Assembly: GCA_045646405.1 (NCBI GenBank)
Contig: JAZRKO010000001.1
Coordinates: 15,566-79,565 of the forward strand
Length of the DNA: 64,000 nucleotides
Direction: 5' to 3'
Origin: Christensenellaceae bacterium
Lineage (GTDB): Bacteria; Bacillota; Clostridia; Christensenellales; Borkfalkiaceae
Part shown: piece by piece, positions 1 through 64,000 of the stretch
Numbering within the stretch: the first letter of the stretch is position 1
How the letters are laid out: every line of letters starts with the position of its first letter
Made by a program: the position numbers and the translations under genes
Notes under the pieces: generated by a model
Told to the model about the DNA's origin: nothing
Seen by the model: only the letters and a program-made list of their open reading frames with translations
Database searches by the model: none

Positions 1-75
1 ACTTTTGAATATATTTTATCTATCTTTCACGTTTTTGTTTTTACATATTGAAAAAATTGTGCTAAAATATATAAT

Positions 76-1017
76 ATGAAAAGTTTATATAAGTTTTTAA
101 CTACAATTTTAATAGCGGTTTTCACGCTTACGCTTACCGCTTGTAACAAAATTCCACTTCAAACTGACGGGGCTTATTGGTTTGAAGATACCACTTCTTT
201 CCCAAGCAGTTACTCTGAAACGCTAGTGTATGACGTTTCGCTATCCCACGTAACCCCGTCAATTTCCCAAGAAGTGAAGATTGAAGGCTACACTTTACAA
301 ATTTCAACGGGGATATACACTACCACGCTTGAAACTAGAAAAAACACCAACGGCGACTATTACGTTTACAACACTAGTTTTTTATTAGAAGGCAACTACG
401 TTACCCCCGAAAAAACTACGCCGTTTACGGATACGTTTACTACGGAAACGGAATTTGACCACAATTTTAACCCTATAAAATCTCAAAAAACTTACCAAAG
501 TAGGTTAAACAACTACGCTTACTCTTACGAAATTAACTACGTAGGCAGTAAAGCAAACTGCAAAATTACCGAATTTGAAGGCACTGATAACGAGAACTTT
601 TTAGAGTTTTCTTTCGATAAATACAATGAAAGCGCGTATATAGATAACGACGTGATTTTGCTTTTCGGCAGGCTTTTTAACGTTGACGGTAGTTTTTCTC
701 AACCCTTTTCCACGGTTGACGCGATATCTAGAAAACTTCACAAAATGAGTTACACGGCAGGCATAATAAACGAAAACGTTGACGTTAAGAGTTTAGATAA
801 CTACGTAATTAACGGCGTTAGCCCAACCGAGCCGAAAGTCAACTGCGCAAGAGTTGGCATCTCTATTGCGGATACTTTTTCGGGAAGTACGATAGAGGCG
901 TACTACGCTACCGACCATAAAACCCATAGGCACAGGCTAGTTGAAACGTATACTCGATTAACCGGTGGCGTTGGCTACCTTAAATTTAGTCTAAAATCAG
1001 CAACGATTAACAACTAA
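76..1017 (+). CDS. Putative lipoprotein, unknown function
   Basis: 313-aa ORF. The signal peptide ends in lipobox LTLTAC (Cys23). The mature part is Thr/Tyr/Asn-rich and has no catalytic motif I recognise. Confidence 0.6.
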   Translation: MKSLYKFLTTILIAVFTLTLTACNKIPLQTDGAYWFEDTTSFPSSYSETLVYDVSLSHVTPSISQEVKIEGYTLQISTGIYTTTLETRKNTNGDYYVYNTSFLLEGNYVTPEKTTPFTDTFTTETEFDHNFNPIKSQKTYQSRLNNYAYSYEINYVGSKANCKITEFEGTDNENFLEFSFDKYNESAYIDNDVILLFGRLFNVDGSFSQPFSTVDAISRKLHKMSYTAGIINENVDVKSLDNYVINGVSPTEPKVNCARVGISIADTFSGSTIEAYYATDHKTHRHRLVETYTRLTGGVGYLKFSLKSATINN

Positions 1018-1020
1018 CTA

Positions 1021-1056
1021 AAAAGAGAGTTTTTTACTAAAAACTCTCTTTTTTTA
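1021..1056. terminator. Bidirectional rho-independent terminator between convergent genes
   Basis: Hairpin aaaagagagtttt / aaaactctctttt flanked by A- and T-runs. It overlaps the stop of the M50 protease gene. Confidence 0.6.
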
Positions 1057-1885
1057 TTGCGTTTTCTAGTTTGTCATAAGGGGGTGCGGTGGAAATTAAA
1101 CGATAAAGGCTTTCGCCTTCAAGTACGGTTTTTGAAAATTTTCCGTCTATAACTACTTCGTAATAATACTCTCCGTTTAGAAGTTTATATAGGCTTTTAA
1201 CTTCACTTTCTCCACTTATAATCAACCTTTTTACCACCGTTGGGCGGGTGGTTTTTTTATACGTTAAGTTAGAGTATATTTTAACGTATTCGCTATCTTT
1301 TTGTCTGCCTAGCGCACCAACCAACATAAACGCCGAGAAAAATAGTAGCGTAAAGTTTACTTTTGTAAATATTGAATAAATAAATAGCGCGAGCAAAACG
1401 CAAGATAATAAAACGCCTAAAATTTTCACAATCATTATCGCCATTTTTCTAGAAATAATAAGCGACAGCGTTGCAATTAAAAACCTACCCCCGTCAAGCG
1501 GATAGCAAGGCAGTAGATTTACAAGCGCGAGCGAAAAGTTAGCAAGTACTATAAGGTCGGTGTACGGATAAGTATCTGGGAAAATCCACCAAAGCGCCAC
1601 GAAAAACGTTGCTATACAAAAGTTATAAAAAGGTCCTGCTAACGAGATTAAGCACTCGTCTTTATAGCGCACGTCACTGATATCCCCTTTAATTAACGCA
1701 CCGTACGGCATAAGTACGATTTTTTTAAGACCGTATCCTAATTTTTCAGACTCTACGTAATGCCCTATCTCGTGAATTACGGCTGAAAGCGTATAAATTA
1801 TAAAAGAAAATACTTTGCCCGTAAAGGCAAAGTATATCCCAAACGCGATAAATAGCGGGTGTATTGAAAATTTTAGCCCAGCCAT
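1037..1885 (-). CDS. spoIVFB: Site-2 (M50) intramembrane metalloprotease, SpoIVFB-like
   Basis: HEIGH zinc motif (AVIHEIGHYV) and NLLPCYPLDGGR motif inside a polytopic membrane core. It has a soluble CBS-like C-terminal tail and overlaps the upstream SpoIVFA-like gene. Confidence 0.65.
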   Translation of the reverse strand: MAGLKFSIHPLFIAFGIYFAFTGKVFSFIIYTLSAVIHEIGHYVESEKLGYGLKKIVLMPYGALIKGDISDVRYKDECLISLAGPFYNFCIATFFVALWWIFPDTYPYTDLIVLANFSLALVNLLPCYPLDGGRFLIATLSLIISRKMAIMIVKILGVLLSCVLLALFIYSIFTKVNFTLLFFSAFMLVGALGRQKDSEYVKIYSNLTYKKTTRPTVVKRLIISGESEVKSLYKLLNGEYYYEVVIDGKFSKTVLEGESLYRLISTAPPYDKLENAIKKESF

Positions 1886-2634
1886 ACGATTTGATTTTCA
1901 GATAAAACGTAACCCGTTAAAATTGCGTCGCCGTCGAACATACTAACCGCCGTTTCGTTTTTTGAATACCCAAGCGGAATATTTGAGTAAACCTTTTCGT
2001 TTTTAGAAACGTAAACGTTTTCAAGCCCACTAACCACCGTTGAAAACGACTCGCTGTGTTTAATTGTAACGGTATACGTTCCGTCTAACTCTACAACGCT
2101 TTCGACAACCCCGTCGCAAGGCGAATAAACGCTACCAGAAGACACTTTCATAACCCCGTTTTCAAGAACTACGTCGTCAGTTTTCGACGGGAGTGACGCG
2201 TTAAACGAAGTATACGAAACGTCTTCAAGCCCCGTATCGCTATTGAACACCGAGCGCATAAGGTTGTTTATACCGCTATCTTCCCAAAAAATGTTGGTAA
2301 GTATTATTCCTACTATTAAAACGAATATCGCAACCACTTGAACGGAAACGATATCAAACCCCGAACTTTTAATTTCAACCGAACTATCGCTAACGGTAGG
2401 TTTAACCTTTTTAACTTTTTTGGCTTTAATAGGCTTTACCGCCTTTTTTCTAACCATTTTTTGCTTTTTAACAGTTTCGGGTTTAGTTTCAGTAACCGTT
2501 TCAGCCACCGCTTCGTTAACCTTATCTATAACTTGCTTTTTAACGTCTTTTTTGCGTTTTTTAACTGGTTTTACCACAACGTCACACGAGTTAACGGGTA
2601 TTTCTAACATTTTTACGTAATCAAATTCGCTCAT
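1873..2634 (-). CDS. SpoIVFA-like membrane protein with degenerate LytM/M23 domain
   Basis: Lys-rich N-terminal region, one TM segment, and a C-terminal M23-like fold (CDGVVESV...TVTIKHSESF...) that lacks the HxxxD/HxH metal ligands. It overlaps the M50 protease gene by 13 nt, as in spoIVFA-spoIVFB. Confidence 0.5.
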   Translation of the reverse strand: MSEFDYVKMLEIPVNSCDVVVKPVKKRKKDVKKQVIDKVNEAVAETVTETKPETVKKQKMVRKKAVKPIKAKKVKKVKPTVSDSSVEIKSSGFDIVSVQVVAIFVLIVGIILTNIFWEDSGINNLMRSVFNSDTGLEDVSYTSFNASLPSKTDDVVLENGVMKVSSGSVYSPCDGVVESVVELDGTYTVTIKHSESFSTVVSGLENVYVSKNEKVYSNIPLGYSKNETAVSMFDGDAILTGYVLSENQIVWLG

Positions 2635-2747
2635 AACAAAAACTCTCCTTTTGGTCGTGTTATAGCCTATGAAATTTTTTTTGATTATAGAACGAAATTT
2701 TGAATAAAAGTTAAAAAACTACCCACAATAATTTCGGGAGGTAAGGT

Positions 2748-2828
2748 ATGAAGAACGTTAAAAATTCTAGAAACTCCAAGACTTCTAATACTCAAAAGAG
2801 TACGAAGTCGGTTAAAGATTGCAAATAA
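2748..2828 (+). CDS. Micro-ORF, 26 aa (MKNVKNSRNSKTSNTQKSTKSVKDCK)
   Basis: GGGAGGTAAGG Shine-Dalgarno 6 nt upstream of the ATG. The stop overlaps the next ATG (TAATG). It is below the ORF-track cutoff. Confidence 0.35.
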   Translation: MKNVKNSRNSKTSNTQKSTKSVKDCK

Positions 2829-2932
2829 TGAAGAAAAAGAACTTTAAGTCGCCATTTGACCCTAACGGAAGTTACACGGGAACGCCAAACGGCGAGAACG
2901 AAAAACCCGTTCAGGACGCAGACGATTTATAA
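2828..2932 (+). CDS. Micro-ORF, 34 aa (MKKKNFKSPFDPNGSYTGTPNGENEKPVQDADDL)
   Basis: Translationally coupled to the preceding micro-ORF and followed about 20 nt later by a clean terminator. Confidence 0.4.
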   Translation: MKKKNFKSPFDPNGSYTGTPNGENEKPVQDADDL

Positions 2933-2951
2933 AACTTTATAAGCAATCTAG

Positions 2952-2980
2952 AAAAGGCTACCAAAAAGGTAGCCTTTTCT
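2952..2980 (+). terminator. Rho-independent terminator
   Basis: aaaaggctacc-aaaaa-ggtagcctttt hairpin followed by a T-rich tail. Confidence 0.65.
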
Positions 2981-3155
2981 CGTTACTTTTTAATATCTAC
3001 TCACGGTAGAGTTAAAATTTGAAACTCTACCAAGCGCGTTTTTAACGGTATAGTTAAAAACTTACGCGGTAGGGAACGGTTTGTAAATTTAAGGTATATA
3101 ATAATACCGTGGCGTGGCTAAAACCATTTACTAATCAACCACCAAAGGAGATATT

Positions 3156-4067
3156 ATGAACTATAAAATTTATACCGACTCGTCGTCGGGCTTGCCCTCG
3201 TCTATCATTGACCGATTTAAGGTAAACGTTATTCCACTTTCGGTTATAATAGCGGGTGAAATTACAGAAGTTAAATGCCACGATGAAGTCTTTATGCAAG
3301 ACTTTTATCGTAGGCTTAGAGATAAAAACGATATGAGTACTTCTTGCATCAACCAAGAAACCTTTTACCAAACTTTCAAAAAAGAACTAGAAAGCGGGTT
3401 TGACGTTATTTATATAGGCTTATCGTCTGGGCTTTCACAAACTATTCAAAACGCTATTCAGTCGGCAACAAGGCTTGAAAAGGAATTTTCTAACCGCAAA
3501 GTATACGTTGTGGACTCGCTTAACGCCTGCCTTGGCGAAGGGCTACTTGCCTACACCGCTTGCCTTAAAAAAGAAGAGGGGCTTTCGGCAAAGGAAGTTT
3601 ACGATTACTTGCTATCCGTTAGGCTTTCTGCTAACAGTTTATTCACCGTTAAAACACTATCGTATCTAGCAAAGGGCGGTAGAATTTCTAAACTAAACTA
3701 CGCGCTTGGAACGGTAGTTGACGTAAAGCCTATTATGTACGTTAACGAAAGGGGCAAACTCGTTTCGTCTAGCAAGGTAATAGGCAGAAAGCGTTCGTTA
3801 ATAGCGATAGCCGATAACTTTGAAAAAACTATGATATCGCCTGAGGCTCAAACGATATTTATCGGGCACGGCGACTGCTTGGAAGACGCTAAAACCCTAG
3901 CAACCTTAATTTCTCAACGCGTTCCCGTAAAAGAGTTTATCTTTAACTATATCGACCCAATTATCGGCGTTCACAGTGGGCCTGACACCTTAGCCGTATT
4001 CGGCTACGGCTTATCTCGTGAACCGCAAGTTATAACGGCGGACAGTTCAAAACTCGCAAAAGCCTAA
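3156..4067 (+). CDS. DegV family fatty-acid-binding protein
   Basis: The N-terminus YKIYTDSSSGLPSSI...VIPLSV and overall length are typical of the DegV/FakB family. AAAGGAG RBS. Confidence 0.85.
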   Translation: MNYKIYTDSSSGLPSSIIDRFKVNVIPLSVIIAGEITEVKCHDEVFMQDFYRRLRDKNDMSTSCINQETFYQTFKKELESGFDVIYIGLSSGLSQTIQNAIQSATRLEKEFSNRKVYVVDSLNACLGEGLLAYTACLKKEEGLSAKEVYDYLLSVRLSANSLFTVKTLSYLAKGGRISKLNYALGTVVDVKPIMYVNERGKLVSSSKVIGRKRSLIAIADNFEKTMISPEAQTIFIGHGDCLEDAKTLATLISQRVPVKEFIFNYIDPIIGVHSGPDTLAVFGYGLSREPQVITADSSKLAKA

Positions 4068-4074
4068 CCATATA

Positions 4075-4107
4075 AAAAAATTCCGTGGAAAGCCCACGGA
4101 ATTTTTT
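4075..4107. terminator. Bidirectional terminator
   Basis: aaattccgtgg-aaag-ccacggaattt hairpin flanked by A7 and T6 runs, between convergent genes. Confidence 0.65.
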
Positions 4108-4111
4108 ATTG

Positions 4112-5182
4112 TTATGATATTGTAAACGATAATTTTTGGCTACCGCTAACCGTGTAGTAATAGGTTGCGTTTTGGGTGGCGGTAAACGTAGTTACGCCTT
4201 GGGCGTTAGTTGTAGAAACTAGCGTTGAAAGGTTACTATTTGAATATACCTTTATAGTCATACCCGACGTGTTTTCTCCCGCTGTAAACGTAACCGTTCC
4301 GTTTGACGTAGGCTTAATTCTAAAATATACTAGCGTGTTAACGTTGTCTATTTGACCGTTTAGCGATTGACCAACGTAAGTCCAAATAGCGTTTGACGCG
4401 TTAGAACCTAATATAACCGCAGTTTCTCCACTTTCACAGTCGGCAGAGTTTATAGGTGCGAAAGACGTTGGCTCAAACGAAGGGTTTTGAATAACGCCCG
4501 AACCGAACGTATCGTTTTGATAGTACGCAGATTCCGCCGAGCCTAAAACAGTTTTTTCAGCAACCCACTCGTAAACGGCTTTTCCGTTATCGTCAACACC
4601 CACTTCTTTATATACTAGTTTAGTTCTATATATAGGATATATTCTTTCGCCGATAGCGTAAGTGGGTTTTGCGCTTGCGCCGAGTAACCAACCGCTTTCG
4701 CCGAGATATACGCCCGTGGTGTATAAATATCTAACGTTTTTATCGTTTTTCGGCATATAAATCATAAAGGAAAGTTGACTTGCTGCAAGACCGAAAAGGT
4801 TGCTCATTTCGGTATCGTCGCGCGCGTCCATACTACCGAAGGTATATCGCGCTGGGTCCCAGAAACCGCTACTCGTAACACGGTCGTCAATTTCTTGGCT
4901 TAATGCAGAATCAGGGTTATTCATACCAATTTTAATCGTTTGACCACCGCTTATCATAGTACCGTTTAAGATGTTTTCAATAAGTTGGCGGTGGTTATAA
5001 CCTATTTCGTCTTCAGGGAGAATTTCTTCACCCTCCCACGGGAAGAACTGAATATCTACGTTTGCTAGTTTAGAAATTACAGGTCCTGTTGAATAACTCC
5101 ACGTAGCATAAACGCCAGTAATGCAAAAAAGGAATACAACTATAATTATAACAGTAACTTTTTTTGATATGCTACTTATCAT
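4112..5182 (-). CDS. Secreted protein with SipW-cognate-like signal peptide and PPC-like C-terminal beta-sandwich
   Basis: The N-terminus is KKVTVIIIVVFLFCITGVYATWSYS. The C-terminus (YFRIKPTSNGTVTFTAG...ATYYYTVSG) resembles pre-peptidase C-terminal domains. It is the last gene of the peptidase operon. Confidence 0.6.
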   Translation of the reverse strand: MISSISKKVTVIIIVVFLFCITGVYATWSYSTGPVISKLANVDIQFFPWEGEEILPEDEIGYNHRQLIENILNGTMISGGQTIKIGMNNPDSALSQEIDDRVTSSGFWDPARYTFGSMDARDDTEMSNLFGLAASQLSFMIYMPKNDKNVRYLYTTGVYLGESGWLLGASAKPTYAIGERIYPIYRTKLVYKEVGVDDNGKAVYEWVAEKTVLGSAESAYYQNDTFGSGVIQNPSFEPTSFAPINSADCESGETAVILGSNASNAIWTYVGQSLNGQIDNVNTLVYFRIKPTSNGTVTFTAGENTSGMTIKVYSNSNLSTLVSTTNAQGVTTFTATQNATYYYTVSGSQKLSFTIS

Positions 5183-5201
5183 ACCGTATTCCTCCTTTTG
5201 G

Positions 5202-6932
5202 TTAAATTTGTTTAATAAGTTCTACCGCCCATTTTGCCTGCCTATCCGACGTGATTTTTACGCGCATAGGATAACTTTCGTGTGATTTTTTATTAGATAC
5301 GTCAATAAACTTATACTTTGTATTTTTGAATTTTTTAGGCTGTAAGTTTATATAAACGTTTAACGTTTTACCTATAATTTTTAGTTTTGCAATTGCTTGC
5401 GCGCCTTTTTTATAGGTTACGTGTTTATTGCTATTTTTTACCCTTACGCCGTCAATACTTGATAAATAGTCAGTAATTAGCGTATACCTATTTATCATTT
5501 CGGGCGATAGTTCTTTAAGTTTTTGCTCAAAGGTTTTACCGCTACCTTTAATTTTGAAAAGCGTAGTCATAGCGTACATATAAAGACCAGATTTATTTGC
5601 AAGTTCGCTAACGAGTTCGTTAACCCATTTTACTTGCCTATCCGACGAAACTTTAACTCTCATTGGGTAATCTTTATACGCTTTTATTGAAGACGCGTCA
5701 GTATAAACGTACTTAGTATTTTCATACTCTTTTACGTCAAGCGCAAGGTGTACGTAGAGAGATTTACCCTTAAACGCTAGCCTTGCAATAGGCGTTCTAC
5801 CCTTTTTGTACGTTTCAAACGCCTTGCCTTCCCAAACGTGTAAGCCCTTTATCTTATATAAATGCTTAACTATTTCATTATACCTATTAAGAACTTCTTT
5901 CGACGCGCTATCGTGCTTTTCGCGGAAAGTTCTTCCTTTACCCGCCGTTTCATACCACTCTTTTTTAATAAACGTTTCTTCTTCTAAGCCTTGAACGAAC
6001 TTTTCACTAGAAACGTCGGTATACAAAATTTGGGGTGAAACGGTTAACGCCGTTTCACTGTCTATTATAGGCTGTTTTTCTTCTAAAACTTCTTTTATGC
6101 TATCGGCTTCTTCTTGGGTTAACGGCTGTGATGCGAGCGCCCCGTCAGCCGATAAATAGCCTATTTCGATAAGCCTTGCCATCTTAGCGTTTGCTATTTT
6201 CTTTTCAAGAATAGGCACGGCAAACAACACGAATATTACGAGTAATATACACAAATATCCTGCTGGCGACTGCATAAACACCACGAAACTACCTATAAAA
6301 GGTATCCTTTCGCCACGGTATATACCCTTCATTTGCTTATACGTTACAGGGAACTTATCTGCAACGTGAACCGCGTCACCTTGTAACTTAAAATACCTTT
6401 CGCTATGCTCGGCGTTAGGCTCTTCAATACCAACTATTCTATGAACCACAAGCATATCGTCAACTTCGTATACTACTATATCATAGAGTTTTAGGTCCAT
6501 CTCGTCAGGGAGTTTATGTACGGTTATAAGGTCAAAGGCTTGAATTTGGTCTTGTATATTATACTTGAATAAATACTCGTTTTTTTCGTACTTAGACGCC
6601 ATAGACGCACTTTTTACAACTTGTATAACGGGCACGTCTCCAACCATTTTAGTGCTTTCAATATTAACGCACGCTGACACGCCGAAAAATGCAATAATCA
6701 AAGTGCATACAACAAGCGAAAAAACCTTGTCAAAAATCGACAAGGCTTTCGCACGTTTAGTTGCGTTTTTAGTCTTTACGTATTCAGTTTTAATATTTTC
6801 GTCTTCAGCACCTAAATTTATAAGTTTTACGCTTGTTTTTACAACGTAAACGGTAAACCCAGTAAAAATACTTGTTAATAGTGCAAATACAATTAGGCAG
6901 ATTATAAAGACGTATATGTCAAAACCTGACAC
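5202..6932 (-). CDS. SipW-type (ER/archaeal-type S26) signal peptidase I fused to a duplicated C-terminal domain
   Basis: S26 boxes KSASM (Ser110), VVHRIV (His164) and QGDA. TM segments lie at about residues 5-30, 70-90 and 224-242. Residues 332-445 and 464-576 are a clear tandem duplication that includes YKKG..IAKL..GK.L.VY..L....Y.NTKY...D.S......YPMRVK..SDRQ.KW..EL. Confidence 0.7.
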   Translation of the reverse strand: MSGFDIYVFIICLIVFALLTSIFTGFTVYVVKTSVKLINLGAEDENIKTEYVKTKNATKRAKALSIFDKVFSLVVCTLIIAFFGVSACVNIESTKMVGDVPVIQVVKSASMASKYEKNEYLFKYNIQDQIQAFDLITVHKLPDEMDLKLYDIVVYEVDDMLVVHRIVGIEEPNAEHSERYFKLQGDAVHVADKFPVTYKQMKGIYRGERIPFIGSFVVFMQSPAGYLCILLVIFVLFAVPILEKKIANAKMARLIEIGYLSADGALASQPLTQEEADSIKEVLEEKQPIIDSETALTVSPQILYTDVSSEKFVQGLEEETFIKKEWYETAGKGRTFREKHDSASKEVLNRYNEIVKHLYKIKGLHVWEGKAFETYKKGRTPIARLAFKGKSLYVHLALDVKEYENTKYVYTDASSIKAYKDYPMRVKVSSDRQVKWVNELVSELANKSGLYMYAMTTLFKIKGSGKTFEQKLKELSPEMINRYTLITDYLSSIDGVRVKNSNKHVTYKKGAQAIAKLKIIGKTLNVYINLQPKKFKNTKYKFIDVSNKKSHESYPMRVKITSDRQAKWAVELIKQI

Positions 6933-6965
6933 GAGTTTCGCCTCCTAAATACTATGCACAAATGA

Positions 6966-7622
6966 TTAAGCGGTTGCTTCTGCTATTTTAATACCGATTG
7001 TACCAGAGTGTAATGCAAGTTTGAACGCGTCGTATTTAGCAACGGTATCTAATTTAAGATTACTATCAATAACGTTTTCGTCGATAGTAGGTTTATTAAG
7101 TGTGCTAGAATATTCAGTATTATAGAAAGTGATATTAGAAATAAGGTCACTTGCATTTATAGTCCAAATAAACGAACCAGGTGTAGTAGTTTTATCAGCA
7201 GAATTTTTTGAAAGAGTAATCGCATCAGTTTTAACGTAGAAAACGTTTACATTGTTGTATACCCAAGTAGTAGCACCAGTACCGCTGTTGGTAGTTAATA
7301 AACTCCATTCAAGGTCAATACCTTCATCTTTAACAGTTTGGTCTGCACCAGCGTTAGGAGTAAAAGTTACAGTTAATGAACCTGTAAGTTTCCATTCAGC
7401 AAGGTGGTTATTATTGCTATCGTCAATAGTGATTGCTAAATCGTTTTTAGTAATAACGATTTCACCCTTTGCATTGTCAACAACTTTATCGGTAATTTTA
7501 GTAATATCGTCAAAGTAAGAAGTTCTCGAAGTTACGTCACCTTGCGAGTAGTTCCAAGTAGCGTAAACGCCACCGATTGTTGCAATTAAAAAGATTGCAA
7601 TTAACGTGCTAAGTTTTTTCAT
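6966..7622 (-). CDS. Secreted protein with SipW-cognate-like signal peptide
   Basis: The N-terminus is MKKLSTLIAIFLIATIGGVYATWNYSQ. The mature part is Thr/Asn-rich and beta-rich. It is the first gene of the peptidase operon. Confidence 0.6.
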   Translation of the reverse strand: MKKLSTLIAIFLIATIGGVYATWNYSQGDVTSRTSYFDDITKITDKVVDNAKGEIVITKNDLAITIDDSNNNHLAEWKLTGSLTVTFTPNAGADQTVKDEGIDLEWSLLTTNSGTGATTWVYNNVNVFYVKTDAITLSKNSADKTTTPGSFIWTINASDLISNITFYNTEYSSTLNKPTIDENVIDSNLKLDTVAKYDAFKLALHSGTIGIKIAEATA

Positions 7623-7751
7623 AATTAAAATCTCCTTTTGATTTCAACTTTCGCGCTCGTGCGCGTAATTAAGTAATTTAATAATAGCACCACGAATTTT
7701 CTTTGTCAACAATTTTATTAATATTTTTTATGTAATAAAAGACGCTACCTG

Positions 7752-8495
7752 TTATAAAACGGTAACGTCTGCCGATATAAAACTTAAAATTTCATTTTCA
7801 ACCTTTACTAAAAGGGCTAAATTATCGTCTACCACCGTAGCCACGCCGTGATAAACTTTACCACCCGATACAACCTTAACTTCTTTGTCTAAAAGGTAAA
7901 AATTATCGTTATAATAAGGGATAAAATTTCTTTCTAGTATTGAAGTTTCAACCCCGTCAAACTCGTTCAAAAACTCGGCTATAAGGCGGTTTTTATCAAC
8001 GTTACCACCTAATTCTTCTTCAATTGAAGTTGGCGTGTTTAAGTTGAAATTAGGAAAATTTTGGCTTTTAACGTTAACGCCAACGCCAACTATTACGTAA
8101 TCGATATTGCCACTTGAAATTTTACTTTCGGTGAGTATTCCCGCCACCTTTTTACCATTTATATAAATATCGTTAACCCATTTGATTTTAGGTTTTAACC
8201 CCGTTACCTTTTCAATTGATTTAGATAAGGCAACCGCGGTAAACGGAGTTATTAGCGAAAGTTTTTCAAGTGGGAGTTTGGGTTTTAACTTCAAACTTAA
8301 ATAGATACCGCCGTTTGGCGAGTAAAACTTTCTATTATTCGTTCCCCTACCGCCCGTTTGAGATTTAGCAACTACAACGTCAAACTCGCTATCCTTAATC
8401 ACGTCGTTAGTTGAAAATACTTCTTCAAAAACAGCAACTTTTCTAGGAACTTTTAGGTGTTTTAATATTAAATTTTCGCTAATTTCATTTACCAT
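7752..8495 (-). CDS. birA: Biotin--[acetyl-CoA-carboxylase] ligase (no N-terminal HTH)
   Basis: GGRGTNNRKFYSPNGGIYLS matches the BirA GRGRxGRxWxSPxGxLYxS biotin-binding loop. The KWVNDIY motif is present. Confidence 0.8.
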   Translation of the reverse strand: MVNEISENLILKHLKVPRKVAVFEEVFSTNDVIKDSEFDVVVAKSQTGGRGTNNRKFYSPNGGIYLSLKLKPKLPLEKLSLITPFTAVALSKSIEKVTGLKPKIKWVNDIYINGKKVAGILTESKISSGNIDYVIVGVGVNVKSQNFPNFNLNTPTSIEEELGGNVDKNRLIAEFLNEFDGVETSILERNFIPYYNDNFYLLDKEVKVVSGGKVYHGVATVVDDNLALLVKVENEILSFISADVTVL

Positions 8496-8543
8496 AGTTT
8501 TATTATAACAAAAAGCAAGACGTTTGTCTTGCTTTTTAATAAC

Positions 8544-9941
8544 TTATAGGCGAATTTTCGATTCAATATAAGATTTTAACTCGCTAATAGGAAGTCTAAC
8601 TTGTTCCATAGTATCTCTATCGCGAACGGTAACGCACCCGTCAACTTCACTATCAAAGTCGTACGTTATGCAATACGGCGTACCGATTTCGTCTTCACGG
8701 CGATAGCGCTTGCCGATAGAGCCAGCCTCGTCGTAATCGACCATAAAGTATTTAGAAAGTTCGTTATAAACTTCCGTAGCCTTTTCGCCAAGTTTTTTAC
8801 TAAGCGGTAAAACCGCCGCCTTAAACGGTGCAAGGCAAGGATGTAATCTAAGTACCGTTCTTATATCGTTCTCGCCGACTTCTTCCTCGTCGTACGCGCC
8901 TGATAAAACTGCTAAAACGCATCTTTCAACGCCGAGTGACGGCTCAACCACGTAAGGAATATATCTTTCGTTAGTTTCAGCGTCAAAGTAAGATAAATCT
9001 TTCTTTGAAACGATTTGGTGTTGAGTAAGGTCGTAATCGGTTCTATCCGCTACGCCCCAAAGTTCGCCCCAACCAAAGGGGAATAAATACTCAAAGTCAG
9101 TAGTCGCTTTTGAGTAGAAACAAAGTTCTTCGGGCGAGTGGTCGCGTAGTCTTAAATGTTCTTCTTTCAAGCCGATATCGAGTAACCATTGACGGCAGAA
9201 CGAACGCCAGTAGTTAAACCATTCAAGGTCAGTACCGGGCTTGCAGAAGAATTCAAGTTCCATTTGTTCAAACTCTCTAACTCTAAAAATAAAGTTACCG
9301 GGGGTAATTTCGTTTCTAAACGACTTACCTATTTGAGCGATACCGAAAGGCACTTTCTTTCTTGCCGAACGCTGAACGTTTACGAAGTTAGTAAATATAC
9401 CTTGCGCCGTTTCAGGGCGGAGATATACGGTGTTTTTACTATCTTCCGTAACGCCTTGGAAGGTTTTGAACATTAAGTTGAATTGCCTAATGTCGGTAAA
9501 GTTGTGCTTACCGCAGGTTGGACAAGGAATATTATGTTCTTCAACGAAAGCCTTCATTTCTTCGTGAGAGAACGCGTCAATCCCCTTTTCTAAGGCGTAA
9601 TTATTTTCTTGCACCCAGTCTTCAATAAGTTTATCCGCTCTAAATCTTTCGTGGCATTCTTTACAGTCCATCAACGGGTCGGAAAAGCCTGCCAAGTGAC
9701 CAGACGCCACCCACGTTTGCGGGTTCATAAGTATAGCCGCGTCAAGCCCGACGTTTAGTTTATTTTCTTGAACGAATCTTTGCCACCAAGCCTTTTTAAC
9801 GTTGTTTTTAAGTTCAACGCCTAACGGGCCGTAGTCCCAAGTATTAGCAAGACCGCCGTAAATTTCGCTACCGGGGAAGATATAACCCCTAGTTTTGCAA
9901 AGATTTACGAGTTTTTCCATAGTAACTGCTCTTTTTTCCAC
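8544..9941 (-). CDS. glyQS: Glycine--tRNA ligase (single-chain class II)
   Basis: [24 protein letters not shown] and [25 protein letters not shown] are hallmark GlyQS motifs. Confidence 0.95.
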
Positions 9942-10107
9942 GATAACACCTCGTTTTTGTTTTTTAATATTTTATTAAAAATAACGGTTAATGTCAAGTA
10001 ATTTCAATATACGCGCACATAAAATAAATATATACCTAAATATTTTATTGATATTTATAAAAATTTGTGTTAAAATAAATTAAAATCATTATCTTACGGG
10101 GCTTTTT

Positions 10108-11742
10108 ATGGAAAATTTTACCGAAAGCAAGAATTTTATAGAAGATATCATCACCGAAGAACTTGAAAAAGGCGTAGTAAACTCAGTTCACACTCGTTTC
10201 CCGCCCGAACCTAACGGATACCTTCACATAGGTCACGCTAAAAGTTTATGCTTAAACTTTGGCACGGCTAAGAAGTACGACGGGGTTTGTAACCTTTTCT
10301 TTGACGATACTAACCCTTCAAAAGAAAAAACCGAGTACGTTGACGCTATTAAGGAAGATATCAAGTGGCTTGGCTTTACTTGGTTTGAGATGCATTACGC
10401 GTCAGATTATTTTGACGTTATTTACGAACTTGCCGTTAAACTTATTAAAGACGGGAAGGCTTACGTTTGCGACCTTTCGGCAGAAGAAATTAAAAACACT
10501 CGCGGTACTTTAACCGAACCGGGTGTTGAAAGCCCTTATCGCAACCGCTCTATCGAAGAAAACCTAAAACTCTTTGAAGAGATGAAAAACGGCGTTTATA
10601 AAGACGGGGAGAAAGTTCTTCGCGCTAAGATTGATATGGCATCGCCAAATATCAACATGCGTGACCCCGTTATTTATAGAGTACTTCGCGCAACTCATCA
10701 CAGAACGGGCGACAAGTGGTGTATTTACCCTATGTACGACTACGCGCACCCGATATGCGACAGTATGCAGGGTGTAACCCACTCGCTTTGCACCTTAGAG
10801 TTTGAAGACCACCGCCCACTTTATAACTGGACGATTGAAAATACAGGGGTTTCGCACAAACCGCGCCAAATAGAGTTTGCAAGGCTTAATATTACAAATA
10901 CCGTAATGAGCAAGCGCTATCTTAAAAAACTCGTGGAAGACGGGGCTGTTGAAGGTTGGGACGACCCGCGTATGCCTACCCTTACGGGGCTTAGAAATCG
11001 CGGTGTTCCGGCGGAAGCGCTTAAAAACTTCTGCGAAGAAATAGGCGTTGCAAAGGCAAATAGCGAAATTGAAGTTAGTTATTTCGAGCATTTTATTAGA
11101 GATTACCTTAACAAAAACGCCGAAAGGGCTATGGCGGTAGAAAACCCGCTTAAAGTTACTATTTCTAACTACGAAGGCGTTGAAGACACGGAGTTTGACG
11201 TTAATCCTAGCGACGAAAATTCGCCTAAGCGAAGCGTTGTGTTTGGAAAGACTTTATATATCGAGCAAGACGATTTTTCGCTCAACCCCCCACCCAAGTA
11301 TTTCAGGCTTAAAAAAGACGGATACGTTAGGCTTAAAAACGCATACATTATAAAATGTGACGACGTTAAGTTAGACGAAAACGGCAACCCCGTAGAACTC
11401 ATTTGTTCGTATATCCCCGAAAGCCGTTCGGGTAGTGACACTAGCGGAATTAAGTGCAAAGGTACTATCCACTGGGTTAACGCAAAACTCGCGGTTGACG
11501 TTGAACTTAGAAAGTACGAATACCTTCTTAAAGACGCGGAATACCAAGGTCAAGACTTTAACGAGCGTATGAACTACGATAGCGTTCATAAATTTATCGG
11601 TAAAGCCGAGCCTTATATCGCGCTTTCAAAAGACGGTACGCCTTTCCAACTTTTAAGAAAGGGCTACTACAAAAAAATGGTTAAGGGCGATAAAATCGTT
11701 CTTTCCGAAATCGTTTCAATGAAGGACAGTTTCAAAAAATAA
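10108..11742 (+). CDS. glnS: Glutamine--tRNA ligase
   Basis: HIGH motif (PEPNGYLHIGHAKS), VMSKR (the KMSKS equivalent), and a length and C-terminal beta-barrel region typical of GlnRS. Confidence 0.93.
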   Translation: MENFTESKNFIEDIITEELEKGVVNSVHTRFPPEPNGYLHIGHAKSLCLNFGTAKKYDGVCNLFFDDTNPSKEKTEYVDAIKEDIKWLGFTWFEMHYASDYFDVIYELAVKLIKDGKAYVCDLSAEEIKNTRGTLTEPGVESPYRNRSIEENLKLFEEMKNGVYKDGEKVLRAKIDMASPNINMRDPVIYRVLRATHHRTGDKWCIYPMYDYAHPICDSMQGVTHSLCTLEFEDHRPLYNWTIENTGVSHKPRQIEFARLNITNTVMSKRYLKKLVEDGAVEGWDDPRMPTLTGLRNRGVPAEALKNFCEEIGVAKANSEIEVSYFEHFIRDYLNKNAERAMAVENPLKVTISNYEGVEDTEFDVNPSDENSPKRSVVFGKTLYIEQDDFSLNPPPKYFRLKKDGYVRLKNAYIIKCDDVKLDENGNPVELICSYIPESRSGSDTSGIKCKGTIHWVNAKLAVDVELRKYEYLLKDAEYQGQDFNERMNYDSVHKFIGKAEPYIALSKDGTPFQLLRKGYYKKMVKGDKIVLSEIVSMKDSFKK

Positions 11743-11763
11743 TAAACTACAAGGAATAGTGTT

Positions 11764-12375
11764 ATGTATTTTTTAGTTGATATTATAGCGATAGCGTTTA
11801 TAATTTTATTGTCGATACTCGGCTTAAAACTCGGTTTTTACAAATCGCTTATTGACGTCGTTTTAGTAATAGCCTTCTTCGCTGGTGCGGGGGTAGGCGC
11901 GTTCTTTACCGTGACTATGGCTGTTGAACCGTATCTCGGTTGGGCAACCGAACTTCAATCGGTAGTTTTAACGATACTCGGCAATAGCAAAATTCCAGAT
12001 ACGCAAGAATTTATCGTTTTAGCGTCGCACTGGATAAGTATCGGGCTATTAACTTTCTTATTGTTTATCGTGTACTTAATTATCCTTAACGTAGTTAGAA
12101 AGTTAATAGGTAAACTCTTTGGTTTTATAAACAAACTCGCTTTATTTGGGTTTATCGATAAACTCCTTGGGTTTGTTGTAAACTTAGCCGTATCGGTTGG
12201 CTTAGTTTTACTTTTAACGTCACTTATATACTGCCTTGCGCCTTACGGCATTTTAACCTACTCGCACGAAGTTCTACTTTCAAGTGAAGTTCTAAGTTTA
12301 ATTTACGAAACGAACCCCTTAAACGCTGTATTACAGCCGTTGTTTTCTCAAATACTATCCTTTTTACCCGTATAA
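11764..12375 (+). CDS. CvpA family membrane protein
   Basis: 203-aa protein with 4-5 TM segments. Its N-terminus (DIIAIAFIILLSILGLKLGF) is typical of the CvpA family. The call is weak. Confidence 0.55.
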   Translation: MYFLVDIIAIAFIILLSILGLKLGFYKSLIDVVLVIAFFAGAGVGAFFTVTMAVEPYLGWATELQSVVLTILGNSKIPDTQEFIVLASHWISIGLLTFLLFIVYLIILNVVRKLIGKLFGFINKLALFGFIDKLLGFVVNLAVSVGLVLLLTSLIYCLAPYGILTYSHEVLLSSEVLSLIYETNPLNAVLQPLFSQILSFLPV

Positions 12376-12385
12376 AACTACAAAT

Positions 12386-12412
12386 AAAAACTCCGCGGTT
12401 GCGGAGTTTTTT
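12386..12412. terminator. Rho-independent terminator
   Basis: aaaaactccgc-ggtt-gcggagtttttt. Confidence 0.75.
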
Positions 12413-12753
12413 AATGCTTAATAAATAAGTCGCTACACGAAATGTATATCGGTTGTTCGGGAATTTCTACCCTTTCTTTTATAAAAAACCAGTCGTAAAT
12501 TTTATTAAATAATTTCATATCGCACCCCCTTGTACGGTGCTATTATATTAAGTTAAATATGACAACATACTGTCATATTATAAAACTTTTTGTCGAAATT
12601 ATTTAATTTTTGGGTTTACAACTCGGTTTAAGGGCTTAGTTGCAAGTATATCGAGGTTTGTTAGGGATTGCGGACAGCACTAACCTTTTTGGTTGTGATG
12701 GTCGCAAAACCGTAGCAGTAACGAAGATAAACGTAGCAAATAACGGATTAAAA

Positions 12754-12951
12754 TTATTTGGACTTATAATATAAACGACAATGACAAAAACCTTCAAAAT
12801 CAGGGTCGGCAACTTGGTCACGAAATTCTTTGCACATACAAACGTTGTCTTCGGTTTTTTGGATACGGCAGGGGCAATATCCGTCTTTTCTCTTTAATCC
12901 GTCACGTATGGCGGAAACGATTTTTTCATCGGGGTTAAAAATAATTTTCAT
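12754..12951 (-). CDS. Ferredoxin-thioredoxin reductase catalytic-subunit-like small Cys-rich protein
   Basis: 65 aa with the Cys pattern CPCR...CMC...F...CHC, typical of the FTR beta chain fold. Confidence 0.65.
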   Translation of the reverse strand: MKIIFNPDEKIVSAIRDGLKRKDGYCPCRIQKTEDNVCMCKEFRDQVADPDFEGFCHCRLYYKSK

Positions 12952-12995
12952 ATTATCTCCTTGACTGATTTTTATAATAGTTATAAAATGATTAT

Positions 12996-13478
12996 ATGTC
13001 TAAAATCTTACTTAAAGTTTCAAGTGAACTTGATTTTCAAACGTATAAAGGCAATTACGACGGGGTATATTTTTCAAACCCCAAAGAGTATATTTGTTCT
13101 CACGATAAAGGCGAAACGTTTATAGACCTTTGCAGTCTTTCGCCAAGTGAAGGGCTTGAAGTTTCCCGCCTAGCGCCTAAAAACTCAACTTTCGTAGTTA
13201 ACGACGTTATGAAAGCAATTTTTATAAAAAGCGTAAACCCTAACGCTAAAATTTCTTATTATCTTGACGGATATAACGAAACGCTTATTCCTATTATAAA
13301 AGCGAACGGGTTTGACGTTAGCGTTAAATACACCGCACTAGCACCCGAAAGAATAGATAAGTTTCACGATTTCGGCGCAAAAGTTAACGGCAAGGAACTT
13401 TCTCGGCTTGACGAAGTTGGGGTGCTAAAATTTTGGAAAGTTGACTTCATTACGATTATTCCCCAAATTAAACCTTAA
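12996..13478 (+). CDS. Hypothetical protein
   Basis: 160-aa ORF. The C-terminus is only weakly GDPD-like and there is no firm motif. Its 3' end overlaps the convergent PPTase gene by 11 nt. Confidence 0.4.
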   Translation: MSKILLKVSSELDFQTYKGNYDGVYFSNPKEYICSHDKGETFIDLCSLSPSEGLEVSRLAPKNSTFVVNDVMKAIFIKSVNPNAKISYYLDGYNETLIPIIKANGFDVSVKYTALAPERIDKFHDFGAKVNGKELSRLDEVGVLKFWKVDFITIIPQIKP

Positions 13479-13980
13479 TAAACTCGGCGTTTTTACCGTA
13501 CACGGATAGGTAAAACGCCTTTTTTTCTACCAAAAATTCGGTGGAAAAGCCTATAAATTCACTCTCAACGCCCTTTCTTAGCGCCGAGTAGTTTTTGGCT
13601 TTAATAACGCATTCGCGCTGAGTCCACTTTTTATAAAAATCGGGCGAATTATTAACGCCTATAAACTCAGCGGTGTTTTTTGGAAGAGTTTCTTTTACAA
13701 GTTCGATATCGATAGCGGTTAAAGTGGTTTTTGAAAAGCAAACGGCAACTACGCCGTTACTGTGCGATAGGGAAATATATCCGTTATCAATAACGGGTTT
13801 ACCGCTTTTTCCAAATGAAACTTTACCCAACTCCTCACCAAACGTTTCTTGATATTTTTGGGCAAGTAAACCCCACGCCAAAGCGCTTTCTTGGGTTTTG
13901 CAATGGTTATTTATATCCCCTTTCAAAACGGGCGTAAAATCGCCGATTTTGGCGGTTGAGTAATACACTTTATTTGTCAT
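13468..13980 (-). CDS. 4'-phosphopantetheinyl transferase family protein
   Basis: ISLSHSNGVVAV...AIDIELV and WTQRECVIKA match the PPTase motifs (SxSHS, GxDxE, W..KEa..K). Confidence 0.7.
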   Translation of the reverse strand: MTNKVYYSTAKIGDFTPVLKGDINNHCKTQESALAWGLLAQKYQETFGEELGKVSFGKSGKPVIDNGYISLSHSNGVVAVCFSKTTLTAIDIELVKETLPKNTAEFIGVNNSPDFYKKWTQRECVIKAKNYSALRKGVESEFIGFSTEFLVEKKAFYLSVYGKNAEFIKV

Positions 13981-16165
13981 TTTTATATATCCTTAAAGCG
14001 TTGGTTACTACGAACACGCTACTTAAACTCATCGCAAGCGACGCTATCATCGGGTTTAGTAAAATTCCCGCAAAGTACAGTACGCCCGATGCAAGCGGAA
14101 TACCTAAAACGTTGTATATAAACGCCCAAAATAAGTTTTGCTTTATAATTTTGCCCGCTTTTTTACCCGTTTTGACGGCTTTTATAGCCGAGCGAAGGTC
14201 GTTTGACAAAAGTATAACGTCCGCCGAACTCACGGCAATATCCGTGCCTGACGACATTGCAATAGAAACGTCTGCCACCGAAAGCGCGGGGCTGTCGTTA
14301 ACCCCGTCGCCGATAAACATAACCTTTCCGCGCTCTTTATACTTTTTAACTATTTCCGCCTTTTCTTCGGGAAGAACGCCACCGTAAACCTCGTCAGCAC
14401 CAACTTCAAATTTAACGCGATTTGAAACTCTTTCGTCGTCACCTGACAATATTACCGTTAAAATACCGTGGTTTTTCATATCGTTAACCGCCTCGTAAGA
14501 CGTTTCCTTTATCATATCGTAAACTTCTAAAAAACCTATAACAACGCCGTTTTTAGCAACGAAAAGAACGCTTTTACCGTCGCTAAGTGAACTGCCTGCT
14601 AAACTTTTAAGTTGTTCGTTTATCGGGTAAAGCGCAGTAAAACTACTATTTCCTATAACGTAACTATTTCCGTTAACCGTACCCTTTACGCCCTTTCCCG
14701 TAACGGACAAATAGTCCTTAACTTCCAAGTCGCAAGGCGTAGCGTACTCGCAAACGGCAGTTGCTAAGGGGTGAGAACTCAGTTTTTCAACTGCGGAAAT
14801 TTCTTGAAGTTCTTCGCTAGATATTCCAACCACTTTACCAACCTTGACTTTGCCTTGGGTAATAGTGCCAGTTTTATCCATTATTATAATAGACGTTTGA
14901 CCTATTCTTTCAAGCACGTCTGCATTTTTAATTAAAGCGCCGAAAGACGCGCACTTTCCTGTCGCCACCGTAACGGCAACGGGGGTTGCAAGCCCTAGCG
15001 CGCACGGGCATGATATAACTAAAACGGATATCGCCCTTGAAAAGGCAAAGTCAAAAGGCTTTCCTATAATAAGCCAAACTATAAGCGTAACTATTGCAAT
15101 TAAAGTTACCACCGGAACGAATATTCCGCTAATTTTATCGGCTAAACGTTGAACGGGCGCTTTTGACGATTCGGCGCTCAAAACGTAGTCTATAATCTTA
15201 GAAAACACCGTATCTTCGCCGAGCGCTGTTACCTTCGCCGTCATATACCCACTTTCACACACGGTAGCCGTTTTTATAAGCGAGCCTATTTCCTTGTAAA
15301 CGGGCATACTCTCGCCGGTTAAAGCCGACTCGCTCATATCCCCTTCGCCTGAAATAACGACCGCGTCAGCCGGGGCGCTTAAACCCTCTTTTATAACTAT
15401 AATATCGCCAAGTTTTAACTCGAAAACTTTTATGGTTAACTCAACGCCGTCACGAATTACGATAGCCTCGTTCGGCGCTAAACTTTTAAGTTTTTCTACC
15501 GCGCTTTCAGTCTTTTTTTTCGAGCGTTCTTCAAGCATTTTGCCTACCGTAACTAGCGTAAGTATCATTGCCGAACTTTCAAAATAAAGGTTTTTAAGAT
15601 AATTATTTACTAGCGCGCTATCGCCGTTAGCCTTTCCAACTATTATCATAATGAAGGCGAAAACTCCAAACAAATAACTAGCGCCTGAGCCTAGTGCAAC
15701 GAGCGTATCCATATTAGGGCTAAGATGAATAACCGCCTTATAGCCCCCTATAAAGAACTTTTTGTTTATTATTACAACCGCGGTTGTTATTAGTAGTTGT
15801 AAAAGCACGAACCATACCGCACCGCCTTCGCCTTTTAGAAATTCAAAAGTAGGTAGCCCTATCATACCACCCATTGAAAAATACATTAAAATAACTAGTA
15901 GTATAACTGACGGTATTAGCCTTTTTCTTAAAACGGCGTTCCCGTCGTTTAGGTCGCTGTCGCCACTATATTCTTTTGCCTTAAAGCCCGCGTCTTTTAC
16001 CGCTTTTATAACGCTTGCATTTGAAAATTCACCTTCAACCACCATTAGTTTTTGAGTGAGTGAAACGGTTGCACTCGTTACGCCCTCAACCTTATTAACC
16101 GCGCGCTCTACTGCGCTTGAACACGCCGTGCACGACATTCCTAATACCGTAAATTTAACTTTCAT
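13970..16165 (-). CDS. copA: Copper-translocating P1B-type ATPase
   Basis: N-terminal HMA domain with GMSCTACSSAVE, the CPC motif (SCPCALGLATP), the DKTGTIT phosphorylation site and GDGVNDSPAL. Confidence 0.92.
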   Translation of the reverse strand: MKVKFTVLGMSCTACSSAVERAVNKVEGVTSATVSLTQKLMVVEGEFSNASVIKAVKDAGFKAKEYSGDSDLNDGNAVLRKRLIPSVILLVILMYFSMGGMIGLPTFEFLKGEGGAVWFVLLQLLITTAVVIINKKFFIGGYKAVIHLSPNMDTLVALGSGASYLFGVFAFIMIIVGKANGDSALVNNYLKNLYFESSAMILTLVTVGKMLEERSKKKTESAVEKLKSLAPNEAIVIRDGVELTIKVFELKLGDIIVIKEGLSAPADAVVISGEGDMSESALTGESMPVYKEIGSLIKTATVCESGYMTAKVTALGEDTVFSKIIDYVLSAESSKAPVQRLADKISGIFVPVVTLIAIVTLIVWLIIGKPFDFAFSRAISVLVISCPCALGLATPVAVTVATGKCASFGALIKNADVLERIGQTSIIIMDKTGTITQGKVKVGKVVGISSEELQEISAVEKLSSHPLATAVCEYATPCDLEVKDYLSVTGKGVKGTVNGNSYVIGNSSFTALYPINEQLKSLAGSSLSDGKSVLFVAKNGVVIGFLEVYDMIKETSYEAVNDMKNHGILTVILSGDDERVSNRVKFEVGADEVYGGVLPEEKAEIVKKYKERGKVMFIGDGVNDSPALSVADVSIAMSSGTDIAVSSADVILLSNDLRSAIKAVKTGKKAGKIIKQNLFWAFIYNVLGIPLASGVLYFAGILLNPMIASLAMSLSSVFVVTNALRIYKNDK

Positions 16166-16191
16166 AGTATATATATTTTACCACAACCGTT

Positions 16192-16203
16192 TTGCATATG
16201 CAA
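16192..16203. promoter_or_regulatory. Perfect 12-bp palindrome TTGCATATGCAA upstream of copA (operator candidate)
   Basis: Seen directly, about 27-38 nt upstream of the copA start. No cognate regulator gene is present in the window. Confidence 0.25.
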
Positions 16204-16291
16204 TATTTTTTAAGCAATTGTTAGCCGTTGATAACAAAACAAAATTCCGCCGTTATCTCTCTTCCTTTAGGGATTGAAGTGAATAATTTAT

Positions 16292-16325
16292 AAAACTCGA
16301 CTTCTTGCAAGTCGAGTTTTCTTTT
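16292..16325. terminator. Orphan terminator-like hairpin at the left edge of the R-M islet
   Basis: aaaactcgactt-cttgc-aagtcgagtttt followed by ctttt. No gene ends next to it. Confidence 0.5.
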
Positions 16326-16341
16326 ATACACGTAAAACTAA

Positions 16342-16370
16342 TTGAAAAAAACATAAAACTATGTTATAAT
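16342..16370 (+). promoter_or_regulatory. Sigma-70-type promoter for the restriction gene
   Basis: TTGAAA, a 17-nt spacer, then TATAAT, lying 28 nt upstream of the AGGAAA RBS and ATG at 16398. Confidence 0.5.
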
Positions 16371-16397
16371 AAATAAAAGTTTTTTTTAGGAAATAGT

Positions 16398-17546
16398 ATG
16401 TTTTACGATTTACAACCCGAAGAACAAAAACAACAGTATAAACAAATGCTCGGAATAATAGGTAAATTAACACGTTTATTCTCGGATAATGCGTGTCCTT
16501 ATTTGCCATATAGAGTTCAAGAAAACGTGTTTTGCAAGTATTTTAACGCTGAGAATTTATCTCGCAGCGATTGTTCCGCTGACGCTAAAAAAGGTAGAAT
16601 AGGCGTTGGATTAAAAACTTGGATGGGAAACAACGACCAAAAAGTAGCAGAGTTTGATAGTTTAAGAGAAAAGTTAAGTCCGTTAACAGGTTTAGATTTA
16701 GCAAAAAAAGTTTCGGAATTTAGAAATGAGCGTATCCGTATTACAAAAAATTTACATGGCATAGATGAGCTTATATATCATATAGTTAAACGTATCCCAA
16801 ACACTATGCAAATTCTTGAACACGTATTTGAGCCTGTTGATATTGAGAATATAACTTTACTTCCCGAGCGTGGCAACATAAATAATACATATTTTACCGA
16901 CGGAAAGCACGTTTACCATTTCAGTATGTCAAAACACACCCTTTATATGATTTTTGATGATATGATTTTGTTAGACTCTTTAACCGTAGATATTCTTGAC
17001 GACCCTTATACTTATTTAATGGGTTTAGCGGATAATATTCCTCAAGGTATTACAACAGCAGCAGTTGAATTTGATACAACAAATAAGGCTTGCTTACGTT
17101 TATATTCCACAAAACCTAATGGTACAAAGTTTGTTGCACAAAAAAGTGGCTTAAATCAATGGAACGCAGGCGGTAGAAAGAGAGATATGAATGAAATATA
17201 TATTCCGTTCCCTGCTGAAGATAGAGAAAGATTTGCGGGCTTTTTCCCTAATCGTGACCAACCTTTTGAATTATTACTACCTGACGGCACTTTAATTTCA
17301 GCAAAGGTATGTCAACAAGATAACAAAGCCATAATGAGTAATCCAAACAAAGTTTTAGGCGAGTGGTTATTACGCAAAGTATTTGAATTGCCCGAAAAAA
17401 CACTTTTAACTTATGAAATGCTTGAAGTATTTGGCATAGATTGTGTTGTATTTACAAAACTTGGCGATTTAAGATATTCGGTAGATTTTGCCGAGTTGGG
17501 AACTTATGAAAAATTGACTAAAAACGAAACAGCAGAAGAAGAATAA
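16398..17546 (+). CDS. Putative type II restriction endonuclease (C-terminal B3-like DNA-binding domain)
   Basis: Convergent partner of an m5C methyltransferase. The N-terminal half has a possible PD-(D/E)xK-like stretch (SADAKKGRIGVGLKTW). The C-terminal KSGLNQWNAGGRKRDMNEIYIPFP...LLLPDG...AKVCQ recalls, from memory, the B3-like pseudobarrel of NgoFVII/BfiI-type enzymes. Confidence 0.55.
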   Translation: MFYDLQPEEQKQQYKQMLGIIGKLTRLFSDNACPYLPYRVQENVFCKYFNAENLSRSDCSADAKKGRIGVGLKTWMGNNDQKVAEFDSLREKLSPLTGLDLAKKVSEFRNERIRITKNLHGIDELIYHIVKRIPNTMQILEHVFEPVDIENITLLPERGNINNTYFTDGKHVYHFSMSKHTLYMIFDDMILLDSLTVDILDDPYTYLMGLADNIPQGITTAAVEFDTTNKACLRLYSTKPNGTKFVAQKSGLNQWNAGGRKRDMNEIYIPFPAEDRERFAGFFPNRDQPFELLLPDGTLISAKVCQQDNKAIMSNPNKVLGEWLLRKVFELPEKTLLTYEMLEVFGIDCVVFTKLGDLRYSVDFAELGTYEKLTKNETAEEE

Positions 17547-17551
17547 CAAAT

Positions 17552-17578
17552 AAAGGTGCATCAATTTGATGCACCTTT
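17552..17578. terminator. Bidirectional terminator between the convergent R and M genes
   Basis: aaaggtgcatca-att-tgatgcaccttt. Confidence 0.75.
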
Positions 17579-17582
17579 AACT

Positions 17583-18542
17583 TTATTGTATTGCATTTTT
17601 TATTTCTTCGGCTATTCTATGAATAACGCTTACCACAACGGAATTTCCTGCTTGTTTATATAACGCACCATTGCAAAGATTGTAAGGTAAAATAAAGTCT
17701 CTTGGAAAGCCTTGTAGATTAAAGCACTCTCTTGGTGTTAATTTTCTAATTTCGCCATTATACATCCTAATTAAAGGAACATTATGTCCACCTGTTCCCA
17801 TATTTGCAGTTAAGGTAGGACACATTTTGCTTTTATTTTCTCTTACGTAAACCCTACGCCATTGATAGCAAGTGTCAGATTTTGTAATACCTGCTACAAG
17901 TTTATTATAGAAATCACATTTTTCAGTATAATAGTATCTATCGTCTTGCTTGTTTTCAAAGTCTATCAAGTCAGCAAGTGTTTTTTCTAATTTAATAGGC
18001 TTTAAGTGTTCAAAATTCTTATAATGTTCCTTGTCTCTAAAGCAAATAATATAAATTCTTTCTCGTGTTTGTGGGATATTACCATAATTGCAAGCATTTA
18101 AAACAAAAGATTTTATATAATAGCCTAATTTTTCTAATGTATCACTAATTACAGCAAAAGTGTTGCCATTATCGTGTGAAACAAGGTTTTTAACGTTTTC
18201 AAGAAAAACTACTTGTGGTTTCTTTTCTTCAATTATACGAGTGAGTTCAAAGAACAAATTACCACGACCTTTTTCATCATTAAAACCTTGTCTATATCCT
18301 GCAACTGAAAAGGCTTGACAAGGGAACCCTGCAAGCATAATATCAAAATCAGGTATGTCCTTTTTTTCGTCTATATCACGAATATCACTTAAAGAAAATT
18401 GAACGTTTGGAAAATTTGCTTTATAGGTAATAGAAGCATTTAAGTCAAATTCATTAGCAAAAATTGTTTCAAATCCTGCCAACTCAAATCCTTTGTCTAT
18501 GCCGCCAACACCTGCAAAAAATGAAGCACATTTTAATTTCAT
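17583..18542 (-). CDS. DNA (cytosine-5)-methyltransferase
   Basis: Motif I FFAGVGG, IV FPCQAFS, VI LENVKNL, VIII QTRERIYI and X AGNSVVVSV. The likely true start is the internal MKLKCASFF ATG, because the 28-codon TTG extension in the ORF track covers the promoter. Confidence 0.9.
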   Translation of the reverse strand: MKLKCASFFAGVGGIDKGFELAGFETIFANEFDLNASITYKANFPNVQFSLSDIRDIDEKKDIPDFDIMLAGFPCQAFSVAGYRQGFNDEKGRGNLFFELTRIIEEKKPQVVFLENVKNLVSHDNGNTFAVISDTLEKLGYYIKSFVLNACNYGNIPQTRERIYIICFRDKEHYKNFEHLKPIKLEKTLADLIDFENKQDDRYYYTEKCDFYNKLVAGITKSDTCYQWRRVYVRENKSKMCPTLTANMGTGGHNVPLIRMYNGEIRKLTPRECFNLQGFPRDFILPYNLCNGALYKQAGNSVVVSVIHRIAEEIKNAIQ

Positions 18543-18712
18543 TTTATTAAAACTCCGTTTCAAGATTGCATTTGCGGCACGCCGCAAATTTTGTTTAATT
18601 ATAACATATAAGATAAAAAAAATCAATCATTATGCTTTTAAATTAAAAATTTAAATTACCAAAAGTGTAGCACACTATACTTTGCAAGCAAAGTTGTGTG
18701 TTTTTACAAGGC

Positions 18713-18750
18713 AAAAAGAAAGGCTAACGAAAAATTTCGTTAGCCTTTTA
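18713..18750 (-). terminator. Rho-independent terminator of the SPFH-RHH operon
   Basis: aaggctaacgaaa / tttcgttagcctt hairpin followed on the minus strand by tcttttt. Confidence 0.7.
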
Positions 18751-18797
18751 TCCTGTCTAAAAAAATCCCTATGGGACACGCCGTTGGCGGAATTTTA

Positions 18798-18977
18798 TTA
18801 TTTATCGTCAAATGATTTAGGGGTGTATTTACCCGATTTTTCGCGTTCTTTAACGCAAAGAGTTAAAAGGTATTCGATTTGCCCGTTGAGTGAGCGAAAG
18901 TCGTTTTCAGCCCACGCGCTAAGTTTGTTAAAAAGTTCCTTAGAAACGCGTAACGGCACTTGCTTTTTTTCGTTCAT
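18798..18977 (-). CDS. Arc/MetJ-type ribbon-helix-helix DNA-binding protein (59 aa, not in the ORF track)
   Basis: Hand translation gives MNEKKQVPLRVSKELFNKLSAWAENDFRSLNGQIEYLLTLCVKEREKSGKYTPKSFDDK. The pattern is a beta-strand (VPLRVS) followed by two helices. The ATG lies 1 nt after the SPFH stop. Confidence 0.6.
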   Translation of the reverse strand: MNEKKQVPLRVSKELFNKLSAWAENDFRSLNGQIEYLLTLCVKEREKSGKYTPKSFDDK

Positions 18978-18978
18978 A

Positions 18979-19989
18979 TTAGTAAAGCGTTCCTGAGTTT
19001 ACTACGGGTTGCGCGTCGTGATTACCGCATAGAACTACGAGTAAATTCGATACCATCGCCGCTTTTCTTTCGTTGTCAAGTTTAATAAGGTCGTTTTGTT
19101 CTAAGCGTTCAAGCGCCATTTCAACCATGCCGACTGCACCGTCAACTATCATTTTTCTAGCGTCGATTATAGCGCTTGCTTGTTGGCGTTGAAGCATAAC
19201 CGCAGCGATTTCGGGCGCGTATGCAAGATAAGTAATTCTCGCCTCTACGATTTCGATACCAGCGTCGTCTACGCGCGCTTGAATTTCCTTTCTAATTCTT
19301 TCAACTACTTCTTCGCTCGAACCTCTTAAACTGCCTTCGTCCGCCTTACCGTCACCCGTGGTGTCAACGTTGGGTGCAACGTCGTAGGGGTAAATTTTTA
19401 CTATTTGACGAACTGCGCTATCGCATTGAAGTGATAAATATTCCTTGTAGTTATCTACGTTGAATACCGCCTTTGCAGTGTCAACAATCTTCCACATAAC
19501 CGCAATTCCTATCTCAACGGGGTTACCTAAACAGTCGTTAATTTTTTGGCGGTTGTTGTTAAGCGTCATAACCTTCAAACTAATTTTGTTGTTTGCAACC
19601 GTTATTTCTTGACTGCCCGCCGAATTCATAGCCATAACGGGGCTAGTTGAATTTACGTCACCACTCTGTTTAAGTTTCGTTTTTGCCGCGGGGTTGAAAG
19701 ACGTGCAGAACGGGTTTACGAAATAGAACCCGTCGCCTTTAATAGTGCCTACGTATTTACCAAATAAGGTAAGAACGAGCGCCTCTTGCGGTTTTAATAC
19801 TTTAAGACCTGGAAGAACGAAGAAAGTTGCAGTGAATACTAAAATGCAAACTATAAATAATGCGGGGCTACCGCCTGCATCCATCATTTCACCGCCTTTT
19901 ATAAGACCGAATACCGATAAAATCATTACGAGTATGGTTATAATCATAACTTGCATACCTATTTTTTTGCCTATAATTTTTTCTTGCAT
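18979..19989 (-). CDS. SPFH/Band-7 domain membrane protein
   Basis: Two N-terminal TM segments followed by an SPFH core (PQEALVLTLFGKYVGT...GFYFVNPF...) and the coiled region AAVMLQRQQASAIIDARKMIVDGAVGMV. Confidence 0.85.
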   Translation of the reverse strand: MQEKIIGKKIGMQVMIITILVMILSVFGLIKGGEMMDAGGSPALFIVCILVFTATFFVLPGLKVLKPQEALVLTLFGKYVGTIKGDGFYFVNPFCTSFNPAAKTKLKQSGDVNSTSPVMAMNSAGSQEITVANNKISLKVMTLNNNRQKINDCLGNPVEIGIAVMWKIVDTAKAVFNVDNYKEYLSLQCDSAVRQIVKIYPYDVAPNVDTTGDGKADEGSLRGSSEEVVERIRKEIQARVDDAGIEIVEARITYLAYAPEIAAVMLQRQQASAIIDARKMIVDGAVGMVEMALERLEQNDLIKLDNERKAAMVSNLLVVLCGNHDAQPVVNSGTLY

Positions 19990-20012
19990 AATAAATCTCC
20001 TTAGATTTTATT

Positions 20013-20031
20013 TGATATCAAAATGATATCA
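20013..20031. promoter_or_regulatory. Tandem palindromic octamers TGATATCA-aaa-TGATATCA (operator candidate)
   Basis: Seen directly 24-42 nt upstream of the SPFH start codon. The centre-to-centre spacing is 11 bp. Confidence 0.35.
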
Positions 20032-20062
20032 TATAGTATGCGCGTTGTCAAGTATTTGGTGC

Positions 20063-20090
20063 AAAAAAAATACGCCACGTGGCGTATTTT
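20063..20090. terminator. Rho-independent terminator
   Basis: aaaatacgccac-gtggcgtatttt palindromic hairpin flanked by A8 and T4. It overlaps the stop of the 155-aa gene. Confidence 0.7.
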
Positions 20091-20556
20091 ACTTTTTGTT
20101 TTCCTCAGTTTCTTGAATATAAGGGATTTTGGGGAAGTTTTTTCTAAGTTCGTCAACAAAATCTTCCTTCCACTCAGTTGACACTGCTATTACGAAATAA
20201 CTATCGTCATCAAAAATAAGTTCGAGTTTTTGGGTGTTAGTGATAAGTTTAATTTCCTTAACGCTAGATATATCAATTTTATTTTTTATAATTCCCCACT
20301 TCAAAATTACTTGTTTATCGGTAATTTGATAGTACGAACTTTTTATTGCGGTTACGATAAATACGATAAACGCGATAGAGAGTAGCACGGATAGTATAAG
20401 CGATACGTATTCGTAAAAACCTGGGACTATCTCTTTTGACGAAAGCCCTATAAACCTTATAGCGTTAATCGCTATGCAAGCAAGCGCGATAATGCTACCT
20501 AAAACTCCTATAATATAAAACGATTTTGTAAATTTGTACTTGTATTTTTTATCCAT
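20089..20556 (-). CDS. Membrane protein with bacterial PH-like (YdbS/YdbT-type) domain
   Basis: Two TM helices followed by YYQITDKQVILKWGIIKNKIDISSVKEI, which resembles the bPH_2 pattern. The call is weak. Confidence 0.5.
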   Translation of the reverse strand: MDKKYKYKFTKSFYIIGVLGSIIALACIAINAIRFIGLSSKEIVPGFYEYVSLILSVLLSIAFIVFIVTAIKSSYYQITDKQVILKWGIIKNKIDISSVKEIKLITNTQKLELIFDDDSYFVIAVSTEWKEDFVDELRKNFPKIPYIQETEENKK

Positions 20557-20630
20557 ATATATATTGTATCACAATTTTTACAAGTTTTCAAACAGTTGAC
20601 TAAATTTATTAAATTTTATATAGTTATTCT

Positions 20631-22178
20631 ATGAGTATTTTAGAAATTAGAAATTTAACCCACCGCTACGACGATAGGTATTTGTTTCAAAACGCGTCGG
20701 TTTCGGTAAACAACGGCGAACATTTAGGAATAGTTGGGCTTAACGGCGCTGGGAAGACTACTTTTATAAACATTATTGCAGGAAAGTTGTCGCAAGACGA
20801 CGGCGAAGTTCTACGCCAGCAGTCCGCGCGTTGGGGGTATTTAGACCAACACGCCGACATTGATAGAAGTTTAACGGTAATCGAGTATTTGCGTAGTGCC
20901 TTTACTTACCTTTACGAGTTAAACGAAAAACTTGAAAACATCTACCTTAAAATGGGCGAGATAACCGATGCAGACGAACTTGATAAACTCATAAACAAAT
21001 CTGCAAGGCTACAAGACCAACTTGACGATGCGGGCTTTTACGATTTAGATAGTAAAATCAAAAAAGTTGCAGGTGGTTTAGGAATAGGCGCAGTTGGGTA
21101 CGACACGCTAATTTCTAGGCTTTCAGGTGGCGAAAGAGCAAAACTTATGCTTTCAAAACTACTTCTTGAAGAAGTTGACGTTATGCTACTTGACGAGCCT
21201 ACCAACTTTTTAGATATCGAGCATATTGACTGGCTTAAAAAATACCTTAACGGATACAAGAAAACGTTTATGGTAATCTCGCACGACACCGATTTTTTAG
21301 ACGGGGTTTGCAAGTTCATCATCAACATTGAAAACGGAAATATAAAAAAATATTCGGGTAACTATTCAACCTTTACCGTTCAGCGCGAAATGAACGCTCG
21401 CCAATACGAAGAAGAATACAACCGTCAACAGTTAGAAATTAAAAAAATGCAAGATTATATCGACAAAAATAAGGCGCGCGCAGCGACGGCTGGTATGGCG
21501 AATTCTAGAAAGAAAATGCTTGATAGAATTGAAGTTATGCAAAAGCCTATGACCGTGCACGACGCGGTTTTTAACTTCCCTTCTCTCCCCTTAAACAGCA
21601 AAGATTTTTTAGTTGTTAAGGGGCTTGAAGTCGGCTATGATAAAACGCTTATTCCACCTATTGATTTACACCTTAAAAGCCAAGATAAACTTTGGATACG
21701 CGGTACTAACGGCGTTGGTAAAACTACGCTTATAAAAACTCTTCTTAGAAAAATTAGGGCGCTTGGCGGTTCGTTTTTGTTCCATATAGGCGCAAAGCCC
21801 GCGTATTTAGAACAAGAACTTGACTTTCAAAACACGAACGACAACGCTATGAGTTTTATAGCCGAAAGGTTTCCTAGGTTTAACTACAAACAGCAACGCG
21901 CGGAACTTGCCAAAGTGGGGCTTAAAGGCGACCTTGCTATAAAACCTATAAAAGATATGAGCGGTGGCGAACAAGTAAGGCTTAAACTTGCAGTACTTAA
22001 CAACACCCCGTCAAACGTACTTATATTAGACGAGCCGACCAACCACTTAGACGTTCGCGCCAAAGACGCTTTGAAAAAAGCACTTATCGAATATCAAGGC
22101 GCAATAATACTAGTTAGCCACGAACACGACTTCGCGGGCGAAATTTGTAATATTATATTCGACGCGAAAACGAGATAA
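20631..22178 (+). CDS. ABC-F family ATPase (two ABC domains, no TM domain)
   Basis: Two Walker A sites (GLNGAGKTT, GTNGVGKTT), two signature motifs (LSGGERAK, MSGGEQVR) and a short charged linker. Confidence 0.9.
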   Translation: MSILEIRNLTHRYDDRYLFQNASVSVNNGEHLGIVGLNGAGKTTFINIIAGKLSQDDGEVLRQQSARWGYLDQHADIDRSLTVIEYLRSAFTYLYELNEKLENIYLKMGEITDADELDKLINKSARLQDQLDDAGFYDLDSKIKKVAGGLGIGAVGYDTLISRLSGGERAKLMLSKLLLEEVDVMLLDEPTNFLDIEHIDWLKKYLNGYKKTFMVISHDTDFLDGVCKFIINIENGNIKKYSGNYSTFTVQREMNARQYEEEYNRQQLEIKKMQDYIDKNKARAATAGMANSRKKMLDRIEVMQKPMTVHDAVFNFPSLPLNSKDFLVVKGLEVGYDKTLIPPIDLHLKSQDKLWIRGTNGVGKTTLIKTLLRKIRALGGSFLFHIGAKPAYLEQELDFQNTNDNAMSFIAERFPRFNYKQQRAELAKVGLKGDLAIKPIKDMSGGEQVRLKLAVLNNTPSNVLILDEPTNHLDVRAKDALKKALIEYQGAIILVSHEHDFAGEICNIIFDAKTR

Positions 22179-22183
22179 ATAAA

Positions 22184-22211
22184 AAAGCACGATGCAGTTG
22201 CATCGTGCTTT
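22184..22211. terminator. Bidirectional terminator
   Basis: aaagcacgatgca-gt-tgcatcgtgcttt. Confidence 0.75.
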
Positions 22212-22225
22212 AAGTTTACACTTAA

Positions 22226-23713
22226 TTAAGCAACGGGAACGAAGAAGTACACTAAGAAGAGTACTGCAACGATAATCGTTACAAGGTGTAAATCCCAAAC
22301 AGGTTTTTCACCTTTCTTAAATACGTAGTATTTAATAACGTCAACAAGATAAATCAAGAGGTCAATTAAAACGTACGATAAGATACCAAAACCGATACCG
22401 TCAGTAATCGAGTATGCCAAAGGCATCATAGCGATAGTTAAGAAAGCAGGAACTGCATTTTTAATAGTATCAATTTTAATGTTAACGATACCTTTAAGCA
22501 TAAGAACGCCAACGTAGATAAGAGCCGAAGCCGCAGCAGCACCAGGGATAGATGCGAATAAAGGTAATAAGAAAATTGATAAGAAGAATAAGCAAGCAGT
22601 AACGAAAGCGGTAAGACCGGTTCTACCACCAGCAGCGATACCCGAACCAGATTCTACGAAAGTAGTAACGGTAGAAGTACCAAGTAAAGCACCCGTGCAA
22701 GTTGCAACAGAGTCAGATAACATAATCTTATTGTAGTTAAGCGGTTTGCCCTTTTCGTCGCAAAGACCAACGGGAACGCAACAACCAACTACGGTACCCA
22801 TAGTATCGAACATATCGATCATACAGAAAGTAATAATCGTCATAACGAGAGGCATAATCGAAGCGCCCTCAGCAAAGGTAAAGCCTTGGGTGAAAGTAGC
22901 GAAGAACGCACCGCCGTTAGCAGCGTCAAAACTGAAGAATTTTTCAAAATAAGTCCAGAATTCCCAAGTATAACCAGACCATTGAGTAACGCCGAGAGGG
23001 ATACCAACTATGGTTGCGATAATGATACCGATAATAACTGAACCTTTAACTTTGAAGTGTTCAAGTACTGCAATTGAAATTAAACCGATTAAGCAAACAA
23101 CTGCGCCTGCGGCAGCATAAACGTCACCATACACGTTGAATTTAGTAAGGTCAACAAGCGTGCCAGGGATATAAATGCTTGTACCAGGAATAACGAAACC
23201 AGCGTTAACGATGATACCTGCGTTTTGCATACCGATAAATGCAATAAATAAACCGATACCTACTGAAATTGCACCACGAACGCATTCGGGAATACCGTCG
23301 AATATAAGTTCACGAATTGCTACGCCTTTAATCTTTATAACTGAAAGAGCAAGGAATACAAGACCTGAAATTAAAACGAGTAACATTGCATTACCGTAAG
23401 ACATCGCAAATCCAAGCGAACCACCAAGTATTGCACCAACCGAATAGTTAAGACCCATACCAGATGCTTGTGCAAGTGGTAATTTAGCAAGGAAAGCCAT
23501 AAGTAAAGAGCCTATAACTGCACCAAGCGCGGTTGCTACGAAAATTGATGACCATTCCATAGCGGCAGCATTTTCGCTTAAAATAGCGTTGGGGTTAACA
23601 ACCAAAATGTAAGCCATTGCAAGGAAAGTAACTATACCTGCAACGATTTCCGTTCTGATGTTCGTTTTCTTTTCCGCAGCGTCAAAGCCAAGCGACTTCA
23701 AAAACTTGTTCAT
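22226..23713 (-). CDS. NCS2 family purine (adenine/guanine/hypoxanthine) permease, AzgA/PbuG-like
   Basis: The N-terminus FDAAEKKTNIRTEIVAGIVTFLAMAYILVVNP is characteristic of the family. The protein is polytopic. Confidence 0.88.
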   Translation of the reverse strand: MNKFLKSLGFDAAEKKTNIRTEIVAGIVTFLAMAYILVVNPNAILSENAAAMEWSSIFVATALGAVIGSLLMAFLAKLPLAQASGMGLNYSVGAILGGSLGFAMSYGNAMLLVLISGLVFLALSVIKIKGVAIRELIFDGIPECVRGAISVGIGLFIAFIGMQNAGIIVNAGFVIPGTSIYIPGTLVDLTKFNVYGDVYAAAGAVVCLIGLISIAVLEHFKVKGSVIIGIIIATIVGIPLGVTQWSGYTWEFWTYFEKFFSFDAANGGAFFATFTQGFTFAEGASIMPLVMTIITFCMIDMFDTMGTVVGCCVPVGLCDEKGKPLNYNKIMLSDSVATCTGALLGTSTVTTFVESGSGIAAGGRTGLTAFVTACLFFLSIFLLPLFASIPGAAAASALIYVGVLMLKGIVNIKIDTIKNAVPAFLTIAMMPLAYSITDGIGFGILSYVLIDLLIYLVDVIKYYVFKKGEKPVWDLHLVTIIVAVLFLVYFFVPVA

Positions 23714-23793
23714 TATAAAAAAACCTCCTATATGTGTAACAACACAAAATATACTTTTATTTTAGCACTTTAATCGACATCTTTCAACAATTT

Positions 23794-23813
23794 TTGTGAA
23801 AAAATTTTCACAA
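23794..23813. promoter_or_regulatory. Near-perfect 20-bp palindrome TTGTGAAAAAATTTTCACAA (operator candidate)
   Basis: Seen directly about 80-100 nt upstream of the permease start, as TGTGA-N8-TCACA. Confidence 0.3.
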
Positions 23814-23837
23814 TTTTACATTTTATTTTATAAAATG

Positions 23838-23865
23838 AAAAACGGTTGCAACTTGCAACCGTTTT
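23838..23865. terminator. Rho-independent terminator after ppx
   Basis: aaaaacggttgca-act-tgcaaccgttttt. Confidence 0.75.
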
Positions 23866-23868
23866 TGA

Positions 23869-25383
23869 TTATAAAATTTCTAAGTTCTTTTTGAAAATAC
23901 GCTTAAAGTCTGTTTGGGCGGAGAGCGCGTCTTTAATCTCTAAGGTAGCGTCGCTATTAAATTCCGTTTTCATAATAACGGAATCACCTAAAACGTCACA
24001 ATTTATAGTTTCTACGCTACTTGCCATACTTCTATCTAAACTTACGGCAATTCTAAGCATAATGCCTAGTTTTCTAATAATTTCAACGTCTTCTTCCGAA
24101 ATGAACTCTTTGTATTTTATGATGTCTGCAAGCGACAAATCGTCATTTTTATAACTTGCAACCACGAGTGCCGCCAAAACTATTTCGCGTTGGGTTATGC
24201 CGTAAAGCGACGAGTTGAGTATAATGTAACTAGTGTGCTTTTGATAGTCGTAATACTTAATTGAGTTGCCCGTGTTATATAGGTACGCGGCAACTTTTAA
24301 TATCTTTAAGCATTGACGGGGGAACTTATGTAGTACGCGCATTTGCTTGAAAAGTTGAACGGATAGGTTAACTACTTGTTCGCAATGCTTTTCGTTTCGC
24401 TTGTAGTACTTAACAAGCGTTTGTAAACTGTAAGTCAAAACGTCGGATATAGGCTTTTCCACCGTCATAGGAACGGCGTAGTTAAACATAATGCCTTCTC
24501 TAAGACCGCAAGCGGAAATATTCATACTGTCAAAATTCAAGTATTTAATGAACGCGTGCGCAACGGCAAAAGCAGACGGAAGAAGGTCAGCCCTTGCAGA
24601 CGATACGCCTTTAATGCGCTTTTTCTTATCGAGGTCAAGCGATTTAAGCATATCGTAAACGCCTTCAAACTCTTCCGTTTTAACGTTGTAGTTATGTATT
24701 AAAGGAAGTGGGCATTTTTTCTTCATCTTAACGATTTTGCAAAGGTTTCTAAACGAACCACCGCAACCTATAAGTTGAGTTTCGGGGTCGATTTCTTTAA
24801 GCCACTCTATGCCCTTTAATTGTTCAAATATAAACTCTTCAATCTTTTCGGCTTGTTCATCCGCGGTCAAACCGTCACTCGAAAACAAATCGGTAAGCGT
24901 TACAGCGCCGAAAGGAAGTGTTTCGTAATTTAATAAATTTCTGCGGTTATAGTAAATAACCTTGGTACTGCCACCACCGATTTCTAAAATTAAACCCTTT
25001 GATATATCCATGGTGTTAATTACGCCACGATAAACGTAGGTCGCCTCTTCTTCGGCAGAAAGTACTTTGAGTTTAATGCCCGTGTTTGCAACAATTTCGT
25101 CAAGGAAACTGCGTTGATTTTTTGCACGGCGAACAGCCGCCGTCGCAACCGAGATAATTCTTTCAATCTCGTACGCGTCGCACAGTTTTCTAAACATTTT
25201 AAGCGTTTTAATCGTTTCGGCTATGCGCTGGGGCTTTAAGAACCCGTCACGCTCCATGTCTTTACCTAAGCGAACGCTTTCTTTAAGTTGGTCGATAACC
25301 ATAAAGTGCCCGTCGCCAAGCATTTCGACGATAACGAGCCTTGCAGTATTCGAGCCTAAATCGATAATTCCTATTCTTTCCAC
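23869..25383 (-). CDS. ppx: Ppx/GppA family exopolyphosphatase
   Basis: IGIIDLGSNTARLVIVE and EIGGGSTKV are ASKHA phosphate motifs. The C-terminal domain is HD-like. Confidence 0.88.
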   Translation of the reverse strand: MERIGIIDLGSNTARLVIVEMLGDGHFMVIDQLKESVRLGKDMERDGFLKPQRIAETIKTLKMFRKLCDAYEIERIISVATAAVRRAKNQRSFLDEIVANTGIKLKVLSAEEEATYVYRGVINTMDISKGLILEIGGGSTKVIYYNRRNLLNYETLPFGAVTLTDLFSSDGLTADEQAEKIEEFIFEQLKGIEWLKEIDPETQLIGCGGSFRNLCKIVKMKKKCPLPLIHNYNVKTEEFEGVYDMLKSLDLDKKKRIKGVSSARADLLPSAFAVAHAFIKYLNFDSMNISACGLREGIMFNYAVPMTVEKPISDVLTYSLQTLVKYYKRNEKHCEQVVNLSVQLFKQMRVLHKFPRQCLKILKVAAYLYNTGNSIKYYDYQKHTSYIILNSSLYGITQREIVLAALVVASYKNDDLSLADIIKYKEFISEEDVEIIRKLGIMLRIAVSLDRSMASSVETINCDVLGDSVIMKTEFNSDATLEIKDALSAQTDFKRIFKKNLEIL

Positions 25384-25511
25384 TCTTTCTACCTCGTAGT
25401 TTTCTAGCCCTTAAAATCGAGCAAAAGTTTTAGTATTGATAATTATACACCAAAAAATCTAACATTTCAAGACCCATATTGAAAAAAATCTCATTTTATC
25501 GATAATTTTTT

Positions 25512-25895
25512 TTATTTTTTTCGGGCTTTTGCGTTTATCTTATCGGCAAAAAATTGAAGTATTGAAAGCGCGATTAAAAAACCGCCGAAAACCCTTTTTA
25601 GAACTTCAACGTTTATAGCCATACACAAAAAACTTCCGCCCACTGCAAATAGGCACGCGGGTATGATTACCAAGAGTAACCCTTGTTTTTTTATTAGCCC
25701 GTTTTTGAAATGTAGGTATAAAGCAACGCAAGCCATGGGTATAAAAGATATAAGGTTTATCGCCTGCGAAGACTTTTGATGTAGGCTTGTAAAAAGAGAT
25801 AAAAGCGGTATTAAAACCGTTCCACCACCCATGCCCATACCGCCTAGCGTTCCACCTGCTAAACCTATTAAAATATACTTGACTATATCTTTCAT
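25512..25895 (-). CDS. TauE/SafE-family anion exporter, half-size subunit
   Basis: 127 aa with 4 TM segments. It has the GGTLGGMGMGGGTVLIPLL Gly-rich first helix typical of TauE and its own GGGGGT RBS. Confidence 0.65.
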   Translation of the reverse strand: MKDIVKYILIGLAGGTLGGMGMGGGTVLIPLLSLFTSLHQKSSQAINLISFIPMACVALYLHFKNGLIKKQGLLLVIIPACLFAVGGSFLCMAINVEVLKRVFGGFLIALSILQFFADKINAKARKK

Positions 25896-25910
25896 ATGTA
25901 CCCCCGTTTT

Positions 25911-26279
25911 TTACGGGAAAAGCATCTTAATTCCCGCAATTAGCATAACCACGGCAAACGCTTTTACAAGCAGTTTATTGTCTATTTTTTTAAGTATTAA
26001 CGCGCCTATAATTCCGCCTACTACAACGCCTATCGTGGTATAAAGCGTTGGGCTAAATTCAATATTTGACGCCTTGCTAAAAAAGTACACCCCTGCGCTT
26101 ATTATGGATACGGGAAGTATTACCGCTATCGCCGTGGCGTGCGCCTTTTTTTGTTCTAAACCCATAAGTAGCGTCATCACGGGAACTACTATCATACCAC
26201 CGCCACCGCCGAAAAAACCGTTTATAAAACCCGTTATACTGCCGAAAATTACCGTTAAAACCTTTTGTTTTTTAGTCAT
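25911..26279 (-). CDS. TauE/SafE-family anion exporter, half-size subunit
   Basis: 122 aa with 4 TM segments and GFINGFFGGGGGMIVVPVM. It sits 15 nt upstream of the second half-size gene. Confidence 0.65.
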   Translation of the reverse strand: MTKKQKVLTVIFGSITGFINGFFGGGGGMIVVPVMTLLMGLEQKKAHATAIAVILPVSIISAGVYFFSKASNIEFSPTLYTTIGVVVGGIIGALILKKIDNKLLVKAFAVVMLIAGIKMLFP

Positions 26280-26404
26280 AGTGATAGTGTTTGCAAAAGA
26301 AAAAAATAAATTTTATTATCGCTAAAATTTTTAAGGTTTTGTGGTTTTTAAGGAAAAATACGCGAAAAATCTTTTTTAACCTTCAAAAAACTGCGCTTTA
26401 AGTA

Positions 26405-26433
26405 TTGATTTTTTATAAAAAATGTTTTATACT
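26405..26433 (+). promoter_or_regulatory. Sigma-70-type promoter
   Basis: TTGATT, a 17-nt spacer, then TATACT, upstream of the 997-aa surface protein gene. Confidence 0.4.
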
Positions 26434-26507
26434 AAGTTAGTATTATAATAAAATGCGGGCGTGCGCGCTCTAAATAAATTACGGCTAAAACAAAAACAAG
26501 GTGGCTT

Positions 26508-29501
26508 ATGTACTTAAAATCTAAGTTTAATTTCAAAAAATTCTTAATTGCTTTACTTTCTACGCTTATGGCGGTTATGCTTGCCTTCTCGGTTGCTTGT
26601 TCAAACGACGGGGATACCGACGATGGCGACGATAACGACGATACTACTACGACCACTACCACCGTAGACTATCAAACGATAAAAAACGGTGACTTTGAAT
26701 TTGGTTGGACTGAAAAGACTACATTCCCGCTTTCTTCGGCTATCAGTTGGTCGAAAAGCATGGGGTCTGACGTTACTATCGCTCCTTCTTCAAAAGGTTC
26801 TTCGGGTATTATCGACACGGGTGATAAGTTCGCAAACTTAACCTCGAAAAACAAACCGTCTGAAAACCCAAGCACCCCTTACGACAAAGGGCTTATCGAA
26901 AGTAACGACTACGATAAAGACGATGAAGAAAAAAGAGTTAACCCCAACGTTGCAGGCAAAAAGGTTTTAATGATTAACAACCAAAACAACGGCATGGGCA
27001 CTGCTCAGGCGTACAAGGCGTCTAGTTCTATTTCCGTAGCGGTTGACGAGTTCTCGCTCTTATCTTTCTGGATAAAAACGGCTGACCTTAGTAGCGTTTA
27101 CACTCAAAACCCCGGCGCTTACGTTAAAATTTCTAGCAGTAGCGGTTCTACGTCATACGACGATTTCTTTATTAAGGGAATTAACACTAACGGCGAGTGG
27201 GCGCAATTTAATATCGGGCTTAAAGGTTCTTCAATTAGTTCAACCACCGTTAACTTAACTATCGGTCTTGGCGAAGGTAACGGCACCGACCAAAACGGTT
27301 TCGTTGAAGGCTTTACCTTTATCGATAACGTTTTTGTTAAAACTGTAAACGAAGCCGATTATGAAAGCGCGTCGTCAAAAGAAATTAAATCAAGCGATTT
27401 TGCTAACGACACGGTAACTTTGCCCACCACTTATAACGACAACGATTCAACTAGTTCAACGGTTACCGATAAATATAGCGTTGTTTCTTGCAAACTTAAC
27501 TTTGAAAATCAATTTACAACCACGGCGCTTAGCGGTAGCGTTCAATTTGGCTCTGCAAAACAAGGTTACGATTACACCGGCGCAGGCGCAAACAAAATAG
27601 GCTTGGGCAACCTTGCCACTACTAAGGCTATAATTCCTTCGGCGTTTGGCGAAAACGATAGTTTTGATAGCCTTGTTTATATGAACTTTACTAAGCACTC
27701 GTCGGCTAACTTCGTAACCACTCCCGTTTCTATCGGCAAAGGCGGATACAAATACGTTACCTTCTTTGCAAAGGTTAAAGCGTCTAATGCTAACTCTGAT
27801 AAACTCACGGTTGAAATTATTGACAAAAACGGCGATATCGCCGATCAAGACGTTTCGCTATTTGCATCGTTTGACACTTCTGCACTCGAAAGCGAAAGAT
27901 ATAACGACTGGATTAAATACCAAGCGTTCATCAACAACCCCACCGATAAAGACACTTCGTTTGAACTCAAATTCACCTTTGGTTCTAACAAAGATTTTAG
28001 TGATGCTTACGCCCTTCAAACGGGTTACGCAATAATAGCCGACCTTAAAGTTGCCGATACTGACGAGGCTACTTACAACAAAGCAACCGCATCTTCGCAA
28101 CTCGTTAAAAAGCAAGTTTACGGCGAATACCTTTCTTACTCGAAGGTAACCGAAAGCGAAATCGGTAACGACACTTACGGTATTACGGTTGACAAAACTC
28201 AAACCTTTACCCTTAAAGAAGTTCCCGCAACGAACGTTGTAGGCTACAACTTTAAGTCTAATAATGAAAGCACCGCTTACGGTATTATCAACAGCAAATA
28301 CTATAACGAAGCGACTTTCGTTTACGGTTCTAGCACCACGTTTAGCAACAATTTAGTTGGTTTAAGCGGGCTTAAAAACGTTGGCAACAATTTCGCGCAA
28401 GTAGTTATAATGGACAATAAGCAAGCGACTTATTCAAGGTTCGTAACCACTTCGCACACGATAGAAGCCGGCACGATTAGCAAAATCACCGTTAAAGTTA
28501 AAGCGTACGGTAGCGCCGTTTCAAACGTTTCGCTCGTATCTTCTTCGCTTGACGCGGAAGAACTTGAATATCAAGTAATTGACTTTAAGGTTGGCGAGTT
28601 TAGTCAAAAACTCTCGTCTAAAATAACCGCTAATTCGTATCAAAGAGACGGGTGGACCACCGCTCACTACTACGTTCAAGCAGGTAACGAAGATATCTCG
28701 CTTAGAGTAATGGTATCGAACGGCACTAAGGAAACGGCATCGCAAGGCGTAGTACTTTTCGAAGGCGTTACCTTTACTACTGTTGACAGCGCTAAAATCC
28801 AAGCCGATAAGAGCGCGCTCAAACTCAACTTTACTCAATACGCAAACAGCCTTACTGACGATACTTTGAAAGCCGAATACGCGTTCACTTCTAAAATGGA
28901 TACGAGAAAGCCTTCTACCGTTAAGACTGACGGGGAAGACGGTGAAGTCGTTGAAACCACTCAATACTACAACCCTGCGGAAGTATTCCTTGGCAACGAG
29001 TATGCTAAGTTCGTTTCATACGAAACCATCAACGCTGACGACGTTATAGATAACACTACTCCGTCTACCGACGAAGACGGTTCGACCGACACGTCTACCG
29101 ACGAAGGCTATTCAGTAAGTTTAGACGTAACTTTACAAATTTCTTCAATTATAATTGCAGTAGTTTTAATCGCCGTTATGATTACTATTTTAATTAGAAA
29201 CGGTCTTAAAAAGAGAGCAAAACGCAAGGCAAAAACTCAATCTTACTACGAAGAAAATTCGGGCTTTGATAGAAATACCCGTGAAAAAACTCTTAGAAAG
29301 ATAGCCGAAAAGAAGGCTAAAATCGCCCTTGCTAGTGACGACGAAGAATACGATTACGACGCTGCCGAGAAAGTTGACGAATCGCTAGAAGTTGAAACCG
29401 TAGAAGAAGTAGTTGAAGAAACTACCGAAGAAACCGTTGAAACCCAAGATGAACTAGCCGAAGAAACTACCGAAACTGAAAGCGACAACGGTAACGAATA
29501 A
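26508..29501 (+). CDS. Large cell-surface protein with lipobox N-terminus, CBM-like beta-sandwich modules, C-terminal TM anchor and acidic tail
   Basis: Lipobox AFSVAC, an Asp/Thr linker (TTTTTTT), an NGDFEFG start typical of CBM4/9-like modules, a C-terminal TM (ISSIIIAVVLIAVMITILI), a KKRAKRKAK stop-transfer and a Glu-rich tail. Confidence 0.7.
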   Translation: MYLKSKFNFKKFLIALLSTLMAVMLAFSVACSNDGDTDDGDDNDDTTTTTTTVDYQTIKNGDFEFGWTEKTTFPLSSAISWSKSMGSDVTIAPSSKGSSGIIDTGDKFANLTSKNKPSENPSTPYDKGLIESNDYDKDDEEKRVNPNVAGKKVLMINNQNNGMGTAQAYKASSSISVAVDEFSLLSFWIKTADLSSVYTQNPGAYVKISSSSGSTSYDDFFIKGINTNGEWAQFNIGLKGSSISSTTVNLTIGLGEGNGTDQNGFVEGFTFIDNVFVKTVNEADYESASSKEIKSSDFANDTVTLPTTYNDNDSTSSTVTDKYSVVSCKLNFENQFTTTALSGSVQFGSAKQGYDYTGAGANKIGLGNLATTKAIIPSAFGENDSFDSLVYMNFTKHSSANFVTTPVSIGKGGYKYVTFFAKVKASNANSDKLTVEIIDKNGDIADQDVSLFASFDTSALESERYNDWIKYQAFINNPTDKDTSFELKFTFGSNKDFSDAYALQTGYAIIADLKVADTDEATYNKATASSQLVKKQVYGEYLSYSKVTESEIGNDTYGITVDKTQTFTLKEVPATNVVGYNFKSNNESTAYGIINSKYYNEATFVYGSSTTFSNNLVGLSGLKNVGNNFAQVVIMDNKQATYSRFVTTSHTIEAGTISKITVKVKAYGSAVSNVSLVSSSLDAEELEYQVIDFKVGEFSQKLSSKITANSYQRDGWTTAHYYVQAGNEDISLRVMVSNGTKETASQGVVLFEGVTFTTVDSAKIQADKSALKLNFTQYANSLTDDTLKAEYAFTSKMDTRKPSTVKTDGEDGEVVETTQYYNPAEVFLGNEYAKFVSYETINADDVIDNTTPSTDEDGSTDTSTDEGYSVSLDVTLQISSIIIAVVLIAVMITILIRNGLKKRAKRKAKTQSYYEENSGFDRNTREKTLRKIAEKKAKIALASDDEEYDYDAAEKVDESLEVETVEEVVEETTEETVETQDELAEETTETESDNGNE

Positions 29502-29511
29502 CAACTAAATT

Positions 29512-29546
29512 AAAAGACTGCTTTTTTGAAAAAGCAGTCTTTTTTT
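29512..29546. terminator. Bidirectional terminator
   Basis: aaaagactgcttttt-tg-aaaaagcagtctttt. Confidence 0.75.
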
Positions 29547-30201
29547 ATTCTGTTATTTCTTTTATATATAAAGTATCGCCACTAACGGTGAATTTTACGT
29601 TATGCTTTCCGTAACTCATACCGTACACTCTATTTTCGTCAGTTTGATACGACGGGCGAGGGTCGTTTTCTAAGCAAGTAATTATATCTAATTTATCGGT
29701 TTTATCAAGCCCGTCTAAAACACTTTGATTTTCAACTTTTAATTTATAGCCGAAAAACTCTTGGGCGTAACCGCAGTTGGCGTTTGCGTGGCAGTCGGTA
29801 AAAGTGAGATAGGGTTTTATATCGTAGATGGGCGTTCCGTCTAAAAGGTCTGCACCCGAAACGATAAGCCTGCCCTTTTCCACCCTTTCAAGTTTTACTG
29901 ACGATAGCCCAAGCCCGTTCGGTCTATACGGCGAACGGCTTGCAAACACGCCAACTTTTTTATTACCGCCAAGCCGTGGCGGGCGAACGCTTAATTGATA
30001 CTTGCCTTCCGTTTTAGAAAAACCGAATATTAGCCAGATATGCGAAAACCCGTCAAGTTCCTTAACGGCTATCTCGCTTGAAAATTCCTTTTCGAACTCT
30101 ATCGTCGATAGTATTTTAGTTTTTCCACTTTGGCGGGGTATCCCAAACTTATCCTTAAACGCGTTTTTTATATGCGCTACGGGTTTAATTTCTTTAATCA
30201 T
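29545..30201 (-). CDS. trmO: tRNA (N6-threonylcarbamoyladenosine(37)-N6)-methyltransferase TrmO (TsaA/YaeB family)
   Basis: KFGIPRQSG, RPNGLGLSSVKL and GTPIYDIKPY are hallmark motifs of the TsaA-like fold. Confidence 0.85.
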   Translation of the reverse strand: MIKEIKPVAHIKNAFKDKFGIPRQSGKTKILSTIEFEKEFSSEIAVKELDGFSHIWLIFGFSKTEGKYQLSVRPPRLGGNKKVGVFASRSPYRPNGLGLSSVKLERVEKGRLIVSGADLLDGTPIYDIKPYLTFTDCHANANCGYAQEFFGYKLKVENQSVLDGLDKTDKLDIITCLENDPRPSYQTDENRVYGMSYGKHNVKFTVSGDTLYIKEITE

Positions 30202-31243
30202 TTTTATTCATTTTCCTTCTAATTCTATTTAAGTGGCGCTCAAAACTACCGCTATTTATAAACTCGGCTAGAACGTACTGGTCAAGCACGGGTACCGAAC
30301 ACGCAAAACCCTTTAACTTATTATTATATATAGATAAAATGGGTTTAGGAATTATCATATAACCTATCCTCATTGACGCCGATAAACTCTTAGAAAAAGT
30401 GTTAACGTAAATTACCCTTTTACCACCGCTTAAACTATATAGTGTTTCTATCGGGTTACCGGGGATAAAGAACTCGCTGGCAAAATCGTCTTCTATAACG
30501 TAACTGTTTTTGTCTTTCGCCCAAGCAAGGTATTCGTAGCGCTTTTTAACGCTTGCCGTCACGCACGACGGGTAACTGTTAAACGGGGTTACGTGCAACA
30601 CGTCAAACTCCTTACCTTCTAGTTCTTCACTCTTAATTCCGTCACTACCCATATCAAGGTGGCAAATTTTAACGCCTTCTTGGTTATACACCTTTTCTAT
30701 TTGCTTATAAGACGGGTTTTCTATGCCGTAAATTTTATCTCTACCTAGTATTTTAATAGACGTTTCGTAAAGTTGTTCAGCCCCCGAACCTATTATAATT
30801 TGCCTAGGCTCAACGATTATTCCCCTATACCTTGAAAGATAGTCGGATATCGCGTTTCTTAAAACCGCGCAACCTTCGGTTGGCGCTTTTATAAAAAGTT
30901 CTTTGTCCCTTTCAGCAATAACCTTTCTAACCGTTTTGAACCAAAGCGAATATTCAAACGGCTCGCTTTTATCCGCCTTAGGTTCGCTAAGTTTTTCCCT
31001 TTTTACTGCGCTTTCTCTCTCGCTAAATAACGGGTTTATTTCGCAAACGAAATAGCCGCTACGCTGTTTAGGAATAATATAGCCTTCTTGCTCTAATATC
31101 CCGTAAGCCGTTTCAACGGTAATTTGGCTATACCCCGTGATATCCGCCATCACTCGTTTAGACGGTAACTTCTCCCCCGCCTTATACTCGCCCGAAATTA
31201 TATCCTTTTTCAATTTTTCGTATAGACTGTAATATTTCTTCAT
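30194..31243 (-). CDS. MocR/PdxR-like regulator (GntR HTH fused to a short aminotransferase-like domain)
   Basis: The N-terminal GntR wHTH is LPSKRVMADITGYSQITVETAYGILEQEGYI. The C-terminal fold-type-I-like part has NTFSKSLSASMRIGY (PLP-lysine context). It is divergent from pdxK. Confidence 0.75.
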   Translation of the reverse strand: MKKYYSLYEKLKKDIISGEYKAGEKLPSKRVMADITGYSQITVETAYGILEQEGYIIPKQRSGYFVCEINPLFSERESAVKREKLSEPKADKSEPFEYSLWFKTVRKVIAERDKELFIKAPTEGCAVLRNAISDYLSRYRGIIVEPRQIIIGSGAEQLYETSIKILGRDKIYGIENPSYKQIEKVYNQEGVKICHLDMGSDGIKSEELEGKEFDVLHVTPFNSYPSCVTASVKKRYEYLAWAKDKNSYVIEDDFASEFFIPGNPIETLYSLSGGKRVIYVNTFSKSLSASMRIGYMIIPKPILSIYNNKLKGFACSVPVLDQYVLAEFINSGSFERHLNRIRRKMNKND

Positions 31244-31339
31244 ATCTGGTTATAAAAAAAACTCTTATTTTGATTATTTTAATAATACCACATTACGATT
31301 ATAATGTAAATAACATTTACTTGTCTAAGGAGAATTTTT

Positions 31340-32173
31340 ATGAATTACCCAAAAATTTTAACAATACAAGATATATCTTGCGTAGGTCAATGTTCGCTAA
31401 CCGTAGCGCTACCAATACTATCCGCTTGTGGAATTGAAACTTGCATATTACCGTCTGCGGTACTATCTACTCACACGGCGGGTTTTAAGGGGTTCACTTT
31501 TAGAGATTTAGCAAGTGATATGCCCGCAATTTTTAGTCACTGGAAAAATGAAAATATTGAATTTGACGGAATTTACACGGGTTATTTAGGTAGTCGTGAA
31601 CAAGTTGACTATATAGTAGATTTTGCTCTTCCGCTACTTAAAAAAGGGGCTAAACTTATAGTAGACCCTGCTTTTGCTGACAATGGCAACCTTTATCCTA
31701 TTTTTAATAACGAGTACGTTGAAAAAATGAAAGACCTTGTAAGATGCGCCGATTATTTACTTCCAAACCTTACCGAGGCTTGCTATTTAACGGGAATTGA
31801 GTATAAAACCGAGTACGATAAAGAGTATATACTTTCAGTTATGAAAGCGCTTTGCGATATGGGTGCAAAATCGGTGGTTTTAACCGGTGTTTCGTATGAA
31901 AACGGTTATACCGGCGTTGCGGTATACGAAAACGGCAACTACTCGTACTATAAGCACGAATTTTTACCTAACAGTTGCCACGGCACGGGCGATATTTACG
32001 CTTCGGCTTTTGCAGGGGCGCTGTTTAAGGGGCATAGCGCGATAAATTCGGCTAAAATTGCGGCAGACTACACGGTAGAGTGCATAAAGTGTACCGCGGG
32101 CGATAAGTCGCACTGGTACGGCGCTAAGTTCGAGCCTTGCCTTATCGAACTTATAAAAGCGATAAACGCTTGA
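31340..32173 (+). CDS. pdxK: Pyridoxal/pyridoxine/pyridoxamine kinase
   Basis: Ribokinase-fold PdxK pattern: ILTIQDISCVGQCSLTVALPILSACG at the N-terminus and GTGDIYASAF at the anion hole. Confidence 0.85.
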   Translation: MNYPKILTIQDISCVGQCSLTVALPILSACGIETCILPSAVLSTHTAGFKGFTFRDLASDMPAIFSHWKNENIEFDGIYTGYLGSREQVDYIVDFALPLLKKGAKLIVDPAFADNGNLYPIFNNEYVEKMKDLVRCADYLLPNLTEACYLTGIEYKTEYDKEYILSVMKALCDMGAKSVVLTGVSYENGYTGVAVYENGNYSYYKHEFLPNSCHGTGDIYASAFAGALFKGHSAINSAKIAADYTVECIKCTAGDKSHWYGAKFEPCLIELIKAINA

Positions 32174-32198
32174 CAATAAAAATATTTCGTGGTATTAT
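32170..32198 (+). promoter_or_regulatory. Sigma-70-type promoter of the T-box leader
   Basis: TTGACA, a 17-nt spacer, then TATTAT. Confidence 0.55.
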
Positions 32199-32468
32199 TT
32201 AGAAAACCGATGAGAAAGAGTAAGTAGGTATCGTCAATTTTTGCAAAGAGAGTTGCAGGTGGTGAGATTGCAACGAAAAACACGGTACTAAATGGGCTTT
32301 CGAGGGCAAACAGAAAGGTAAAGGTTTACTTAGTATGGGCGACGGGGTGGCTTTCCGTAACAAAAGTCAGCATATAATAGTATGCGTTAAGTGGGCGCGT
32401 TAGCGCCAAGCCGGGTGGCACCACAGGTAATTATCCTGTCCCAGCATTTGCAAGGGGCAGGTTTTTTT
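32199..32468 (+). promoter_or_regulatory. T-box riboswitch leader, probable Trp (UGG) specifier
   Basis: Stem I elements are present: TGAGAAAGAGTA (GA/AGTA), the AGAGAG bulge and the GGTGGTGAGA distal loop. The specifier loop reads tAAATGGg after the GTATCGT/ACGGTAC helix. The T-box sequence CCGGGTGGCACCAC is at 32411-32424, followed by the terminator cctgtccc...ggggcagg plus T7. Confidence 0.8.
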
Positions 32469-32495
32469 ATACCTTTTGCCCTAAAAGGAGTTATT

Positions 32496-33863
32496 ATGGA
32501 AGAAAAAATACCTTACAAAATTTATCTGGAAGAAAGCGAGATGCCGTCGTCGTGGATAAACCTAAGGGCGTTTATGGATAAAAAGCCGTCGCCACTTCTT
32601 AGCCCCACCACCTTAAAACCCATTACGCTTGAAGAATTATCTAACGTGTTTTGTGAAGAACTCGCTCGCCAAGAACTTGACGATACGAGTGAGTATATTG
32701 AAATTCCCGAAGAAATTCGCAACTTTTATAAGATGTACCGCCCTGCACCGCTCGTTAGGGCTTATTGCTTAGAAAAAGCGCTTAAAACCCCCGCTAAAAT
32801 TTACTATAAGTTTGAAGGCAACAACACGTCTGGCTCGCATAAACTCAACTCTGCTATTGCTCAGGCTTATTACGCTAAACGCCAAGGCTTAAAAGGCGTA
32901 ACCACGGAAACGGGCGCAGGTCAATGGGGAACGGCGCTTTCCATGGCGTGTTCGTACTTTGATTTAGAGTGCAACGTTTTTATGGTAAAATGTTCGTACG
33001 AGCAAAAACCGTTTAGGCGAGAAGTTATGAGAACTTACGGCGCTTTCGTTACGCCTTCGCCTTCGATGACTACTGAGGTTGGCAAAAAAATAAACGCGGA
33101 ATTCCCAGGAACTTCCGGCTCTCTCGGTTGTGCAATTAGTGAAGCCGTTGAAGTTGCCACTAAAAACCCCGACTACCGCTACGTTTTAGGTAGCGTTCTT
33201 AACCAAGTACTTCTTCATCAATCGGTTATCGGTTTAGAAACCAAAACCGCGCTTGATAAATACGGCGTTACCCCCGATATCATTATCGGTTGCGCCGGCG
33301 GTGGCTCTAACCTTGGCGGTCTTATCGCTCCGTTTATGGCGGAAAAATTACAAGGCAAAAAAGATTATAGATTTATTGCGGTTGAGCCGTCGTCTTGCCC
33401 AACGCTTACTCGTGGCGTTTACGCTTACGACTACTGCGACACGGGTAAAGTTTGCCCTCTTTCTAAAATGTACACCTTAGGTAGCGGATATATCCCTGCC
33501 GCTAGCCACGCGGGTGGGCTTAGATACCACGGTATGACCTCAACGCTTTCAGAACTTTACGACCAAGGCTTAATGGAGGCAACTTCGGTTACTCAAACGG
33601 AAGTTTTCAAAGTTGCCCAGCAGTTTGCAAAAGTTGAAGGCATTCTCCCCGCGCCCGAAAGTTCACACGCTATAAAAGTAGCCGTTGACGAGGCGCTTAA
33701 ATGCAAAGAAACGGGCGAAGAAAAAACGATAGTATTCGGCTTGACGGGTACGGGCTACTTTGATATGTACGCTTATCAAAAATTTAACGACGGGGTTATG
33801 CAAGACTACACGCCGAGTGACGAAGAACTTAAAGTAGCAATTGAGAAACTTCCTAAAATTTAA
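32496..33863 (+). CDS. trpB: TrpB2-type tryptophan synthase beta-like PLP enzyme
   Basis: GSHKLNSAIAQAYYAK (PLP lysine) and GCAGGGSNLGG. The length is about 455 aa from the MEEKIPY start, which has an AAAGGAG RBS. The GTG-extended ORF in the track is actually leader RNA. Confidence 0.88.
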   Translation: MEEKIPYKIYLEESEMPSSWINLRAFMDKKPSPLLSPTTLKPITLEELSNVFCEELARQELDDTSEYIEIPEEIRNFYKMYRPAPLVRAYCLEKALKTPAKIYYKFEGNNTSGSHKLNSAIAQAYYAKRQGLKGVTTETGAGQWGTALSMACSYFDLECNVFMVKCSYEQKPFRREVMRTYGAFVTPSPSMTTEVGKKINAEFPGTSGSLGCAISEAVEVATKNPDYRYVLGSVLNQVLLHQSVIGLETKTALDKYGVTPDIIIGCAGGGSNLGGLIAPFMAEKLQGKKDYRFIAVEPSSCPTLTRGVYAYDYCDTGKVCPLSKMYTLGSGYIPAASHAGGLRYHGMTSTLSELYDQGLMEATSVTQTEVFKVAQQFAKVEGILPAPESSHAIKVAVDEALKCKETGEEKTIVFGLTGTGYFDMYAYQKFNDGVMQDYTPSDEELKVAIEKLPKI

Positions 33864-33866
33864 CAC

Positions 33867-33896
33867 AAAAAAACCTTGCCACACGGCAAGGTTTTT
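33867..33896. terminator. Bidirectional terminator
   Basis: aaaaaaaccttgcc-acac-ggcaaggttttt. Confidence 0.8.
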
Positions 33897-33899
33897 ATT

Positions 33900-34136
33900 T
33901 TATAAATCGCTGAGCGGAACTTTCTTGTTAAGTAGTACGCAAACTATATCTACAAGCCACAAGAACGCAGCGCCGGGAACTATCCACAAAATACCAACTA
34001 TAAGTTGAACTAGGCTTTCTTTGGTGATGCCTTTCATAATTCTGTATACTGCCCAAACTATATCGAGCGCGGGAATACAAAAAATAAGTTTTGCAATAAA
34101 CGGAAGATTATCCATAGCCTTAATAAAATCTTTCAT
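33900..34136 (-). CDS. Small membrane protein (2 TM), unknown function
   Basis: 78-aa ORF with two hydrophobic helices and a GGAGGAA RBS. Confidence 0.5.
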   Translation of the reverse strand: MKDFIKAMDNLPFIAKLIFCIPALDIVWAVYRIMKGITKESLVQLIVGILWIVPGAAFLWLVDIVCVLLNKKVPLSDL

Positions 34137-34186
34137 TAAAAATTCCTCCTACTTTATTTTCATTATATGAAAAATTTGAAAGAGTG

Positions 34187-35368
34187 TCAATACTTTCTCC
34201 AAACCATTTTATCAACTATGCCCGTATACGACTGAATAAGTTTAACTACTTTCGTTGAAACGTTTAGGTCAGTATAATCGGGTACGGGAATTCCTTGCAA
34301 GCCGTTTACGTTGAGTTTAACGGCAGTTTCTACCGCTTGAAGCAAACTCTTTTCGTCAATGCCCGCAAGAACGAAACACGCTTTGTCAAGCGCCTCTGGG
34401 CGCTCGGTTGACGTTCTTATGCAAACCGCAGGGAAAGGTTTACCTATACTTGTAAAGAAGGAACTTTCCTCAGGTAGCGTGCCACTATCGGAAACCACCG
34501 CGTAAGCGTTCATTTGAAGGTTATTGTAGTCGTTAAACCCAAGCGGTTGCTGACAAATAACGCGTTTATCAAGCACGAAACCGCTTTTTTCTAAACGCTT
34601 TTTGCTTCTTGGGTGGCAACTATAAAGTATAGGCATATCGTACTTTTCAGCCATTTTGTTAATCGCCGTGAAAAGCGAGATAAAGTTCTTTTCAGTATCG
34701 ATATTTTCTTCTCTATGCGCGGAAAGTAATATATAGTTCTTCTTTTTAAGGTTAAGCCTATCTAAAACGTCACTACTCTCTATTTGTTTAAGATTTCCGC
34801 TTAAAACTTCCGCCATAGGCGAACCCGTTACGTACGTTCTTTCTTTGGGAAGTCCGCAGTCGGCAAGATATCTTCTAGCGTGTTCGCTATACGCTAAGTT
34901 TACATCGGAAATAATATCTACTATACGGCGGTTGGTTTCTTCTGGCAAGCACTCGTCTTTACAGCGGTTGCCTGCTTCCATATGGAAAATAGGAATATGA
35001 AGCCTTTTAGCGGGAATTGCCGATAAGCAACTATTAGTATCGCCAAGTATCAAAAGCGCGTCGGGCTTGATTTCAGCCATAAGTTTATACGAACAGTTTA
35101 TAATATTTCCTACCGTTGCGCCTAAGTCGTCACCTACCGCGTCCATATACGTTTCGGGTGGGAAAAGATTTAAGTCTTTGAAAAATACGCCGTTTAAGTT
35201 ATAGTCGTAGTTTTGACCGGTGTGCGCGAGTATGCAGTCAAAGTACTCACGGCATCTTCTAATCGTTGCCGAAAGCCTTATAATTTCGGGGCGAGTGCCA
35301 ACTATAATTAAAAGTTTAAGTCTGCCATCGTTACTAAATTTCACGCCGGAATAATCAAGTTTTATCAT
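34187..35368 (-). CDS. fnlC: Non-hydrolysing UDP-sugar 2-epimerase, FnlC/CapG/WbjD-like
   Basis: LIIVGTRPEIIRLS and HTGQNYD motifs. It lies in an operon with FnlA- and FnlB-like genes. Confidence 0.8.
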   Translation of the reverse strand: MIKLDYSGVKFSNDGRLKLLIIVGTRPEIIRLSATIRRCREYFDCILAHTGQNYDYNLNGVFFKDLNLFPPETYMDAVGDDLGATVGNIINCSYKLMAEIKPDALLILGDTNSCLSAIPAKRLHIPIFHMEAGNRCKDECLPEETNRRIVDIISDVNLAYSEHARRYLADCGLPKERTYVTGSPMAEVLSGNLKQIESSDVLDRLNLKKKNYILLSAHREENIDTEKNFISLFTAINKMAEKYDMPILYSCHPRSKKRLEKSGFVLDKRVICQQPLGFNDYNNLQMNAYAVVSDSGTLPEESSFFTSIGKPFPAVCIRTSTERPEALDKACFVLAGIDEKSLLQAVETAVKLNVNGLQGIPVPDYTDLNVSTKVVKLIQSYTGIVDKMVWRKY

Positions 35369-35385
35369 TTTAATTCTCCTTAGTT

Positions 35386-36573
35386 TTATATCTCTAAATC
35401 TTTGATAAGTTGCTTAACTGCGCTGTTTTTCTCTTGCGAAACTGAATTATAAGCCTGCATTTCCTTTTTAATTTTGCCAGCGTTACCCGTAAACAATCTT
35501 TCAAACCAACGATGCAAGTGACAAAACGGAAGTAACCATTTGTGTTTTTTAAGTATCGGGTAGCGCGTCTTCATAGAATTATACGGCAAAAATATTCTCT
35601 TAAACAAATATTTTCCGCGACTATCTCCTTGCGCCTTGTTCATTGCAATCTTATTATTCAAATTTCCGTATACACCGCCGGTTAAAAGATATTCTTGCAT
35701 ATTTAGGGTTAATTCAGTGTGGTTTTTATCTCCAAACCAAACTTCACACAAATCGCAAGCAGCGTTATAAAACTTCAAAATTTTGCCTTTTTCTAAAAGA
35801 GTAGTTAATTTTTCTTGGTCAATTTCAAAACGATTTCTTAAAATAAATAAATCAATGAACGGACGAATTCCACATCCACCACCAACAAAGTGGTAAGACA
35901 TATGCGCCAACATATGAAAAATAAAAAATTCGTTTTCTACCCTATATTCAAATCCGCCTTGTTCAATGGGATAAGCGTAATCCCACACGTCTTTAAGAAC
36001 GTAGTCAATCTTCTTAATATTTTCTAAAATGTTAAAATGTAGTTCTAAATGCACGTTAGACGAAAACATTAAAGAAACGTCGTGGAAATTTTTATCCCCT
36101 TCTTTTCTACACCCCAAGTTGTCAACTAACGCCTTTATTGCCCTATCAAGGTCTTGCTCTTTAACAAGCACGTCAATATCACAACTCGTACGCAACCAAG
36201 GTTCGGGATAATAATCTCTAATTACCGCGCCTTTTAACGGAATAAAGGGTATCTTTTCCGCATTTAGCGTTTCGCATATCTTTCTGTATTCATAAATCAA
36301 CTGTTCATAACGGTAAAAAGCCAAAAAGTATTGCTTCTTAAAAGCCTCTTCAATTTCTAATTGTAAAGATAAATTCAACTTGTTTATTGAATTAAATACC
36401 AAGTGTGCTAAATCGTGTTTTTTTGACAACACAAATAATTCTCGCTGCATTTTGGGCGAAATTTCAGTTTTTTCTAGTCCACAGTCTTCCGTTATTTCGT
36501 TTTTAATCAATGAAAACAGCAAGTTTTCGGTTTTGAGTCCTTCCATATTAGTCTTAAAATTATACCTCTTCAA
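35386..36573 (-). CDS. Uncharacterised nucleotidyltransferase-family protein (NTP_transf_5-like)
   Basis: RTSCDIDVLV and HLELHFN motifs with a helical N-terminal region. It is embedded between fnlB and fnlC. Confidence 0.55.
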   Translation of the reverse strand: MKRYNFKTNMEGLKTENLLFSLIKNEITEDCGLEKTEISPKMQRELFVLSKKHDLAHLVFNSINKLNLSLQLEIEEAFKKQYFLAFYRYEQLIYEYRKICETLNAEKIPFIPLKGAVIRDYYPEPWLRTSCDIDVLVKEQDLDRAIKALVDNLGCRKEGDKNFHDVSLMFSSNVHLELHFNILENIKKIDYVLKDVWDYAYPIEQGGFEYRVENEFFIFHMLAHMSYHFVGGGCGIRPFIDLFILRNRFEIDQEKLTTLLEKGKILKFYNAACDLCEVWFGDKNHTELTLNMQEYLLTGGVYGNLNNKIAMNKAQGDSRGKYLFKRIFLPYNSMKTRYPILKKHKWLLPFCHLHRWFERLFTGNAGKIKKEMQAYNSVSQEKNSAVKQLIKDLEI

Positions 36574-37759
36574 AAAAAGTATCTGGTTTTTTAGGGGAAA
36601 AATTCTCGTTCGCCCACATAACCGTAACTAAATCTTGCGTGCTTGATAAGTTTATTATGTTGTGGGTGTAGCCGGGTAGCATATGCACCGCTTGAATTTT
36701 ATCACCGCTAACTTCGTATTTGATAACTTCGTTAGTGCCGATTTTTCGCTCTTCGATAAGACCGTGACCAGAAACGACTATAAAGAATTCCCACTTACTG
36801 TGGTGCCAGTGTTGACCTTTTACCGCGTTAGGCTTTGAAATATTGATTGAAACTTGCCCACCACCTATCGTCTTTATAAGTTCGGTAAAACTACCGCGTT
36901 CGTCTGCGCTAGTTTTTAGGTCGAATATCGCCTTTTCACTAGGAAGGTACGATAAATAAGTTGAATATAATTTTTTAGCAAAACTACCCTCTTTAATTTC
37001 GGGTATTATTAAAGTTTTGGGTTGCTTTGCAAACTCGTATAAAAGATTTACTATCTCGCCAAGCGTAACCTTGTGCGTAGTTGGAACGAACGAGTATCTC
37101 CCGCTTTCGCTTTTAACGGGGGTGAGCCCGTCGTAATCGCAACGGTTACCTTGACCTTCTAAAAGGTCAAGCATTTCTTTAACTAAGTCGTCGATATACA
37201 AAAGTTCAAGCTTTATAGACGGGTCGGTTACCGTGATAGAAAGGTCGTTCGCTACGTTATTGCAAAAAGTCGCTACCGCGCTGTTATAGTTTGGTCTGCA
37301 CCACTTGCCGAAAAGGTTGGGAAAGCGATAGACGTAAACCTTAGCGCCCGTTTCTTTTTCGTAGTCAAAAAACAGTTCTTCGCCCGCTTTTTTGCTCTTG
37401 CCGTACTCGCCGTCAGCGTATCTACCTATAAGCGTTGCCTGAATTGACGACGATAGCATCACAGGGCATTTATTACCGTGTTTTTTAAGCGCTGATAATA
37501 AATCACTTGCAAAACCGAAGTTACCTTTCATAAACTCATCTTGATTTTGCGGGCGGTTAACACCTGCTAGGTTAAAGCAAAAATCACAATTTTTGGCGTA
37601 GTTATCGAGTTCGGCGGGCGTGCCGTCGATATCGTATTCGTAAATCTCGTCAATTTTAAGGTTTGGGCGAGTTCTATCCTTTCCGTCTTTTATATTTTTA
37701 AGGCTTTCTACTAGGTTTTTACCAACGAAACCCTTTGCGCCCGTAACTAAAATTTTCAT
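36560..37759 (-). CDS. fnlB: FnlB/CapF/WbjC-like bifunctional reductase/epimerase (SDR plus C-terminal cupin)
   Basis: N-terminal Rossmann ILVTGAKGFVGKNL and a C-terminal cupin (GQHWHHSKWEFFIVVSGHG), as in CapF. Confidence 0.8.
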   Translation of the reverse strand: MKILVTGAKGFVGKNLVESLKNIKDGKDRTRPNLKIDEIYEYDIDGTPAELDNYAKNCDFCFNLAGVNRPQNQDEFMKGNFGFASDLLSALKKHGNKCPVMLSSSIQATLIGRYADGEYGKSKKAGEELFFDYEKETGAKVYVYRFPNLFGKWCRPNYNSAVATFCNNVANDLSITVTDPSIKLELLYIDDLVKEMLDLLEGQGNRCDYDGLTPVKSESGRYSFVPTTHKVTLGEIVNLLYEFAKQPKTLIIPEIKEGSFAKKLYSTYLSYLPSEKAIFDLKTSADERGSFTELIKTIGGGQVSINISKPNAVKGQHWHHSKWEFFIVVSGHGLIEERKIGTNEVIKYEVSGDKIQAVHMLPGYTHNIINLSSTQDLVTVMWANENFSPKKPDTFFEEV

Positions 37760-37784
37760 ATTACTTACCTTTTGCCTACCTATT

Positions 37785-38831
37785 TTACTTGCCTATCTTT
37801 GCAAGTTCTTCTTTAATGTAGTCAAGAGTTAAAAGTTTAGCTTTAACTTCTTCAACCGTTAAAAGTTCAGTGTTATTGCTATTAAATTCGGCAAGCGTGT
37901 TTCTCTCAGCGTTGCCGTCGGTAAAATACTTGTCGTAGTTAAGCCCGCGGTTATCTGACGGAACGCGGTAGAAATCACCAAGGTCGATGGCGTTCGCGCA
38001 CTCTTCGTTGGTTAGAAGCGTTTCAAACATCTTCTCGCCGTGGCGAATACCTATAATTTTAATATCGTCTTTATTTCCGCCAAAGAGTTCGCATACTGCA
38101 ATAGCCTGCGTCATAATAGTACACGCTGGCGCTTTTTGAACGAGAATATCACCGCTTACACCGTTTTCAAAGGCAAATAGAACAAGGTCAACCGCCTCGT
38201 CAAGCGACATAATAAATCTGGTCATATTCGGGTCGGTAATCGTAATGGGTTGTCCATTTTTGATTTGGTCTATCCAAAGTGGGATTACAGAGCCCCTTGA
38301 ACACATAACGTTGCCGTATCTAGTACAGCAAATTTTAGTTTTGTCTGGCGAAACGGTACGTGATTTTGCCACGGCTACCCTTTCTTCAAGCGCCTTTGAA
38401 ATACCCATAGCGTTAACGGGATAAGCCGCTTTATCCGTCGATAAACAAATTATCGATTTAACGCCTTCGGCTATCGCTACGTTTAGAACGTTTTCGGTTC
38501 CTAAAACGTTGGTTTTTACCGCTTCTATCGGGAAAAATTCACACGAAGGCACTTGTTTAAGCGCCGCTGCGTGGAATACGTAGTCAACGCCGTGCATGGC
38601 GTTTTTTATAGACTGAACGTCTCTAACGTCGCCGATATGAAATTTGATTTTTTCAGCAACTTCGGGCATTTTCGCTTGATACTCGTGGCGCATATCGTCT
38701 TGTTTTTTCTCATCACGCGAGAAAATGCGAATTTCACCGATATCTGTTTTCAAAAAGCGGTTAAGTACGGCGTTGCCAAAACTACCCGTACCACCAGTTA
38801 TAAGTAACGTTTTATCCTTAAAAAGTGACAT
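37785..38831 (-). CDS. fnlA: UDP-GlcNAc 4,6-dehydratase/5-epimerase, FnlA/CapE/WbjB-like
   Basis: LITGGTGSFGNAV and the unusual MxxxK catalytic dyad context (NAMGISKAL) characteristic of CapE/FnlA. Confidence 0.88.
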   Translation of the reverse strand: MSLFKDKTLLITGGTGSFGNAVLNRFLKTDIGEIRIFSRDEKKQDDMRHEYQAKMPEVAEKIKFHIGDVRDVQSIKNAMHGVDYVFHAAALKQVPSCEFFPIEAVKTNVLGTENVLNVAIAEGVKSIICLSTDKAAYPVNAMGISKALEERVAVAKSRTVSPDKTKICCTRYGNVMCSRGSVIPLWIDQIKNGQPITITDPNMTRFIMSLDEAVDLVLFAFENGVSGDILVQKAPACTIMTQAIAVCELFGGNKDDIKIIGIRHGEKMFETLLTNEECANAIDLGDFYRVPSDNRGLNYDKYFTDGNAERNTLAEFNSNNTELLTVEEVKAKLLTLDYIKEELAKIGK

Positions 38832-38832
38832 A

Positions 38833-40362
38833 TTATTTCCCCTTCACTTTATTTAATTTTTTTATTATAAAAGACTTTTCTTCCTTATTAAGCCCTAATA
38901 GGCAAACTAGTACTAGATATATAAATGCTATTATTAAAACTTTTATTATGAAGGAAATCCAACCGTTTGACGTTATTAAATAGTTAAGTAAAACACCAAA
39001 CAAAATAGTAATAGCAAACGGAATTAGCATTTTCAAATAGCAAGATTTAATAAATTGTTTAATATCGAATTTCAAAACTTTTCCTGCTACTAAATTTATT
39101 AAAACCGCTCTTACTAAATAAGCTACGCATATTGAAATGCAAGCACCTATTACGCCGTAGAAATAAGATAATATAAACGACGCAATCACGTTTATAACAC
39201 CCGTAATAACGGTAATTATTGCTTGTAATTTTACTTTATTTGCAACAACTAATGAAGTACTTGCAATTTGAAGAGAGTTTATAAATAACCCCGGCACAAT
39301 TACAAGTAAAATACCTAAAAACGCCTGTGAATAACCTTCACCCATCCATAAATCTATGAACGCTTTTCCTAAAACAGCAAAACCTGCAACTATAAGCCCG
39401 TTAACCGCAAATTGATATTTACCAACTCTTAAAAAAAGTGGTTGAACACGTTTACCAAACGCATCCATATCACCGTCACCAGCGGTAACGTAATCTTTTG
39501 AAATTTTCGGCATAAACATACCGTTTATAGCTGTAGTTATAGTGTACGTATAACCTTCTATTACCGCAACTATTCCAAATATTGCAATTGCAGACGTGTC
39601 CGACGTAACACCCAAGATAGTTGGGGTAATATTAAATATTAAACGCTGTGCAAGTAAAGTAACCGTCGTCCACACCGAAAAACTAAATATTTCTTTATAC
39701 AAAGTTTTGTCTGTGTACTTGAAATTTATTTTTACGGGCACAGTCTTTTTAAGAACTATAAACTTAAATAATATTACCGCAAGTCCTGCTATTGCATGCA
39801 CCGTTACTAAAGCGTATAATCCATATCCTAATAAAAGCGCAACTACCGTAAAACCTACAAGTAAAAAACGATAAATAATATCTGCAAGTTTTACAGGAAT
39901 AAATTTTTCATACGCGGTAAGCACCCCGTTTTGCGTTACGAACGGAAAGTTAAATACCGCAAACGAGCCCGCTATTACGTAAACTATCTTAAATTCGTAA
40001 ATTTCTTGTGGGGTTAGTTTAACGTAAATTGTATCTATTAAGAAAAACACTACTAATAGGATAGTAAAAATTATCGCGTCAATTATTAAATAAAGTTTAT
40101 ATACAACACCTAAAAAATTATTAACTTTTTCTTGATTTCCTTCCGCGCGATATTTAGAAACGAACCTTGCCGTTGCAGAACTAAGCCCAAAATCCACTAA
40201 AAATAGCGAAATTAAAGAATTAGCCAAAGTGTAAAGCCCGTAATGGCTTTTACCTATTTGGTTAACCATCCAAGGCGTATATATAAGCCCCGCTAAAATA
40301 TTAACGGCAATAGATACGTACGAAAGCACCGCACCGATTTTTAGTTGTTTTGAAGAATTCAT
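38833..40362 (-). CDS. wzx: Wzx-type oligosaccharide flippase (MOP superfamily)
   Basis: 509-aa protein with about 14 TM segments. The N-terminus is typical of polysaccharide flippases and the gene sits in a glycan locus. Confidence 0.8.
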   Translation of the reverse strand: MNSSKQLKIGAVLSYVSIAVNILAGLIYTPWMVNQIGKSHYGLYTLANSLISLFLVDFGLSSATARFVSKYRAEGNQEKVNNFLGVVYKLYLIIDAIIFTILLVVFFLIDTIYVKLTPQEIYEFKIVYVIAGSFAVFNFPFVTQNGVLTAYEKFIPVKLADIIYRFLLVGFTVVALLLGYGLYALVTVHAIAGLAVILFKFIVLKKTVPVKINFKYTDKTLYKEIFSFSVWTTVTLLAQRLIFNITPTILGVTSDTSAIAIFGIVAVIEGYTYTITTAINGMFMPKISKDYVTAGDGDMDAFGKRVQPLFLRVGKYQFAVNGLIVAGFAVLGKAFIDLWMGEGYSQAFLGILLVIVPGLFINSLQIASTSLVVANKVKLQAIITVITGVINVIASFILSYFYGVIGACISICVAYLVRAVLINLVAGKVLKFDIKQFIKSCYLKMLIPFAITILFGVLLNYLITSNGWISFIIKVLIIAFIYLVLVCLLGLNKEEKSFIIKKLNKVKGK

Positions 40363-41370
40363 TTATTTCTTCCTTGAAAATTTTCTTTTGAACATTGCTT
40401 TTATCTCGCCTTTTTCGGCAAAAATAATTCTACGGATAACGCTTTCTATTTTAGTAAAAATATTCGTTTTGAACTTTTTTGTAACTTCATTATAGTACAT
40501 TCTGTCTTCAACAACGTAATTTGGGTGTTTAAGTGGGAACTCATATTCATGAACAGGCAAATAAAACATAGCCTGTGTTTTTTTTGGCAGTTTTTTCAAT
40601 TTATTAGGTCCGTTAGTTGCATTATCAACAAGCCCTATGTTTGAAATTAAATTTTTAGTGGGCAAAATACTCATTTGATTATTAAGCGCCGAAGACATTC
40701 CACTTTGATACGTCCACGCAGTTAATTTCTGCCCTTGTTTAATCTTTTCAAGTCTTACTTTTCCTATCGCCTTTGCGTTTTTGTAATAGGGATACAAATT
40801 TTCAACGCAATCCATACAATACTCGTCTTTTAGAAATCCCATATTAAAGTCAAAACTTTGCCACGCCCTACGCCACGTAGCCCACCCACAACAACAAGAC
40901 GGTCCAAAGAAGTAATCGGCAGTTGGCTTTTTATAAAAACCTAAATGATTCATTCCGCTTATCATATAAATTCTTTGGTCAGCTTTATACTTTTCTAAAA
41001 GTTCTTTGCAAAAAGGGAAAAAACTTTGAGAAGGAACACAATCATCTTCTAAAATAATAACACTTTCAACTTGTGTAAGCGCCCAAGAAATGCCAGTATA
41101 CATACGCATACCACAACCTAAATTTTCTTCAGAATAATTCTTATAAACCTCACACTCCCAATCGATATCTTCTACAATCTCTTGGCATTTTTTTATGTTT
41201 ACAATATCATCGGGGCGATTTTTTCTTGGTCCATCACATGAAAGAAATAATTTTGACGGCTTTGCTTTTTTTACTTCATCAAAAACTTTACTTAATACGG
41301 ACGGCCTAGCAAAAAAATTTATAAATACCGCAACGTCTATTTTACTTTTATTCATAATAATTATCCTCAA
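40363..41370 (-). CDS. GT-A fold glycosyltransferase (GnT-I/HlpA-like)
   Basis: N-terminal beta-alpha start VAVFINFFARP and an EDD motif (VIILEDDCVPS). The family assignment is from memory only. Confidence 0.5.
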   Translation of the reverse strand: MRIIIMNKSKIDVAVFINFFARPSVLSKVFDEVKKAKPSKLFLSCDGPRKNRPDDIVNIKKCQEIVEDIDWECEVYKNYSEENLGCGMRMYTGISWALTQVESVIILEDDCVPSQSFFPFCKELLEKYKADQRIYMISGMNHLGFYKKPTADYFFGPSCCCGWATWRRAWQSFDFNMGFLKDEYCMDCVENLYPYYKNAKAIGKVRLEKIKQGQKLTAWTYQSGMSSALNNQMSILPTKNLISNIGLVDNATNGPNKLKKLPKKTQAMFYLPVHEYEFPLKHPNYVVEDRMYYNEVTKKFKTNIFTKIESVIRRIIFAEKGEIKAMFKRKFSRKK

Positions 41371-42493
41371 TCAATTTTTTAATATCTTGCTTAAATTGTT
41401 TATCTAACTCACTAATTTTAGCACGACTATCATAGTTATCTAATACGTTTATAGATTGGATTGCTTTTGCAATTTCTTCTGGATTATCTTCGGTATAATA
41501 ATATAATAATTCGTTAACGGCAGAAGTTTCTAACGCCTTAATTTTTACAGATACAACTCTCAACCCGTTAGCCATATACGATAACACTTTAGACGGAAAC
41601 GACGTATCGTTAAATTTAGCGTTTGGATTTTGCGTACTTAACCCTATATGGCAACTTTGAATAAACTTAATATACTCTTCACCACTTTTTAACCCATCAT
41701 ACGTTACGGTGCAGTTTCCTAAAGAATTCACTTCTTCAATAGCCTTTTTTACAAGTTTAACATCTTCATTGTTCCCAAAACCTAAAACGTGTAAATGATA
41801 CTTTTCACTCAAAAACTCTGCTGCTTTAACAGCAAATAGTGCGCCACCCTTTCTAACGTCAAAAGTGCCCGCGTATACACAATGAATTTTACCATCGTTA
41901 AACTTGTTGGCTATTTGTTTTTCAACGTTATAAGTACCGTGAATAATAGCGTACGGCTTATTTTTAATATTTACCTTACTATTTAATAACTCCGTAGGGA
42001 ATATATATGCATCTGCATTTTTGAAAAAATCAAGTTCTTTATTAACAGTTTTTCGTGATCCCGTCACGTCACCATAAATTTCTTCCACTTCTAAAACAAG
42101 TTTAAACTTTTTAATCGCTTTTGCTAGTTTTACTTGATTTATATAGGCAAGCGAATGGTAAACGATTATCTTTTCGCCCTTTTTTACGTTAAATAATAAA
42201 TAAAAAAAGATTGCAAGTTTAAAATAAATAGTTGCTAATATTTTTTGGAAAACGTTTCCCCATTTATTTGCCCTAAATAGTTTAAGTTTAACTTCGTTTG
42301 CTAAAATTTCCTCACGATTTTTAAAATATCCCTTACTAGAAGTTGTACTTGCAGAAATAATTTCAACGTCTTCCCCTTCACTTTTTATAGCGCTAGAAAT
42401 ATAATCGATTTTATTAGTCGCCGCTAAAACAAAGTTCCTACCCTCATCAAAATTTTTATCGTAATAGCATAAATATTTCATTTTATTTCTCAC
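41348..42493 (-). CDS. GT-B fold glycosyltransferase (GT4-like)
   Basis: Two-domain length, and FPSKVLSYMANGLRVVS resembles the C-terminal GT4 motif. The call is weak. Confidence 0.55.
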   Translation of the reverse strand: MRNKMKYLCYYDKNFDEGRNFVLAATNKIDYISSAIKSEGEDVEIISASTTSSKGYFKNREEILANEVKLKLFRANKWGNVFQKILATIYFKLAIFFYLLFNVKKGEKIIVYHSLAYINQVKLAKAIKKFKLVLEVEEIYGDVTGSRKTVNKELDFFKNADAYIFPTELLNSKVNIKNKPYAIIHGTYNVEKQIANKFNDGKIHCVYAGTFDVRKGGALFAVKAAEFLSEKYHLHVLGFGNNEDVKLVKKAIEEVNSLGNCTVTYDGLKSGEEYIKFIQSCHIGLSTQNPNAKFNDTSFPSKVLSYMANGLRVVSVKIKALETSAVNELLYYYTEDNPEEIAKAIQSINVLDNYDSRAKISELDKQFKQDIKKLIEDNYYE

Positions 42494-43670
42494 AAATATT
42501 TTTATAAAGTTTTATAGTTTCGTTAATTAAATTTTGTTTTTCAAAATTATCTTTAACAAACTTAACGCAGTTATTCAAATAACCACCCTTTCCGCTTGAT
42601 TTAATTTCTTTTAATTTGTCAACTATCGCGTTTACGTTACCAACGTCAACCACGTATCCGCAACCTTTTCCTATAAGTTCAGGGCAAGCCGTAGAGTTAT
42701 ATACGATAGCAGGCGCTCCACAAGCGAGCGCCTCTGTTATGACTTTACCGAACGTGTCTTCGCGGGATAAATGAACGTAAGCGTCTACTTTAGAATATAA
42801 TTTCGCTAACTCTTCCGTTGAGGAAACGTAACCCACTTTTTTTACGTTTGAAGGAAGTGGTTCATTAGTTGAAACGCTGCCTGCAAGCAAAATTTCCATA
42901 TCGGCAGGAAGAACTTTTGATAGTTTTATTAAGTCTTTAAGTTTTTCGGAATTTTCATTCCATCCAGCCCCTATACAAAGCACGGTAAACTTATCATTTT
43001 TTTCAACTTCACGCGGATAAAAAACGTCAAGATCTATCCAGTTATAAATTCGTTTAATTATTTTAGCATCTTTCAAAAAAGATTTTTTTGCCTCGCTAGT
43101 AATCCAGTCAGACACACCAACTACAGCTAAGCGTGGAATTGATAAAAACCCCTTCTTTTTTTCTTGTAATTGTTTAAAAGTTCTATCAAAAAATAAACTA
43201 GGTATGTCTTTTTTAAGTTGTGGGCAATTACCACAATTATCTTGCCATTTATAACACTTTTGAGTTGTGTAATGCGTACACTTACCAGTAAAAAACCAAC
43301 AATCGTGTAAAGTAATTACGGTTGCAATATCTTTTTTAGATAAAAACCTCAAAATTTTTGGTAAATTTACGTAGTTACCGTGTAGATTATGTAGATGAAC
43401 AACGTCCGGTTTGAAATCTTTAAGTGTTTTTATGATTTTGCGAGTTGAAAAATATGAATAATGGTTATCGTATCCAAAAATTCGCGCAAATAAAGCGTGA
43501 AGTTTATTTTCCAAACAACTTCCAACTCGCACGTGATTTTCGTCACTAAAATCACTTGATGTTATTATTAAGTTTTTAATTCCGTTTTGGTTAAATGCAC
43601 TTGACAACTCTTTCACAATTCGCCCAGTGCTACCCCTTTCATAAACGGCGTTAATTTGAACAGTTTTCAT
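42483..43670 (-). CDS. Glycosyltransferase family 4
   Basis: EX7E motif in REDTFGKVITEALACGAPAIV. Confidence 0.8.
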   Translation of the reverse strand: MKTVQINAVYERGSTGRIVKELSSAFNQNGIKNLIITSSDFSDENHVRVGSCLENKLHALFARIFGYDNHYSYFSTRKIIKTLKDFKPDVVHLHNLHGNYVNLPKILRFLSKKDIATVITLHDCWFFTGKCTHYTTQKCYKWQDNCGNCPQLKKDIPSLFFDRTFKQLQEKKKGFLSIPRLAVVGVSDWITSEAKKSFLKDAKIIKRIYNWIDLDVFYPREVEKNDKFTVLCIGAGWNENSEKLKDLIKLSKVLPADMEILLAGSVSTNEPLPSNVKKVGYVSSTEELAKLYSKVDAYVHLSREDTFGKVITEALACGAPAIVYNSTACPELIGKGCGYVVDVGNVNAIVDKLKEIKSSGKGGYLNNCVKFVKDNFEKQNLINETIKLYKNICEK

Positions 43671-43678
43671 AATAAATA

Positions 43679-44737
43679 TTAAAATATTAATGCAAAATTG
43701 GTATTCAATAGCCTATATGCAAATAATGCAATTGACAAAACTATAACTATTGAATTGATTAGTAATTTGCTTTTACCATCAAACTCAGAAATTACTTTTG
43801 GCAGTAAAAGAATTGTAAAATAGAAAAAGTAGTAAGAAATTCTTTCATATATTTGAGTAGATAAATATCTAATTATGTAAAAAGACGCTCCCATTAAAAC
43901 TAATAATAAGGGTAGAAATGATTGTTTATCCCACTTTTTGTTAAATAATAAAGATACAACTATTGTGATTAGATAGATTAGAACTACAATTACCCCACCA
44001 GAATCAAAACTTTCCCCGCCATAATAATTTTCTCCCGTCATGCTATCATATAGGAAAGAAATATTGTCTGCAAAAGCAATAAATAACACAAGTGCCGTTA
44101 TAAAAAATAAAATATAATTCCATTTAGGCTTCATAAATGCTAAAAAATATGAAAAAGCAAAAATTAAAGCCGATTTATGAAAAGACATTGCAAGTAGTAT
44201 TACTAAAACAAACGGTATAAATTTTTTATCCTTTATAAAATCATAAGCAAGCAAACAAATACTCATTGCAACGCCCTGCCTTAAACCATTCATATTAAAA
44301 GTAAAAAGACCAAGCGTTATATACATAACGACAGATAAAACAACGTCGCTAGAATGTTTTGAAATAAATTTTAAGGTGCATACGGTAACAATAATTGCAG
44401 TAATAATAAGTAGCCATTGCGAATTGGGAAACATATTTGCAAGTAGCCAAACGTAAACAGAAAACCCAACTTCTGAAAACAATAATGAACTATCAGCGCT
44501 ACGTTGATTTATAAAATCTAAAAACCCAATACCAGAGTTTTTTACGCTTTCAAACAAATTACAATAACCATTAGTATCGCCTGAACCAGAAAACCTACTT
44601 CTTAAACCCATAACAAAAATTATACACAAACCGCAAATGGTTAGGTATATATTCTTTTTACTTCTATTTTCAGTTATATCGCCCATAAACGCCTTTATTA
44701 TAATTGGCGACACGGCTAATAGTAATAATGGTATCAT
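43679..44737 (-). CDS. wzy: EpsG/Wzy-type polysaccharide polymerase
   Basis: 352-aa polytopic membrane protein, very AT-rich, in a glycan locus. The hydrophobic pattern is EpsG-like. Confidence 0.65.
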   Translation of the reverse strand: MIPLLLLAVSPIIIKAFMGDITENRSKKNIYLTICGLCIIFVMGLRSRFSGSGDTNGYCNLFESVKNSGIGFLDFINQRSADSSLLFSEVGFSVYVWLLANMFPNSQWLLIITAIIVTVCTLKFISKHSSDVVLSVVMYITLGLFTFNMNGLRQGVAMSICLLAYDFIKDKKFIPFVLVILLAMSFHKSALIFAFSYFLAFMKPKWNYILFFITALVLFIAFADNISFLYDSMTGENYYGGESFDSGGVIVVLIYLITIVVSLLFNKKWDKQSFLPLLLVLMGASFYIIRYLSTQIYERISYYFFYFTILLLPKVISEFDGKSKLLINSIVIVLSIALFAYRLLNTNFALIF

Positions 44738-46020
44738 AAAATATTATTTTGAGATTTTACTAAATTTTCTAAACGGGTTTTAATTCCGCTTTGAATTTCA
44801 TATATGTTTCTATCGTTTTTCAAATAACTGTGAACGTTATTCGCCATAACTTCTAAATCAATTTCACTATTAAACAATTTGCTTAAAGTAGTTTGCAGTT
44901 CTTCATTACTTTCAGCAACTATTGCAAGGTTATGATTTTTTAGAACTTGTATTGAATTTACCTCTCTCGACCCTACCGCAAAAATAGGTTTTCCGCTAAG
45001 CATATAGTCGATAATCTTTGTAGAAAATGACATTTTTGCCGAAGAAACGCCTTGTTTAGAAAAACTTTCTACGTGAACTAAATAATCCGCTTGTTGCTGA
45101 ACGACTTTCACTTCTTGCGCGCTAATAGCACCCATGAAAACAATGCTATTAGATTGGCTTAATGATTTTTTCATTTTATCGTCAATCGTGGTAGCGGAAT
45201 ATATATACAATTTTGCATTTTTGTTTGCTTCATCAAGCGCAACGCCTATATCGCTTAAAACGTTATATCTGTTAGTTCCTATATTGCCGGTGTAAACGAA
45301 TTTAATTTCGCGTTCGTTTGAAATTTCGTATTTAATATCGCCTATATCTTCAGGTTTTACACCCTTTCCTATCAAATAGCAAGGAACGTTAAAAATCTTT
45401 TGATATTCTTCCTTCATATTCTCGGCAAAAACTTCAAGGTACTCGCATTTTTGAATAAGATTTTTAACCTTTTTTCTAGTAGTTTTGTTATACGCTTTTG
45501 CAAGTGGCGATTTACTAGTTGATTTGGCGTAAACATCATCAGAAATATGCCCGACAACGGGAACTTTTAGTTTGTCGACTAAATAACTTTGAACGTCGCA
45601 CATATGAGGTGACGAATATATTGGAAGGTAGATAACGTCAGGTTTTATCTCTTCTAAAAAAGAATTAAGGACTTTACTTTTTTTCCATTTGCCGAGTTTC
45701 CAAATTAAATCTCTTACAACAAACGAAATAGTCCTTCTTTTTTTTCTAGCGTTTAGGGAAACTTCTTCTTCAAAAGAACTATTCGTGCTTTCATTTTCAA
45801 TATTCCTAGCTGGATCGTATTTGAATTTGTATATGCTTTTTAGAACTGTTTTATCGGTTAGTTGGCAGGATTTTTTTACAACCGTATTATTTGAAACACC
45901 GTGCTTTAAGCAAAGATTGTAAATTTCCACACCGTCCATATTTTCAAACAAGTTTGAAAAAGTATTACCAAAACTATTAGAATTATCCCAAGGGGTTCTT
46001 GATACGACTAAAATTCTCAT
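44734..46020 (-). CDS. GT-B fold glycosyltransferase
   Basis: The start is chosen at MRILVVSRTPWD, which has an AGGA RBS. The motifs FVYTGNIG and KIIDYMLSGKPIFAVG are GT4-like. Confidence 0.55.
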   Translation of the reverse strand: MRILVVSRTPWDNSNSFGNTFSNLFENMDGVEIYNLCLKHGVSNNTVVKKSCQLTDKTVLKSIYKFKYDPARNIENESTNSSFEEEVSLNARKKRRTISFVVRDLIWKLGKWKKSKVLNSFLEEIKPDVIYLPIYSSPHMCDVQSYLVDKLKVPVVGHISDDVYAKSTSKSPLAKAYNKTTRKKVKNLIQKCEYLEVFAENMKEEYQKIFNVPCYLIGKGVKPEDIGDIKYEISNEREIKFVYTGNIGTNRYNVLSDIGVALDEANKNAKLYIYSATTIDDKMKKSLSQSNSIVFMGAISAQEVKVVQQQADYLVHVESFSKQGVSSAKMSFSTKIIDYMLSGKPIFAVGSREVNSIQVLKNHNLAIVAESNEELQTTLSKLFNSEIDLEVMANNVHSYLKNDRNIYEIQSGIKTRLENLVKSQNNIL

Positions 46021-46027
46021 AACCATC

Positions 46028-47068
46028 CTACGCCATAAAAGATAATAACAAAATTGCAAAACTATCAAGTTTCCATCTAAACAAAGCATATAGTACCCTA
46101 ATCGCTAACTGAGTCTTTTTGCTTTCAAACCACGGAATCGATCTTTTATATCTAAAAACATTCCTGTTTCTCTTATCATTAATAACTTTTTTAGCATATT
46201 TTATTTTTGTCTCTTTATCCATTTCGTTACGCGAAGACATAATCGCAAAAAGATATACCACTAAATTTCTACAAAGCATTGCATCTAAATATTTTTGATT
46301 AGTCTCTATATCCAACCCTACTCGTTCAAGATACTTTCTAGCTTCACCATCAATAAAATATATTGCATCTTCAAATCCTTTTTGGAAAGAACGTGAAATA
46401 CTTCCACCTCTTTTTAACACTTTAATGGTCGGTTTTGAATAATAAGATATTTTACTTATGTAAGAAAAAAATTGCAGATTAAATACTATATCTTCAGAAA
46501 TACGACCTAGCGGAAATAAGCAATTGTTATTAACTATAATTTCTGCTCTATATAAAATTCCAGTAGCACGCCATCCTCTACAATTCTCCATAATTGTACG
46601 TAAGACAAAATCATTAGGATTTTCAAAACATAATTCTTTTGGAAATAATAAGTTTTCTTTTTCGACGGCATTAACTTCTTCATTTATACTTACATACTTG
46701 TAAGGCATAACAACCGACGACTTTTCAACTTCCGCAATTTCTACCATGTCCTTAATAGCATTTGGAACAACAGAATCATCTGAATCCAAGAAAAATACGT
46801 ATTCAGTATCATTAGAAATATTAGCGATACCAGCATTTCTTGCAGAAGACAATCCGCCATTTTCTTTATGAATTACACGTATAAATTCATATTTCTCTGC
46901 CAATTTATCGCAAATTTTTGGAGAATTGTCAGGCGAGCCGTCATTTACTAATATAATCTCTATATTTTTATATTTTTGGTTAACAACTGACATTACCGTC
47001 TTTTCAACGTATTTTTCAGTTTTATATACTGGTATAATAACCGCGACCTTATTATGCTGGATTTCCAT
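46028..47068 (-). CDS. Glycosyltransferase family 2
   Basis: VIIPVYKTEKYVEKTVMSVVNQKYKNIEIILVNDGSPD and an FLDSDD (DxD) motif. Confidence 0.88.
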   Translation of the reverse strand: MEIQHNKVAVIIPVYKTEKYVEKTVMSVVNQKYKNIEIILVNDGSPDNSPKICDKLAEKYEFIRVIHKENGGLSSARNAGIANISNDTEYVFFLDSDDSVVPNAIKDMVEIAEVEKSSVVMPYKYVSINEEVNAVEKENLLFPKELCFENPNDFVLRTIMENCRGWRATGILYRAEIIVNNNCLFPLGRISEDIVFNLQFFSYISKISYYSKPTIKVLKRGGSISRSFQKGFEDAIYFIDGEARKYLERVGLDIETNQKYLDAMLCRNLVVYLFAIMSSRNEMDKETKIKYAKKVINDKRNRNVFRYKRSIPWFESKKTQLAIRVLYALFRWKLDSFAILLLSFMA

Positions 47069-47099
47069 TTTATACTCACCCTACATTCATAAAAATTCC

Positions 47100-48089
47100 T
47101 TATAAATTATTTTTATACCACTCGATGGCTTCTTCTAAGCCACGCGCAAAATTGTAATCGGGGTCGTAACCTAAAAGTTCTTTCGCCTTTGATATGTCGG
47201 CGTTACTGTGCTTAATGTCACCCTTTCTGTCTGGCCCGAAGTTGGGTTCGATATTTTTATTAAGCGATTTTGTAAGCGAATAGTAAATATCTATAAGATA
47301 TTCTCTTCCGCCGTACGCTATATTAAACGCGTTACCAGCCGCCTCGTGCGGGGCAAGGCACGCCTTTAAGTTTGCCTCAATTACGTTTTCAACGTAGGTA
47401 AAGTCTCTACTTTGTTTACCGTCACCATTGATGGTGGGTTGCTCATCGTTAAGAAGTTGCTTTATAAACTTAGGAATAACCGCAGCGTACGCGCCGTTAG
47501 GGTCTTGCCTGCGCCCGAAAACGTTAAAATATCTCATACCATAGGTATCTAAGCCGTAGTGCATAGTATATAGTTTTGCCCACTCTTCGTCACAGCGTTT
47601 GGTAAGTGCGTAGGGAGAGAGTAAATTACCTTCTCTTCCTTCGCGTTTAGGAAGATTTGGCTCGTCACCATACACCGAACTCGACGATGCGTACACGAAC
47701 TTTTTAACGCCCTTTTGACGAGCCGCTTCAAGCATATTCAAAGTTCCTTCAATATTATTTTTACAATAAAATATAGGCATTTCAAGCGAACGCGGAACGC
47801 TACCCCAAGCCGCTTGATTAAGAACGAAATCAACGCCCTCACACGCTTTTAAGCAAGTATCTAAATCTTTGATATCCCCTTTTATAAACTCGTAGTTTGG
47901 GTTATCTAAAAACATATCTACGTTTGATTGTTTGCCGGTAGACAAATCGTCTAAACATCTAACCTTATAACCTAAATTTAGAATTGCTTCACAAAGGTTA
48001 GAACCTATAAATCCTGCGCCACCCGTAACTAAAAACTTAGAATTTTCGGGGAATTTTAAGTGTTTGTATCCCATAATTTTAGCCTCCAA
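47100..48089 (-). CDS. NAD-dependent UDP-sugar 4-epimerase (WbpP/TviC-like SDR)
   Basis: VTGGAGFIGSNL, ASSSSVYG and YALTK (YxxxK) motifs. Confidence 0.85.
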   Translation of the reverse strand: MEAKIMGYKHLKFPENSKFLVTGGAGFIGSNLCEAILNLGYKVRCLDDLSTGKQSNVDMFLDNPNYEFIKGDIKDLDTCLKACEGVDFVLNQAAWGSVPRSLEMPIFYCKNNIEGTLNMLEAARQKGVKKFVYASSSSVYGDEPNLPKREGREGNLLSPYALTKRCDEEWAKLYTMHYGLDTYGMRYFNVFGRRQDPNGAYAAVIPKFIKQLLNDEQPTINGDGKQSRDFTYVENVIEANLKACLAPHEAAGNAFNIAYGGREYLIDIYYSLTKSLNKNIEPNFGPDRKGDIKHSNADISKAKELLGYDPDYNFARGLEEAIEWYKNNL

Positions 48090-48120
48090 TAATCGTAACT
48101 TGCTTTTTCGTTACTTTTCC

Positions 48121-49236
48121 TTAAATTTGTAAATATTTTATCATATCGGCGTTAACCTTTTTAACGTCGAATTTTTCTAAACAATATTCGTAAGATGCTT
48201 TTCCCATACTCTTTATAAGTTCGGGGTTTTCAATAAACTCAATCATCTTATCTGCTAGTGCGCTTGCGTCTTTCACGGGAGCTAAATAACCGGTTTTACC
48301 GTCAATTACCGTACCTTTACACCCGGGCGCGTTAGTCGTGATAATTGCACGCCCCATAGCCATCGCCTCTAAAACAGTTCTAGGCGTTCCTTCGCGGTAA
48401 GAAGGTAATACGTAAACCGAACACTCTTTATAGTAGTCACTAACTCTATCCGTTTCGCCAAAATGCTCGATTATACCGCTATCAATATACGGTTTTAAGT
48501 CTTCTTTTGAAAGCGAATCTTGTATCCCTTCGCACGCACCGAGTAGCATACACCTAACGCTAGGATACTTTTCTTTAATTATTTTACAAGCGGATAAATA
48601 TTCTCGAATTCCCTTAGAATACATCACGCGCGAAAGCATAAAAAACGTGGTTTTTTCTGGGTACGGCGAGAGTGTAAACTTTTCAGTATTTACTCCCGAA
48701 CCGTTAACGAGTTTTGCCTTTTCGCTTTTAACGAGTTTTAAGTTTTCAAAAAGGAGTTTATCGTCTTCATTTTGAAAAATTACTAAATCTGCTTTTTTAA
48801 GTGCCGTTTTATATAAAACCGACATTATAAACTTTATAATTTTTGCCTTTAACGTAGTTGACGTAAAGGCGTAACCTACGCCCGTTATCATACACACCGC
48901 GCGAATATCTTTTTTAATTTTCTTGCTTGCTTTTTTTGATGCAAGCGCACCGTAAATAACTGGTTTACTAGTGTAGCCGAGCACTACGTCTGGCTGTTCT
49001 TTTATAAATAGGTTTTCAAGCGCCTTTTGATATTTAAGGTCGGCAATCGGGTTTACGCCGTTTTTGTTTATAGGAATTTCAACGAATTTAGCCCCAAGTG
49101 CGTTTATTTTATCAACGTCAATTTGGTTAGGGCCTGTAACTACTACTTCGTAGCCACGGGCGATTATTTCTTTAATAAGGTCGCCCCTAAAATTATAAAC
49201 CGTGCGGTTTTTGGGAGATACTAAAATAAATTTCAT
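48121..49236 (-). CDS. Glycosyltransferase family 4
   Basis: EX7E motif in YREGTPRTVLEAMAMGRAIITTNAPG. Confidence 0.8.
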   Translation of the reverse strand: MKFILVSPKNRTVYNFRGDLIKEIIARGYEVVVTGPNQIDVDKINALGAKFVEIPINKNGVNPIADLKYQKALENLFIKEQPDVVLGYTSKPVIYGALASKKASKKIKKDIRAVCMITGVGYAFTSTTLKAKIIKFIMSVLYKTALKKADLVIFQNEDDKLLFENLKLVKSEKAKLVNGSGVNTEKFTLSPYPEKTTFFMLSRVMYSKGIREYLSACKIIKEKYPSVRCMLLGACEGIQDSLSKEDLKPYIDSGIIEHFGETDRVSDYYKECSVYVLPSYREGTPRTVLEAMAMGRAIITTNAPGCKGTVIDGKTGYLAPVKDASALADKMIEFIENPELIKSMGKASYEYCLEKFDVKKVNADMIKYLQI

Positions 49237-49244
49237 AAATATCC

Positions 49245-50828
49245 TTAGAAGGGGAATTTTGAATGCAAAACGTAATAAACGTCTTCAAGTAAAGCCCTGT
49301 TTTTAGTGTGTTTTACGTTGGTTACAGATATCCCGTTATCATCAATGGTTTTATCCATTTTATTTCTAATTTTTTTATAAATAACGTCGTCTTCTCGTTC
49401 TTTAAGTGATGCGTTTAGCAAAAGTTCAAGCAAGTGTTTATTGTTGTACGGTATCGTTATATCAAAAGAATATCTATGTTCGCCAGTTATCATATTTCCA
49501 TTCCAACTAGACATTCTAAATTCCCAAAAGAATAGTTCTTGCCAATCAATTGCCGTGCTTGGTAAATTGCATAAATACGTTTTCATATAATCTTCAAAAA
49601 CTTTATCGGTTTTCTTTACCAACTTTCTATTGTGGAAAAAGAATTTATATAGAGTTGTCAACTTTCTAGACGTTATTTTACCAAAATTTTTTCTACCGTT
49701 AAACCGCTTAGTGTAATAGGCTCTACCAACTTCCGATACCCACGATTTAACCTCAACGTCAAAATCGTTTACGTTTGAAAAATAAATACGTTTCCTTACG
49801 TCGTTTTCATTATTTTTACGTAGCGCACCCGTATTCCAAAAAAGAATTTTTGCAACGTCGTCAAAATCTCTTAGCTTATCGTTATCGCATGGAATTTCAT
49901 ATATTTTATGGTTCAACCCTAAACTTTCTATTATCTTTTTAGCGGCACGAGCGTCTACACCTTCTTCATCGGACGAAACGTAGCTAAAATAATTGAACTT
50001 GTCGTAAACTTCATTTGCACAAGAAAGCGTCGTTTTACTATCGCAACCACCCGTCATAGAAATAGCGGGGGCTTTCCACTTCTTTGCAATTAAGCGCAAA
50101 TTAGCACTTAAAATCTCGCTAACACCATCAACGATTTCGTCCGTAGTTAAATTCTTTTTACAGGGCGTATAATATCTATGCGCCGAACTTTTGTTTTCAG
50201 TAATTTCAGCGTAGTGATTTGGAATAAGCCTCTTCAACCCGTCATACGGAGATAAATCACCAGGAAGAGAGTTTCCAAGCATTTTGAAAAACTTATAACC
50301 TGATAACGATTTTACGTAATTACTAATCGTTAAACCCAACAAATCAGATGCGAGATTTACGTGTGAAGTAACTATCTTTACTCCATCTATCACACCGTAG
50401 TAAGTCGTTTGCATGCCTGCGGTGTCCCCTAAAACGAAAACACACCCATTCGTTACAACCAAAAGTGAAAACACACCAGTTAACTCGTTAAAAGTTTTCA
50501 AAAAACCATCTTTCGATTTGACTTCTAAACTTTTCAAAATTTCACTTTCTAAATACACCCCACTAAAAGGATTATAAGCGTGCCCTATCAAAACAAGAGT
50601 ACAATTGCCACATTTTTTTACGTAGTAGTTTTGATTTGGAGAAACGTAAAGTACGCCTACTGCTTTCTCATCAACAACAATTTCTTCCTTCTTCCACCTG
50701 CCGTAAAAAGGATACGCTTCACTATCAAAGGATTTATTTGAGTAAACAAAGCCACGGTTAAACAACTTATCTTTTAGATAATCTTTACCGTCTAGAATTT
50801 GCTTGATTATTTCCTTGTTAACCATCAT
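49245..50828 (-). CDS. Asparagine-synthase-like PP-loop ATP-pyrophosphatase (no N-terminal Cys nucleophile)
   Basis: PP-loop variant SMTGGCDS. The N-terminal domain resembles the Ntn fold, but the protein starts MMVNKE with no Cys2. Confidence 0.5.
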   Translation of the reverse strand: MMVNKEIIKQILDGKDYLKDKLFNRGFVYSNKSFDSEAYPFYGRWKKEEIVVDEKAVGVLYVSPNQNYYVKKCGNCTLVLIGHAYNPFSGVYLESEILKSLEVKSKDGFLKTFNELTGVFSLLVVTNGCVFVLGDTAGMQTTYYGVIDGVKIVTSHVNLASDLLGLTISNYVKSLSGYKFFKMLGNSLPGDLSPYDGLKRLIPNHYAEITENKSSAHRYYTPCKKNLTTDEIVDGVSEILSANLRLIAKKWKAPAISMTGGCDSKTTLSCANEVYDKFNYFSYVSSDEEGVDARAAKKIIESLGLNHKIYEIPCDNDKLRDFDDVAKILFWNTGALRKNNENDVRKRIYFSNVNDFDVEVKSWVSEVGRAYYTKRFNGRKNFGKITSRKLTTLYKFFFHNRKLVKKTDKVFEDYMKTYLCNLPSTAIDWQELFFWEFRMSSWNGNMITGEHRYSFDITIPYNNKHLLELLLNASLKEREDDVIYKKIRNKMDKTIDDNGISVTNVKHTKNRALLEDVYYVLHSKFPF

Positions 50829-51724
50829 ACTCTACCTAAATTTTCTAAAATAAGATTGAATAGTCTTTCGTTGTTGCCGTTTCCTACGAAACTATTGTGC
50901 GGGGTTATTATTACGTTTTCAAAATTCCATAAAGGGCTGTCTGGCGGTAGGGGCTCAAAATCAAAAACGTCTAAACAAGCGCCGTATAAAGCGCCCGATT
51001 TTAGCGCGGATATCAGCGAAGTTTCGTCAACCACCGCACCTCGCGAAATATTTACGAAAGTTGCACCTTTTTTCATAATCGAGAACTTATCTTTACCAAA
51101 TAGCCCTTTGGTTTCACTACTTAACGGTAGGGTTAGAACGACAACGTCACCCAAACTTAAAGCATAATCAAGTTTATCAAGCGGATAGATAACTTCAAAA
51201 TTATCGTCTTCTCTCACGAACAGGTCAACGCCTAAAACCTTGCACCCCATAGCCTTAAAACGCTTGGCGCATTCCGTACCGACGCTACCTGCCCCAACGA
51301 CTACCACCGTTTGAGAATAAAGTTCTTTAACTTCTCTATTTTTAACCCACGCTTTGCCATCTTGATTTTTATAAAAAGATTTGAACCCTTTATAAAGCGA
51401 CAAAACGCCCGTAAGCGCAAACTCCGCCATAGGTACGGAATAAACGCCACGCGCGTTGAATATTTTTATGCCTAGGCGGTTAACTTCCCCCATAGGAACT
51501 CTATCGTAACCGGCACTAGTAAGTTGAACGTATTTAAGATTTGTAAATTTTTTGATATCGTGGTAAAGGAATAGCCCGTTGCAAATGACGCCTTCAACCG
51601 CCGAATAATCACACGGAAGGTCTTCACTTTCACGTTGCATAAAAACAACTTCACCACAAAGGTCTTTTATGGCACTAAGTTGACTTTCGGTGCAATTAAA
51701 CGCCCCCGTAACTAAAATTTTCAT
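50825..51724 (-). CDS. D-isomer-specific 2-hydroxyacid dehydrogenase family protein
   Basis: VVVVGAGSVGTECAKRF (GxGxxG), and NISRGAVVDE ... ITPH for the catalytic R/E/H. The start is chosen at MKILVTGAF, which has an AGGGG RBS. Confidence 0.8.
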   Translation of the reverse strand: MKILVTGAFNCTESQLSAIKDLCGEVVFMQRESEDLPCDYSAVEGVICNGLFLYHDIKKFTNLKYVQLTSAGYDRVPMGEVNRLGIKIFNARGVYSVPMAEFALTGVLSLYKGFKSFYKNQDGKAWVKNREVKELYSQTVVVVGAGSVGTECAKRFKAMGCKVLGVDLFVREDDNFEVIYPLDKLDYALSLGDVVVLTLPLSSETKGLFGKDKFSIMKKGATFVNISRGAVVDETSLISALKSGALYGACLDVFDFEPLPPDSPLWNFENVIITPHNSFVGNGNNERLFNLILENLGRV

Positions 51725-51758
51725 ACAAACCCCTAACAAATACGTATAATATACGTAT

Positions 51759-51786
51759 ATTATAGCACTTTTATAGTTAAAGTCAA
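51759..51786 (-). promoter_or_regulatory. Sigma-70-type promoter of the polysaccharide locus
   Basis: On the minus strand: TTGACT, a 16-nt spacer, then TATAAT. The -10 element is embedded in a 20-bp perfect palindrome. Confidence 0.45.
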
Positions 51787-52165
51787 TAGCAAAACCGCAA
51801 ACAATACTCCGTTTTAAGGAATTTTATGCTTGCGGTTTGATTTTTTAGTTAAATTTCGCCAAATTTTTAATACGTTTTATTGTTTTTTGCTCTTTTCTTT
51901 GGCGCGTTTGTCGTTAATTATTTTCATATGCTCTTCGGTTATAAGTTCAACCCCGTTCTCTTTCGCCCTAAGCATCAAAACAACGAAGTTTGGTAAAAAT
52001 TATCTACTATTCTTAAATTTTCAAAACTGCTCATAATACTCTCCTTCACACAAAAAACTAACCTATAAGGCAGTTAACGTATTGTAACAAAACTAATATT
52101 TTTTTGAATAAGTTAACTTATTTTTAATTATAAACCCTAAACTCATTTAAGTCAACCCAAAAGGT

Positions 52166-52194
52166 TTGACAAGTAAATTTCTTTTTTATATAAT
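52166..52194 (+). promoter_or_regulatory. Consensus sigma-70 promoter of thrH
   Basis: TTGACA, a 17-nt spacer, then TATAAT. The TTG used as an ORF start in the track is the -35 element. Confidence 0.55.
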
Positions 52195-52216
52195 AAAAAC
52201 GATAAGGAGATTTACT

Positions 52217-52828
52217 ATGAGTAACGATATGAATATTGTCTGTTTAGATTTAGAAGGCGTTTTAGTTCCCGAAATTTGGATAGCGTTTAGTGAAGAAACT
52301 AATATTCCCGAACTTAAAATCACCACTCGCGAAGAGCCTGATTACGATAAACTTATGGCTTACCGCATTAAAATTCTTAAAGAACGCGGTTTAGGTCTTA
52401 AAGAGATTGAAAAAACGATAGAAAAAATCAATCCGCTTGACGGGGCTAAGGAGTTTTTAGACGAACTTAGAAGTATTACGCAAGTAGTAATACTTAGCGA
52501 CACTTTCTATCAATTCGGTGCACCGCTTATGAAAAAACTCGGCAACCCCACGCTATTATGCAACACGCTTGAAGTTTCAAATAGTGGCGAAATCGTAGGC
52601 TATAAAATGAGATGCGAGCATTCAAAACTGTCTACCGTAAAAGCCCTTCAATCGGTCGGGTTTGAAACGATAGCGTCGGGCGATAGTTATAACGACCTTG
52701 AAATGATAAAAGCAAGCAAAAAAGGGTTTTTGTTTAGAAGTACTGAAAAGATTAAAAAAGACTTTCCTGAACTCCCTGCATTTGAAACTTATAGCGAACT
52801 TTTAACCGCTATTAAAAACGCTTTATAA
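52217..52828 (+). CDS. thrH: Phosphoserine phosphatase/homoserine phosphotransferase ThrH-like HAD protein
   Basis: IVCLDLEGVLVPEIWIAFSEETNI closely matches the ThrH N-terminus (DxD HAD motif I). GDSYNDLEM is motif IV. AAGGAG RBS. Confidence 0.8.
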   Translation: MSNDMNIVCLDLEGVLVPEIWIAFSEETNIPELKITTREEPDYDKLMAYRIKILKERGLGLKEIEKTIEKINPLDGAKEFLDELRSITQVVILSDTFYQFGAPLMKKLGNPTLLCNTLEVSNSGEIVGYKMRCEHSKLSTVKALQSVGFETIASGDSYNDLEMIKASKKGFLFRSTEKIKKDFPELPAFETYSELLTAIKNAL

Positions 52829-52833
52829 TATGA

Positions 52834-52862
52834 AAAACGAGTGGGTTTCCCCACTCGTTTTT
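52834..52862. terminator. Bidirectional terminator (GAGTGGGTTTCCCCACTC core)
   Basis: aaaaacgagtggg-tttc-cccactcgttttt. Confidence 0.8.
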
Positions 52863-52869
52863 AAGTTTT

Positions 52870-53550
52870 TTAGTTTTCAATTTTTTCCCTAACAAACTCA
52901 ATTGCCGTGTAAAATAACATAATGAGTGCAAACGATAAAAGTACACCGCCAAAGATATCCGTGAACCAGTGAACGCCCGAAAGCAACCTTCCTATTACGG
53001 TTAATAGTATCAACGCGTATCCTATGATAACCAACGTTATAGACAACGCTTTTTTGCCGTTTATCATTTCGCTTGCAACTATCATTGCCGAACTTATTAC
53101 GCAGATAGATAGCATAGTGTGAGAAGACGGATACGAGGCTTCAAGTTCCCCTTCAACTAATACGGGGCGATAATTAACTACTATAAGTTCAAATACCGCG
53201 TAGAAGATTAAAACTACCACGTAAAACCCGCCTAATACTAATATTTTGTAGTCTACCTTTTTAATCGACTTATACTTTATTAGTTGATATAACCCAAGCC
53301 CAGCAAAAAACGCGATAACTAAAAAGGTTAAATACCCAAGTATTTCCGTTACGTCATACATTATTTTTGACGCGCCTATCACCTTAAACACCGCGAGGTT
53401 TACACTTGCAAGACCAACTGTCGATTGAAGTGGGCCTACCGCCTTTACGTCAACGTATTTTACTATTATCGTAAAGATTATAAACGCCAAAAATAAGCAC
53501 GCCGTTATTATTATATTACTTTTTGTTTGCGACTTCATAAATTCCCCCAA
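52870..53550 (-). CDS. PAP2 family lipid phosphatase
   Basis: PAP2 motifs SYPSSHT and SGVHWFTD in a polytopic membrane protein. Confidence 0.85.
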   Translation of the reverse strand: MGEFMKSQTKSNIIITACLFLAFIIFTIIVKYVDVKAVGPLQSTVGLASVNLAVFKVIGASKIMYDVTEILGYLTFLVIAFFAGLGLYQLIKYKSIKKVDYKILVLGGFYVVVLIFYAVFELIVVNYRPVLVEGELEASYPSSHTMLSICVISSAMIVASEMINGKKALSITLVIIGYALILLTVIGRLLSGVHWFTDIFGGVLLSFALIMLFYTAIEFVREKIEN

Positions 53551-53604
53551 AACGAATATATTTTTAGTTTATAGGTTTTACGTCGCTTTGTCAATACAAA
53601 AATT

Positions 53605-53636
53605 AAAAAAAGAGTGGGTTTTCCCACTCTTTTTTG
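53605..53636. terminator. Terminator hairpin (GAGTGGGTTTTCCCACTC core)
   Basis: aaaaaaagagtggg-tttt-cccactctttttt. Confidence 0.8.
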
Positions 53637-53640
53637 AGTT

Positions 53641-53994
53641 TTATGCTAGCATTTGACAAGTTACGATAAACGCGATTTCGGATATTATAGGAAGTATAAT
53701 CGCAACTATAAAAAATATGATATTACCCTTTCCAGCATGCTTTACTATTGAAGATATTAAACCTATTATTGCAGGAATTAGCGATACGATATAACCTATC
53801 CCGCCGATTATTATAACCATAATCGTTAGATAAACCGCAACTTCAAGCGACGGGTTAGACGACGGCGTTATCACAATATCTAGTAGCCCCCACACCAAAA
53901 AGGCGGTAAGTACTAAATATATTATTAGATATATCACTTTTAGCGTTGTAAGTAGTTTGCTTTTTGTATTACTCATAATTACCTCCTTAGACAA
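53641..53994 (-). CDS. Small polytopic membrane protein, unknown function
   Basis: 117-aa ORF with 3-4 TM helices and an AAGGAGG RBS. Confidence 0.5.
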   Translation of the reverse strand: MSKEVIMSNTKSKLLTTLKVIYLIIYLVLTAFLVWGLLDIVITPSSNPSLEVAVYLTIMVIIIGGIGYIVSLIPAIIGLISSIVKHAGKGNIIFFIVAIILPIISEIAFIVTCQMLA

Positions 53995-54094
53995 GGTTTA
54001 GACATTATTTACCTGCCAAAATATTATTTGTAATTTCATTTTAACATATGCGTCAAATCTTTGCAATAGTAAAATAAAAAGGCGAAATTTCGCC

Positions 54095-54406
54095 TTACTT
54101 ATTTTTTAATTCTTTTATATAATCAATAATAGCCTTTACTAAAAAAATTACCGCGTGAATTATAATTATTACTATAACTATCGCAGTTAACACGTAAAAA
54201 ACACCGTAAAACACGTCTATCGCGACGTGGTAGTTTTTAATACCGAATATAGTTAAAACTTTACCGCCCGTAAAAAGAATAAAAAGCGCGCAAATGACTA
54301 ATAACGACGGAACGACTATCGCTAACACGTTTATTATTCTAACCTTTCTTAATCGTTTTTTATATTCGTTATAATCAGTTATTGGTTTTTCGGGTTTTTT
54401 TGCCAT
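54095..54406 (-). CDS. Small membrane protein, unknown function
   Basis: 103-aa ORF with a basic N-terminus and two TM helices. A terminator hairpin lies at its 3' end. Confidence 0.5.
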   Translation of the reverse strand: MAKKPEKPITDYNEYKKRLRKVRIINVLAIVVPSLLVICALFILFTGGKVLTIFGIKNYHVAIDVFYGVFYVLTAIVIVIIIIHAVIFLVKAIIDYIKELKNK

Positions 54407-54470
54407 AAAAATATTTTAGAATAATAGTTTATAATTGTCAATCGTTTGCAATTTATGATATAATAATTTT

Positions 54471-54935
54471 ATGAATAATAACACGATAAATAAAATAGCA
54501 AGTTTTGAAGTGGACCACGATAAAATAGGCGTAGGCATATACGTTTCGCGTATTGACGGGGATATCACAACCTACGATTTGAGAACGCGCGTTCCTAACG
54601 GCGACGATTATTTAGACGACGTTACTATGCACTCGGTTGAACATATGCTTGCAACGTACCTTAGAAACTCCAAAATCTCGAAAAGCGTTATATACTTCGG
54701 GCCTATGGGTTGTAGAACGGGTTTTTATCTTTTAACTCGAAATTTAAGCAACGAAACCGTTCTTAAAGAACTTAAACTTGCGCTTTATAAAACCATAAAC
54801 CACCAAGGCGAAATTTTTGGTGGAACGAAAAAAGAGTGCGGTAACTACAAGTGCTTGTCGCTTGAAAGCGCTAAACTAGAGTGCAAGCGATATTTAGACG
54901 CGCTCAATCAAACCCCTCAAACCTTTACTTATTAA
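54471..54935 (+). CDS. luxS: S-ribosylhomocysteine lyase
   Basis: The HSVEHMLATYLRN metal-binding motif, GPMGCRTGFY and the C-terminal CGN. Confidence 0.92.
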   Translation: MNNNTINKIASFEVDHDKIGVGIYVSRIDGDITTYDLRTRVPNGDDYLDDVTMHSVEHMLATYLRNSKISKSVIYFGPMGCRTGFYLLTRNLSNETVLKELKLALYKTINHQGEIFGGTKKECGNYKCLSLESAKLECKRYLDALNQTPQTFTY

Positions 54936-54940
54936 AAAGT

Positions 54941-54980
54941 AAAAAGTAGCGTATCGTTAAAACCGATACGCTACTTTTTT
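54941..54980 (+). terminator. Rho-independent terminator after luxS
   Basis: aaaaagtagcgtatcg-ttaaaac-cgatacgctactttttt. Confidence 0.8.
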
Positions 54981-55023
54981 AATTAAAAAACGGACCTATA
55001 AGCCCGTTTTTATAAATTATTTA

Positions 55024-56397
55024 TTAACCTTTTCTTTCGGGGAAAATAGGTTTAATATGACCGCCTTCTTTTTCAAGTTGCTCGTCAAGATTCTTTCTCC
55101 ACGCTTTAATTACAGACGGGTCTTTCGCAATATCATAACCGCATTGAGCAAGCGCCATACTAGCGTGAACCGCTGCTTTTAAGCCGATTTCGTGACCACA
55201 CGCCGAAACGATACCCCAAGAATGGCCGGGTGTTCCGTACACCCAACCCCAACCGTGTAAGCGTGACGTAGGCGTTAATCTAGTAAGGTAGCCGGCGTCG
55301 GTAGACACTGGGGCGTTAACGTGGTTACCGGTAGGTTTTTTAATGCCCGTGGGAATAACTTCTTCGCCTTCGCGCGGGTCTCTACCGTTAACGTTTTTGA
55401 ATAGTTCGGTCGCAAACGCCATTTCTTCTTCGTTATAAGTAAGCGGTGGAACTTTCTTCATAGCCTCGTAGAAGAAGTCGTTAAACTCGGAAATTTGAAT
55501 ACAGCCAGACGCCATTACGTTAATCGTAATTTTACACTCGGTTTCAGTCATTAAAGCAGCGCCTTGGGCTATTTTTTTAACTCTTTCTAAAACTTCGTAA
55601 CCATACTTTAAGTCCTTAGTTCTTAAAAAGTAATGGAGCGCGGCGTATTTAGGAACGACGTTAGGCTTTTCACCCGCTGAAATATACGAATAATGCATAC
55701 GCGTAGTCGGGTCAACGTGCTCGCGAAGATAGTTTACGCCAACGTTCATAAGTTCGCAAGCGTCAAGCGCGCTACGCCCGTCAAACGGAACGGATGCAGC
55801 GTGTGCAGACTTTCCAAAAAATTCCACTTTCATATTTGTAAGTGAGTTTTGAATATTTTCACGAACTTCTAAGTTGCAATATTTTGGGTGCCAAGCCATA
55901 CAGCAGTCAAGCCCGTCGAACACCCCGTCTCTCGCCATATGCATCTTGCCTTCAACAGTTTCTTCGGCAGGGCAAGCAAAGAACTTAATCGTACCTTTTA
56001 AGCCTTCTTTTTCCATAGCGTACTTTAAGGCTATCGCAGCCGAACCGCACGAAGGAGCCATAAGATTATGCCCGCAACCTTGACCGTTGCCTTTTTTAGG
56101 CGAAGGATACGGCAAAACGTCTTGCCCAAGCCCGGGCAACCCGTCGTACTCGCCGATAAAACCGATAACGGGGTGACCGCTACCCCAAGTTGCAACTACC
56201 GTATTGTGGGGTTTAGTGCTATCTGCACAGTTGAAAGTTTCCACTTTGAAACCGTGCTTTTCCATAAATTTTGCCGTGAGTTTGCACGACTCGTATTCTT
56301 CAAGCGCCGTTTCAGAAAGTTCCCAAAGTTGTTTTGCTAAATCTTTTACTTCTTGCCCGTATTTATCGTACCAGGACTGAATTGCCTTTTCTAACAT
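55024..56397 (-). CDS. M20 family amidohydrolase (AbgB/aminobenzoyl-glutamate-utilisation-like)
   Basis: GEYDGLPGLGQ...GHGCGHNL metal-ligand region and GKSAHAA. The length is typical of the M20D/AbgB group. Confidence 0.8.
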   Translation of the reverse strand: MLEKAIQSWYDKYGQEVKDLAKQLWELSETALEEYESCKLTAKFMEKHGFKVETFNCADSTKPHNTVVATWGSGHPVIGFIGEYDGLPGLGQDVLPYPSPKKGNGQGCGHNLMAPSCGSAAIALKYAMEKEGLKGTIKFFACPAEETVEGKMHMARDGVFDGLDCCMAWHPKYCNLEVRENIQNSLTNMKVEFFGKSAHAASVPFDGRSALDACELMNVGVNYLREHVDPTTRMHYSYISAGEKPNVVPKYAALHYFLRTKDLKYGYEVLERVKKIAQGAALMTETECKITINVMASGCIQISEFNDFFYEAMKKVPPLTYNEEEMAFATELFKNVNGRDPREGEEVIPTGIKKPTGNHVNAPVSTDAGYLTRLTPTSRLHGWGWVYGTPGHSWGIVSACGHEIGLKAAVHASMALAQCGYDIAKDPSVIKAWRKNLDEQLEKEGGHIKPIFPERKG

Positions 56398-56491
56398 CTT
56401 ATCTCCTTTTACGTTTTATAATTACTTTTATATTTTATTACATTTTATAACCGTTGTCAATAGAAAAAGCAAGGCGTTAGCCTTGGTAATT

Positions 56492-57439
56492 TTATTTGTT
56501 AACTACGTTTTGGGGATTTCCTTCAATAAACTTTTTAACGTTTTCGCCTGCGATATCCACAAGGCGTTGGCGCGTTTCCTTGCCTGCCCACGCCACGTGC
56601 GGTGTGATAAAGCAGTTTTCTATGCCGAAAAGGGGGCAATCTTCGCGCATAGGCTCATACCCGATAACGTCGTGACACGACGCGCGAATTTTCCCACTTT
56701 TAAGCGCTTTTGCTAGCGCGTTTTCATCAATGAGCCCACCCCTTGCCGTATTTATAAGAACGGCAGACGTTTTCATAAAGGAAAGCGTTTTTTCATTTAT
56801 CAATTTTTCGCTTTGATTAGTTAGGGGAAGATGTAGCGATACGAAGTCGCTACGTCTTAGTAAGTCTTCAAGTGACGTAAACTTAAACTCGCCTTCCTTT
56901 TTAGTGCGCGAATGAACTATAACGTTCATTTTAAGTGCCTTTGCAATTTCAGCAACCCTTTTACCGATACTCCCAAACCCAATAATTCCTAGCGTTTTGC
57001 CTGCAAGTTCAGTTATAAAATAGGGGTAATAGCAAAAGTTTTTAGTCTTTTTCCAGTCGCCTGCGTTTACAGAATTTATATAACTACCAATCGACGTGGC
57101 CGTATACAATATAAACGATATGGTTAGTTGAGCAACCCCGTCAGTCGAGTATGCTGGAACGTTACAAACGGTAACGCCACGTTCTTTTGCCGTTTCTATA
57201 TCAATATTGTTATAACCCGTTGCAAAAGTACCAACGTATTTTAGGTTTTTGCAACTTTTAATAACGCTAGCCGTTATAGGCGTTCTGTTTACGATTACCC
57301 CGTCGGCATCGCCTATTATTTTAGAAATATCACCGCTAGGAATTCCACCATAATAGACAACTTTTGCTACGCTTTCTAGTATGGAATAATCTATTCCACC
57401 CTCCATAACGCTATCTTTTTCAAAAACAACAATTTTCAT
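56492..57439 (-). CDS. D-2-hydroxyacid (glycerate/hydroxypyruvate-type) dehydrogenase
   Basis: LGIIGFGSIGKRVAE (GxGxxG), NTARGGLIDE and ITPHVAW. Confidence 0.85.
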   Translation of the reverse strand: MKIVVFEKDSVMEGGIDYSILESVAKVVYYGGIPSGDISKIIGDADGVIVNRTPITASVIKSCKNLKYVGTFATGYNNIDIETAKERGVTVCNVPAYSTDGVAQLTISFILYTATSIGSYINSVNAGDWKKTKNFCYYPYFITELAGKTLGIIGFGSIGKRVAEIAKALKMNVIVHSRTKKEGEFKFTSLEDLLRRSDFVSLHLPLTNQSEKLINEKTLSFMKTSAVLINTARGGLIDENALAKALKSGKIRASCHDVIGYEPMREDCPLFGIENCFITPHVAWAGKETRQRLVDIAGENVKKFIEGNPQNVVNK

Positions 57440-57470
57440 ATTATATCCTTTTAACCGCCTTATAAGTTCA

Positions 57471-59951
57471 TTACTCTCTATAATCGAAAACTATATTTAG
57501 CACGTTAAACCCGCCGAAATCATAGTGAGCCCAGTAATAACCAAATCCGCTTTTCTTGACTGAAAACTCACAGTAAATAGTTAGGGTTTCACAGCCTATA
57601 AACGCGTAATCTTCAATAATGTTTACAGTATCGGGTATTACTAATTCAGTTAACTTTTTACAACCTGAAAAACAACGCTCTCCTATCGTTTCAATATTAC
57701 TTGAAAGGCTAACCGTCGCTAAATTTATACAATTTGTAAACGCATGCGATTTTAGGGTGGTAACGGTATCTGGAATAACCGCGCTAATTAAACTTTCGCT
57801 TTCATTCCAATCTATTATAACTTTATCAATCGTTGTAACGTTATACGATTTGTTGTTATACGTTATACTTGACGGAATAACTACGTGTTCAACTTCGCAA
57901 ATTGAACCAAATAAGGTTGCCACGCCGTCTTTAATTCCGTATCGCATATTGCCAATTAACGTGTAGATATAACCGTCGTCAGCAACGTCGTTATTTTTTG
58001 AATCCCAAACGACGGGGTTTCCATCATTGTTCCAATTTTTACTCCACCCTTTTCCCGCCTCTATCGCTTCGCAATAAACGGTTACGTTGTGACTTACGTA
58101 AAATAAATTGCTACCGACGTGCGTTACGCTTTTAGGTATGGTAATAGACGTTAAATTTGAACACCTTTCAAACGCATAACTTCCTATTGACGTTAACTTG
58201 CTACCTTCTTCTATCGTAACAGATTTTAAGCTACGGCACTCGCTAAACGAACCGAATCCAATACTTTCAACGTTTGCAGGAATAACTATGCTTTCTAAAC
58301 CACAACCGCTAACCCCACCAAAGTAAGTTAGCGTGCTAGGAAGGATAATTTCAGTTAAGTTTTCGCACGCCCCAAAGCCCCTCAACGCGATTACGCCTTC
58401 TTCTAACGTTACTTTTTTAAGCCCTTTGTAATAACCAAAATTGCCCGTTTTAGACATATCGGCTTTTGTGGTAATAGTTACTTCTTCAACGAGTTTGCCA
58501 CCCAAATAAAAACTTTCAACGTAGTAAAAGGGCGATTCGTTTATTTCAAGTGAAAGCCACTCGTCGGCATCGCCTTCAAAATACACCTCGTCTAAATTAT
58601 ATAGATAACTAAACACGCTTTCTTGCGTCTTACCTAAAACGTTATAATTTTGGTTTTTATACGTTATTTGCTTAGGAATATTTAGCGCGGTAATATTTTC
58701 ATTTTGCGCCGTTATATACGCGTCGCCTTCTATAATTACGTAATTTACGCCGTCTACATTAGCGTAAACGTTACCGTCGGTAGCAACGTCGTTATTTTTA
58801 TAGTTCCAAATAATGGTTCTTGCGTAACTAAAATCGTCAAGCCAACCTTGTTGCGTTACTAAATCTTCGCAGTAGATTACCGCCCTGTTACAGTTATAAA
58901 AAGCGCCTTCGCCAATTTCCGTTACGGTTGACGGAATTTCAATTTTAGTAAGCCTAAAATAATCGCCGAACGCGTTCTTTGAAATTTTAGTTGCCGTGGT
59001 AATTTTTATTTCGTTTGCTATCTCCCCATTTATTCTAAGCCCCACGCCGTTTTGAAGAACGGGCCCGTCAAAATTTATTGAAACCCACTCGTCAATACTT
59101 CCTAGATAGGTTATTTCTAACAGTTCGTAACACCATAAAAAAGAGTCCACCCCGATATTTTTTACGGTTGTTGGAATTGTTGCATAGTTAAGGTAAACGC
59201 ACTCGTAAAACGCCCTGTCGCAAATTTTAGTAACCGTGTAGTTATTGCCGTTATACGATATAGTAGACGGAATTTCCGCCCTTTTTAATTGTTGAATTTG
59301 CCTTTCTACGTAAGCCTCGCCGTTCAAAAGCGAGTATCTAACACCTGAAATTAGTGCGTATTCGCGCCCATCGTCTGCTAGGTTATTAGTTTTCGAGTTC
59401 CAAACCACAGGCCTACCGCTATTAAAATCACTTGCCCAACCGCTTGGGTTTTTGGACGATTCGCAGTAAACAATAACCGCTTCACAACCGTTAAAAAGGT
59501 TAGCACCAACTTCTTCAAGAGAACTAGGCAAAGTTGTACTTGTTAAATTAACACACTCTTCAAACGCGTTGCTACCGATATTTTTAACACCACTTGGTAT
59601 AGTTATTTCTTCTAAACTAAAACAATTTCTAAACGCTTTTTCAATTATAGTCGTTAATTGCGAACCTTCTTCAAACACGATACGTTTAGCGTTATATGCA
59701 GAAATTAGCGCTTCGCCACCTATTACGTTTACGCATTTAGGAATAAACACTTCTTCAAGTTCCGATGCGTAATTTCTATCCTTAAAATCAGTAATTACAA
59801 TACCACTTTCCCCTTCTAGATAATCAAAAATTTCTAAATTAGGGTCAACCACCGAGGGTTCTTCGTCACTAGGCTCGCCACAGCCAACCGTAAACGCTAG
59901 CGATAATAAACATATAAATAAAGCGATAAAAATACTTAGTCTAATTTTCAT
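57471..59951 (-). CDS. BspA-type leucine-rich-repeat surface lipoprotein
   Basis: Lipobox AFTVGC. There are many repeats of the form F..C..L..I.IP..V..IG..AF, arranged as three super-repeats that each end in (V/I)(V/I)W(N/D)(S/Y)K(T/N)N(N/D)(L/V)A(D/T)DG. Confidence 0.8.
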   Translation of the reverse strand: MKIRLSIFIALFICLLSLAFTVGCGEPSDEEPSVVDPNLEIFDYLEGESGIVITDFKDRNYASELEEVFIPKCVNVIGGEALISAYNAKRIVFEEGSQLTTIIEKAFRNCFSLEEITIPSGVKNIGSNAFEECVNLTSTTLPSSLEEVGANLFNGCEAVIVYCESSKNPSGWASDFNSGRPVVWNSKTNNLADDGREYALISGVRYSLLNGEAYVERQIQQLKRAEIPSTISYNGNNYTVTKICDRAFYECVYLNYATIPTTVKNIGVDSFLWCYELLEITYLGSIDEWVSINFDGPVLQNGVGLRINGEIANEIKITTATKISKNAFGDYFRLTKIEIPSTVTEIGEGAFYNCNRAVIYCEDLVTQQGWLDDFSYARTIIWNYKNNDVATDGNVYANVDGVNYVIIEGDAYITAQNENITALNIPKQITYKNQNYNVLGKTQESVFSYLYNLDEVYFEGDADEWLSLEINESPFYYVESFYLGGKLVEEVTITTKADMSKTGNFGYYKGLKKVTLEEGVIALRGFGACENLTEIILPSTLTYFGGVSGCGLESIVIPANVESIGFGSFSECRSLKSVTIEEGSKLTSIGSYAFERCSNLTSITIPKSVTHVGSNLFYVSHNVTVYCEAIEAGKGWSKNWNNDGNPVVWDSKNNDVADDGYIYTLIGNMRYGIKDGVATLFGSICEVEHVVIPSSITYNNKSYNVTTIDKVIIDWNESESLISAVIPDTVTTLKSHAFTNCINLATVSLSSNIETIGERCFSGCKKLTELVIPDTVNIIEDYAFIGCETLTIYCEFSVKKSGFGYYWAHYDFGGFNVLNIVFDYRE

Positions 59952-60078
59952 GTTATCATTATAGCATTATAGGGCGCGTAAATCAATACATATTGCGCAT
60001 TTCAAAAAAGGCTATACGCTACTTGACAAACACATATATAATAGTTACAATAAATCTATTCTATTAGGAAATATAAGT

Positions 60079-62010
60079 ATGAAAAAAATAGTTCTTAAAA
60101 TTTTAACGTTTACTTTAATTGCTTGCTTTGGTTCAAGCCTTTTTACCGCCTGCAATTTAGCTGACGGTGACCAACCCCCTACCACCGTTAGCAAAATAAC
60201 TTCTAACCTTTTAGACGGAAAAGTTGCTAACTTTTTAGGTGCGGAAGGTTTTGGCATTATTGAAAAAACACCCAAAATAACAACGGTTTCAAAAATCAAA
60301 AACCCGTTAACCGTTTACGCCGAAGAAAGCAAAGGTCAACAAAAGAAGTCTGAGTTTGTAAAGCAAACCGAAGAAGGTTATATTGACGTTTACTTTCACT
60401 CAAATAACGGCTTGCATAAAGGCTATAAAAACCTTAACAAAAAATATGCAAAGCACCACCACAAAAACGTTGAGTGTAGCGATACTGATTGTGACGAGAT
60501 TTCCGACGAGATTACCCAAGAAGAAACTAGTGGCAACGCTTCTACGATAGCATCTCTTAACGCTAGAATTAACAAACTTTACAACTATAAAAACTTTACG
60601 TTCGCGTCGATAAGTAGCGCGGTTGAAGGCGACGTAACAGTGGTTTACAACGTTTATCGACCAACTATAAACCAAGGCGTTTTAACTTCGCTTAAACACA
60701 GTTACCCTACGGCGGTAAATATTGAAAACCATTTTAGCGTTTCGGGTAGCGGTTGGGAGTTTGGATATATTAAAATTGACGCTACCGACACTACGCCCCA
60801 AGGCATTATCCCCACGAAAATCAACGAAAACGAAACGGGATACCATACTTCAAACTACTGGTGTGACGATTATAACCAAAGTTACCTTATAGATAACGAT
60901 ACGGGAATTGCCTATTCTCTTTCGCAGTTTAAGTATATATATTCGGTTGCTAACGGTATAATAAAGGTTTTTGACGATACCGTACCCGGTTGGTTTAAGT
61001 ACTACAAACCCGTCATAACCGATGCGGGACTATCGTTTGAAAGAATTTCACTTCCTACCGACCTTGGCTACGTTTCAAGTTTACCCGTTGGTGGTACGTC
61101 AACCTCGGTTATGATTGACGTTTACGGAAATATGTTATTTAACGGGGTTAGCACTTTAAGTCAAAACGCTCAAGTTGACGAATACGGCGAACAAAAATGC
61201 GGTGATAATATCATAATTTCATATGCAAGTTCGCAAGTTTATAACGAGTTAAGCAATAAAAATCAATACGGCAATTTAAGTCAAATTATCGCCACTAGAT
61301 ATCTAAAATCAAACCGCTACCACCAAGGTAGTGACGGTAGGATATACAGAGTTGATTTTAGGGGGCTATTTAGCGAAGTTAAAGTTCACGTTTTAGACGA
61401 AAACTGCGCTTGGGCGGAAGTTGATAACACTACAAACGTTACCTTTGATAAATTTAACGGTGCAATCGCTTGGTGGGTAGGCGTTAATCAAAATTATATA
61501 GACTCGTTTAGAATAACTAAAATATCTAATGGCTACGCTTATTATTCTACTGCCTGCGCTAGTGACGGGGCTCACGTATGGGATATAGTTACTCTAAGTG
61601 ACGACCTCGTTTCTAATAAAGACTACGCTGGCGTTGTTAAAATTCCCGTTAACGGACCTACTAGTGATTATTCTCATCTTTTGTATATGCAAGAATTTAT
61701 AAACGCCGAGTTTGACTATAATAAAAACTTTTCTATATTTTTAATAGGCGATACTCAAATGCTTTATCACGATAAAAATACCGTGTATATCGTTGACGTT
61801 GAAAGTGGTAAAAGGGCGCAAATAAACTCTTCAACTAACGCCCTTACTACAATTGACAAAAATAACTTGGTGTTTAACATCAACGGCGTTACTAAATACC
61901 TTAACGTTTTACAAAACGTTGATATTGATAATTTTGAATCGGCACTCAGCACCGAACCTATTATCCTTGGCGGTAAGTTAGACGCATACTTTGAATTTTT
62001 AACGAAATAA
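60079..62010 (+). CDS. Large lipoprotein, unknown function
   Basis: Lipobox LFTACN. 643 aa with no motif I recognise. It is divergent from the LRR lipoprotein gene. Confidence 0.6.
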   Translation: MKKIVLKILTFTLIACFGSSLFTACNLADGDQPPTTVSKITSNLLDGKVANFLGAEGFGIIEKTPKITTVSKIKNPLTVYAEESKGQQKKSEFVKQTEEGYIDVYFHSNNGLHKGYKNLNKKYAKHHHKNVECSDTDCDEISDEITQEETSGNASTIASLNARINKLYNYKNFTFASISSAVEGDVTVVYNVYRPTINQGVLTSLKHSYPTAVNIENHFSVSGSGWEFGYIKIDATDTTPQGIIPTKINENETGYHTSNYWCDDYNQSYLIDNDTGIAYSLSQFKYIYSVANGIIKVFDDTVPGWFKYYKPVITDAGLSFERISLPTDLGYVSSLPVGGTSTSVMIDVYGNMLFNGVSTLSQNAQVDEYGEQKCGDNIIISYASSQVYNELSNKNQYGNLSQIIATRYLKSNRYHQGSDGRIYRVDFRGLFSEVKVHVLDENCAWAEVDNTTNVTFDKFNGAIAWWVGVNQNYIDSFRITKISNGYAYYSTACASDGAHVWDIVTLSDDLVSNKDYAGVVKIPVNGPTSDYSHLLYMQEFINAEFDYNKNFSIFLIGDTQMLYHDKNTVYIVDVESGKRAQINSSTNALTTIDKNNLVFNINGVTKYLNVLQNVDIDNFESALSTEPIILGGKLDAYFEFLTK

Positions 62011-62015
62011 TTATA

Positions 62016-62045
62016 AACCCCTTATGAAAGCAATCATAAGGGGTT
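62016..62045. terminator. Bidirectional terminator
   Basis: aaccccttatga-aagcaa-tcataaggggtt followed by agtttttt. Confidence 0.8.
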
Positions 62046-62051
62046 AGTTTT

Positions 62052-62663
62052 TTAATATCCTAAATTTTCATCAATTAAAATAATTTCGTAATCAATGCCC
62101 GCAGGTTTTTGCCAAAACACGGATAAGTTTCTACAAATTCTATCGGGGCTATTGCAGTCGTAACACCTATCACCTTTTACGGCGCACGGCGTTTTGCGAT
62201 TAAGTCTTTTAGCGTTAAGCGGGCTTGCAACGTTTCTTGCTCGATATAGCGCACTCTCAAAGTCGGGTGCAAGTTTATTTCCACCAATTATTAGATATAC
62301 CTTTTTAGGCCCAAACGAAATCGCCGAAACGCGATTGCCCGTGTAGTCTATATTTATAACGTCGCCTTTTTCAGATAACGCGTTAACCGAACTAATATAC
62401 ACTTCGCTAAGACAGGCTAACTTCCTAACTTCCATAGTCGTTAACCCGTCAGGCGTTCTATCGTGAAAATACACAGTGTTATGCGTTGCAAGTTTATCAA
62501 ATAAATCTAATTCTTTTACCGTTACCGAACCGCCAAAACCAACGGTAACTCCGTCAATTTGGCTATCTAAATACTTTGTAGCCAACTCTTTGCTTTCAAA
62601 AACTGAAACCTTATAGCTTTTGCTTTGTAAATTTGATTTTACGTTAGAAAAATCGTAATTCAT
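62052..62663 (-). CDS. LUD-domain (LutC/YkgG-like) protein with C-terminal Cys cluster
   Basis: VGFGGSVTV and SVNALSEKGDVINIDYTGNR are typical of lactate-utilisation LUD domains. The C-terminal CAVKGDRCYDCNSPDRIC is also present. Confidence 0.65.
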   Translation of the reverse strand: MNYDFSNVKSNLQSKSYKVSVFESKELATKYLDSQIDGVTVGFGGSVTVKELDLFDKLATHNTVYFHDRTPDGLTTMEVRKLACLSEVYISSVNALSEKGDVINIDYTGNRVSAISFGPKKVYLIIGGNKLAPDFESALYRARNVASPLNAKRLNRKTPCAVKGDRCYDCNSPDRICRNLSVFWQKPAGIDYEIILIDENLGY

Positions 62664-62745
62664 AGTTTATCCTTTACGTTAAAAAAAATAATAAATTTGT
62701 TTCTTTTTTAATTATTTTAGCATAGTAAAATTACCTTTTCAATAT

Positions 62746-62773
62746 AAAAAGCGAAGTTTTAACTTCGCTTTTA
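62746..62773 (-). terminator. Rho-independent terminator after nagB
   Basis: aaagcgaagtt-tt-aacttcgcttt. Confidence 0.7.
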
Positions 62774-62779
62774 TACGTA

Positions 62780-63565
62780 TTAGATTTCGTTTTTGTAAAT
62801 TTCCTTGAAGTATTTATAAGTGTCAACTTTCAATTCGCCACAAGCAGGCTCGTCACACGCGATAATACCGTCTTTATGGAGTTGAAGTGCGCTTATGGTC
62901 CAAGCGTGGTCAACGCCACCTTCAATGCAGTGACGAAGCGCGCGCGCCTTGTTGTGACCGCTAATAAGTAACATTACTTGCTTAGAGTCGCACACCGTAC
63001 CAACGCCAACCGAAAGCGCCGTTTTGGGAACTTTGTTGGGGTCGTTATCGAAAAAGCGTGAGTTTGCAATTAAAGTATCTTCCGTAAGGGCGCGAATACC
63101 CGTTCTAGAAGTTAACGAAGTAAAGGGTTCGTTAAACGCGATATGCCCGTCAACACCGCTACCGCCCATAAATAAATCGATACCGCCGTACGATGCAATC
63201 TTTTCTTCATAGCGTTTGCACTCGCCTTCTAAATCTTCCGCCATACCGTTTAAGATATTTACGTTTTCAGCAGGGATATCAATGTGGTTAAAGAAGTTAT
63301 CGTGCATAAAGTACCAATAACTTTGGTCGTGTTCTCTCGGGAGTCCAACGTATTCGTCCATATTAAAAGTAACTACGTTTTTGAAGGTAACTTTGCCAGC
63401 CTTGTTCATCTCGATAAGTTTTTTGTATACGCCAAGCGGAGAAGAACCAGTAGGAAGACCAAGAACGAAAGGTCTATTTTCTTTGTGGTTATTGATGGCG
63501 TTTGCGATATGATTAGCAGCCCAGTCACTCATTTTCTCGTAATTTTCTTTGATAATTACTTTCAT
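62780..63565 (-). CDS. nagB: Glucosamine-6-phosphate deaminase
   Basis: [27 protein letters not shown] and [20 protein letters not shown]. Confidence 0.92.
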
Positions 63566-63647
63566 AATAATTCTCCTTAATAAACTAAAATTTCATTATT
63601 TTGATTATACAACTATTTGTTTTTTTTGTAAAGGCAAAACCCGTAAT

Positions 63648-64000
63648 TTACAAATTTTCTATACCTAAATCCCAAAGTAGTCTTGATAAAACGTATTTAT
63701 CTCTTATATCTTTGGTCGCTTTTAGGGTTAAACTTAAATCGCAGTCTATCCCTATATCTTCTGGTGTGGTCGGTGCGCCGATAGATAGTAAAATTTCTTC
63801 AACTTTGTTTTGGGGCGGAATTTCTTCTTTTATGATTTTACAAATTTCTTCCCACTTATTAAGAATAATTTCTAGGCGCTTTTTATGGTTTTCTACGCTG
63901 TACTTTTGCTCTTTTTCTTCTAGGGCAATCATTGTGTTTGCGCCCTTTCCTAGAAAGGTTTTTAGGTCTTCTTTCCACGCCTCGTAGTCAAACGATTTAG
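63648..64000 (-). CDS. Partial CDS (C-terminus only): iron-ADH-fold, sn-glycerol-1-phosphate dehydrogenase (AraM/EgsA)-like
   Basis: The reading frame is open to the window edge (KSFDYEAWKEDLKTFLGKGANTMIALEE...). The C-terminus TPEDIGID...ATKDIRDKYVLSRLLWDLG resembles G1PDH-family ends, from memory. Confidence 0.45.
   Translation of the reverse strand, partial: KSFDYEAWKEDLKTFLGKGANTMIALEEKEQKYSVENHKKRLEIILNKWEEICKIIKEEIPPQNKVEEILLSIGAPTTPEDIGIDCDLSLTLKATKDIRDKYVLSRLLWDLGIENL

Follow-up and report, generated by a model that had tools for sequence, protein, structure and literature searches.

What does a signal peptidase serve when its gene stands between those of two secreted proteins that share a signal peptide and little else? 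The question is raised by three genes, here called A, B, and C, in a window (the whole stretch of DNA that was analysed, 64,000 nucleotides) from a Christensenellaceae bacterium. In the reading that we consider probable, the three form an operon for a self-contained secretion-maturation module, in which B frees A and C, likely for assembly at the surface or in a matrix.

All three genes are on the minus strand, with intergenic gaps of 33 nt (A-B) and 19 nt (B-C), and the coordinates, strand, lengths (218, 576, and 356 aa), and gaps given in a preliminary description of this DNA are exact. With gaps this short, an SD sequence ahead of every gene, a single promoter-like site (the top-scoring match of the region in a consensus scan), and a single terminator, A, B, and C are one operon (Table 1). 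Hairpin terminators had also been claimed on both sides: the downstream one stands, whereas upstream of A there are the promoter-like site and a 5-bp hairpin that lacks a T-run and is therefore not terminator-like, nor is it in the output of the terminator scan.

Table 1. Features of the three-gene locus (positions within the window).
Feature	Position	Strand	Basis and remarks
Promoter-like site (sigma-70-like), TTGACA-17 nt-TATTAT, extended -10 TG (TTGACA-17-TGcTATTAT)	7681..7709	-	Upstream of gene A; consensus match, 11/12 positions
Small GC hairpin CGCGC-acga-GCGCG, 5-bp	7652..7665	-	5' UTR of A; read from sequence
Gene A, 218-aa secreted protein	6966..7622	-	ORF; SD AGGAG 8 nt upstream
A residues 1-21, signal peptide (MKK / LSTLIAIFLIATIGG / VYA), predicted cut after Ala21	7560..7622	-	Hydrophobic segment; alignment to TasA signal peptide
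Shared motif in A, G18-VYATWNYS-26, P4 to P5'	7545..7571	-	ORF translation; six-frame scan; family conservation
Gene B, 576-aa divergent ER/archaeal-type (S26B-like) signal peptidase, GTG start	5202..6932	-	ORF; SD AGGAGG 8 nt upstream
B residues 1-91, extra N-terminal transmembrane helix, basic cytoplasmic loop (...G.ED..I..EY.K), second transmembrane helix ahead of catalytic domain	6660..6932	-	Hydropathy, charge; conserved in 21 homologues
B residues 92-222, catalytic domain	6267..6659	-	Ser110 (6603..6605), His164 (6441..6443), Asp186 (6375..6377), Asp192 (6357..6359)
B residues 223-247, third transmembrane helix (SPAGYLCILLV...)	6192..6266	-	Hydropathy; QSPAG..C motif invariant (alignment A3)
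B residues 331-450, repeat 1 of undescribed basic domain, ~115 aa, pI 9.8, predicted cytoplasmic	5583..5942	-	Internal repeat
B residues 463-576, repeat 2 of same domain, pI 10.1	5205..5546	-	Internal repeat
Gene C, 356-aa secreted two-domain protein	4112..5182	-	ORF; SD AGGAGG 8 nt upstream
C residues 1-26, signal peptide, predicted cut after Ala26	5105..5182	-	Hydropathy; profile comparison with A
Motif in C, G23-VYATWSYS-31	5090..5116	-	ORF translation; six-frame scan
C residues ~47-250, core domain common to most third-gene proteins	4433..5044	-	Alignment A2; motifs ILNG, GSMD, YLYTT, IYPIYRT; long beta-hairpin 180-221
C residues ~251-356, PPC / collagen-binding-domain-like beta-sandwich	4115..4432	-	Foldseek
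Bidirectional intrinsic terminator AAAAAATTCCGTGG-gcttt-CCACGGAATTTTTT	4075..4107	.	14-bp stem and T-run; common to convergent DegV gene

Protein B has more than 586 homologues, none of them named, and its sole database relatives, all under curated cut-offs, are SipW, archaeal signal peptidase I, and human SEC11A/C. Against NCBIfam it reaches SipW (E 5e-13; 49 bits vs a cut-off of 190 bits) and TIGR02228 (archaeal SPase I; E 8e-9), the match to Pfam Peptidase_S26 is marginal, every curated S26 threshold is missed, and the top three PDB profile matches (SEC11A, SEC11A, and SEC11C) are very weak (E 0.06-0.3). The S26 boxes previously read in B, namely KSASM (Ser110), VVHRIV (His164), and QGDA (Gly185-Asp186), are present: S110, M111, H164, R165, G185, D186, and D192 are invariant in an alignment of 21 diverse homologues (A3; ~50% identity). 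In the PDB profile search the HRIV and GD...D boxes line up with those of SEC11A, the third catalytic Asp included, and they also line up with a SipW sequence. Invariance of the catalytic Ser, His, and Asp across the family argues for an active protease. By hydropathy and charge, B has three hydrophobic stretches, and its basic loops lie on the face predicted to be cytoplasmic, a topology derived from the positive-inside rule. The two basic repeats, which would also be cytoplasmic, are 44% identical to each other (E 1e-31) and have no match in Pfam or PDB; their domain is present in 3160 other protein clusters. No housekeeping P-type signal peptidase was found within the 64-kb window.

The N-terminal regions of A and C end in the same motif (...LIATIGGVYATWNYSQ and ...LFCITGVYATWSYST), and the two proteins are otherwise unlike, both as first described: in a profile-profile comparison of the families, only the first 39 columns align (96% probability, E 1e-9). 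Six-frame translation of the window places G-V-Y-A-T-W at exactly two sites, the N-termini of A and C. Among 82 downstream proteins, for whose retrieval the motif was not used, 80 carry G-V-[FY]-A|T-W-x-[YF], with P4 G in 95%, P3 V in 84%, P1 A in 96%, P2' W in 93% (F in 6%), and P4' Y/F in 94%; the h-region is also conserved (T at P7 in 98%, I/V at P6, GG). The 100% conservation of the motif among A homologues is partly circular, since the motif itself was the pattern of the genome scan, and the word-based protein search probably favoured it. By hhalign, GGVYA|TWNY is placed residue for residue on GGTWA|AFND of TasA, the mature N-terminus of which (AFND) was confirmed against 8AUR. The suggestion that these are SipW-cognate signal peptides holds in that the motif aligns to the TasA/SipW cleavage site and fails in that TIGR04088, the SipW-cognate model, recognises TasA and neither A nor C. 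From the (-3,-1) rule and the analogy with TasA, we infer that A and C are cut between Ala and Thr.

This arrangement recurs across genomes. Of 80 species-level genomes, 79 have a B gene directly after A, and the layout of A, B, and a third gene is likewise found in 79/80. Where B alone served for retrieval, each of the six loci shows A on the upstream side of B and a motif-bearing protein on the downstream side. In one genome (L027), A adjoins its partner with B missing between them. The hosts are uncultured Christensenellaceae/Oscillospirales-type gut Clostridia. Across 83 loci, the only conserved gene families are the three of the triad, and other neighbours vary. Such comparative genomics strongly supports the earlier proposal that B would be a Ser-His signal peptidase dedicated to two cognate substrates that belong to new families.

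In the mechanism that we propose, B would sit in the membrane as a serine protease of the kind represented by ER and archaeal signal peptidases (Ser110-His164, Asp186/Asp192), its active site facing outward. A and C would leave via the Sec system behind a signal peptide consisting of an n-region with K/R, an h-region ending in T-I-G-G, and a c-region V-Y-A, which B would remove by cutting VYA|TW.Y between Ala and Thr. The residues around the scissile bond would be aromatic at P2 (Tyr/Phe), P2' (Trp), and P4' (Tyr/Phe). LepB copes poorly with an aromatic residue at P2' and with Trp at P2, and SipW processes TasA (PMC10269814). The flanking aromatics, like Trp(P2)/Phe(P2') of TasA, would leave the precursors poorly cleavable by the housekeeping Ser-Lys signal peptidase, so that release of A and C would depend on B; the freed, acidic proteins would then work outside the cell.

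Were A and C to remain uncleaved, their conserved N-termini would anchor them in the membrane permanently (pseudopilin-like or signal-anchored), and B would be an assembly platform or would process some other substrate. For a signal peptide that is to be discarded, the h-region shows unusual conservation, the extra membrane and cytoplasmic parts of B exceed the needs of a simple peptidase, and AF2 models both N-termini as helices. We nevertheless think this unlikely, given the invariant catalytic residues of the B family, the V at -3 and A at -1 that suit signal-peptidase specificity in a motif straddling the site as in TasA, the absence of a prepilin-peptidase motif (G|FTLIE) and of a lipobox from the window protein, and the finding of a pilus ATPase or platform gene in 0/83 neighbourhoods.

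The released products themselves were compared with known structures. In C (mature part, pI 4.5; AF2 model, pLDDT 79.7), the C-terminus described at the outset as PPC-like does superpose, over the last ~105 residues, on collagenase collagen-binding / pre-peptidase C-terminal domains (3jqw, 1nqd, and 5sv5; TM 0.6-0.66, rmsd 2.8-3.7 A by Foldseek; for 3jqw and 5sv5, TM 0.65, rmsd 2.8-3.2 A), and Pfam gives weak hints only. This domain occurs in only a subset of the C family (12 'full-length' matches among loci); an HMM of alignment A2 finds the core in ~50 downstream proteins of other loci. In Foldseek the core weakly resembles C. perfringens enterotoxin and botulinum HA70, and C might accordingly be pictured as a toxin-like or lectin-like payload akin to these, with A as accessory or chaperone and no fibre. 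For the C model, Foldseek gives HA70/HA3 and CPE at E values of 5e-5 to 1e-3 (probabilities as high as 0.99), and the layout, an elongated beta-rich N-terminal part followed by a CBD-like receptor-binding domain, agrees. Yet whole-length TM is ~0.2 with an rmsd of ~21 A, and the significance may come from the common C-terminal sandwich alone; that domain is missing in most family members, and the most conserved and widespread cargo is A, not C (247 vs 45 close homologues), all of which makes a payload role improbable.

None of the 247 A homologues from the protein search is named, and neither Pfam nor NCBIfam assigns A to a family. Its predicted mature part (197 aa, pI 4.5, Cys-free) is modelled by AF2 as a beta-sandwich (pLDDT 78.7), apparently one with no known relatives, Foldseek giving no match at E<0.01 in PDB or BFVD. 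Model residues 17-27, within which the conserved residues 22-27 fall, are of low confidence (pLDDT <50), and DSSP assigns no secondary structure to residues 15-32. If the module belonged outright to the TasA/TapA (camelysin, BsaA) fibres, as a far-diverged member, A and C would be jellyroll subunits joined by N-terminal donor-strand exchange after SipW cleavage. The substrate-peptidase-substrate gene order, the peptidase type, the alignment of signal peptide and cleavage site with TasA, and a common mature N-terminus mirroring TasA/TapA all agree with such membership. It is very unlikely even so: A and C match none of Pfam Peptidase_M73 and NCBIfam TasA, BsaA, TIGR04088, TIGR04089, and TIGR04090, whereas TasA itself matches, the hhalign similarity is limited to the signal peptide (9% probability), and Foldseek of the A model returns neither TasA (5OF1, 8AUR) nor any fibre subunit at E<0.02, in keeping with the initial failure to recognise TasA/camelysin motifs in either protein. 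That A, B, and C are unrelated neighbours with a chance or gene-calling resemblance is hardly credible, the motif being confined in the window to the two N-termini, and is refuted by the recurrence of the triad in >85 loci with otherwise different neighbours and of the motif in the downstream proteins.

The module is best regarded as an analogue of B. subtilis tapA-sipW-tasA, the operon for biofilm matrix fibres, and not a member; B falls under the SipW and archaeal SPase I cut-offs. Both have the gene order substrate, ER-type Ser-His signal peptidase, substrate; substrates that differ save in the signal peptide and first mature residues; a small P1 with aromatic P2 and P2' (TasA GGTWA|AF vs A/C GGVYA|TW); and a peptidase ending in a transmembrane helix and a cytoplasmic tail. 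Unlike SipW, B carries one more transmembrane hairpin at its N-terminus, additional sequence inserted between Ser box and His box, and the two ~115-aa repeats; A and C lack sequence or fold similarity to TasA/TapA, and the hosts are the gut Clostridia named above. In C. perfringens sipW-bsaA-bsaB-bsaC, a SipW-type peptidase is coupled to several secreted matrix proteins that require it for processing (PMC11580942). This too is a Clostridia operon of a SipW-type peptidase and secreted proteins (BsaA polymer, TIGR04090), but its peptidase gene comes first and not between the substrates, and BsaA/BsaB are remote TasA homologues locked by isopeptide bonds, whereas TIGR04090 gives no match to A or C; alignment A1 shows no obvious conserved Lys/Asn/Glu triad. 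S26B/TIGR02228-type peptidase genes recur beside small beta-sandwich fibre subunits and tip or minor components (bioRxiv 10.64898/2026.01.04.697558; PMC9245690). Archaeal/bacterial donor-strand fibre loci (AbpA bundling pili, AbpX, threads, cannulae) likewise have a dedicated signal peptidase I beside its cargo, but their subunits are TasA-like in fold, homology of A and C to them was not detected, and the AbpX-linked peptidase, unlike B, is described with ten transmembrane helices. SEC11A/SEC11C (7P2P, 7P2Q), the nearest solved-structure relatives of B, align with it in the His box (vHRi) and GD....D; SEC11, however, is a general peptidase in a four-subunit complex, whereas B appears to be a stand-alone, substrate-dedicated enzyme.

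In the secretion-maturation module as we envisage it, A, a small beta-sandwich of unassigned fold, would be the main subunit of a surface or matrix assembly, and C, in this genome a variable core plus a PPC/collagen-binding-like domain, a minor, nucleating or adhesive partner. The new shared N-terminus TW.Y[SA].G would provide both proteins with a docking or donor strand, as TasA/TapA have: residues 1-11 of mature TasA, with F29 (P2') among them, form its donor strand, which the N-terminus of TapA mimics (PMC9674648). In the window's clade, 7/11 of the first mature residues are identical between A and C, and N-termini of A and its partner show a modest within-genome excess of identity, reached by 3/2000 permutations. 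The strictly conserved post-cleavage segment of ~5-7 residues is short for a donor strand, and peptidase recognition alone could explain its conservation. Fibre assembly by the module is plausible; polymerisation is conjecture. A has no fold similarity to TasA or to any solved donor-strand subunit. The module matches the fibre-operon logic of tapA-sipW-tasA with component parts that are new. It is a previously uncharacterised three-gene module, widespread among uncultured gut Clostridia, whose most likely role would be surface or matrix assembly.

The genes for the two secreted proteins A and C and for B, the signal peptidase between them, were recovered by ORF calling exactly as the preliminary description had placed them, as three minus-strand reading frames separated by 33 and 19 nt, and each has a Shine-Dalgarno sequence, AGGAG(G), 8 nt ahead of its start codon. 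Hairpin terminators had been said to bracket this triad; the one downstream of C was found, whereas the sole hairpin upstream of A lacks a T-run and is ruled out as a terminator. The neighbouring genes are of the housekeeping kind: DegV adjoins the triad at one end, and a biotin-ligase-family gene, GlyRS and GlnRS follow at the opposite end.

Positions of the triad, its signals and the repeat domain of B in the window
Feature	Coordinates	Strand	Remarks
A, secreted protein	6966..7622	(-)	218 aa
B, signal peptidase	5202..6932	(-)	576 aa, GTG start
C, secreted protein	4112..5182	(-)	356 aa
Tandem basic domain	5205..5942	(-)	B residues 331-576; also P0286-P0423
Promoter-like site, TTGACA-17-TATTAT with extended -10 TG	7709..7681	(-)	11/12 positions; best of the region, upstream of A
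Strong bidirectional terminator	4075..4107		after C; also serves the convergent DegV gene
Hairpin with 5-bp GC stem in the 5' UTR of A	7652..7665		sole upstream hairpin, no T-run

The N-terminus of A reads MKKLSTLIAIFLIATIGGVYATWNYSQG and that of C reads MISSISKKVTVIIIVVFLFCITGVYATWSYSTG; in a six-frame translation of the 64-kb window, GVYATW occurs only at these two sites. In their predicted mature forms the two proteins are identical at seven of the first 11 residues (TWNYSQGDVTS vs TWSYSTGPVIS) and share nothing else. A profile-profile comparison of the A-family and C-family alignments gives a match confined to the first 39 columns (96% probability, E 1e-9), and the proteins are therefore otherwise unrelated, in agreement with the earlier statement that only the motif is alike. 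Within the A family, G17, V19, Y20, A21, W23 and Y25 are invariant, with the remainder of the protein down to about 35% identity; the C family shows a looser form, G-V-x-[AG]-[TA]-W.

A scan of 185,579 species-representative genomes, for which the motif itself served as the search pattern, found 137 relatives of A. The best 80 of these are all from metagenome-assembled genomes (MAGs) of human and animal guts, labelled Christensenellaceae, Acutalibacteraceae, Oscillospiraceae, Faecousia, Candidatus Scatosoma, Vescimonas or unclassified Clostridia, and in 79 of the 80 loci a B homologue is the gene directly after A. When the ORFs of 83 loci were clustered, A was present in 83, B in 82 and a third gene in 78, the next real family appearing in 11; as only three families are conserved, the module is self-contained and inserted in many different neighbourhoods. 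Additionally, the triad was present in all six loci retrieved via B alone, where the A motifs are GGVYATW (four loci), GGVYANW and GGVYAAW. The same gene order that the preliminary description had proposed to look for around homologues is thus widespread. Homologous protein clusters number 247 for A, more than 586 for B and 45 for C, all unnamed or 'hypothetical' and derived from gut metagenomes and MAGs. No relative of A was found among the viral contigs of IMG/VR, so there is no sign of phage carriage.

Because the motif was the scan pattern, circularity contributes to its 100% conservation in A. No such selection by motif applied to the downstream proteins, and a downstream protein with a hydrophobic N-terminus and then the motif is present in 80 of 82 loci, the other two reaching the contig edge. 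Among these partners the frequencies are G 95%, V 84%, F/Y 81% and A 96% ahead of the predicted cleavage site and T 73%, W 93% (F 6%), any residue, and Y/F 94% after it, so that P2' is W or F in 99%. Homologues therefore keep both the motif and the linkage to an S26 peptidase, on which the original proposal depended, and the shared-motif triad is real, far beyond chance.

The third gene is variable: the N-terminal core domain of C is found in about 50 loci, its C-terminal domain as well in about a dozen, and a few loci encode two downstream motif proteins. Some C-family members (P0127 and P0149-P0154, 448-466 aa) carry the N-terminus MKILKILIGIVLSFSTAFIGIGYAQLSS... in place of the GVYATW signal peptide, followed by a ~110-residue extra domain; the cargo core is therefore exportable behind another signal. 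In a Candidatus Scatosoma MAG (locus L027, 2924..5145) the gene directly after A encodes not B but a 472-aa partner with the motif, and just downstream is a 1022-aa protein with collagen-like GxK/GxT repeats and a HEMGH metalloprotease motif. At another locus, L089, a stop codon (2739..2741) takes the place expected for the ATG of the A homologue, ...KEKL*KKLSLLVALILCVTIGGVYATW..., and the gene caller began at an internal Met; a mutated start codon, an unusual start and an error of assembly are possible causes.

B belongs to no Pfam family, including Peptidase_S24/S26, for which 3 of 21 B homologues reach E 0.2. Its only NCBIfam matches are SipW (NF046067; E 5e-13, 49.0 bits, below the cut-off of 190) and the archaeal signal peptidase I model TIGR02228 (35.6 bits, below the cut-off of 51.85), the latter covering residues 87-238. 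A PDB search with a profile of 21 diverse B homologues ranks human SEC11A, SEC11A and SEC11C as the top three, at weak E values of 0.06-0.3, and the vHRi and GD....D boxes of B align with the SEC11A/C vHRv (His) and the SEC11A GDNNAVDD (Asp). The S26 boxes originally read in B withstood alignment: in 21 homologues of about 50% overall identity, S110-M111 (within KSASM, the serine nucleophile box, inside the TIGR02228 match), H164-R165-I166 and G185-D186 are all invariant, as is D192. The general base is a histidine (HR[IV] box), not a lysine. A SipW sequence aligns with B (E 4e-10) in three places: its His box (THRIV), its Asp box and its C-terminal transmembrane helix. From the S26B-type boxes and the SipW, TIGR02228 and SEC11 matches, B is therefore an ER/archaeal-type (Ser-His-Asp) enzyme of a divergent subfamily, with putative peptidase activity. 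It differs from SipW by an extra N-terminal transmembrane helix and a conserved basic loop (G.ED..I..EY.K), by an insertion between the Ser and His boxes, and by an acidic linker and two ~115-aa basic domain copies after the third transmembrane helix. Hydropathy indicates three segments, at about 1-32, 61-93 and 212-249, and the loops beside them are basic; this is consistent with the S26B layout, in which transmembrane helices enclose a trans-side catalytic domain, but adds one helix to it. By the positive-inside rule the catalytic domain would face outward and the repeats would be cytoplasmic. No P-type (SipS-like) peptidase was found in the 64-kb window by a search with one such sequence.

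The preliminary description likened the shared motif to the G-x-x-A-x-F/W stretch of SipW-cognate signal peptides. That likeness holds in register: an hhalign comparison of the A family with TasA, the Bacillus fibre protein (query sequence verified against PDB 8AUR, with which it is identical from Ala28, the start of the mature chain), aligns the signal peptides only, MKKLS..IGGVYA↓TWNY with MKKKLS..GGGTWA↓AFND (arrows, cleavage sites), and GVYA↓TW of both A and C, with its aromatic P2', corresponds to the TasA cleavage site GTWA↓AF. The predicted cleavage sites therefore follow Ala21 of A and Ala26 of C, and each has V at -3, A at -1 and aromatic residues at P2 and P2'; the window's A also has Asn at P3', as does TasA. 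The likeness does not extend to the SipW-cognate signal-peptide model itself. TIGR04088 scores TasA, as positive control, at 38 bits and is silent on A and C, whose N-termini also match neither TIGR04089 nor TIGR04090, and a consensus-like A-family N-terminus finds no match to this 34-position model (threshold 19 bits) even at E<=10. The cargo thus appears to be marked by a signal peptide of a new class, with predicted cleavage VYA↓TW. The P-type peptidase LepB is hindered by an aromatic P2' and by the P2 Trp of TasA, which is processed by SipW (PMC10269814). The invariant Tyr/Phe (P2), Trp (P2') and Tyr/Phe (P4') of the motif would be most simply explained by the same partitioning of substrates between peptidases. 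A reading of A and C as type IV prepilins was discarded, as there is no G↓FTLIE motif and no pilus gene in the surveyed neighbourhoods; a lipoprotein reading was likewise set aside, no lipobox being present in the window protein.

As for the cargo, Pfam and NCBIfam scans assign A and C to no family. TasA/camelysin motifs had not been recognized in either protein, and this observation was upheld, with no match to Peptidase_M73, NF046066 or TIGR04090 (TasA/camelysin/BsaA) at E<=1 and with the hhalign similarity to TasA limited to the signal peptide. Both mature proteins are acidic (pI 4.5), lack a C-terminal hydrophobic segment and show no LPXTG-type sorting motif at their C-termini. The AF2 model of A is a beta-sandwich with short helices (pLDDT 78.7, pTM 0.71), in which residues 17-27, including the mature N-terminus, have pLDDT <50 and DSSP assigns no structure at 15-32. 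A Foldseek search of the PDB with this monomer model, itself built from a 26-sequence alignment, gives a best E of 0.025 and TM <=0.29, with no TasA chain among the 50 matches listed, so that the TasA-like jellyroll (5OF1/8AUR) sought in A was not found; against BFVD nothing was significant. A cohesin match to the A sequence profile (PDB, E 0.06) is at chance level. C is modelled (pLDDT 79.7) as an alpha/beta core with a long beta-hairpin and a C-terminal sandwich. The PPC-like fold attributed to this sandwich is well supported by superposition on collagenase collagen-binding/PPC domains (3jqw, TM 0.65, rmsd 2.8 A over 108 columns; 5sv5, TM 0.66; 1nqd, TM 0.60-0.62; rmsd about 3 A; Foldseek probability 1.00). 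By sequence, Pfam PPC (PF04151) does not match C, and the C-terminal domain has sub-threshold Ig-like matches only (CarboxypepD_reg, E 0.04; bMG3, E 0.04). Whole-length Foldseek pairings of C with C. perfringens enterotoxin and botulinum HA70 reach a probability of 0.95-0.99, but TM is only ~0.2, and rmsd is ~21 A across 250-300 columns.

The TasA fibre is built through a donor strand made up of the first 11 mature residues, Phe29 (P2') among them, and the N-terminus of TapA mimics this strand to nucleate assembly (PMC9674648). In the mature N-termini of A and C, W alternates with Y, the pattern that one face of a strand would show. At the variable positions P3' and P5'-P12', compared in 78 loci, A and its partner have 1.17 identities within a genome vs 0.88 between genomes, a within-genome likeness reached in 3 of 2000 permutations; the h-regions show the same effect. 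The resemblance between A and its partner is a suggestive but weak parallel to the TasA donor strand, and recognition by the peptidase alone could explain why A and C share an N-terminus. In operation the module resembles tapA-sipW-tasA, yet the tests of membership place it outside SipW, outside the SipW-cognate signal peptides and outside TasA. We are most attracted, though tentatively, to a reading of the anatomy in which the cargo would form a surface fibre or matrix, A being its main subunit and C a minor or adhesive partner.

The two repeats of B are 44% identical, of ~115 aa each with pI 9.8 and 10.1, and match nothing in Pfam or the PDB; a phage portal match to the repeat (PDB sequences, E 0.02) was judged to be chance. 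Only about 13 of the 82 B homologues of the genome loci carry the domain, which has two to four copies in the close family. A profile search found it in 3160 other protein clusters, 154-6312 aa long, the 150 best matches listed having two to seven copies. Outside B it occurs in DUF2357 nuclease-type and L15-fused proteins: among 16 sampled, DUF2357 is present in eight and a C-terminal ribosomal L15-type domain in three, and DUF1801 gives one sub-threshold match overlapping the repeat region of one protein. DUF2357 is connected with restriction-type nucleases. Cytoplasmic nucleic-acid or ribosome binding is a reasonable guess for the repeats of B.

Some triads are inserted into the canonical cluster of sporulation sigma-factor genes: five of the 80 genome loci and three of the six loci retrieved via B (L033, L035, L047, L071, L085, L089, L091 and L092) have spoIIGA-sigE on one side of the triad and sigG on the other. 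In one more B-retrieved locus, L090, the triad is directly downstream of sigG. For SigE the score exceeds the cut-off; SigG is the top match. The window's triad stands outside this sigE/sigG context. These arrangements hint at sporulation-linked expression in part of the lineage. An AbrB/SpoVT-like ORF (MKATGIVRRIDELGRVVIPKEIRR...) occurs in the flanks of 11 of 83 loci, on either strand; it begins, at the median, ~1.6 kb beyond the B start (in L020, at 3580..4233, ~2.5 kb upstream of B). It is noteworthy because AbrB controls tapA-sipW-tasA in Bacillus, and a functional link is possible. TasA was itself first described as spore-associated (PMC9674648).

Elsewhere in the window, GC drops to 31% at 40-46 kb within a run of about 16 co-directional genes (34187..51739, minus strand). 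As a Polysacc_synt flippase (38833..40362) is among these genes, together with a GT4/GT1 glycosyltransferase (42483..43670), the run is probably a surface-polysaccharide locus. The 997-aa ORF at 26508..29501 (plus strand) has no Pfam family at E<=1e-5. Scans of the whole 64 kb for tRNA genes and, at gathering score, for Rfam families gave no match. GlyRS (8544..9941, minus) and GlnRS (10108..11742, plus) are divergent and 166 nt apart, and the Rfam scan detected no T-box leader between them (9942..10107).

The features of the triad can be combined into a single proposal, which as a whole we consider improbable: in uncultured gut Clostridia the triad would build a surface fibre or matrix of a type hitherto unknown in Gram-positives, with A as a new-fold subunit polymerizing via the TW.Y strand that B exposes and C as a variable nucleator or adhesin; the basic repeats of B would, in some of the lineage, bind ribosomes or mRNA to the peptidase, where the cargo would then be made; and the module, where it lies between sigE and sigG in some lineages, would be switched on at the onset of sporulation.

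No description of the triad was found in the searchable literature (motif, SipW in the host taxa, TIGR04088-type terms). Bacillus, Clostridium perfringens and many archaea make biofilm fibres via dedicated ER-type peptidases and special signal peptides, and the module follows the same logic with an unrecognized signal-peptide class, peptidase subfamily and two cargo families. At least about 130 species-level genomes carry it. They belong to Christensenellaceae, Acutalibacteraceae, Faecousia, Scatosoma and related gut Clostridia, which have almost no experimental biology and in which all module members are annotated as 'hypothetical'. For annotators, the triad provides a new sorting-signal motif, G-V-[YF]-A↓T-W-x-[YF], and the tandem domain of B is in itself a large family (more than 3000 clusters) without description. 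The module also offers a natural test of how aromatic P2 and P2' residues partition substrates between signal peptidases, and A, probably a surface or matrix protein, offers a handle for the adhesion, aggregation or spore-surface biology of these gut taxa.
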